A stretch of DNA of 43,452 nt. It comes from Psammoneis japonica (taxonomy: Eukaryota). A model generated the notes under the pieces. The model was given only the letters and a program-made list of their open reading frames with translations. It made no database searches and was not told where the DNA came from. The stretch is taken from assembly GCA_008632985.1 (NCBI GenBank), contig QPGO01000248.1:62001-105452 (forward strand). Direction: 5' to 3'. The translations under genes and the position numbers were made by a program. Shown piece by piece: positions 1 through 43,452 of this stretch. Within the stretch, counting starts at the first letter, position 1, and every line of letters starts with the position of its first letter.

Positions 1-1640
1 CAGTGCCGCAGAGTTGCTGCCGCACAGCAGGTGGGTTCCTTGCTTGCTTCATTTGTTTGTTCCTCGGCACAGATGCCCATCTGTCTTTCCCTCGTAATTG
101 AGCAAGCATGTTTGCGTGTTGCTGTTGCTGTTGTTGTTGTTGTTCATGACATGATGCATTGCTCTTGCTGCCAATCACAAATGGTGCCACCATGGGCCAT
201 GGGCTTTCAAATCATTTGCAGCGATGGCGGCGAGACAGGACAAGAACACTTTTGGAAATTCTACACCACAGCCTTGATGCCATTTACCTTGGGAGTTCCA
301 CCAAGCGAAGCAAAGCTGTTTCTCAACGATGCCTTCGTTGGACTTTTGGAGTCCCTCCGGCCAGTCATTGAGAACATTCCTGGTGCTCTGGACCTTCAAT
401 TGATGCCTCAAGGCTGCAGGGAATGTTTCTGGTCAGCACATGACAATGCCATCAGTGTGAATGAGTGTCTCGACACACACGAACATCGCACTGTGGTCAA
501 ACTCCCTGTGGACCTAAACTGCAATTTCCTGCATGTGACTGGACATGGGTTCAACAATTTCGAAAATGGTGGACAGCTTCGATTCACGAACATTCCTCTT
601 TCCTTCAACGACTTTGGTTCGCCTCCAAATTTGCTTGCAATTCTGGACATCTGTGCATCGCCGCAGGCTGTGGCTGTGTTCAGCGGAAAACATCCTGTGA
701 ATGAACCCTCGAAGTTTAAATGGAAGAAGGCATTCAATGACCCAGCAAGTCCAGTGCCTGTTGTTTGTGACAAGACCAATTCCACTTGGGCATTCCATGC
801 AGGCTATGAAGGCCAGTCTTCTGATGACCATGATCGATCTCATTTTGCACAAATGACTGTGCCCTTTGGCGACTCGGTCGCTTGTTGCCTTCTTGTGGCC
901 ATCAAGTCCTTTGCAGAGGACAACTTTGAAGGCATCTCTCTTGACAATTGATTTGCAGCAAACTGCAGGAAGCTGTGCACAGGCTTTCTGAGCAAGTGGA
1001 CAAACTCGCCGAAACCTTGCTCCACCTTGGGCACTTTACAAACAATGATTGCGGAAGGAAGATTGACGGTGAACATGGCAGCTTTTGATTGTCATCTGTT
1101 TCAGCATCCTGACAGGTGGTTCCTGACTGAAGAGAGGCTGTTGTCTTGGCTGAGAAAGATGGTGCATTGGCAGAAAATCCAATGGCTTTTTTGCTGCAAC
1201 AAGTGAAGACATGGCACGAAGGAAATCCTGACTCCACGCGAGAAAAGGATGGAACACAGGAAGCCTGGAGCATTTTGATCAAGACGTTGGGGCCTTTTGG
1301 TCAAAAGCTGAAGTCGATTGAACTGTCTTTTGTGATGACATGAAGATTTCTGAAGATGAAGATGGCACTCTGTTTGAACTTTGGGCTCTGGCATGCCCAA
1401 TCTTGGATGACACAGTTGAGCAAGTCCAACTGTGGATCAGCACTGGTGGCCCCAGCCCGCAACCCAGTGATGACTCAGACCAGCAAACATGTGTTTTAGC
1501 AAATGCGTGATGAACAAGGTCCACAAAATTGTTTCAAGCCATCTTTCATGCCTCAACCAAGATTTCCCGTTTGCACCTGCCCACCAGTTCACCGCTGTTT
1601 CTAGGCTCTGGATGACATCCACCCGGCATGGCAGGGCAAC
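1..1640 (+). pseudogene. Degenerate ORF of unknown family inside a TpA/CpG-depleted island (probable mobile-element or captured-gene relic; truncated at window start)
   Basis: ORF 31..951 has only 2 Tyr in 306 aa but many Cys/His (e.g. RECFWSAHDNAISVNECLDTHEH). The frame stays protein-like past the TGA at 949-951 (FAANCRKLCTGFLSKW...) and, after a shift, through 1146..1343. No recognisable domain. Confidence 0.55.
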
Positions 1641-1642
1641 CG

Positions 1643-4600
1643 TTTTTTTGGCAGCCAAACCATGGCGGGGAAGTTTTTAACTCAACCACTTTTGGATTAG
1701 AGAACAGCTGAACAGTCACAAGCCTCTTGAACTTTTGCACTGTTTCCATGCCACACAGCCAAAAGGGTTTGTCACACTGTCACAGATCAATTGCAGGAAG
1801 GCTCCTGCCCATTGCTGGAGGACATTCTACCTTTGGCAACAAGATTGTCCGCTTGAAGAAATTCCAGACAGCAAACAAATTAAGTGGCTCAGCATGACAA
1901 GGTGCCACAGTGATGGCAACTTGGTGCAAGTTGTGGCAAACCCACCAGGAGGGTCTGTGTGGTGCAATTTCTGTCCAGCGCCGCAGGCTCAAACTCTTCA
2001 ACCAATTTTTTCCCACTGACTGTGTGAGGCAATCATTGAACAACAAGTCACACAATGAAGCATGAAGAGAAAAGAAGTGCCTGCTTCCCATGCAAGTCAG
2101 CGGCGTTTGTAACTTGCAAAAATTTAGATGCCTCTTGGATCCAAACTGCCCATTCTTTCGGGGAAAGATCTCCACAGTCTGCATCCTCAACTCAAACATG
2201 AAAAAAGAGTGATCATCTGCTTCATTCTGCCAGGAAGAAGAACCAGAAAAACTTCCCAAAAATGCCTCTTTCTGCCATTGGAATCATGAGCTGCAGGCAT
2301 TGGCACAGTGAGCATTGCAGCAACAACTGCAAGGACTGCCCTCAGGTTCACCACCACAGCAAGACTTGGCACCAGTCTCTGGAATGCAAATGACTGACTG
2401 GGGTGCTTGAGAAAGCACGCAGAGTGTCGTTGTTGAGACAGAGCAAAATTCTGCTCTCTCCAGAGTTGTTGGCAATCAAATTGGTGCAAGTTTCAGCACA
2501 ATCTTTGCACTCCAAAGAATGACAGAACAATGAGAGAAAAAGAAAAGAGTGCCAGCTCTGAAATGAAGCATTGGCTGAGGAGGAACATTGCACAGCTGTG
2601 GCAGAGATCAACTCACCCCAATCTTGTAAGTTGTCATGCATGGAGTCAATGAGCTCACTTGCAACAGACTGGTGGAAAGAACACAGTGCAAAAGAAGGTG
2701 CCCCTTGAATGCCCAGCATTGTTTCAGAAGAGACAAAGAGAGGACAAGTGAAGTGAAGAGTGTTTGTTGTTGGTTTGAGCCCCCCGTGTGGCATGCGCAG
2801 GGCTGTGAAATGGCAGCCAAACCATGGCAGAGGAGTTTTTAACTCAACCACTCTTGGATTGGAGAATGACCAAATGGCCAAAGGCCTGTCAAACTTCTGC
2901 ACTGTTTCCATGAGCCAAACAGCCAAAAGGGTCTGTCACACCATCACAGATCAATTGCAGCAAGGCTCCTGCCCACTGCCAGAGGGCACTCTGCCTTCAG
3001 CAACAAGGTTAGATTGTCCACTTGAAGAAATCCCAGAGACAGCAAACAAACCAAGTGGCTCAGCATGACAAGGTGCCACAGTGATGGCAATTTGGTGCAA
3101 GTTGTGGCAAACCCACCAGGAGGGTCTGCGTGGTGCAATTTCTGTCCAGTGCTGCAAGCTCAAACTCTTCAACCAATTTTCTCCTGCCAACTGCAAGAGG
3201 CAGTTGTTGAACAATGAGTCATGCAAGAAAGAGTGAGGAGAAAAGAAGTGCCTGCTTCCCAAGCAAATCAGCGGTGTTTGCAACCTGCAAAAAGTCGGAT
3301 GCCTTTTAGACCCAAACTGCCCACTCTTTTGGGGAAAGATCTCTGCAGCCTGCATCCACAGCTGAAACACGAAATGAGAGTGACCATCTGCTTCATTCTG
3401 CCAGGAAGAAGAACAAGAGAAACTTCTCAAAAATGCCTCTTTCTGCCATTGAAATTACAAGCTGCAGGCATCAGCAGAGCAAGTGTCACAGCAACAACTG
3501 CAAGGGCTGCTGTCAGGTTCGCCACAACAAGACTTGGTGCCAGCCTGTGGAGCGCAGTTGACTGGCTTGGGCGCACAAGAAAGCACGCAGAGTGATGTTG
3601 TTGAGACAGAGCGTGTTGCTGTGGTCCAGATCAACCTGCCCCAATCTTGTGAGTTGTCAAGCACAGAATTGAGGAGCTCACTTGCAACAGACTGGAAAGA
3701 ACACAGCACAAAAAAAGGTGCCCCTTGAATGCTTGATGTGTCATTTTGGAAGAGACAAAGAGAGGAACGCAGCTGAAACACGAAATGAGAGTGACCATCT
3801 GCTTCATTCTGCCAGGAAGAAGAACAAGAGAAACTTCTCAAAAATGCCTCTTTCTGCCATTGGAGTCATGAGCTGCAGGCATTGGCGCAGTGAGCATTGC
3901 AGCAACAACTGCAAGGACTGCCCTCAGGTTCACCACATCAAGACTTGGCGCCAGTCTCTGGAGTGCAAATGACTGACTGGGATGCATGAGAAAGCATGCA
4001 GAGTGATGTTGTTGAAACAGAGCATGAGTCAAGTGGGAATGTTGCATTGCTGTGGTCCACATCAACTTGCCCCAATCTTGTGAGTCGTCAAGCACGGAAT
4101 TGAGGAGCTCACTTGCAACAGACTGGAAAGAACACAGCGCAAAAGAAGGTGCCCCTTGAGGCCCTTGAGTGCTTGATGTTGTTTTGGAAGAGACAAAGAG
4201 AGGAACACAGCTGAAACACGAAATGAGAGTGATCATCTGCTTCATTCTACCAGGAAGAAGAACAAGAGAAACTTCTCAAAAATGCCTCTTTCTGCCATTG
4301 GAATCATGAGCTGCAGGCATCAGCAGAGTGAGTGTCACAGCAACAACTGCAAGGGCTGCTGTCAGGTTTGCCACAGCAAGACTTGGCATGAGCCTGTGGA
4401 GTGCAGTTGGCTGGCTGGGGCACATGAGAAAGAACGCAGAGTGTTGTGGTTGAGACAGAGCAAAAGTTCTGCTCTCTCCAGAGCTGTTGGCGATCAAACT
4501 GGCATGAGCTTTGGCACAATCTTTGCATCCCAAAGAGCCGCAGAATGATGAAAAGAAAGAAAAGAAAGCCAGCTCTGAAATGAAGCGTGAGTCAAGGAAC

Positions 4601-4790
4601 ATTGCATCGCTGTGGTCAAGATCAACTTCTTGCCCCAATCTTGTGAGTTGTCAAAATGGAATTGAGGAGCTCACCCACAACAGACTGGAAAGAACACAGC
4701 ACAAAAGAAAAGGTGCCCCCCCCCCCCTTGGATGCTTGATGTTGTTTTGGAAGAGACGAAGAGAGGACAAGTGAAGTGAGGCCCCCATGC
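1643..4790 (+). repeat. Tandem array of a degenerate coding unit: two long (~1-1.17 kb) copies plus two shorter (~0.44 and ~0.57 kb) partial copies
   Basis: Anchor CATCTGCTTCATTCT recurs at 2214, 3385, 3796 and 4234 (spacing 1171, 411, 438). GGCAGCCAAACCATGG recurs at ~1650 and ~2812. The parallel minus-strand ORFs 1780..2259 and 2951..3430 are near-identical. Confidence 0.92.
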
Positions 4791-5140
4791 GGCGTCTGTT
4801 GTGCTCTCTGCGCATGTGGTGCAGGGCCTGTGGCCATTGCACCTCTTCCACAGAGTGAAAACGACCTGCTGCTCGCATCGCGGATGTCGTTCGCATCGCG
4901 CGATCGCGCGCAGTTGTCAAAATAAGACAGCAGAAAAGCCCACAACACATAGAACACACAAAAAATGTAAAAATGATGGGAACGACGATTGGCCGAGAGA
5001 ACAGTTTCGAATGAAAGAGAACAAACTCAACTTCGCCGAACTTGCCGCCGACGCCGCCGACAAACCTCCCGCGTCCCGCGTCATCACTCTGTTTTTGAAG
5101 CTTTATTTCCTCCCACAAAAAAGGAAAAAAAACCCTATCG

Positions 5141-6226
5141 ATGCACGTCGACGCAGACAATAACAAGTCCTTGTTCATCACTGCTGTTGTGTTCCTATTG
5201 AGTTGCTGTCTTTTCTCTTCTGCTTTCAGCACTTCTGCACCTGATTCTTCAAAGCACTTCACTCTTCGTGAAACGTCAAACATGCCTCCCATTGCCGCTG
5301 CTGCTGCCGCCAAGGAAATGAGCCTACGAGCGATTTCGAAGATTCTTCCTGCTCAACCTCGCCACTGGGTAGGCGATGGCTTTCATGTCTTTCCGGTCTT
5401 TGCAAATAAAGCGTTTACGGAAGAGTTAAGTCCGTTCCTGATGTTTGACTATGCAGCTCCCAAGGATTTCCCCCCAAGCAAACACCCTCGCGGTGTAGGG
5501 CAACATCCTCACAGGGGCTTTGAGACAATCACGATTGCATTTCAGGGCGAGGTAGAGCACAAGGACTCGACTGGAAAATCTGGCGTAATTGGACCGGGCG
5601 ATGTGCAGTGGATGACAGCTGGACGAGGAATCATTCACGAGGAGTTCCACTCAAACAACTTCAGCAAGAACGGTGGGACCTTCGAGATGGCGCAGCTGTG
5701 GGTGAACTTACCAAAAGAGAAGAAAATGACCAAGCCCCGCTATCAACCAATTCTCGACTCTCAAATTCCAGTGGTTTCGCTTGCAACTGACGATGGTGCT
5801 AAAGACCCTGCTTCAGTCCGCGTCATTGCTGGTCAGTTCGAGGGTACAAAGGGTCCCGCAAAGACCTTCTCTCCGGTTGAGCTTTGGGATGTTTCGATTC
5901 CTCAAAAGGATTCTGTTGTGAGCCTCCCCATCCAAGATGGTCACACTTGTATCGTGTTTGTTCGTAGGGGCGGTATTGATGTGATTACAGACAACGGCGA
6001 CTCTACCTCCTCGTCCAAGCCCGTGGGACCCCAAGCGGTGGCACTTATGGACCAGCATGGAGACGCTGTTAGAATCAGATCTACCGAAGCTAACACGTCT
6101 ATTCTTGTGATGGGCGGCGAGCCTCTAGGCGAACCCATTGCAGCTCGCGGTCCTTTTGTAATGAATACATGGGAACAGATCCGTCAGGCGGGGGAAGATT
6201 TTCACAGTGGCAGATTCGGAACTTGA
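5141..6226 (+). CDS. Pirin family protein (bicupin, quercetin 2,3-dioxygenase-like) with possible bipartite plastid-targeting N-terminus
   Basis: Motifs WVGDGF, PFLMFDY, GVGQHPHRGFETIT, GDVQWMTAGRGIIHEE, QLWVNLP and GEPLGEPIAARGPFVMNT. Hydrophobic leader ending SSAFST. An alternative start is at 5282. Confidence 0.95.
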   Translation: MHVDADNNKSLFITAVVFLLSCCLFSSAFSTSAPDSSKHFTLRETSNMPPIAAAAAAKEMSLRAISKILPAQPRHWVGDGFHVFPVFANKAFTEELSPFLMFDYAAPKDFPPSKHPRGVGQHPHRGFETITIAFQGEVEHKDSTGKSGVIGPGDVQWMTAGRGIIHEEFHSNNFSKNGGTFEMAQLWVNLPKEKKMTKPRYQPILDSQIPVVSLATDDGAKDPASVRVIAGQFEGTKGPAKTFSPVELWDVSIPQKDSVVSLPIQDGHTCIVFVRRGGIDVITDNGDSTSSSKPVGPQAVALMDQHGDAVRIRSTEANTSILVMGGEPLGEPIAARGPFVMNTWEQIRQAGEDFHSGRFGT

Positions 6227-6299
6227 GAAAGGACACGCCATTTCAGTGTAGCATATTAGTAGTACATTCTTCACACTATTTGCTTCCATCTATTCTTTG

Positions 6300-7116
6300 T
6301 CAATCTCTCGCCGGTGTACAAATGAGAATGTCATCCCTACTGTTGCAGTCAACTCGTAGATCTGAGTCGAGATAGACAGTATCAAACCATCCGGCTCCTA
6401 CAGGAGGAATGTTGTAGCTTCCCCACTTTCCAACATCCAAATTGGCAGAAAGGAATTTGAATTCGGTTCGTTTGCCACTCATATCCGGTATCGAGAGTTC
6501 CCCCTTTACCGTAAACGCTCCACCTCTTTTGAACTCGATTACATTTTCCAGCGTGCTTCCGTCGATATTTTGCGTAATGTCCTCGCTTATTCCCCAATCT
6601 ATGAAGAAATTGATTTCCTTTTCGGTTGTCCACTCACTTCGGTATGGATACGTTCAGTTGCAAGTCGGAAGGCATTGAAAAAGAAGATGAGCAATTCTTG
6701 CTGAATTTCAACGCGTTTTGAACAGTACAGATAGAATTATGCCTGCAATCTTTCACTTACAGAAGCCAGTTCTTTTGTAATAGATCGCTAGCTGCAGTTG
6801 CGTCGGTAAGTGAAAGTGGCGCAAGTTGTTCAATTATGTTTTCAATTCGTGAGCGTTTGTCACGCTGAGTATTGCTGTCCTTGAGCCGGCATTCATTCAA
6901 GAGGCTTTCCTTAAGTTCAACTAGTTTCGATTCGGATTGCTTGGGCTCGGAGCTTGCTGCTGAGAACAGACCATCAAAGACACCCTTGACTAATGGTGTC
7001 GACAACAATGTCTGTCGCGACTCTGGCAGCAGAAGGCGCGAGAACGCGTTGGACGGAACCACAAACGAAGCCCATACCATGATTTGGAGCACGCTTTTTG
7101 AGTGGAGCCTCGACAT
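6300..7116 (-). CDS. PAP/fibrillin-domain plastid lipid-associated protein, 2 exons (7116-6761, 6636-6300)
   Basis: Signal peptide ending SNAF. IENIIEQL...LLQKNWLL|EWTTEKEINFF spliced via GTAAG...AAG. C-terminal GWFDTVYLDSDLRVDCNSRDDILI is typical of fibrillins. Confidence 0.88.
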
Positions 7117-7753
7117 GATTTACAGAAATCCCAAGCCTAAGCTATTGCAGACAAGATGTAGGGAGTTAAGAGCTAGAAACACTCAACCGGCCGCACATTG
7201 CCATCATTGTGGCGCCGCGTCGGGGGGAATTTTCAACGTTGGCGGGAAAGTGCGCGTGGCGCGGATACAGACGCACACAATATGCACACCTACCTACCCA
7301 AGATAACTCTGGCCCTACCTACAACTACAAGTCTTGATGAGAACGGCGATCATCATTTGCGAAGATAAGGTACGTATTAGACGCAGTAAACTTCTCTCTA
7401 GTACTAGCTAGAGGCCCTAGTTACTAGTCCTACAGGCCTGATAGATGAGCAAGAACTTGGGTCCATAAGGAACCTGTTACTTCAAACAGTAGACAGGCAG
7501 TCAAATTGTGGCATTAGTCTGAGAAGAACAAGTAGTGATGGTCGGCATTACATTGATTCAATCCTGTACAAGATTGCTCTTAGTAAACTTTGACTCTATG
7601 ATACTTGCATGATGATCCGGATCTCTATGGTTCATGATATGAGTTCTTGGTGAAAATGTTGCGCGTATGATGTCTTCTGTTTCGCGCTTCGTCGTTGTTC
7701 TTTTTACAATATGTGCAATTGCTGCTCTCTTTTATCCAAAATTTATGTCAAAA

Positions 7754-8597
7754 CTAGAGAATTGTGCAGCCTCCGTCTTCGCCCTCTGCGAGCAAGCCGT
7801 CATCTTTTTCGATTTCTTTGAGCAACGTGTGAAAAGCTTCTGCCACATTTTCACCCGTTTTGCTTGAGCATTCAATGTACGGGATTCCCCACGAGTCCGC
7901 TAGCTTTTGAGCGTCCTATAGAGAACACAATATCTCAAACCTTAGATGCCACACCTCAAAAACAAACTACGAATGGAAACAGCAGATAGTAACCATTCTC
8001 ATACCTGTTCACTGACTTGTCGTTGATCCTTCAAATCATTCATACTTCCAACCAACACGCGAGGCACGTCTGGTGCGTCCCCCAGAGCATTCAACAACGA
8101 CTCGTTAACCTGTACAATTCTTTCGAAAGAATGTCGAGAGACAATAGCAAAAACAAGAATGTATCCATGAACTCCGACGGATGCATTTCTTGACAGGCGA
8201 GAGTATTCGTCCTGCAGAGAAAGGCACACAAAGAAGTGAGCCCGGTCTGAACGAGAAACAAAGCGTAGCCAGTATTCTTGGGACTTACCATTCCTGCGGT
8301 ATCTACGATATCTGTTGCAAAATGGACCTTACGAAATCGAATGATTTTGTGGTGAGTGCCTTCAATCGTCGGATCATACCTGCATGTTTACAAGGAGTGA
8401 AGAGAGTTAAAATTTGTGAGCGCGTCATGGGGAGCACTAGCTAGCTGGTTACTCAAAGTTGGCTGCAAACATCAAACTCACGTTTCATCAAAAGTACCAC
8501 TGACGAACGTATTTGTTAAGGAAGTTTTCCCGACAGAACGGAAACCAAGAACGGCGACTTTTCTATGAACGAGAGTGGGGTGGTTATTGCCAGGCAT
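7754..8597 (-). CDS. RHEB: Rheb-type Ras-family small GTPase, 4 exons (8597-8482, 8379-8289, 8211-8005, 7915-7754)
   Basis: Spliced product MPGNNHPTLVHRKVAVLGFRSVGKTSLT...YDPTIE...DIVDTAGMDEYS...GVHGYILVF...IECSSKTGENV...GGCTIL*. The Arg in G1 (GFRSVGKT) is Rheb-diagnostic; C-terminal CaaX; all introns GT-AG. Confidence 0.93.
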
Positions 8598-9385
8598 GAC
8601 TGATGACTGACACTTGACTGACACGCAAACCCTACAGTTCCAGACGACCACTGGTGCGCTTCACCTGTTCGTCGGATCTAAGGAAAAAGACTTCTACAAT
8701 TAGAATCGTCGACCTAACTTCACGCAACCTGACTCGTCAATGAAAGCCTTGCATTCCAACAGTGTACGTTCCTTGCATCCCCGCAATCTCGACATCAACC
8801 ACCAATCACAATACCGGTACATTATGCCGTGGATCGGCGAACAGCGGCGGAACAGCACGAGTCGATCTTCCCGAAGCAAGCTGTCGTGGACATGCGCCAC
8901 GCAAGTCGCAGTGACATCCGTCGTTAAATAGAAATGTATTTGCATCATGTAAGACCTTAATCTAGAAACACGTAATCATAATTAAAAAGCGCGAACAAGA
9001 ACAAGCAGAGAAACCCGATTTCTTCTCTATTTCCGATACTGGCGTAATATTCTGTAACATGCCAATCAATCAGCTGGTTCTGTATTGAACGATGGACGGA
9101 CGCAGCGGATAACGACTTGATTGGCGCGGCGATGGCCTATTGGCGGGCGGGCATGGCTGGGCTACCTAGTAAGTACCGAGCTAACCTTACTCTCTACTCT
9201 AGCGCTCTACCGTACTCCTAGAGTAGAGCAAGCTGGAGAGGAGGAGCTCTGTACTCTAAAGCAAGGAGAGATGAAAGAAAAGCTAGTGAAAATGAGCACA
9301 TATGCCCTAGCGGGCCTACGAGAGAGATTGCTGCAGCATACTTTCGCGACTCTACGTCCTCTCTATCAGTAGATTGCTTTTCTTC

Positions 9386-12300
9386 TCAAACTTCTTTCAT
9401 CGCGATCATGTAGCATGAATTCAATTCCCCATTGACCAGAGGATCCAGGACGTCTGTGATTCTCTCGGCAACGTGTCCCAAGACAACACCAGCAAGAATG
9501 AGCCCAGGAACAACTTCGTCCAAGTCGTCCTCAGCTCTCCTTGTTAACAAAAGAAGCACCAGGTCAACTGCTAGGCTAGCTTGTTCTGCGCTCAGTTCTT
9601 TCTCGCATCTCCGTATCTGAGATGCAAGACTCCCAGCCAACATATTCTTGTATTCAGCCTCGTCATCCTGCTTTCCCATGTAGGGGCTCTCAGATTCAAA
9701 GGATACTGCCACTTCGACAAAATCTGCAAGCTGCAACGTGCCGCAACTATCACATAACGTTGAGCTCTTGCAATCACGGTGAATACAGGAGTTATAATTT
9801 CTATCTCCCAACACAATATGAGCAAGAGCAAAGCATTGTCTCCAACATTGATCACCAGATTTTGAAACGATTGAAAGTAGGAAACGCGAAATCATACCGG
9901 CCATTGTGCTCGTTGTCGTCGTCTCAGAACCATTCCAATCACCGGTGTCGTCAGACTCCAGATCTACGGGGGATTCCCCGTAAGCATTTGCCTCTCCTGC
10001 CACCACAAAGTTCATCTCATTATCTTCGAATCCTGATAGGATAAATAACGAGGCTGCCTCGTATATGGCTTGCTCCTCCAGTTGCCTTTTCCGGCTGTGT
10101 CGTCTCCACAAAAAGGGAAGGAAGAATCTCGAAACCGACGAAGAAGACTCTTCGACCTCCATTTGACGATGGAGTGGAGCTCGACCGACACCTGAATTGG
10201 AGGTGCCCTGTATAGCCGATTCAATCACGAGTGAATGTGTTTCGTCTGCCTCTTCCATTTTGCCCAACGTGTGAGAATGAGAATTCTCGAGCTTTCGGCC
10301 AAAACGAAAGAGGTCCCTTACAAGTTTCCTTTCTTCAAATGAAGCATCAAACTGAGTTGAAATCGAGCACTCAGCATTCCTTTCGAAGCTGTCTAAGCAG
10401 TGATGGAGTAGCTCAATACACCTTTGGTATGTAAAAGGTTTCGATGAAAAGAGCGGAAGAGCTGATGAAGATATCGATAAGGATCCTCTGCGGATACTTG
10501 TGTAATACAGGTCCTGCACTGTCTTCTCTTGACATATCCAATCATCCGAGCTCTTTGGCATCAATTGTGTAGCAGCAATCTCGCTTTCCTCCAAGAGTGG
10601 TCCAGGAAGAGGGAACATGCAATGCAAACAGTGCGGCTCTATCTGTCGCCCTACCCCTAGCATCAACGCAGTGAATCGTAAAGGTGTCACAGAATGTCGA
10701 ACGCATTCAACCAACTCGGAAAAGAGGGACGATGCCAGCGATGATGCACCGGTATCGCGGAAGCTATCACTTGTGTTCGATAGAATTTCGACGGCGCGTA
10801 GGGTGAGCATCTTGAGTCCACTCAGAACGGTTCCTACGTTCTCGTCATCGCGAAGACGTGATAAAGCATAATTCTTCAACGCCTGTCCCAAACAAACAAG
10901 TATCAGTATAGACAATTACCTCATATAAAAGCAACGAAAACTCGTCATTATTGCAACTCACCTCAACGTTTATGTGCTTAGGCAGTGCTGCTTCTTCAGC
11001 GTCTGCATAATTGCTTTTCAATCCTGCCGAGGCTAGCACTGCAACAAAAATGGATAAAGCGAATGCAGGCGGGGCCAAAACAAATTCGCCAATGGAAAGC
11101 ACCTCATGATCCAAAAACCGCGGTGGGAATAAACTAGCGTCAAACTGTTTGGGATTCATCATGTTGAAACTTCGAGAGACTTGTCCCGCACTGAGCATGC
11201 ATCCAAAGGATGAAATTGGTGAGTTCCCCAATGTGAATTCACGCCTATTGGCCGTAGACAAATCGCCAATCCAATCCGACGCGTCACCAATTAAACAAAC
11301 CATGCCGTTCAACCCATCCGAGGAGGCTCCAGTATTCCGTACCAAACGCGGAGGTCGCAAAGCTGTCTTCGCGTCAATGAAATACTCTGTGATTTTCTTA
11401 TCAAACGGGACAGATCTTGTATCCCCGCGCTGAAGTAAAGAATTATAAGGAAGCACCGGTAAGCTGTATCTGGCGCGGCAATAACACAGGAGAAACAACA
11501 CGCTTCCTAACCTTTTCCGCGAACAGTATCGGTTGGTGTCGCTCGTCAAGATATGGGACCGACCAGCTCAAAAGGCTGCCGTCACATAACTCGAGGGCCC
11601 AAACAAACAAACTATCAAATGGCGGAGAGCGGTCTGTATCATTATTGTGGAAGATATTGTGAGATCCACTTATTACATCGCACAACCAATATTTTGAAAG
11701 CTGCGATGAAGAAGCTCTTTGGTTCCGATCGGCGGTGACATCAAGAAAGACAGGAGAGCAACATCTTGGGCCCGACGCCGTAACTATCACAGAATCAAGC
11801 CCATAGCCAGGCGTTCTCATTACACCTAAAGTCGCAACAAATTTATTATCTTGATTCTCGCCTTCTGCAATGCGCAAGATGAAAACAAGATGGATCAGAT
11901 TGAAAAACAAATGGTAGCACCCAATACACAAGCTGTTTGACTCACCTGTAGAACCCGTCCCTCGAAGGTCGAATTGAAATGACGCCCCAACAATGAATAC
12001 GGAAGACGTTACTCCTCCCCGCTTCCACCTTTCAAAACTGGCCTCGCCGTCAGAGCACTTTTTACAGAGAACTCGAACATTTCCTTTGCCACGGATATTT
12101 GTGGATACTAAGTGCGATTGATATAAAAGATAGGAAAAACCCCCGCCTGAGCAAGCATCTCCAGAGTGCGATGAAAGGAGAATCATGGCTCTTCGACCGT
12201 GACAAGCAGAAGGTATATCCGATGCAGGCTCATCGAGTATCGAAATGGCATCAAAACTGAAACTCTCCGGCAACCTCACACCCAAAGTGCTTCCTTTCTG

Positions 12301-14726
12301 TTCTATGCTGCTCGTCATGGTCATCAGCTGGCTTCCAATGTCAAGTCTTCCAGACAATTGGAGGACAAGGAGTTAGGAGAGCGAATGGGCCCAGCACACG
12401 CTAGACAATTTCCACATGACTTACCGGCGCCTAGACCAACAAGCTAAATACGTTGGCTTGCCTCCGTTTCCATTGAGATTCACCTGCTCAGATTGTATTA
12501 CAGCTATTAAAATGTCATCCGAAAACGTGTCACTTGTTCTATCAGTACCGCAGGGTTCCCACCACGTCATTGCAAGGACACGGAATCCCTTTTCTTCCGA
12601 TTCACTCCCAAAAAGCCGCCACTTAGGATGAAGCACTGAACATGGTTCTGTTCCTTCTATGGCGTGTCTCGTTCCGAATTTATGTTCAGGTTCATAATTC
12701 ATTCTAGACGTATCACATATACAAAATCCCCTTGAAGCAGCCACCGCAATTGACAATCCTCGCTTCCTTCCAGCTGCAGCAATTACGGGAGCACCGTAAG
12801 CCGCAGTATACGACGGGGGTATCGTCGACTCTTTCCATTCCACTTCACTGTCTTTGGAATTTAACGGCTGAGAGTCGCCAGTGACACAAAACACTTTTTA
12901 GACTTCAACATTCCCTGCAACGGGACTTCTAGACACAGATACTTACATGAGAAATAAACGGAAACGTAACAGAGTTCTCCGACAACATTAACGATGAACC
13001 CTGTACGGCCGCAACATTCGATTGGTAAAGTGCTTCGGGAGGTGAAAGGACTCCGACACGATGGATCTCTTTCCTGATACGGATTCGAAGGTGGTCCGAT
13101 GCAGGGAGACGCGAAACAATATGAACAAGTTGGTTCCCACCGTGTGCATTCCTCGTAAAGTAAAGCTGAGAAATACATTTACCATAAGGAAGTCGTACAG
13201 CGCAGTCTTCTCGGGAGAGCAACGTAAATCCAACAACATTTGTAAGCCAATGCCACACACATACATAAGGTTTGGCAATCAATCGATCGCTTTTTAGAAC
13301 AAAAAGGGCGAAACAGAAGCTCCCGATGAGATGTGACGATGAAATCCAGATGCGGTTCCATACGTTGGTTGTCTTACATGGCGTTCTCATTCCGACGGGA
13401 AAAAATAGCAGAACTAACTGCGAGGCACCCCGTAACCTCATCAAAATGCAGGTTGCATGTTTCGTGCGAAACGACAAACCCACCAACCGATGAACCAAGC
13501 TCATCCACTTCCTGTTCTTCTGCTGCAGTAGGATCAAGCCAGAACGACCCGTGAGCATCCTCTTGTAGTCGCTCGGTTGTCATTGTGAGACTTGTGAGTG
13601 GCTCCGCTGCTCGGTCGTCATAAATGGCCCACACTTGTGCAGCGGTGTGTTGGCCTTCCTGAGGCCGTACAAGCAAAGCCAACAAGTTCCCTCCCAACCA
13701 TTGAAGAGAAAAGAATTGATGATTCTCCTCCTCTTTTGTTGCCATCAAAACTGTAAGAGGGTCGATTTTGACCAAGAGACTCTTGTTCTCACTGTGTTTT
13801 GTTGCGCTGTGTCCGTTCCTTGTTGGGTGTTCTTCGACCTCCACAGTAGTAAGAATAAGATGCGACTCATAGACCAACGCTGCACCGTTTCGTCGAACCA
13901 GCGCTAGCTTGCCCCACGCACTCCCGTCACTACGGTCGGTTCGTTCTGTAATGTGTTTCATAAAAATCACGGTATCCCCACCAAAGGGTGACTGTTCCAA
14001 CACGCCAAAACAAAGTGCTCGTCGATAGGCAATCGCCAAGACACTCCCATCTCGACAACCAGCAAGTAAAACGGATGGTCCTCTCTGTTTGTTGGCCAAA
14101 GCAGCAGCATCGCAAATGGCAGTAATATCCTCAATCGGTGATCCATCCATACTAGCCGTCACGATGCGCGGGTTTGTCGCTACGGGGACAACTTGTTGTG
14201 TGGACACTGGAGAAGCAGCCAAAAAGGACGGACGTGGGGGAGGAGACCTAACTGCACTCAAGCGAGGCTTTCGTAGCTGGAAAATCACAAGTGCAGATTG
14301 ATTCCGGCGAGGGTATGGAATGAGACAGGCTAAACTGAGACCGTCAGAAGAGAATTCAGCGGTTATCTCCGCATCGCACCGCCCAGATGACTTTTTCCCG
14401 TTTGTTGTCGTGGGTAATTTTATGTGATGAATCATTTCGCGATAGTCTGACGAGAAGGGTTGTGCCATTGGAGATACTTGCACTCTCATCTCGGCTACAG
14501 TGTACTCCACAGCGTTGTTGTCAGAACGAACCATGTCATAGTAAGAGACGGACACGGTGGCAGACATCAGTCCATGACCATCCACCGCTACAGCAACAAA
14601 ACAACATGAGTCAATAACGACGGGATCCAACGAAGTTCCATCCTCAGCATTCTCTTCAACAGGGCATGGACGAGCAAGCGGTCTGGACGATGATGAGCGC
14701 CCACCAATGACAATGGGAATGCCCAT
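9386..14726 (-). CDS. RIC1: RIC1 homolog (Rab6/Ypt6 GEF subunit), about 7 exons
   Basis: The ORF pieces join through canonical introns (e.g. ~13377-13291, 12946-12868, ~12424-12348, ~11510-11430, ~10961-10883, plus an in-frame intron near 11945-11865). RIC1-like motifs: PPSYTAAYGAPVIAAAG...IAVAASRGF...KWRLFGSESEEKGFRV and GRQIEPHCLHCMFP...QDLYYTSIRRGSLSISSSAL...LVRDLFRFG. The start codon is uncertain. Confidence 0.82.
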
Positions 14727-15277
14727 ATTCAACGAGTCGATCGACCCGTCGGCCCACCAAGTTCACGAAAGGTCACTCCGTACATGCAGTAAGAGGTACC
14801 GGTAGGCGTTGACTGCGGCCGCTTCTGCAGGAGAGAAACAAGTCGAGATGCAACCTAGAACCTCTAGAGGTCTAGCGTACTATTTTCACCTTCACCTTCC
14901 CGGCTTCTTCAGTTGCTCTCTTTGTACCTGGTACCTGTTGCGGTCGATATAAGCGAGTAGCTACTCTAAGAGTAGAGGACATACAGTATTCATACATATA
15001 GAGGACACAGACACGGCATGTTCAATGCGTTGCATGTTTCAACAGGCCGCGAAGGGCGAAGGACCGAGGGCTCGAGCGGAGTGCGCATGCCAGCGTTCGC
15101 TCGCGAAAGTGCGCATGAGAAAGCACGGGCGCCCATCGTACAAAATCTTTCAGATCTTTTCTGCCGGTGGATCATGGATCTTTCACTTCGATCTTTCTCT
15201 CATCACTGTTCCATGTTGGCAGCATTCGAAACGGTGACAACAAGCGCCTCCAACATCTACTGTACACACTGACATCA

Positions 15278-16285
15278 ATGATGAAGCTCTTTACCCGTAC
15301 TGTCTTGGCGTCACGTGTTGCTGGCAATGGCAACACATCATCTGGCTTGGGCTTTGGTTGCATGGGAATCACCGCTTTTTACGGTGATCCCATGCCGGAC
15401 GAAAAAGGCCTATCCTTGCTCAAGCAGGTATACGAGAGTGGGTGCCGTCATTTTGACACGGCAGAAGCGTACAGGACAGGAGACAAGTACAATGAAAGCC
15501 TTTTGGGACAATTCTTCAAGGATATTCCGCGTGACTCCTTTACGGTAGCTACCAAGTACATGCCGGCCATGCATGGAAACAAGAACGACTACCAAACAGT
15601 AAAGGAAGCTCTCACAGCATCGTTGGGGAGATTAGGACTTGATTATGTTGATCTTTACTACTGCCATCGAATTACTGATCTTGACGGTGCCATGGATTTT
15701 GCAAAGTCTGCCAAGAAACTCAAGGAAGAAGGTCTGATCAAGGAAGTGGGTCTTTCTGAAATCGGCCCATCGTGGCTAAAGAAAGTACACACGGAGGCGT
15801 GTCCTATTGATGCCATTCAGCAAGAGTGGAGCTTGCTTACAAGGAACCTCGAGGATGAGTTGGTCCCCATGTGTCGAGAGCTTGGTATTCCAATCGTTGC
15901 GTACTCCCCATTGGCACGAAACATGTTGGCGTCAAAGTTAGAGACCGCGCCGAAAGACTGGCGTGAAAAGTTGCCGCGATACCAGTCTCTGTCTGAAAAT
16001 CAAAAGATATCCGACGTTATGGCGGAGATTGCCGCCAAATACGACTGCACACCAGCTCAACTAGCTTTGGCCTGGCTCTTTAAACGTGCAAGCCAAATGG
16101 GTGTGACGGTCGTCCCCATCCCTGGATCAACCAAGGTTGAGCACGCACTTTCTAACATGAAGGCGACGCAGATTGATATTACGGACGATGCTGACATGAA
16201 GGTGCTTGAAGCGTTGGCGGAGCAGGTGATTGGGGCACGTGGAGATGAGAGCTATATTGAATCCGGTTTCGAAAGCAAACAGTGA
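15278..16285 (+). CDS. Aldo/keto reductase (AKR13 / IN2-2-like)
   Basis: GLGFGCMG, FDTAEAY, VATKY, LGLDYVDLYYCHR (D-Y-K-H tetrad), EWSLLTR, AYSPLAR, TPAQLALAW, PIPGS. Confidence 0.95.
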   Translation: MMKLFTRTVLASRVAGNGNTSSGLGFGCMGITAFYGDPMPDEKGLSLLKQVYESGCRHFDTAEAYRTGDKYNESLLGQFFKDIPRDSFTVATKYMPAMHGNKNDYQTVKEALTASLGRLGLDYVDLYYCHRITDLDGAMDFAKSAKKLKEEGLIKEVGLSEIGPSWLKKVHTEACPIDAIQQEWSLLTRNLEDELVPMCRELGIPIVAYSPLARNMLASKLETAPKDWREKLPRYQSLSENQKISDVMAEIAAKYDCTPAQLALAWLFKRASQMGVTVVPIPGSTKVEHALSNMKATQIDITDDADMKVLEALAEQVIGARGDESYIESGFESKQ

Positions 16286-16377
16286 GATCCTGCGCGAGAA
16301 CGTCGCCATGTCTCTGCGTACGTATACCTGTGCCCGTCCATTTTCACTTTAGTTTTGCAAAGCTATAGCTTGCTTGA

Positions 16378-17856
16378 TTAGATCCAACTCCACCAACTTT
16401 TCGCTTGTTCCTCCTCTTTTGCCTTTTGTTTTTCTGCCCTTTTTCGTACAGTGTTCAACTGACCCAAAAAATCGTTCGCCTTGACAAAACGCTGCTTCTT
16501 GGCCCTCAATTCAATCTGTTTGTTGTTGGCAGTATGGTAAATAAGATGCCTGGAAAACAAATCAGGATTGAGACTCACAATGCGTTGCAAGTTACAGCTG
16601 GAGGATTGCGAGATTTGAAGCCCACCGGACCAGTATTCTACATTCTTTCCGTACAAACCATCGTCCTTGAAAACAGGCTGATCAAATGGTGGCAGAAAGC
16701 CCCCTTTGCATTGAGTTGTATGCCATTCCCATATCTGCGACCGAGTTGCCATCCAGCCTCCCTGATTCGAAATGAACCATGGCTCACCCTCAAAGGGACG
16801 TCTGAATTCTTTCTCGTAATCCCCATCTCTTCCTGACCAATAGTCTCCAATGAGTTCATTGTCGTCCATAAATTTTGCTCGGTTACCACGATGAAGCATC
16901 ACCCAAGATAAGGGTGACGACTCTGGCATTTGTCGTATACCCAAGGCGCGAATACCGGTTTCCCAGATAAATAATCTGTCGTAGGTTGGTGTTTTTGGCG
17001 CAAACGAGATATTTTTCACGTGGCAACACGTTTGTGGATCGACTTGACGCTCCTCGGTCGTGTTTCCCGAGGCTGTAAATTGTAAATCAATTGGTATGGG
17101 ATCAACTCTAGCTGAAGTTTGAGAAATTTCATTACCCTCCAACAACACCTCCACTCGGATGAAACTCGGGATCATTCTCGAAAGTTGATGTTTGTTGAGT
17201 GGACCGTAAAATCTCTGGGTTATTTGGCGTCTAGTCAGTCTCTGATTCTCCTTCACGCTCTCTGGAGCCTCACTTCTTAGTCGTTCTAACTCATCCGTCA
17301 AAACAAGATATTGATGAACATGTTCCCCCTTGATCAGCATGTCGTCTTCAAACGCCAAGAAGAAATCGTAGTCCAGAAACTTGTCTTTGATGACGTACCG
17401 ATGCTGTCTAGCCAATGATCGTGTCAGTAAGCGTACATGTCCATCATTCTCCCCATTGGGCTCGATATCATAAGTTAAGGGAGTGGCATCTTGCCAAAGC
17501 TCCAGACCCACGGATTCAGGCAATTGGTTTCGGATCATGTCGATGCGCTCTTGTTTCAACGTGTACCCAAGAATCATGTACACATCCACCTGATAGTGAT
17601 ATGGGCTTCAATCATACTTTTTACTCCCTCTCGAAGAACCGGTATCACCAAGTCTCCGAGTCTATCCGTTCCCTTCCTCGTCGCTTTTCTCCCCGTATTG
17701 TACTCATTCATGTCGTCACAACAAAAGCAAGCGGATTGGCTCGTTTGCGTTGCTGTTTGGGAGGACGCCACTGATCTTATTGAAGATTATCAACATACAA
17801 GCCAAACAAGACATTGGACGTCGAACCTGTCGAAGTCTCCCTTTTTGTTTTGTCAT
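16378..17856 (-). CDS. Probable type II membrane protein with EDD motif (GT-A glycosyltransferase-like); 5' part broken by frameshifts near 17720 and 17605
   Basis: MTKQKGRLRQVRRPMSCLACMLIIFNK...RLL, then frame-shifted NEYNTGRKATRKGTDRL...PVLREGVKSM, then VDVYMILGY...LARQHRYVIKDKFLDYDFFLAFEDDMLI...NQGGWMATRSQI...YHTANNKQ in ORF 16378..17589. The function is an inference from the EDD motif. Confidence 0.7.
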
Positions 17857-18224
17857 GTTTGGAAGCTGTATCCTTGCTGCAACACAAACAACACGTAGTC
17901 ATTGTGTTGGTGCTTTTTTCCCTTCAAGTTTTTGGCGCCGCGGTCCGTTAGTACGTCCGTCGAACACTCGTCCGTCAGCCGACCGCTCGTCCGTCAGTCG
18001 CGAAATCATCGCGCATCCGCGCATAAGAAACCCGGAAAACAAATTTTGAAATCTTTCTCACGTCATCGATGACACCAAAAAAGGCAAGGACACGCACAAA
18101 ATGATTCATTATTGCATCTCGCATCCCATCTGGAAGTGATTTGCGTTGTCGCTGCTTCCACACCACTGCTGTTGTGTACATTTCATCGTCCAATATCCTA
18201 TTCTTATCGATCTAAACAGTCGTT

Positions 18225-19261
18225 ATGGTGAGACTGAGTTTTCTTGCGAGTGCGTTGGTGGCTGTTACCGGTTTATTGGCCAGGAGCGATGCTTTTGCCT
18301 CATACCGCCAAGCCCCCGCGATCACGTCAAGTTTGTCCATGAGCAGCGAGGAGTCATTTGTCGCTCGTCGTAACTTTCTTTCTACTGTCAGCACTGCAAC
18401 AATCTCTGCTGCTGTAGTCACAGCCTTTGGAGTTTCATCTCCCGCCTTTGCAAGGTTGGAACCTGTCAACAAGCCGGAGCTGTTGCCCAAGGAAACCGGC
18501 CTCAACGTAATCCAGACGGAAAAGTTTCTGACAACCGGTCAAGCGCGTCGCTTGGACGAATTGTTGAAATCGTTGGAGCGGGATACCGGGTTTCGTCTAA
18601 GAGTGCTATGTCAATCCTACCCAAACACACCTGGACTCGCCATTCGTGATTATTGGGATTTGGGAAAGGAGGCAAGTATAATGTCACGAAGACACCCTTT
18701 GCGATATGACCTCGCATCTACAAAATGTGCCCATACCCATCTAATATTCGTGTTTCCCTTTTTTTCTTTTTGCGACACAGGGTCAAAAAGACGACAAGTA
18801 CATTGTGCTGGTTGTTGATCAATTTGGAGGAAAAGGTACGAAATCTCCTGCGTTTGTGCATGTTCCGTCTGCTATACTCTAACACACCAACATTGAAAAA
18901 CGTTTACGCTGCGCTTTTCTTGAGTTTAGGCAACGCTCTCAACTTCAACGTAGGAGAAGGCGTCAAATTTGCTCTTCCGAATGTGTTTTGGACGAGGCTA
19001 CAAGCTAAATATGGAACGGTAAGCGATTCAACTAGAGATTGTTTGCTCTTGCTCATCTTTGTGTACTGACTGACTCCTTTGGTTACACTAACACATACCT
19101 ACCCAAAAAATCCGCCGCAGACGTTTTACACCAAAGAAAACGGAATCGATTTGGCTATCACAAACGCTGTTGAGGCTATTGTAACATGTCTGCGCTCGGA
19201 GGAGGCGTACTGTGTAAATGTTCCGGACGAGGGAGTCAGCCTAAAGAGTTTAGGAATGTAG
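18225..19261 (+). CDS. TPM-domain thylakoid lumenal protein (TL15.0/MOLO1-like), 4 exons (18225-18671, 18781-18835, 18930-19018, 19121-19261)
   Basis: Signal peptide (SDAF), Tat motif ARRNFL and AxA site (SPAFA). Mature part ...LERDTGFRLRVLCQSYPNTPGLAIRDYWDLG...IVLVVD...NALNFNVGEGV...FWTRLQAKYG...NGIDLAI...IVTCL. Confidence 0.9.
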
Positions 19262-19747
19262 GCGCCTCCAAAGTGAATGGATGAACGAATTGGCTACTCT
19301 AGAGAGGATGTGCACCTTTACAGGCTCCAACGTGCATAACTTTTATTTTAGGCCCTAGGGCCCTAGTATATCTAGTATCACAGCCGCTTTGCTTCTGCAT
19401 TGTACTAAAAGCTGATGTCACTCTATGCTCTGTGGTGAGCGACGAGATGCAAACTGCCTGTTTTAGTTTCTAGTTGTGTTTTTGAAAGCAACTTCGTGTT
19501 TTGAAAGCAAAGCTAAAAGCAACTTTTTCATCAGTTCTCGAGAGCACATCCACCCAATATCTAACGACTGGCGGGCGACGACGTCGATCGATCTTCGAGC
19601 CACCATGGCAGCGATTGAGTGATCGAATCTGAACGTGTGTTGGTACGTCGCATTATATATCCGAAGTAAACATTGTGGATTGTGGCATCAGACGCGGAGC
19701 TCACATTCTTGCTTCGCTGAATTGTTAAGTGTAGGAGTTAGAGAAGC

Positions 19748-20106
19748 ATGTGGATTCACGTTCCCTCGTTCCTTGTTGGCTCAGTTGTGGCTGGGACTGG
19801 GTTTCTGGTAGTGCATCGTGAGCTCTCTCATAGAAACCACCTCTCGAAATGGCCACTGGCCGACAAAGTTAAGGCAGAAGCTCGTAGTATGCTTGCTAGT
19901 CTGAGATCCAACGAGGAATCAAAAGAAGCAAAGACCGAGGTATTTCAATTCTTCCATGTATGCAACTAGCTTTCAATTCTCTTCTGCATGAGCTGACAAT
20001 TTTCGTTCTACATTATATCTCGTCATAGTTTTCTTCGACGAACTCTGTCAAGGCAACGTACAACAAGGGAATTACTTCTCTAAGCGACGCGTTGTCGCGG
20101 CCGTAG
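19748..20106 (+). CDS. Small single-TM protein resembling MICOS subunit Mic12/MIC13, 2 exons (19748-19939, 20029-20106)
   Basis: GTATTT...CATAG intron gives 89 aa: N-terminal TM FLVGSVVAGTGFLVV and C-terminal VKATYNKGITSLSDALSRP. The gene model is well supported; the family call is an inference. Confidence 0.65.
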
Positions 20107-20293
20107 GCGGGGAACGAACTCGAGGCAACTCAACTTGATTGTATTCTGTGATATATGGTACTTGGCTTGGTCCCAGCCTTATCTATATGGAATAACACTA
20201 AAATTTGCTTGTGTTTCTAAGAAATAATCATTTTACAACCGCTATCCCAACACGCAGAGCTATTTGCTATTTCTAAGGTTGAATCGAGTTTAG

Positions 20294-23200
20294 TCAACTT
20301 GTCCCAATTGAAACACCCTCTAGTCGTACGCCATTTCGAGCAGCAACCTTTTCAAACTTTTCAGATTGCCTTTTGTAGCTACTTGCCCATTTCTCGCACT
20401 TCGTCGTCAATTGTTGAATGTACTCGCGAAGGCGAGCACATTTTCGCTCGAGCGCCTCGTTTTTGGCCTGTAGCCCCGTGCATTGCTTCTCCGTCTCCCT
20501 TCTTAATGTCTGCTCTTGCTCCATACTAAATCTTAAAAGCAATAGGAAACAGGCTGGCGTTAGAAATGCATGTAGACTTTGAGAGGCAGCCTCGGAAACG
20601 AACACAAAAACTCACATCTTCCGCTTATAGTCGTCAATCTCTGCGACAGCGTCTTCGAGCCTGGCAGCTGCAGAGTCTCGAGCTTCCGTCACCTCTCGTA
20701 CGAGTAGGGCATCACGTTCTCTTGCTTCCCTGTGAGTATTTTGCAAAAGGGTGAGTTCCGCCTCTTTGTCCTCCAGGGCTCGTGAGGTCGCCCCTATCTC
20801 CTGTGCAGTACGAGCTATTTCTGTCTCCGCCATATCCAGCTTTCTTTTCGCATCGATCAATTCTTCTTCTAAAGCATCAAGATGAAGCTTCTGTTGAGCA
20901 ACAAGGGACTCGCGGGTTGAGTTGAGCTCGGACACCTTCGCAAGTTGGTCGTTGCACGAGACATAAGCTATCTTGAGCGTCTCGAGCTCTGAACTCGATT
21001 GTGAAGCAGAGTGCAGTACTTGCTCAACTTGTGATTCGTACTGAGTGCATTTTTCCATTAATTCATTGATCTTCGACTGTTGCTGGGATGCATGTTCCTT
21101 GATATGAACGTTCTCCCTGCTTGTTGCCTCGAACTCACCACACCGAAGTCTCAGATCCGCAATCGTTGTTTCAGCTTGGTTGTACTTTGCCATCAGTTCA
21201 TTGTATTGGGCCTCCAGCGAAGAGAGATGTCTCTCCTTTTTGCTGATCAGCTCGCACGCTTCGTTGAGATCTTGTTCGAGCTTTTCAGCGGTAGCTTGGT
21301 GCTTTCGAGCGTCCTTTCGAGATGCCGAGAGAAGCGAATTTGCATTAGACGCTTCTTGCTCTGAATTCTTGGATGCGTTCTGTGCAGTTTCGACTTCAGC
21401 TTTCAACAGAGCAACCAAAGCTTCGTTAGCACCGAATCGTTTCGAGACTTTCTCGAGCTCAATCTTGCATGCTGAATGCATCTCTACGACCCTTTTCAGC
21501 TCTGCTTCCCTTAGCTCACCAGACCTTTTCATGTCTTCCAGTTGTTTGGTAAGTTCTTTGCATTTTAGAACGGACCTCTGGAGTTCGCATCGAGTTGCAT
21601 CGAGGACGCGAGTTGCTTCGTCGCGTTCCGTTTCAAGCATTTCGCCATACTTTCGTTCGACATCCTCCAGGTGGCTGCTCTTCTGCTTGAGAGCATCAAT
21701 AGCTTTATCGAGCTCATGCTGAAGAGTAGAAATCTGGGAATTAAAGCTCAATGCTTCTGCCCGCAACTGCTTGGCTTCGTCAGTAGATTCTTGTAACTTC
21801 TTTTCCACGGCAGGAAGAGCTGTCTGATACTGGGCAACCAAGGCTTCGTTTCGATCATTGTGCTCGGAAACATTTGCGAGCTTGTCATTGCAACTTAGAT
21901 AAGAGACCTTTAGCTTCTCGATTTCATCGGTTTGTCCTGCCAGTGCATCTTCCAACCTTGAAATATGGGATCTCTTGCTCACGATGACGTCCTGCGCATC
22001 ATTTAGTTGGGTTTTTAATTGCTCGATTCCTCTCAAAAGCTGTTCCTTCTCGCTGCTAAGCGCTTCTGCTGTTGCCGTCGCTTCTGCAACTTCTTTCGAC
22101 GTCTTACTGAAGGTCAATTCGGCAGCCTCTAGAGCTCGTTGGTATTGTGCAACGACGCTGTCATCGCCCTCACTACTCTGGGTTGCAATATCGAGACCTT
22201 CGTTGAAACTGGACTTCAGAATATCCATCTCGTGCTCGGCGTCATGCAACGACTTCTTGAGGCGATCCACTTCAGAAAGGCACACCTGCTCAGAGTCTGA
22301 CAACCTCTGGACCTCGTTTGCAAGTTTCTCGCATTGCTTCGCAATCTGATGTTTCTCCTCTTGTTTCAGTAGAAGATCGTTCTCCAACTCAGAAACCTTC
22401 TTTGACAGTTCGACTGCATCCATATCGACACGACCAGATTCGTTTTCTTCCTGGGAACGAGCAACCTGCGGATGAGATGTTCCACAATCCCGTTTTGCTT
22501 TGAGCAATCCGTACTCCAGGTCTTGCTTTTCGTGCGAAAGCTTTCTGACCTTGGCCTCCAGAATCTCGGTTAAACGGTGAAGCTTGTCATTGGTCTCCTT
22601 CAAGAAAGCACGTTCTTTTGATTTTGCCTGGTGAATAGCAAGGAAGTCCTTAACTTTCTGTAGTTCCGTTTGAGCCGACTCTAGCCTTTCGTGTAGGCGC
22701 TTCTTCTCAGCTCCCCACCGTTTTCGGTCAGAGAGCAAGGCTTCCATATCACTCTCGCTCAAAGACTTTTTCTCGGCTGAAGATGATTCCATAAAGATAC
22801 TTTCAATCACGCTTATGTCCTCACCGAGCTGCGACAGCGCATCAATGTGGGAGAGACCGGAGAGTTTTTCTTCTTCAGAGACGTATCCGCTGGTGTCTAT
22901 GGTTCGCGCCTCCTCCATCATTTCAAGCCGTTTCTCTTCCACACTAAAAGATTCTTCAAAAGCGTCGCAACGATGAAGCGTAGCGTTGAGCACCTCGTCC
23001 AAAAGACTTTCGGAGTCCTCGGGACCTTGATCGATCCCATCGACAATAACCTGCGATGATGCGGAGCATGAATAAGAAAAGGAGTTCTCCCCATCTTCCT
23101 CGATTGCTGACTCTTGCTTCACCTCAATGCAATCGCGGAGATGATTCACAGCCGTCGCCATGCTGATGAGTCTAGCCTCGTAATCGGAAATCTTTCCTTC

Positions 23201-25059
23201 CAGATTTGCACGTAGGATACCAGAGTCGTATTCTACCTTGGCAATAGCCGCCTTTGCCGCTTTGCGCACGGACACCAATTGAGATTCTAGAAGGTCTCTT
23301 TCGGCGACAATTGATCGTAATTCACTGCTTTCCAACATACGAGAGATTGTGTCCTCGTCGAACTCTGTGCGACCGGAGGTTTGAGATTCTGATAGTTCTG
23401 TTTCATCTTTCTGCTTTTCACTAAACTCCTTCAGTTGCGACTCGAGCTGTTGACTGTACGAGGCGACCTTCTCTTCCAGCGCATACCGTGCACTACTTGC
23501 CTCTTTCAGCTCACACATCAAGTCTTGAACTTTATCCTGACTCTTGGAAAGTTCATCTCGAAGCGCCTTGTTTTCGCTATCGGAATGATAAGTCGTAGCA
23601 TCCTTTGCAACCTGCTCCTTCAACGTCAAGTACTGTGTCTCCCATTTCGCCGCCTGTCGATTGGCTGCAACGACTTCTTGATGTAGAGATTTGTTCTCGT
23701 CTTTGGCGCAATTCAATTCGCTCCGAACCTGTTCCAGCTGCTCTTGGAGACAGGCATTCTGTTCGTCAAGCTTCACACAAGTCTGATCCGTATACCTAAC
23801 TTCTGTCTCCAGAATCCTGTTTCGCTCCAGCAATTGCGAGTCACATTGCGGAGGACCAACTTGCGATGAAATGGCAAAGACGTTCTTGTTGACGGAGTCT
23901 TCCGATTTGACCATCTCTTCCATTTGCCTTTCGCATTCCTTTCGTTTCTCGATTTCTTCCTCAACTAGCTCCAAGGCAACCCGGTGAGCTTCCTCCAATT
24001 CTTGGATTCGCTTCATATAAATTGCACTCTCGGCGAGAGCTTGCTGTCTCGCATCGGCTCTCAATCTTGTCAAAGGAGACAACTCGGTGGCCGGATCAAG
24101 GTCATCTGGGTTTAATCGAGGAGGAGATTCTTGAATGGATTCTTCCAGAACGGCCAATGACAACTTTGTCTCGTCTTGGCCTGATACACTCTCAATCATC
24201 GATTGCTGCATCAAAGAAGTGTCGGGTGCTATCTCGTCCAGGTGTTGGAACCGTTCGTAGCACTCTTGAGGGGTGTCAAGAATAGTAGGCGGGATTTTTC
24301 TGACGGGGAGCGGCGTAAATCCGTTTTCTTCATCACTTGGAAACACATCTACGGTGGAGTTGCTTGTAAGAGAATGATCAAGAAGGACGCTATGGTGATG
24401 CGACTGGAAGATGACCTCAGGTACACCCGGTGTAGTATCTTGGGGGTCCTCCATACCGGCACTGTCTTGGGATCCTCGCTTGGGAGCATCCAGAGAAGAC
24501 GAAACACTGGCTTGGTGCGTTGGTTCTCTAGTTCTTTCAATGGTGTCTTGCGAAAATCATCCGTCGAGCTTCTCGGTGATGCGCCGGAAAGTGAAAGAAG
24601 TTCACCAGGAAAATTCTGAACTTGAGCTGTGCCATGAGACGTCTCGGCGATACTCTCGCTGTGCAAAGTACCCGGCATGGAAAGAAGCTCACCAGGGAGA
24701 GTATGGACTCTTCCGATCCTATTGTCACTCGAAGAAGTTGCGGGCAAGGAGTCGCTCGCAGAGCAGTCAAGCAAAGAGACATGCTCGGTATGATCTGGTG
24801 AATGGCTTACAGTCCTTGGGATCTTGGCTGGTGAGTCCACTTCAACGTCAGCGTAGTGATACGATGTCGACATGGAGGGAGATTCCTTCATGACAGGCGA
24901 CTGTTCGTCTTGCCTCAATGAAATCGCAACAGGAACATCGTCAATAGGATGAGCTGAAATTCTGGGTGCCGTCTTTTTATGAAGTCTCTTCGAATCCGTC
25001 GTGCGGTTTGCGTTTTGCACATCCAACAACGGGACACGCTTAGCATAGCGCTCCTTCAT
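20294..25059 (-). CDS. Large (~1550 aa) coiled-coil protein with disordered N-terminus; intron ~20615-20526; -1 frameshift at ~24555
   Basis: Heptad-rich 1280-aa ORF 20612..24454. Upstream ORF 24349..25068 joins it if one T is added to the TTTT run (GAT TTT TCG CAA...). The last exon MEQEQTLRRE...KWASSYKRQS follows GTGAG...TAG. Confidence 0.85.
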
Positions 25060-25662
25060 CGCGCACAAGCTCTTGGGTATTTAACGGACTCAGGGATATA
25101 AAAGCACTGAAGGTCGCACCTCCTGTTTTACTGTTGTGCCATGGCCGAGAGCGTTGTGCTTCGAACTTTTGTCGGCAAAAGAGCCGTTCGTTGCATGCGC
25201 CAATTGAGAGTTCGAAGGGGGGGAATGAGCGATTTGTACCATTCGTTTACGTTAAGGAATCTCGTGGCTTCGATACAAATCATTGAAATATATTCATGAA
25301 GTTAATACAAATTATACGAGATTTTGAATTCAGTGCTGTCCCCCCGACAACCAGGCTTGCTGAATGCCGATGCAATTGGATGGCAGATTCCTAATTCCAC
25401 TAAGAAGTTTGAACGCCCACAGCTGAAACGCAAACCAAATCATCGGGATGATTTCTGCAGAGGATATTTTTTTCAAATTTTCATCCCCTGAACCTCGAAC
25501 CCGGAGTAACATTACAGCATGTTACCGGTACAGGCACAAGAGGGGACACGATTATTCAGAATTTTCTTGTGGCCCCCCATTACCTTCTGCCTCTGGCGGC
25601 TCTCTGCCGACACACCGATTGATTGACAGTTGACGGCATGAAGATACCGCCGTCCAGAAACA

Positions 25663-26442
25663 ATGAACAGCGGTTCTGGACTCTGCACAAGTAACCTTTT
25701 AGTCTTGGGCTATCTAATGATAATGTTGGTTGCCACTGGAGCTATTTCCAGAGCGAGATTCATTGAATTAACATCAAAAAGACGCTTTGCCACAGCCTTT
25801 ATGATCAACGCGCACCATCCGCGGCACATGTCATCCCGCAAAATGCGACAGAAACCACAATTGAGCTTTTCATCCTCTCCCTCTAACAGCAGCTCTGTCT
25901 TTAAAGTCAATCTCGAGATTCCAACCCCCGAAGATATGGAGGATGTTGGCGCCATTCTCTCCATGGGAACTGTCGGAGGAGATGTGATTTTGTTGGGCGG
26001 AGATCTTGGTGCGGGCAAGACCTGTCTCTCTCGTGGTTTTGTTCGAGCCAGGACTGGTGATTTCGATATGCGAGTTACGTCTCCCACATACCTCTTGTCT
26101 AACACATATCAAGCACAAGACGTCATTATCCATCACATGGACTTGTACCGTCTCTCGGGCGAAAATTATCTTGGGCCTCTCAACATGGATCACGTTTTCA
26201 AAAACTGCATTTCTCTCATTGAGTGGCCATCACGTCTCGGAAAGGCGACGCCTGCTGAACGGTTGGAAGTACATTTTAAGATTGACGTTGATTCGGAGGA
26301 TGAAGTCGAGAGCAGAACTCGATTCTTGACTCTGAAAGCGTTTGGGGCAAAGTGGGAAGATAGACTGAGGCTGTTGTTGGACGAGGGCTACATTGATGAT
26401 TTAGTAGTTGAGGTTGATGTCACTACTAATAGAACCAAGTAG
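25663..26442 (+). CDS. tsaE: tRNA t6A biosynthesis ATPase TsaE (YjeE), probably organelle-targeted
   Basis: GDVILLGGDLGAGKT, VTSPTYLL, HMDLYRL and LIEWP motifs after an ~80-aa targeting-like N-terminal extension. Confidence 0.93.
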   Translation: MNSGSGLCTSNLLVLGYLMIMLVATGAISRARFIELTSKRRFATAFMINAHHPRHMSSRKMRQKPQLSFSSSPSNSSSVFKVNLEIPTPEDMEDVGAILSMGTVGGDVILLGGDLGAGKTCLSRGFVRARTGDFDMRVTSPTYLLSNTYQAQDVIIHHMDLYRLSGENYLGPLNMDHVFKNCISLIEWPSRLGKATPAERLEVHFKIDVDSEDEVESRTRFLTLKAFGAKWEDRLRLLLDEGYIDDLVVEVDVTTNRTK

Positions 26443-26493
26443 CATCTCGCATTATAGTTTCCCCACCGGTACATATGCGTACGGAAGAGATTT

Positions 26494-28361
26494 TTACTCG
26501 AACGCCTTGGGCTCACTATCCGAAGCAGATGCTGATTCAGCTTTTGGTTTTGATTCGCCCTCGGCGCTTCTACTAGAAGATCTCGCCTTTCTTCTCGCAC
26601 CTCGCGTCCTTTGTGCGGAACGACGAGCTCCTGCCGTTCTGGGTCCTGTTTCAAGAGAAGGTGTGCTAGCCTCTGTGGGCGCCGCTGCCTCCACTGTGCC
26701 GGAAGACGCCAAGGAACTTACCGCAGCAACCTCGACCTTTTCTGGTTCGGTCTTTCGCTGCTTAGCAGCCTAAGGTGGACCCAAGTGAAGCAATCAAAAG
26801 TGAATTTGCATGTTTCCTGGAAGGACACAAGAAAATTGTAAGAGACGTGAATCGGCTTACCTTGTTTGCCAGTCCTTTCTCGACTGCCTGAGACGAGGCG
26901 TCTGCGAGGGTTCTCACCAAAACATCCTCCCCGTTCAACGGCGTTCGGCTGACAGAGCCAAATCCTTTTGATGCATCACCAGCACCACGGGTAGCCACGA
27001 GACCTGAGTTTGATACTTCGATAACAAGTTTGCCGACAGTGACAGTTTCGAAATCGACCAGCTTTTGCCAGATAATTTCAACAAGTCCGTCACCACCACG
27101 CACGGCCGACACGGGCCTAGCACCAATACGAATACCCGCAAGCTCATAGCTCCGCAAAACGGCCGGTGCCCACTTTTTCGCAAGCCAATCGGCAAGTCGT
27201 TCCACATCAGGGACAGAAGAAAAGGAAGCCTCAAAGAGTTGCGCTCCGGCTCCGTCAGTAGTTTTCTGTTCCGCTCTGGCAAACTCCTCTTCCCATATTT
27301 TGGAAGGGACTTCATCCGTGCCAACTTGGGAAGAAATACAAACATCAGTACCCTGCGAGACAGTCACCTTTCCTAATGCAATGCGTGCTGCAGCTTCGCC
27401 AACTGATAACCTAGAAGACCGGGTCTTGCTGCCGACCATGGCGTTTCCAGAAACAGACAACGTTGGATCAACTCGGATGGAGCGCATCGCATATTCCTCT
27501 GACAGGCGTGGATTTCTAAGAGGCCCTCCCACAAAAGGTGAAAAGTCGGGCTGCATATACGATGGGGAAAATGTGAGGGTAAAAGAACACACATCAAGTC
27601 ATTTCAACGCTGTCGCAGGTTGGCGAGATACGTACCGATGACTCTGGGATACCAAAGAGTTCACCATGACGAAGTATTGTCACTTTGGAAGAATCAGGAT
27701 TGATAGCTTCAGGAAGAGAGTTAGGAACTTGCACTTTGTTTCCGCCCACTAGGGAACTGATCAGTCCGCCGACGCCACCGCTTTCTTCCTCCTCGGCACC
27801 CTCATCGTCCATTGCCGATAGAATTGCCAACTGGGTCCCACGAGCAGAGCGCCCCGCCTCTTTTGCTGCCACTTTAATGGCACTTTTCCACAGCTTTACT
27901 GGGTCTCCCTCTCCTTTTTCTGCGTTTTCTACTCCATCAAAGGTACAAACAATACCGTCAGCTGTTCCACACCATTGAGAAACAGCACTGATTGCCGATT
28001 CTGGTTCGTCTATCGGAAGAAGCAGACTCTCTGCGCTAGCACCGGCTAGTTGTACTGCACCACCTGCGGCAGCAATGGATTCAAGGCACTCTTGACTCAA
28101 AACAACCTTGTTTTCGCTCGATGACGACGACACGACAAACCAACGAACTGAACATCCCATTTCGGCAGCCTTTACTGAGGTCACTTCACCCACGCCACCT
28201 GGAGGAGATATGACCACCAATGATTTTGATGATGAATCAGACGTTGTCATAAAACGCCGTGTGACAAGGCTAGGGCGATTGTTTTGTAAGCCAGTAAACG
28301 CATCGGTAGCCGTGAACAACACAGCCACGACGGCAAGGATTTTGCGCCCAGTGGACAACAT
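26494..28361 (-). CDS. Uncharacterised plastid-targeted protein, 3 exons (28361-27636, 27550-26861, 26769-26494); N-terminal half weakly Rossmann/atypical-SDR-like
   Basis: Signal peptide MLSTGRKILAVVAVLFTATDAF. LVVISPPGGVGEV resembles a degenerate dinucleotide-binding start, and ILRHGELFG resembles the SDR 'iRpg.l.g' motif. Canonical splice sites join ORFs 27594..28397, 26762..27592 and 26494..26712. Confidence 0.8.
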
Positions 28362-28547
28362 TTTCCGGCGTTTTGTATGTCGAGGCTTCTTATTCAACCG
28401 ACAATGTACAATACAGAGACGAACGAATCACTTCTGCAAGCTTTTGAAGAGCGTACTGGTATGTACCCTTCCAAGGATCGTCTTGTTTTCAGTTGCTCCT
28501 TCCCCGTGTTGATCAATCATCCTCCAACGCAATATTTTGAAACTTGC

Positions 28548-28761
28548 TGACGCCACGTACTTGCGGTTCCCGCCATTCCACGTCACAGAAGAAGTACGGA
28601 AAGCGCCCAGACTACCGGACGCACGTACGTACGCTACAAAGAATTTGAAGAGCGCGAGCTCGCGAGGAGTCGCATTCGACCGAACAACATTCTATTTGCG
28701 AAAACAGAGTACGGATAAAAATCAATATGATGACGTAGCTGCCGTTGTAGTACGCACGTCA
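28548..28761. promoter_or_regulatory. Cluster of four CCRE/bZIP-type motifs in the divergent promoter upstream of SLC4
   Basis: TGACGC at 28548, ACGTCA at 28580, TGACGT at 28731 and ACGTCA at 28756. These match the CO2/cAMP-responsive element hexamers described for the Phaeodactylum ptca1 promoter. Confidence 0.5.
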
Positions 28762-28969
28762 TGATGTGTCCTCGGATTTCGTCCTGATGCGATCTTTCCA
28801 ACACACATCAGACAGCGCATGTAACTCATCGCTCATACTCATGACGGTGCCGCCGTCAGTTGCGTTTTGCAAAGCCTGCCTCTTATCAATCTGTTACAGT
28901 TGAGACAGCGGTTCTCTCAATGCCAGCTGCAGTACAATAAATAAGTTCTCTTACGCAGTGTCTCTCAAT

Positions 28970-30808
28970 ATGCTTGTTTTTCGCAGCGGCAAAAGCAGAC
29001 GATTTCTACTGAGCCAAACGCTCGTTACGCTTTTTATGAGTCTGGGTTGCGCTTCTGCACTCTCATTAGGGGGGAGCCACGCGTTGGCTAGGGGTCAATG
29101 TAGGCTAGTTTCACCGATGTCTACAAATTATAAACGAAACCCATCGGTGATGGTTCTCAAGTCAAAGAAAACGTGGCGTAAAATTCCGAAACGCATCTCC
29201 TCCGTATTCTCCACCCCCAATCCGTATCTGCACTCCCTCGACAAGCTAAGTGGGATGGACTACAACATACACCACCAGAACAGAACACGGGATAAGGTGG
29301 TAAGAACAATCTTTTCTAAGGAAATAAGGGATGATTTCAGAAGAAGAAAAAAGTTCTATCGCTCCGATTGGACGGACGGGTTCAAAAAGAAGGGGCAGAC
29401 AATACCAGCTATTTTGTTTCTATACTTTGCTTGTCTTGCTCCTGCAGTTAGCTTTGGAACGATTGCGTCAGAAATAACGAAAGGTTCTATCGGCGTAGTC
29501 GAGTTCCTCTTGAGCAGCGGGTTGAGTGGCATGGCGTATGCCGTACTCTGTGGGCAGCCAATGGCTTTCATTGCTCCGACAGGGCTGACATTAGCATTCA
29601 TGTCCGGTCTCTTTCGCTTTTGTCAGCTCAAAAGCCTTCCATTCTTTCAAGTATATTCGTGGGTCGGTCTTTGGACAAGTGCGTTTATGATTTCTCTCGG
29701 GGTAGGTGGGTCCAGTCGATTCATTGATTATTGCACCCGATTTACGGATGAAGTATTCAACGGCTTGCTTAGTCTGAACTTCATCTACGAGGCTCTGTCA
29801 TCATTGAGACGGAACTTTGTAACCGCCATGGATCCAATGAATTTGACGATGCCTTTTGTATCTCTATTTGTGGCATTAACCACGTTTGCGTCAACCATGC
29901 AGGTTGTTGCTTTCGAGAGCAGCAGGTTTCTCAACCAGAAAGCGAGGACAGTCGTTAAAGATTTTGGCCCCGTTACAATTTTCATCCTCATGTCAGTACT
30001 CAATCTTCTTCCGTGGGTGAGGAAGTTTGGTGTTCCGACTCTTTCTGTCCCAAACGTGTTTGAACTTGCGGGCGGAAGGAAATTTCTTATCCCATTCATG
30101 TCAGCTCCGCTAAAAGTGAAAATATTGGCGATGTTTCCTGCCTTGCTGCTGACCTCCCTCTTCTTCATGGATCAAAACATCAGCGTCCGTGTAGTCAACA
30201 ACCCAGACAATAAATTGAAGAAAGGTGAAGCGTACAACCTTGATATGGTTGCACTTGGCATTGTTACTGGTGCCGTCTCTATGGTGGGTCTTCCGTGGAT
30301 GTGTGGCGCAACAGTGCAGTCGCTGAATCACTTGCGAGCAATGAGAGAAACAAAATTCAACGAGGAAACGGAGGAAGCCGAGATATCCGACGTCACTGAA
30401 ACTCGACTCACGGGTTTTGTGATCCATGCCTTGATTGCATCAAGTATCTGGCTTCTTCCTCTTCTCTCTTATCTCCCCATTCCTGTGGTCTCTGGTGTTT
30501 TCCTTTTTCTGGGCAGAAAACTCATGTCCGGAAACTCGTTTTTGGTGCGCGTCAAGGATGCCTTTGCAGAGAAGAAACGCCTTGCAAAAGACCATCCCAT
30601 TCACGTACTTGGCAGAAGGAAGATGAATGTGTTTACAGCCGTGCAGGTTGCATGCTTGATTGCACTGTGGAGCTTCAAGCAATGCTCAGCGACAGCAATA
30701 TTCTTCCCGAGTGTCATTGGTATGTTGATGCTGATTCGGGCCTTTGTTTTGCCCAAGTTTTTCACTGAAGAGGAGCTGGTCGCACTGGGCGATCCTACGC
30801 CTTGGTAG
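28970..30808 (+). CDS. SLC4-family bicarbonate transporter (HCO3_cotransp) with N-terminal targeting leader
   Basis: DFRRRKKFYRSDWTDG, LFLYFACLAPAVSFG, GQPMAFIAPTG, TRFTDEVF, LFFMDQNIS, KLKKGEAYNLD, GLPWMCGATVQSLNH, ETRLTG, IPVVSGVFLFLG. Signal-like LVTLFMSLGCASAL. Confidence 0.95.
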   Translation: MLVFRSGKSRRFLLSQTLVTLFMSLGCASALSLGGSHALARGQCRLVSPMSTNYKRNPSVMVLKSKKTWRKIPKRISSVFSTPNPYLHSLDKLSGMDYNIHHQNRTRDKVVRTIFSKEIRDDFRRRKKFYRSDWTDGFKKKGQTIPAILFLYFACLAPAVSFGTIASEITKGSIGVVEFLLSSGLSGMAYAVLCGQPMAFIAPTGLTLAFMSGLFRFCQLKSLPFFQVYSWVGLWTSAFMISLGVGGSSRFIDYCTRFTDEVFNGLLSLNFIYEALSSLRRNFVTAMDPMNLTMPFVSLFVALTTFASTMQVVAFESSRFLNQKARTVVKDFGPVTIFILMSVLNLLPWVRKFGVPTLSVPNVFELAGGRKFLIPFMSAPLKVKILAMFPALLLTSLFFMDQNISVRVVNNPDNKLKKGEAYNLDMVALGIVTGAVSMVGLPWMCGATVQSLNHLRAMRETKFNEETEEAEISDVTETRLTGFVIHALIASSIWLLPLLSYLPIPVVSGVFLFLGRKLMSGNSFLVRVKDAFAEKKRLAKDHPIHVLGRRKMNVFTAVQVACLIALWSFKQCSATAIFFPSVIGMLMLIRAFVLPKFFTEEELVALGDPTPW

Positions 30809-31019
30809 CTGCATATATCACCAAAACTTGGCAAGAGAAATTCTCTTCCGTACTTTCATAGGTTCGTGTACCTCTTTTTGTTCGAGAGGGTAAGCTTCCT
30901 CCGGTTTTTGATGGGAAATTGTCATCTAGGGTAGCGTAGATACAAGAGGAATTGACAAAAAGTGATGGTAACCTAATTATTCAGAAACCTTGTATTCATA
31001 CTTCTAGTCGCTAAAGAGA

Positions 31020-32520
31020 GCACAACATGCTCATGCACCCTCTAGAGTCAAACTCATCATCCATCAATGATCATCCCTCAATCGCCAACCGAAAGTCGTT
31101 ACACACGCAGCCATGATCGCTCACAGGGATCACAACATTGCTCACATCAACTGTCGCCCCGGTTCCTTTGCCTCTTCCAGCTGCACTGAGTCTGGTGCGA
31201 GCAGAAAAACACAAGTCGCCCAAGACAACATCTACTGCCTTGTTGATCTTGCTCACATCTGCTCTTCAAAGGAGCCTCCAATGGTGAAAGCCAAATGTTG
31301 TTTCATTGTAAATCAAAATGAGCCCCAGTGAAAACAAAGTTCTTGCCCAAGACCTTGAACATTGCAGTCAGGGGGTGTGATCGTGGCTTGAGCCAAGTTG
31401 GTCAAGCTCTGCGATGCACAAGCACAAGTGCCAGTGCTGACATGAGCCATGAAGCTGTTGTTTGGAAAATCAAAGGCCAGATCATCTGAGCAAATGCAAG
31501 TCACAAAGAATGGCCCTGTTCACTGATGATGAAAATCAAGGCTTGACTGCCTCTCACCTCTTCTGAGCACAGCCCCGTTGCACAAGGTGGTGTTTCTGTG
31601 AAAACTCCAGAATGCCAATGAGACCCCCAGCATGGTGCTCTGGCTGACAACATGGAATCCACCCACAGCTTGTGTGTCATGATGGCAAGATGTTGTCAAT
31701 GCTCTTTCTGGTGGTTTTGTTGCCTCCTCTTTTTCATCTTGTTCCAGCAGCGATTCTCCCACACATGGGGGCTTCCAAAAGAAGAGCAGAGCTGACCTGG
31801 CTCTGTCAAGCACCAGTCGTTTACTCTTTTTCCGAGACATGAGCAAACAGCTTTGAAACTGGCTCCAACAGCAAAATGATTCTTTTTGTTGAGTGGCAAA
31901 TCTGTTGCCATGCACTCAAAAAGCCCAAAGGAAAGCAGGGAGCATTTTCGCAGTCAGCCCAGAGGAGAGATCGGCAACCTGCAGACAAGCTGTGGCAAAA
32001 ACAGTGCCAGCCAAGATGAGAGGCACAGCCTTTCATTGCTTGCTTTCTTCACATCACTTGAAACATCAAAGGTGCATTTGCCCCAACTGGTGAGGATGCA
32101 CAAAACAACCCCAAAACATTTGTTGCGCGAGACACAGCAATGTTTTGGCTGCCCACTTCTCGGATTGCTTGGCACAGGTGTGATTTGCACAGGGAGTTTA
32201 GCAGCAGCAGCAACAACAAGTCAGCACTTGCATGCTGCCTGCTGTCATTGCATCCCTCAACTCATCTCAAAGACAGTCCACAACTTTCTGCCAGGCAAGC
32301 GCAGCTCTTGAAAAAGTTTCTTGTGTCTCTCAAGATTTCTTGCAGCGCAAAGATGTCAGCAACATGCATCCAGCTTGGCATGGAACATTGTCAGAAAAAG
32401 TCAACTAAACACCAAGCAGTCTCCAGAGGTGAAACATCGAAATTGAGGACACTGTGGGGGGATTCCACAGACCCACTCAACGATGCTATCATGTCATTTG
32501 CAGACCTCGGAGCTCGTGCG
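31020..32520 (-). pseudogene. TpA-depleted degenerate insertion (gene or mobile-element relic of unknown family)
   Basis: Only about 7 TpA seen in 31081-32490. Fragmentary Cys/His/Trp-rich, Tyr-free ORFs. The minus strand gives protein-like pieces broken by TGA (e.g. SLDFHHQ*TGPFFVTCICSDDLAFDFPNNSF). The strand is tentative. Confidence 0.55.
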
Positions 32521-32645
32521 CCGTTGCTTGGTTCGTGATGACGTCAGTGTTGATGACGGCGATACGATCGCGATCAAACATTGGCCGATGGACGATGAAC
32601 GATGAGCGATGAGCGCGCCTACAACGGCCGCCATTGGTTTTGGCC

Positions 32646-33755
32646 ATGGCAGCTCAAAATAAGCAAAGGAATTCGTCTTGGTGGTACTGCTTGATCACTA
32701 TCATTCTATGGAGGTCTCCTTCTTTTCTGCGAAGCGCAATTGTTGATGCAGCCTTGGCTGTCAATTCTCGAAGAAAGTTTCTGCAAGTCTCATCCACTTC
32801 TCTCATTTTGCCGTCCTGTAATGCGGTAGCCGCCGATCAAAAAGAAACGGAATCCGTACGAGTTCCATTGGAATACATTCCTAGCTTGTCGGCGTATGTG
32901 CTCTACTACAACGTGGGTGGCGACCGTTTTGGAGCAATCATTGACACCGGGTCACCCTTTCTGACGGTCCCAAATTATTGCGATTCCAGAAAATGGGGTT
33001 GCTATCATCCTGAATCAAGCTTTCCGAGCGGGCTTCCAGATACCACAGAAAGATTTGATAACAATCAAGGATTGGTAGAATGGCGAAAGGCTCCATTTAG
33101 TTTTACCAATGCAACAGGGTCCATGATCGGACCAAATCTCTTTACGTTTGGAGTACTGACAGAATCCCTCATGGGTGGCTCCGGCGGTGTCTTTTTCGGT
33201 CTGGTTCGTGACACGGACAAGTGGATCCGGCCTTCTTTTCTTGGCCAGACACCCGTTTCTTCCTTTCAAATAGACCTGGCATCTACCCAAAAGTCTCTCA
33301 CTCTAACAAGTGCAGGAGCAGAAACTCTGCTTACTTGTGCGACGGATAGCTGTATCCGTTTGGTCAAAGACTTGAATCAACGGTACGGTGACCCGACGAT
33401 TCACTACACTGCCAAAGCTTCGTCAGTGGTTGCCAACGGTCAACCACTAGCTCGAGACCGGAAACCAATCTATGTTATTTTCGATACAGGGGTGTCAGGT
33501 ATGGTAGTGAGTCCGGAGTTGCTTGAGGAACGATACATGTCAGCCAGAAGAAACCGAGAGCGCAATTTGTGGGGTGACGTTCAAATTAACTTCCCAGGCG
33601 GCATCTCGTTAAGCAGTCACAAACCGGTGACAACGCCTCTGGGAGAGAAGCCTTGGCCCAATTTTAACGCGCATCTCATTGTCGTGGGACTGTCGTTTCT
33701 GGACGATCGCATCCTTACTGTGGATATTGACAAGCAAAAGCTCTGGATAACATGA
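32646..33755 (+). CDS. Pepsin-like (A1) aspartic protease
   Basis: Two catalytic motifs, AIIDTGS and VIFDTGV. Terminal IVVGLSFL...LTVDIDKQKLWI. N-terminal hydrophobic leader. Confidence 0.88.
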   Translation: MAAQNKQRNSSWWYCLITIILWRSPSFLRSAIVDAALAVNSRRKFLQVSSTSLILPSCNAVAADQKETESVRVPLEYIPSLSAYVLYYNVGGDRFGAIIDTGSPFLTVPNYCDSRKWGCYHPESSFPSGLPDTTERFDNNQGLVEWRKAPFSFTNATGSMIGPNLFTFGVLTESLMGGSGGVFFGLVRDTDKWIRPSFLGQTPVSSFQIDLASTQKSLTLTSAGAETLLTCATDSCIRLVKDLNQRYGDPTIHYTAKASSVVANGQPLARDRKPIYVIFDTGVSGMVVSPELLEERYMSARRNRERNLWGDVQINFPGGISLSSHKPVTTPLGEKPWPNFNAHLIVVGLSFLDDRILTVDIDKQKLWIT

Positions 33756-33919
33756 CCTTTACTGATTCAATACAAAAACTACAATATCAGACAGTTGATA
33801 TCAAGAAGAGCGACTTCTGTGGCCTCACACACCGACTCCGAGTTGCTCATAGTAGGAGAGAGCAGAAGTTTGCAAGAGAACACAAAGAAGGAAAATTTTG
33901 ATTTTCGAAAAAATTCAAA

Positions 33920-34215
33920 AAATTCGAAAAATTTCCCTCCACTAATCCTTAATTCTTTATTCATGAGTCGATACAAATATAACAGCTTTCGCGCCATTTT
34001 CATCTCAAGTGTTCAGTGTGCTTTCTTGCTTTTGTGAGTCGACATTAACTGCTTTTCATGATTCTGAATTCATGATGAATGACAAGGATGAAGAGCGCAA
34101 CAGTGTCGTCTCCCCTTGGCGGGAAGGCTGCTACAGGACTGTCTCCCACAGAATCTGTACCGCAAGATGCACTCTCTGGTGATCAATGCGCAGTTGATGC
34201 ACCCGGACGGAATGG
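33920..34215 (+). repeat. Diverged direct duplicate of the promoter and first ~50 codons of the gene at 35325 (partner ~35070-35475)
   Basis: CCCTCCACTAATC, AACAGCTTTCGCGCCATTTTC, CATGATG.ATGACAAGGATGAAGAG and CTGTACCGCAAGATGC occur in the same order at both loci. The copy has internal deletions. Confidence 0.9.
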
Positions 34216-34217
34216 TT

Positions 34218-34810
34218 TCAAAAGGAAAATTCTAACTGTTTGGTTGATGGATTTTTGACGATCACCCTGTCTGCAAATTGTAATGTTTTTCTTTTCATTT
34301 CTTCAAAATCTTGACACTCGATGCAATGTGGAAGCTCCTGCATGGCCCTCCTTTGCTCTCGGCAAATCTCGATGACTCGTTCGTCATCCCCTCTTTCTCG
34401 CATGTTTCGTTCATGCAAATCTTCTGTTGGGACCAGATGTACGTTTTTTCTTTGTGTTTTGACCCATCATTGCCTTCCAGCAAAATGGCAGACTGTTCCT
34501 TGCTCTGACAGAGAACAATTTTGGGCTGTTGGAGTTGATTCTTCAAAACCAATTTGCGATGTTTGGTGGCCTCATACAATGCACATTCATGTTCCAATCG
34601 CTTCCGGTTGATTTTGCCGTCATCATCACTGTCGTCAGTCACAGCCAATTTCCAATCACGCATCATCTTGGATTCTGGTGCCGCCTTGGGATCCCAAACA
34701 TCATCAATGTCAAAGAAGATGTCGCTGTGCTGTCTGCAAAACGTCGTTTTGCCAGACCCACCCGGCATGCAAACAATTCCAGGAATAAGAGGATGTGCTT
34801 TGGATGTCAT
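34218..34810 (-). CDS. Small P-loop NTPase/kinase-like protein (~197 aa if a -1 frameshift at ~34445 is corrected); possibly pseudogenised
   Basis: IVCMPGGSGKTTF (Walker A) followed by FFDIDDVW. Adding one A to the A6 run joins ...HKEKNVHLVPTEDLHERNMRERG...LEFSF*. Confidence 0.7.
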
Positions 34811-35324
34811 CTTTGGCGGGAGAAAGCTTGCGGGTGCTGTATCGTTTTGGTCAATAAAAGTGAATCGCGATGACTTGAGTTACAACTTTGTGATGACTGG
34901 GTTGTTCGGTTGCATTACACATGCACAACTTCATCCCAGTTTATCGTCGCATTAGCTGATAACACGCAAAAGCTACACAGGGCGATGATCGGCAACGAAA
35001 CATAATGCAATTCTGAGGCCATTCTTCATCCTCCCCTCGAGGTGCACTTCGTAGCGATGAATCAGATGTAAAAAATTCGAGAAAATCAAAACTCCCTCCA
35101 CTAATCGCTTCATTATTTTATTCATGCGTTTATAAATACAAATTTTAACAGCTTTCGCGCCATTTTCTTTGGGTAAGCACCCCGCGCCGCCGCCGCGCCG
35201 CCTCGCCTGACGCCCGAACCCGTTTTCAGTTTTCGCTTTGCTGAGAGTTTTTTCTTGCGGCCGGGTGGAGAAGTCATACAGAAGAGATCTTGAGCGTGTT
35301 GACATTGCTGTTAGTTCATGATTC

Positions 35325-37124
35325 ATGATGGATGACAAGGATGAAGAGAGCGCAACAATTGCGTCTCCCCATGGTGGGAAGGCTGCTATGGGACAGTCTC
35401 CCGCAGAAGCACCCTCTGTACCGCAAGATGCGCTATCTGGTGATCAATCCACAGTTGATGTATCCGGGAATGGTGCCGACGTCAAGGAGTCTCCAAACTC
35501 GCCTCCGACAGATGGCCAAATTGCGGATAAAACCGAAGATGAGACGCCAAGTACCTCATATCAAGAGGATTCGTTAGAAGCGGGTATGATAGCTCCATCG
35601 CCCCCACAAGAATGCTGTGGCAAATCTCGATAAGGCGACAAGTGAAAATTCGCACGATTCCGCTGCCGAGCAAGGCACCGAAGAATCACCAAGTCAACTA
35701 GCGTAGTAGTGGCGCCAGTAAGATCTCAGCATATCGAAGAAAGTGCTCTAGAAGCTGATGTGACAGCATCCAACACCAATCGTTCCTGAAGCTTCGCACG
35801 CGATGAATGTAACGTCGCAAAAAACGAAAAACGAGCCATACAAAGAAACCAACCAAAGAACTCCGTAATAACAATACAACATAATGTGGAAACGACTCCT
35901 CAGCCGACATCAAGGTCGGGTTTGGCGATTTTTTCGTCACTGAGTAGGCCCATGACGGCATTATGATTTTATTTGCTCTCGGCGGTGTGGCAACGTGGGG
36001 CTACTTTTTCTCGCAGTTTCTGCGTATACCAGGTCTGGAGGACCAAGTCGATCGTTGGAAGCAGAAGTAGATGAACTAGAAAAGCAAGTGGAGAAACTCG
36101 AGACACAAGTGGAGTTACTCAAAATTCAAGTAGACAGACTCACCTTACAGGTGGATCGTTTAGAAGAAGAAAATGATCGCTTTGAAGAACTCAACAATGC
36201 GTTGACAGCGGCCAACGAGGAGTTTGCAACACTAATTATGGAGTTGAATGAGTCGAATTCAAGTTTCAGGAGCAAACGATGCAGCTTAATGCATCTGTTA
36301 CAGAACTTCAGGATCAGAATGATCAGCTCTCAGCATCAAACGAGGAGTTTCGATCTCTGAACGAAGAGTTGAATTCAACAAACACAGCTCTAGCTACGGA
36401 GATTGGTACTTTGACTGTACTCAATCAGAATCTGACGAATACAAATGGAGACTTGATTGAGCAAAATGTTGCCCTTCTCAATGAAACTAACAGTCTTCGG
36501 AATTTGACGGTCGAGCTTAACGAAACCGTCAACTCCTTGGAGGACCAGCTATCGTCTATTCAAGATCAAAATGACGAATTGCGGCTTCTCGTCAATGACT
36601 TAAACACGATCGTATCCTTTTTAGAGGAAGAGGCCGCGGACGGAGATGAAACATATCAAGAACTGGCTTCGTTTCTTGCTGAGCAGATTACCGTCAATCG
36701 AGCATTGCTGCTGGGCGTCACGCAGAACACCTTCACTCAAACCTTGACATCGTGGGACTGCAATCTTTTCGATACCTTTGCGGGAGATCCATTCATTGAG
36801 GATCTAGACTCTCCAATAGGAGCCACGGACTACCCCTCGGTTATTGCAGAAGTTGAGAGTCTCGCATTGACTCCCTTGTGTCTAGATTTGGTGGACTTTG
36901 AGCTGTATCTCAACGAGCAAGTTGCACAATCAGGCAACCCGCCGCCGGTGGATACGTCAATGAATGAGCTTGTGCGTGGGGTAAACATGTATTCGACAGC
37001 CGCCTTGAACTACTATTTTCCTGACGCAGATGATGCTCAAGGAGGACTTACTCAAGAAGATTGGGTTGCAGCTGATTATGTATGTTCCAATTTTCCAGAC
37101 GATCTGAGATTCATGTTCCAGTAG
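35325..37124 (+). CDS. Single-pass membrane protein with long coiled coil and Cys-containing C-terminal domain; multiple frameshifts (error-prone assembly or pseudogene)
   Basis: Acidic low-complexity N-terminus, then TM ILFALGGVATWGYFFSQFLRIPGLEDQVDR, then heptads LEAEVDELEKQVEKLETQV..., then WDCNLF...LCLDLVDFELYL...LNYYFPD...LTQEDWVAADYVC. At least five frame changes or stops between ~35610 and 36270. Confidence 0.7.
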
Positions 37125-37287
37125 GGAGCCTCTCGAGGTTCGGTAAAGTATCCGTTCTAATGCCATCTATTTTAAGTACAATGACGAATTTACGATTTAG
37201 GTGTTCTACACAAAGTTGGTAGTTTGTAGTAGATACTGCTTTATACAGAAATATCCGCTAAAATTAAAGTTGACTCTGCCATTGGAT

Positions 37288-39075
37288 TTATAAGCAACTG
37301 TTGCAGGTTTCTTGGCACAAATCATAGGCGTAGTGTCCAGGATGACACAAGGTTTCCTGCCAAGCGGGGCGCAAAGAGAGCCAAGCGCAGTCTTTATAAC
37401 GCTGAGAATTGTTAACCCAAAAGACCTCCCCAGAAGTATCATGGCAAGCGTCAGTGCATTTGCCGCAAGTCTCCTCACAAATGTCGTATGCATCATGGCC
37501 ATTTACACAGAGGGTTGCGTGCCATTGGGGTCTCCTCGCAAGCCAGGTGCAATCCTGATTACCCCTGTCACTGTCCACGAAGAATGTGACATCCAGCGAA
37601 TCCTCGCATGTATTCAATACGGAAACTGGTTTCTCAGACGGGGAGTTGGATGGAGTCAACGTCGGCTGACTTGTCGGCGATGCCGTCGGCGTTGATGTCG
37701 GATAACCGCTCGGCGTTTCTGTCGGTGAGGAAGTTGGCGACTCTGTCGGGCTAGACGTGGGAGTCAAAGACGGAATCAACGACGGTGAAGAGGAAGGTGA
37801 TGCAGACGGACGTTGAGAAAGTGTTGGAGAGCTTGTAGGAGGCGGAAGGCAGTTGTCGCACGTCTCGCGACAAAGCTCATACGCCTCGTGGTCCTCATGG
37901 CAGAGTTCATCACGCCAACCGGGAGACAGCGCCAACCAGGAGCAGTTCTGGTACCGACGCACATTATTTACCCAAAATACCTGGTCCGGACTATCATGGC
38001 AGGAATCGGAGCATTTTCCACAAAGTTCGGGACATACATGGTAGGCATCGTGTTCAGGAACACAAAGAGTGGCCTGCCATTCGGGTCTCTTTGAAAGCCA
38101 GATACAGCCACGGTTACCCCTCTGCTCGTCAACGACAAATGTTTCTTCCAACGAATCGTCGCAAGGATCAATGTAGACAGGCGCTTCAGACGGAGCAAGT
38201 GTCGGAACAGCTGAAGGGTAACGAGTCGGAGAGTCCGAAGGAGCTGTCGAAGGGGAAACAGAGGGAGCCTCAGAAGGAACTTCTGTAGGTAAAACAGAAG
38301 GAGCCTCAGAAGGAGACTTTGATGGCGAAGCCGAGGGGGGTCTTGTTGGATTTAATGATGGAGATTCTGTTGGACTTGAAGTGGGCGTCGAAGACGGCGT
38401 CAATGATGGTGATGCTGATGGCACGACACTCGGAAAAGGAGAGGAGGTTGGGCTATGCGAAGGCGTCGACGTCGGGACAAGACAGTTGTTGCACGTATCT
38501 TTGCAGAGCTCAAAAGCATCGTTGCCAATGTGACAAAGCTGTTCACGGAACCCCGGACTTACTGCCAGCCACGAGCAGTTCTTGTAGCGCTGCACATTGT
38601 TGACCCAAAACTCGTCCAGAGCCGAATCGTGGCAGGCGTCTGAGCACTTGCCGCAGGTCTCGGGGCAGACATGAAAAGCATCATGGTTTGAATGACAGAG
38701 CGTCGATAGCCATGACGGTCTCTTGGAAAGCCAAACACACCCTCGATTGCCACGTTGGTCGTCAACAAAGAATGTTCCTGTAGCGGAATCTTCGCATGTG
38801 TCAAGGTTGTTACTCGAGTGAGTGGGGGACACAGTTGGAAACGAGCTATTCGTTGGGGGTGACTCTAAGGCATGCTGTGAATCGCCAAAAGAAAAACAAA
38901 GTGAAGCGTTAGGTTCCATTTCTTTGCGTGACAAACTGACAAGTGGTCAGATCCAATCTTTGTTACTCACCCTGCCATTTCTCAGCAATGTTTCGTAAGG
39001 AAGAGCACTTGGTAGCAGAATCGCCAAGCCAAGCATCAAAGCATGGCGATTGAAGCGACAGAAGAACGGGTTCAT
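37288..39075 (-). CDS. Secreted protein with six ShKT-like six-cysteine modules (3 pairs) separated by PT/PS mucin-like linkers; 2 exons (39075-38971, 38874-37288)
   Basis: Exon 1 [26 protein letters not shown]... supplies a signal peptide (GTGAG...CAG intron). Repeated CxD...CxWL...LC...CxxTCxxC modules, with (PSxSPT)n linkers. Confidence 0.9.
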
Positions 39076-39894
39076 TGTCGAAGACAATCCTCTCTCTATT
39101 GCGGTCGGTTGTCTAAATTATGTGACATTGAATTCTCAAGCGTGTCACTTTGGTCTCGTCGCCGAGACAACATGGTATGGCGGAGTATCTTCAGCGAGAC
39201 TGTGCTCGATTGAAAGAACTTGTTATCCACCCGAGATGCAACAAATGACGGAGTACCTTTAGCGAGAGTTACCTTTCATTTTTGAAGCTGGAGAAAGCTT
39301 AAAGGGAAAAAATCAGTCTAGCCACGAAACAGGAGCGTGGAATCCACGCACCGTAAGCGGATCATGAGTTGCCACGATTTGATGCGGAATACTTGGAGTT
39401 TTGTCGCAAGCAACCGTGATACTCTCCGCGTCATGAAGAAGCCTCGCTGATTCAGCTTCTCTTTCTCGGTTTCAACCCCAAGTGGCGGGTGGCGGAACTT
39501 CTCATCGTCATGGAGGATGATTCACCGCTGAGCGTGTGCGGGTGCGGTTTGTTGCGTTGAGATCTCTAGCAAACTAATAAGCTCTACGGGTATCGACACT
39601 TTCATTAAATCACAACGGAGAGAGCGCATGGCATATCAAATATTCATTTTTATTTACTAATATAAATATATATATTTATTTAAAATTATGTATTTTATTT
39701 AGATAAATATATAAGTAACGGAAATATTCCGTGCGTTGAATTCTAATTTTACGTTCAACGGAAAAGTAAGTATTGTTCATATTTTTTTTCTCTTTAGAAT
39801 CGGATCTTCGATCTTAGCGGCAGTTCAGTTTTGATCGGTTATTGTGCCCATGAGAATTCGTTCTAACGTTGCGGTCAACGCCTATACGAGCATC

Positions 39895-41671
39895 ATGTGG
39901 CCATCGGATGTTATTGCCATTATCTTTTTTTCAATATGCTTAAGTTGGGTCCTTCCTGTGTGCCTCAGCGGAACACCAGCTCCACCCAATTTCTTTGATC
40001 ATCAGCTCGTCGACCACTTGAGCGAAGCTCCGGACCCCTTTTACCGTCAAGAGTGGTCGCAACGTTATGTACGTCTCTAATGATTCGAAAAACCCTGCCG
40101 TGCCTTTTCATGGATGTCTTACCTTATGAAGTTTGCTCTACGAATTCTGTTTCTCCGCAGTACATTTGGGACAAAGAGTTCCTAGGACCTGGCCACCCCA
40201 TATTTTGTACGTATGACGCTCTCTCTGTCGTATCTCGTGATGCTAATATCTCACAAGTTTGTGTTTATTTTCAAGTAATACTTGGTGGGGAGGGAGCAAT
40301 TGAGCCAGAGGCTGGTCTGCATTATCCTTTTATAACGCATCACTTGGCAAAAGACTTTGGCGCATACGTTTTGGAACCAGAGCATCGATTTTACGGGCAA
40401 TCTCAGCCATTGAGTAGTAGACAGAAAGTTTCTCGTCTAGACTCTGATCCCCGGCAAGCACTCCTCACATCTGAACAGGCATTGTATGACGCTGTGAGAT
40501 TGCTTCAACACGTTCAGAAACAGTTGGGATGCTCGCTGGATCACTTTTCTCCCAATTACTGTCCGGTTATTGCGGTTGGTGGCAGCTATCCTGGTTTTCT
40601 TTCAGCCATGGCAAGAGTCAGGTTTCCTCACGTTATCGACATTTCTTATGCTGCGTCGGCGCCAGTAAAGTTTTACGCGCAGCAAGTCGACTCGGGTGCA
40701 TACTATGAGCACATTAGCAAGGTGGCCGAGGCATCGCTGCCCGGATGTTCAAAAGGTGTACGAAGTACTTTGGATGCGGTATCCGCTACAATTGCACAAT
40801 CTGTTCACACTCATGCAGATGTAATCCGAGCGGCTTCTGAGCTTGGGGTATGCACCGGAACACTGCCAGCATATTTCTCTTCACGAAATTTTCAGGATGA
40901 AATGTTTATGGTTGTGGGCTACACCTTTGCAAATGCAAACATGGCAAACTACCCACCCGACAATAGAACAAGTCTTTACAAATCATGCCAGGCCTTTCTG
41001 TCGCCGACTTTGGAACCGATGCAGCGCGTCAAGAAATTCTTCATTGATCGTTTGTCCAGCGACGGCAATTGTTTCAACCTGACAAAGCAGCTCCCGACGG
41101 GTCCAAATGCAACACTGAGTGGCGGTGGTGAGTGACTTTTGCTGCCCAAACGGGAGTTTATGAAATGTTTTGTCTCATCTTTTCACACTCGATTTATCAT
41201 AGATTGTCTGGAGTAGGAACTGGAAGGGATGGGGAGATTTGGGACTTTCAGACGTGCACATTGCTCGTAGAAGCCATTGGGTTTTCGAATCGTTCCATGT
41301 TTCCTCCTCGAACTTGGACAATGGACTGGCTCAACCAACACTGTAGATCGCGCTTTCAAGTAAAGCCAGACCCTTATCGTCTCGTTCGAGCTTGGCGATT
41401 TGATGACTTGTTGGATGGAGCCAATGCTTCTCGGATTATCTTCACTAATGGACTCAATGACGGATGGTCTGTCTCTGGAATTTTGTCGGATCTTTCTGAT
41501 AGTTTGATTGCTCTGAACTTTGAGAATGGGGCACACCACTCTGATCTCTCGGGCCGAGGCCCTTCGGACGACGATACAGACGATATTCGCAAAGGCTTTC
41601 AAACAATCAGGGCCATACTCTCCTCCTGGCTTGGCGAAATTCGAGCGCTACAAGTAGGACAGATGGCATAA
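39895..41671 (+). CDS. Peptidase S28 family serine carboxypeptidase (PRCP/DPP7-like), 4 exons (39895-40068, 40161-40206, 40277-41127, 41203-41671); -1 frameshift at ~41206
   Basis: Signal peptide, QLVDH...WSQRYY, LGGEG, EHRFYGQSQP, LTSEQALYD, catalytic GGSYPG, WDFQTCT, IIFTNGLNDGW, GAHHSDL. SGGDWSG is restored by adding one G at 41206. Confidence 0.92.
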
Positions 41672-41740
41672 GAAAATTTTCTGCCGATATCTATCACGGA
41701 TTAGTTTTCTCGGCTTGACGAAACAAAGCCAGCACATAGA

Positions 41741-42150
41741 TCACAATGCCGCCTCATCTCTCTGACTCTTCATTAACTTTTTGAATGGTTGTAAGTCTTC
41801 GGAGAACAAGACTCCATCCCCGCTGACGTCCAGTGAATGAAACAAAAGTTCAAAATCCTTGGCCGTCACGAGTGTAGCCCGTACCGACTGAATGCTACTT
41901 AGAGCAGAACTAATAGTGTCAAGCTTGTCAATTCGCTCCGCAGCACGTTGTTTCATTCCTGTTCCACGAATAGACCTAGAGCAAACCGTCAAGATGGAAA
42001 CAGCTCCGACGCTCGTGCCTATGACAACACTGTCAAAGCGGTACTTAGTGGACTGTTCGTCGCCTGAAATAACTTTCATTCCAAAGACTCCTGCAACTGT
42101 TGTACAGATGCCAATGCCGATACAAAAAATTCCCAAATAGGCATCTCTAT
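41741..42150 (-). pseudogene. Relic C-terminal fragment of an MRS2/CorA Mg2+ transporter with an EF-hand-like tail
   Basis: GIGICTTVAGVFGMK (the GMN signature reads GMK), a second TM, and FHSLDVSGDGVL. There is no room for the N-terminal ~300 aa before the ferredoxin stop at 42333. Confidence 0.6.
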
Positions 42151-42332
42151 TTTAGACTAGAGAGCAAAAAGGAAAGCGGCATGGTCCACCCTTTCGCTGG
42201 AACATCTAGCAGCCTCTATCGAGTGTTCTTCATGAATTTTCTCCTCGACTAAAACGACTTCCACAAAAATAATATCGCGTTTGTTTTGTATGCCAGTATG
42301 TCATCTCTAGTAGAGAAAGTGAGTGCTCCAGT

Positions 42333-43136
42333 TCAAAACCCATCATCGGGAATTTGTACTTTTGTTCCTGCGAAGTCTTCTCGTACGCATATTTGGCATC
42401 CAAGACGGGAACTGTTTTGGACCAGGTTGAAAAGGTAGCGGCAAAGCGAGGACTGAGGCACAAAGAAAAAGACTATTCAAATGACAGTGCCATTGCCTTA
42501 CTATACAAATGACAGTTCCATTCCTTTACTTACGTTTCGGTTAATTCGAACGCCAAATCTAACATATCGTCCTCTTCGTCTTCCTTCTCGGGGAGAGTTT
42601 CATAAATCTCTGGCTCAAATACCAAGTGGCACGTTGCACAAGCCAATTCTCCTCCGCAGGCACCTGTATGAAAAGTGAAAAAATACTGAGTCTCTCATCA
42701 TCAACGAAACGTCGCCAAAAAATTTCAAATGAAAAGTCGTTACCTTCGAGTTCAATATCATTGTCGTGTGCTACATCCAAAAGGTTCTTCCCTATTTCAG
42801 CTTGAACTTCTTTCTCGTCTCCGTCACGATCAATGTAGATGATTGGGACAGTCTTCGCGTCACACTTGTAACCTTTTTTTAAAGTAGAAGTCTAAAAAGT
42901 CAGATGACCAATTTATCCAATTTATTTCCCCCTCTTTGAGAAACACGGGCGCTGATGAACGTACCTGTCGCATGAACGAGACGTCTTTGGTCATAAAATA
43001 TTGTGCTGTCCTGCGAGAGGCGGGATAAAGCTAAGAGAGCTTTAGGCACTACGTACTGAGACGATGAGACTCTCCATCCCTGTTGTATCGCTAGTCGAAC
43101 CACTCTCCTTGCCGGGGTGAGCAAAGGCGCTGTCAT
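42333..43136 (-). CDS. Mitochondrial adrenodoxin-type 2Fe-2S ferredoxin (FDX2/Yah1-like), 4 exons (43136-42965, 42872-42744, 42663-42534, 42411-42333)
   Basis: Spliced product: Arg-rich presequence [15 protein letters not shown]..., then [10 protein letters not shown]...[29 protein letters not shown]...[22 protein letters not shown]...PDDGF*. All four cluster cysteines are present; all introns GT-AG. Confidence 0.95.
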
Positions 43137-43452
43137 TGTCAGTTTGGTTCGGTTTATCGCGGCTTTCTTTGTGATCAAGCATTTACAATGATGTTGTTCA
43201 ATGATCAATGTGGGGGGCGTCTTTGGAAGTGAGATCGTCGAAGGCGGTCTGATCGCCAGTGCGTTTGGGGGTTTTCCCAGTACAATTTGTACGCACAAGA
43301 AAACACGTAGGATCTGTCCAGAGGTCCCAAATACCCAATCGCACTGATTGACAGACTGTTTTAGTACAAATTCTACGTAACTTTCTTCGACAGTCTCACT
43401 TCCGAAGACGTCCCCCAAATGGTGCGGTGTTCAGTGTTGGAGGGAACTCGCG

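What the first reader, a model, noticed from the sequence alone, without database searches (positions are those of the whole stretch)
1..4850. Repeat-targeted TpA->TpG/CpA hypermutation ('reverse-RIP') superimposed on CpG decay
Seen: 2941-3420 (480 nt) has 2 TpA and 4 CpG by hand count, against 15 TpA and 10 CpG in only 240 nt of an ordinary gene (15421-15660). Tandem copies differ at TpA sites: TTCTAC (4248) vs TTCTGC (2228, 3399, 3810); TGTAAG (2627) vs TGTGAG in the other three copies; CTACC (1828) vs CTGCC (2992); ATTAG (1698) vs ATTGG (2860); GTAAC (2110) vs GCAAC (3281). Tyr codons appear converted to Cys/His. Established: 5mCpG deamination explains CG->TG/CA, and fungal RIP creates TpA rather than destroying it, so neither explains TpA loss. 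Inference: a silencing-linked A->G process (adenine modification or deamination, or biased repair) acts on TpA in repetitive or foreign DNA. I do not know of a characterised mechanism for this in diatoms.
Basis: partly seen in the sequence, partly recalled or inferred. Interest (0 to 1): 0.9.

Follow-up and report, generated by a model that had tools for sequence, protein, structure and literature searches.

The report
TpA-erasing hypermutation patches in a diatom
Three short stretches of this diatom DNA have had nearly every TA (and many CG) dinucleotide turned into TG or CA, the fossil trace of a targeted DNA-mutating process that so far has been measured directly only in one unrelated alga.

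Summary
Window 1-4850 has 21 TpA (O/E 0.07) and 80 CpG (0.28), against 0.54 and 0.95 in the rest. Two more patches show the same pattern: ~31100-32560 and ~34160-34880.

Short-read-like contigs at ~70x agree with the assembly, so it is not a base-calling artefact.

The loss is directional. A decayed gene at 199-1486 has Cys or His at 6 of 8 positions where its homologues have Tyr. Of 53 changed consensus columns, 23 fit TA/CG->TG/CA and 1 fits the reverse. The patch-3 gene gives 12 forward, 0 reverse against its nearest homologue.

YpR dinucleotides per kb stay constant (229-238 versus 234), so TA and CG were converted into TG/CA.

Repeat copies differ mainly by TG<->CA swaps, so conversion continued after duplication.

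This signature is no longer without precedent. A 2026 preprint measured TpA->TpG/CpA hypermutation of integrated viral DNA in Bigelowiella natans. The window is a diatom case, much nearer saturation and combined with CpG decay.

The enzyme is unknown. Targeting of repeats specifically is not shown.

The parts
1..4850 (.). Patch 1: a domain with almost no TpA and few CpG. It runs off the left end of the window. The right edge is sharp: the first dense CpG run is at 4862-4909 and the next TpA at 4923.
   Evidence: TA 21 (O/E 0.07), CG 80 (0.28), TG 1.77, CA 1.58; YpR sum 228.7 per kb against 234.1 in the rest.
199..1486 (+). Decayed copy of an orphan gene family (homologues P0001-P0007, full length about 430 aa, no Pfam family).
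   Evidence: tblastn places it in frame 1 at 199-1143, frame 3 at 1137-1328 and frame 2 at 1334-1486. 23 forward versus 1 reverse TA/CG->TG/CA changes.
949..951 (+). In-frame TGA where 4 of 6 homologues have Arg (fits CGA->TGA).
   Evidence: The X1 contig shows no difference here.
1134..1143 (+). Frameshift (frame 1 to frame 3) within the decayed gene. The second apparent shift at about 1331 is an assembly indel.
   Evidence: One search gives the frames. One search shows that X1 contigs put an extra G behind 1331, which restores that frame, and show no change at 1134-1143.
1640..4783 (.). Local repeats at 78-91% identity. 4-copy segments: 2180-2450, 3349-3617, 3762-4030, 4198-4466 and 2575-2760, 3611-3770, 4029-4208, 4602-4783. 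2-copy segments: 1640-2190 with 2802-3360 and 2440-2590 with 4456-4615.
   Evidence: Copies differ chiefly by CA<->TG double differences (14 of 24 adjacent double differences in the 550-column pair; column shuffles give a mean of 1.05 and a maximum of 7).
31100..32560 (.). Patch 2: a second TpA/CpG-poor domain, between the SLC4-type transporter gene and the next gene. No recognisable coding content.
   Evidence: TA 4.8, CG 19.2, TG 96.5, CA 117.0 per kb; YpR sum 237.5. No Pfam hit for 5 of 5 ORFs.
34160..34880 (.). Patch 3: a TpA-poor domain with only mild CpG loss.
   Evidence: TA 9.7, CG 40.2, TG 102.6, CA 81.8 per kb; YpR sum 234.4.
34218..34879 (-). Small P-loop kinase-fold gene of an orphan family (P0008-P0018). 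Its reading frame changes between about 34436 and 34478; this could be a real frameshift or an assembly indel and was not checked against reads.
   Evidence: Against P0008, 12 of 63 differing residues fit forward changes and 0 fit reverse changes.

Best explanation
The three patches are fossil targets of a regionally confined, strand-symmetric transition hypermutation. It turns TpA into TpG or CpA (T:A->C:G at TpA). It is the same signature that a mutation-accumulation experiment measured in integrated viral DNA of Bigelowiella natans.

Here it is superimposed on ordinary CpG->TpG/CpA decay of methylated DNA. Both palindromic YpR dinucleotides therefore collapse into TG/CA, while G+C content and the total number of YpR steps stay unchanged.

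Shown here:
- the direction of change;
- the dinucleotide specificity;
- strand symmetry;
- confinement to patches with sharp edges next to normal genes;
- continued activity after local duplications;
- TpA loss outrunning CpG loss in every patch.

Inferred, not shown:
- The agent. My odds are about 35% for an ADAT2/TadA-type deaminase acting on adenine of 5'-TA-3' in DNA (inosine then pairs with C). They are about 20% for enzymatic modification or oxidation of the thymine of TpA (5hmU/5fU type) that mispairs with G. The remainder is for something else.
- The cue that marks these stretches, whether foreign origin, silent chromatin or 5mC.
- That the CpG loss reflects 5mC in the same domains.
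For: (1) Size of the effect. TA O/E is 0.07 in the 7032 nt of the patches, 0.66 in non-ORF DNA of the rest and 0.50 in long ORFs. CG O/E is 0.34, 1.09 and 0.92.

(2) Budget. YpR per kb is 228.7, 237.5 and 234.4 in the patches and 234.1 in the rest. In patch 1, TA falls by 34.8 and CG by 38.6 per kb, while TG rises by 36.7 and CA by 31.3. CpG loss alone cannot pay for the TG+CA gain.

(3) Polarity at locus 1. Of 259 columns with a homologue consensus, 53 are changed. 23 of them fit one step TA/CG->TG/CA (7 TA>CA, 7 TA>TG, 8 CG>CA, 1 CG>TG) and 1 fits the reverse. Shuffling the consensus residues gives a mean of 4.9 and a maximum of 12 in 2000 shuffles. Tyr is kept in 2 of 8 columns, other residues in 204 of 251 (Fisher p 0.0011). 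All 4 Val->Ala changes are GCA codons. Cys is kept 6/6 and His 3/3.

(4) Polarity at locus 2 (patch 3). Against P0008 there are 12 forward (9 from TA) and 0 reverse among 63 differences; 0 of 2000 shuffles reach 12. Against P0009 there are 13 forward and 3 reverse among 99.

(5) Activity after duplication. CA<->TG double differences number 14 in 550 columns and 6 in 150 columns. Column shuffles give means of 1.05 and 0.69 and maxima of 7 and 5.

(6) Not an artefact. X1 contigs at depth 61-75 agree with the assembly.

(7) Precedent. In B. natans, 230 of 231 single-nucleotide mutations in two viral inserts were A>G or T>C, and all of these fell on TpA. The rate was about 6e-7 per site per generation. 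The genome holds 124 clusters of TpA-poor, CpA+TpG-rich 1-kb windows, mostly with unannotated genes (preprint 10.64898/2026.01.13.699255; abstract, Results and Discussion read). Windows 1-5000 pass that paper's cut-offs (Rho TpA <=0.43, CpA+TpG >=1.52) in 5 consecutive 1-kb windows.

(8) The organism is a diatom. Every named hit among the 120 listed for the SLC4-type transporter is a diatom; the best identity is 73%.
Against: - No DNA of intact homologues could be fetched, so the ancestral codons are inferred from proteins only.
- With the consensus of the more divergent family 2, the signal is weak: 4 forward and 2 reverse among 25 changed columns of 85. The pairwise tests are not polarised by an outgroup.
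- Four of the 53 changed columns at locus 1 lie in the overlap of two reading frames (1138-1143). One of these is among the 23 forward changes.
- The in-window repeats never show TA in a majority of copies, and never show TA together with both TG and CA. They cannot say what share of the CA<->TG columns came from TA rather than CG.
- There is no whole genome. Neither the genome-wide extent, nor the copy number of the targets, nor a deaminase or dioxygenase gene could be examined.
- A foreign origin of the targets is only a lead.
- The B. natans paper reports no CpG effect, so the coupling with CpG decay seen here has no precedent there.
Confidence: 0.75

Rival explanations
1. Inherited composition. 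The stretches arrived as foreign DNA (from a virus or another donor) that was already TpA- and CpG-poor, or were hypermutated before integration. Nothing of this kind happened in the diatom chromosome.
For: The patch edges are sharp. Both recognisable genes belong to rare orphan families. Family 2 has its nearest feature-space clusters among viral (Uroviricota) hypothetical proteins at scores of 0.95-0.96. It also shares a GKTTF..FDIDDxW motif with an AAA_33 protein on tailed-phage contigs.
Against: The tandem and dispersed copies within 1640-4783 resolved the same ancestral dinucleotides independently into TG or CA. Conversion therefore went on after local duplication. Three unrelated patches share the state. 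The homologues keep normal Tyr content, 1.6-4.5% against 0.5% here.
Confidence: 0.1
2. General neutral mutation bias. In this species all unconstrained DNA drifts to a TpA/CpG-poor state, and the patches are simply the oldest junk in the window.
For: Patch 1 contains a dead gene and decayed repeats. Patch 2 has no recognisable coding content.
Against: The 14187 nt of the rest of the window that lie outside long ORFs have TA O/E 0.66 and CG O/E 1.09, higher than in the ORFs. The edges of the patches are sharp, within about 100 nt.
Confidence: 0.05
3. RNA-level hyperediting (ADAR-like A-to-I on double-stranded RNA) captured in DNA by reverse transcription and integration.
For: ADARs favour a U before the edited A, as quoted in the preprint's Discussion. 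Editing of both strands of a duplex would look strand-symmetric.
Against: An A before the edited A is also tolerated by ADARs (recalled knowledge, not from a call), yet ApA is enriched here (O/E 1.23). Conversion is close to complete and strictly at TpA. It acted on copies duplicated in place. ADARs are metazoan proteins (recalled).
Confidence: 0.05
4. Sequencing or assembly artefact caused by modified bases.
For: The assembly does contain small errors: one indel and one base differ from the X1 contigs in 7 kb.
Against: 16 of 16 X1 contig pieces are 99% or more alike to the window at word depth 61-75, and none restores a TA. The amino-acid pattern against homologues is that of real substitutions, with an in-frame stop and a frameshift.
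Confidence: 0.02
5. Selection against TpA in these stretches, for example to avoid TA-target transposon insertion, a TA-cutting nuclease or nucleosome exclusion.
For: TA is a nucleosome-excluding dinucleotide in a diatom (passage of PMC4504042).
Against: The sequence under such 'selection' is a dead gene. Tyr residues invariant in its homologues are replaced, and it carries a stop and a frameshift. Selection would not favour TG/CA specifically while keeping the YpR sum constant.
Confidence: 0.03

Closest known systems
TpA-specific hypermutation of integrated viral DNA in Bigelowiella natans (Mettrop et al., bioRxiv 10.64898/2026.01.13.699255, 2026; abstract, Results and Discussion read; supplements closed)
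   Same: The change is TpA->TpG/CpA on both strands. It is confined to particular regions beside normal DNA. The long-term trace is clusters that are TpA-poor and CpA+TpG-rich, holding mostly unannotated or decayed genes. The targets need not be repeated.
   Different: That case is in a chlorarachniophyte (Rhizaria), this one in a diatom. Rates were measured there; here only the fossil signature is seen. The effect here is far deeper: TpA O/E is 0.05-0.15, against Rho 0.45 for their NCLDV insert and a cut-off of 0.43. Here it is coupled with CpG loss, which that paper does not mention. A viral origin of the targets is shown there and is only a lead here.
Repeat-induced point mutation (RIP) of fungi
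   Same: It is a regional, very dense transition hypermutation that kills duplicated or invading DNA. Diatoms carry DNMT4 enzymes that group with the RIP factor RID and have no known function (passages of PMC9998398).
   Different: RIP makes C->T, mostly at CpA, and so creates TpA. Here TpA is destroyed and CpA/TpG are created. Dependence on duplication is not shown here.
CpG decay of 5mC-methylated transposons (known for diatom TEs methylated by DNMT5; PMC9998398 abstract and passages)
   Same: CG->TG/CA with low CpG O/E (0.13-0.47 in patch 1). Repeat copies show CG in one copy against TG or CA in the others (5 three-state columns).
   Different: It explains only about half of the TG+CA gain and none of the TpA loss. 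Patch 3 loses about 75% of its TpA but only about 27% of its CpG.
Polynucleotide deaminases: ADAT2/3-TadA, ADAR, AID/APOBEC
   Same: Editing of A (read as G) with a T/U before it. The preprint's Discussion cites reports that ADAT2 of amphioxus and Trypanosoma acts on DNA (cited there, originals not read).
   Different: No such gene could be looked for, because no genome is held. No natural enzyme is known to erase TpA from chromosomal DNA.
5-hydroxymethyluracil on transposons of dinoflagellates (PMC11572971, passages)
   Same: A TET/JBP enzyme modifies T. Older work quoted there found preferential replacement of T in TA and TC. The mark sits on repeats together with 5mC and silences them.
   Different: It is an epigenetic mark with no reported mutational trace. 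Its presence in diatoms is unknown. That it would cause T->C is my inference.

Membership tests
TpA-targeted hypermutation of B. natans type | Changes are almost only A>G / T>C | tested here: met
   For the TpA part, 14 of 14 TA-derived changes at locus 1 are TA>TG or TA>CA, and 9 of 9 at patch 3 against P0008. The test only recognised these classes. Transitions make up 58 of 72 singleton differences in the 4-copy repeats (its context labels are confounded by double differences).
TpA-targeted hypermutation of B. natans type | Changes fall on TpA and give TpG or CpA according to strand | tested here: met
   TA O/E is 0.07 with TG 1.72 and CA 1.60, and the YpR sum is unchanged. ApA and TpT are not depleted (1.23 and 1.31). 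TG versus CA is 506 versus 502.
TpA-targeted hypermutation of B. natans type | [quoted passage not shown] | tested here: met
   Five consecutive windows in 1-5000 have TA 0.05-0.11, TG 1.64-1.91 and CA 1.38-1.72. Patches 2 and 3 are shorter than 3 kb and would not count as clusters.
TpA-targeted hypermutation of B. natans type | Local mutation rate about 1000 times the genome's, active in only some lines | not testable with these tools
   This needs mutation-accumulation lines or population resequencing of this diatom.
TpA-targeted hypermutation of B. natans type | Targets are of viral or other foreign origin | tested here: inconclusive
   Family 1: no Pfam family, no PDB match, no IMG/VR locus. 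Family 2: a P-loop kinase fold. Its nearest Atlas clusters are viral hypothetical proteins at 0.95-0.96. Its BFVD matches (TMq 0.57-0.62) are dsRNA-virus polyprotein segments and a mavirus protein. On two tailed-phage contigs only a 24-residue motif match was found.
Fungal RIP | C->T at CpA, so TpA rises and CpA/TpG fall | tested here: not met
   The opposite is seen: TpA O/E 0.07, CpA 1.58, TpG 1.77.
Fungal RIP | Acts only on duplicated sequence | tested here: inconclusive
   1640-4783 is locally repeated, but 199-1486, patch 2 and the patch-3 gene have no second copy in the window. No genome was available to search.
5mC-driven CpG decay | CpG depleted, TG/CA enriched, with copies holding CG against TG or CA at the same site | tested here: met
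   CpG O/E is 0.28. 9 CG-derived changes at locus 1. 5 three-state CA/CG/TG columns.
5mC-driven CpG decay | The DNA is methylated at CpG | not testable with these tools
ADAR-type hyperediting | Neighbour preference is loose (U or A before the edited A) and conversion is partial | tested here: not met
   ApA is enriched (1.23) while TpA is about 90% gone. The preference itself is taken from the preprint's Discussion and from recall.

The most novel reading that the evidence does not exclude
A TpA-specific DNA-editing defence is shared across distant SAR algae (Rhizaria and diatoms). In diatoms it runs to saturation on stretches that are also CpG-methylated. One domain-level 'foreign or silent' mark would then recruit two mutagenic chemistries that collapse both palindromic YpR steps into TG/CA. 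TpA-free islands would be a readable fossil record of past invasions. The responsible enzyme, a natural DNA adenine deaminase or a thymine modifier, could be found in genetically tractable diatoms.
Probability: 0.4. Interest if true: 0.85.

Novelty: new member of a known kind. Interest (0 to 1): 0.68.

Why it matters
Targeted hypermutation as a genome defence was known from fungi (RIP, C->T) and from animal APOBEC and ADAR. A T:A->C:G process limited to TpA has been reported once, in a 2026 preprint on a chlorarachniophyte, with the enzyme unknown.

Finding its saturated trace in a diatom has several consequences:
- The process is probably old or recurrent among SAR algae.
- It can act faster than methyl-CpG decay.
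- It can erase reading frames of orphan, possibly foreign, genes.

It also gives a simple compositional marker for mapping such targets in the many diatom genomes: TpA O/E below about 0.15 with TG/CA excess and a constant YpR sum. The search for the enzyme could then move into organisms with knock-out tools. A natural enzyme that edits A in double-stranded chromosomal DNA would also interest base-editing work.

Tried and rejected
- Whole genome: none is held. I could therefore run no genome-wide Rho scan, no copy counts and no search for ADAT, TET/JBP or DNMT4 genes.
With A2 it found no relative in metagenome contigs (525 pattern matches, 0 confirmed) or in viral contigs (83 matches, 0 confirmed).
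The first Atlas call failed.
- RNA: no RNA holder was listed. X2, which shows an intron-like joint and may be RNA, has no contig on 1-5150. This is no evidence on expression.
- Pfam on 17 ORFs of the patches gave nothing above noise. Pfam on families 1 and 2 gave nothing. PDB sequence search gave nothing for family 1 and E 0.055 (guanylate kinase) for family 2.
- The family-1 structure model was too poor to search (pLDDT 54.8).
- The duplicated segments flanking patch 3 (33908-34216 and 35070-35474) looked like a natural experiment, but both copies keep their TAs and say nothing.
- The singleton spectrum in the 4-copy repeats is confounded. Each CA<->TG double difference is counted once as 'TA>CA' and once as 'CG>CA', so I do not use its context labels.
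- A two-copy retention model for the share of CA<->TG columns that came from TA gave about 7 from CG and about 4 from TA, against 14 observed. This is a hand calculation on the counts, and the numbers are too small to decide.
- The IMG/VR loci L001 and L002 are tailed-phage contigs (terminase, portal). Only a 24-residue P-loop motif matches family 2. This is not evidence of common descent.
- Earlier notes of this scan: none found.
- Literature: eight accepted searches before the decisive one found no report of TpA loss in diatoms. One search found the B. natans preprint, and one search found no second paper.

Full report
**1.

2941-3420 has 2 TpA and 4 CpG, and 15421-15660 has 15 and 10.

Over 1-4850 there are 21 TpA (O/E 0.07), 80 CpG (0.28), 506 TpG (1.77) and 502 CpA (1.58). 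The remaining 38.6 kb has O/E 0.54, 0.95, 1.12 and 1.18.

One thousand mononucleotide shuffles of 1-4850 give 320 TpA on average and never fewer than 281. The 136 windows of the same size taken from the rest of the window hold 112-230.

The listed motif pairs are at the stated places.

**2. The feature is larger than reported**

A 300-nt scan and the list of TA positions show three patches.
- Patch 1 runs from the window's first base to about 4850. A burst of CpG follows at 4862-4909 and the next TpA is at 4923.
- Patch 2 lies at about 31100-32560.
- Patch 3 lies at about 34160-34880.

Patches 2 and 3 share no sequence with patch 1 (blastn of the window on itself).

The rest of the window is ordinary, gene-dense diatom DNA. 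It encodes a pirin, an aldo/keto reductase, an SLC4-type transporter and an S28 peptidase. Every named hit among the 120 listed for the transporter is a diatom, and the best identity is 73%.

**3. It is not an artefact**

Contigs of run X1, at word depth 61-75, cover 1-7000 in 16 pieces, all 99% or more alike to the window. They differ only by G>A at 232 and by an extra G behind 1331.

Contigs of that depth and length (up to 315 kb) come from accurate reads. The library type is not on record, however, and X1 may be the assembly's own sample.

**4. The loss is directional**

*Locus 1.* The open frame at the left end has seven homologues (41-73% identity, no Pfam family). tblastn shows that the gene spans 199-1486 in three frames, with an in-frame TGA at 949-951.
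- The frame change at about 1331 disappears with the extra G seen in the reads, so it is an assembly indel.
- The stop and the shift at about 1134-1143 are in the reads as well.
- It is therefore a dead gene.

I used the homologues' consensus as the ancestral state (3 or more sequences, 60% or more agreeing). That gives 259 columns, of which 53 are changed.
- 23 of the 53 can be reached by one step TA->TG/CA or CG->TG/CA: 7 TA>CA, 7 TA>TG, 8 CG>CA and 1 CG>TG.
- Only 1 can be reached by the reverse kind of step.
- Shuffling the consensus residues among the changed columns gives 4.9 forward on average and at most 12 in 2000 trials.
- A slightly different set of alignments gave 263 columns, 51 changed, 23 forward and 1 reverse.
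- Four of the 53 columns lie in the overlap of two frames at 1138-1143. One of these is among the 23.

The residue pattern agrees.
- Consensus Tyr is kept in 2 of 8 columns and replaced by Cys (4) or His (2).
- Other residues are kept in 204 of 251 columns (Fisher p 0.0011).
- All four Val->Ala changes are GCA codons, and the one Leu->Pro is CCA.
- Arg goes to His, Gln (twice) and stop.
- Cys (6/6), His (3/3), Asn (7/7) and Phe (23/24) stay.
- The dead gene has 0.5% Tyr, 3.3% Cys and 3.0% His. Its homologues have 1.6-4.5%, 1.1-2.4% and 1.4-2.8%.

*Locus 2.* Patch 3 holds a small gene on the minus strand (34218-34879) with twelve relatives found by an exhaustive search.
- Against its nearest relative P0008 (100 identical, 63 different residues), 12 differences fit forward steps (9 from TA, 3 from CG) and none fits a reverse step. 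No shuffle of 2000 reaches 12.
- Against P0009 the figures are 13 forward and 3 reverse among 99 differences.
- These pairwise tests have no outgroup.
- With the consensus of this much more divergent family the signal is weak: 85 columns, 25 changed, 4 forward, 2 reverse.

**5. The dinucleotide budget closes**

YpR steps per kb number 228.7, 237.5 and 234.4 in the three patches and 234.1 in the rest.
- In patch 1, TA falls by 34.8 and CG by 38.6 per kb. TG rises by 36.7 and CA by 31.3.
- In patch 3, TA falls by 29.4 and CG by only 14.9. TG+CA rise by 44.6.

Three things follow.
- CpG decay alone cannot supply the TG/CA gain.
- TpA loss can proceed with little CpG loss.
- TpA loss is the more complete of the two in every patch: about 89% against 70% in patch 1, and about 75% against 27% in patch 3, taking the rest of the window as baseline.

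G+C content is unchanged (0.45-0.49), because the two conversions offset each other.

The change is strand-symmetric: TG versus CA is 506:502, 141:171 and 74:59.

**6. It is regional, not a general bias**

Outside long ORFs, the rest of the window (14187 nt) has TA O/E 0.66 and CG 1.09. Long ORFs have 0.50 and 0.92, and the patches 0.07 and 0.34.

**7. It went on after local duplications**

1640-4783 consists of two- and four-copy segments at 78-91% identity. Their commonest difference is a double one: TG in one copy and CA in another at the same place.
- There are 14 such columns in the 550-column pair, out of 24 adjacent double differences and 85 differing sites in all.
- There are 6 in the 150-column pair.
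- Column shuffles give 1.05 and 0.69 on average, with maxima of 7 and 5.

Such columns need an ancestral CG or TA that each copy resolved on its own.

Which of the two it was cannot be read from the repeats.
- Five four-copy columns still show CG beside both TG and CA. None shows TA beside both.
- TA never occurs in more than one copy.

The polarity rests on sections 4 and 5.

**8. Flanking bases**

Among the 27 TpA left in patches 1 and 2, none follows an A, 4 follow G, 9 follow C and 14 follow T.
- Relative to the rest of the window, survival by the preceding base is 0, 0.05, 0.15 and 0.30.
- By the following base it is 0.04 (T), 0.11 (C), 0.12 (G) and 0.18 (A).

ATA/TAT is thus erased completely, and TTA/TAA survives or is regenerated most. 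The numbers are small.

**9. What the targets are**

*Family 1* has no Pfam, PDB or IMG/VR relative, and its model is poor (pLDDT 54.8). The Atlas gives only sub-threshold leads to caspase-fold peptidases (0.81).

*Family 2* folds well (pLDDT 86.3) as a P-loop kinase.
- PDB matches reach TM 0.44-0.50.
- Matches to predicted viral proteins are closer, at TMq 0.57-0.62. They include chryso- and endorna-like polyprotein segments and a mavirus protein.
- Its nearest Atlas clusters are viral hypothetical proteins (0.95-0.96).
- A 24-residue motif is shared with an AAA_33 protein of two tailed-phage contigs.

A foreign origin is a lead and no more.

The contigs laid on the patch have the same depth as the single-copy flank, and no second copy of 199-1486, patch 2 or the patch-3 gene lies in the window. 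'Repeat-targeted' is therefore not shown.

**10. Comparison with what is known**

Eight literature searches found nothing on TpA loss in diatoms. The ninth found a preprint of April 2026: Mettrop et al., 10.64898/2026.01.13.699255. I read its abstract, Results and Discussion; its supplements were closed.

In mutation-accumulation lines of Bigelowiella natans:
- two integrated viral regions mutate at about 6e-7 per site per generation, a thousand times the background;
- 230 of 231 changes are A>G or T>C, and all of these fall on TpA;
- the genome holds 124 clusters of TpA-poor, CpA+TpG-rich windows, mostly with unannotated genes;
- the authors propose an ADAT2-like DNA adenine deaminase.

The paper mentions neither diatoms nor CpG. 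A tenth search found no second paper.

Windows 1-5000 here pass that paper's cluster definition.

The window is thus a new member of a kind described once. It is in a different supergroup lineage, much closer to saturation, and combined with CpG decay. That decay fits the known CpG methylation of diatom transposons (PMC9998398, abstract and passages).

Fungal RIP works in the opposite direction, and its membership test fails.

**11. How it most likely works**

*Shown:* a process confined to certain stretches converts T:A to C:G only where T is followed by A. It acts on either strand. It is faster than methyl-CpG decay and was still active after the local repeats arose.

*Inferred:* the agent and the targeting cue.
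- I put about 35% on deamination of the adenine of TpA in DNA by an ADAT2/TadA-type enzyme. That is the preprint's proposal. The strict T-before-A rule matches the U33-A34 context of the tRNA substrates (recalled knowledge).
- I put about 20% on modification or oxidation of the thymine of TpA. In dinoflagellates a TET/JBP enzyme makes 5hmU on repeats together with 5mC, and older work found it preferentially in TA and TC (PMC11572971, passages). That such a base would mispair with G and be fixed as C is my inference.
- The rest goes to something not yet thought of.

None of this could be tested without the genome.

**12. Verdict**

The core of the interpretation, directional TA->TG/CA on top of CpG decay, is supported by two loci and by the dinucleotide budget.

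Three parts of it remain open: that the process targets repeats, that it is linked to silencing, and which chemistry it uses.

Noticed in passing
window 232 and 1331: The X1 contigs differ from the assembly by G>A at 232 (a CpG read as CpA) and by an extra G behind 1331. The latter removes an apparent frameshift of the decayed gene, so the assembly carries small indel errors.
   Followed up: partly
window 6636-6761: A contig of run X2 skips 124 bases with ends CT..AC, which is GT..AG on the minus strand. This looks like an intron of a minus-strand gene downstream of the pirin gene, and suggests that X2 is an RNA run.
   Followed up: no
window 33908-34216 and 35070-35474: Two direct segments at 79-83% identity flank patch 3. 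The downstream one overlaps the start of an ORF at 35322-35633. Both keep their TpA. This may be a duplication made when the patch-3 DNA was inserted.
   Followed up: partly
window 4862-4909 and 32508-32630: Very CpG-dense short stretches sit directly at the right edges of patch 1 (12 CpG in 48 nt) and patch 2 (repeated GATGA(C/G)CG-like words). They lie just upstream of the next genes. They may be unmethylated promoter islands that bound the affected domains.
   Followed up: no
window 199-1486 and proteins P0001-P0007: Family 1 keeps an SGHGFN motif and an LDxCASPQA motif. These resemble the His and Cys motifs of caspase-fold peptidases; the resemblance is recalled, not tested. The Atlas gives only sub-threshold leads to Peptidase_C13/C14 (0.81).
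   Followed up: partly
alignment A4, column of window residue His in 'KHRK' (about 34561): Within family 2 this one column reads Tyr in three homologues, Cys in four and His in the window. Some database homologues may come from copies that underwent the same TA->TG/CA conversion in other diatoms.
   Followed up: no
L001 3590-4336 and L002 7734-8480: Two tailed-phage contigs (terminase, portal, a C5 DNA methylase) encode an AAA_33 P-loop protein. It shares the GKTTF...FDIDDIW motif of the diatom family 2.
   Followed up: partly
window 20612-24454 (minus strand): A 1280-aa ORF without a clear Pfam family has moderately low TpA (O/E 0.38-0.43 over 21-25 kb) with normal CpG. This is probably codon usage, but it was not examined.
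   Followed up: no
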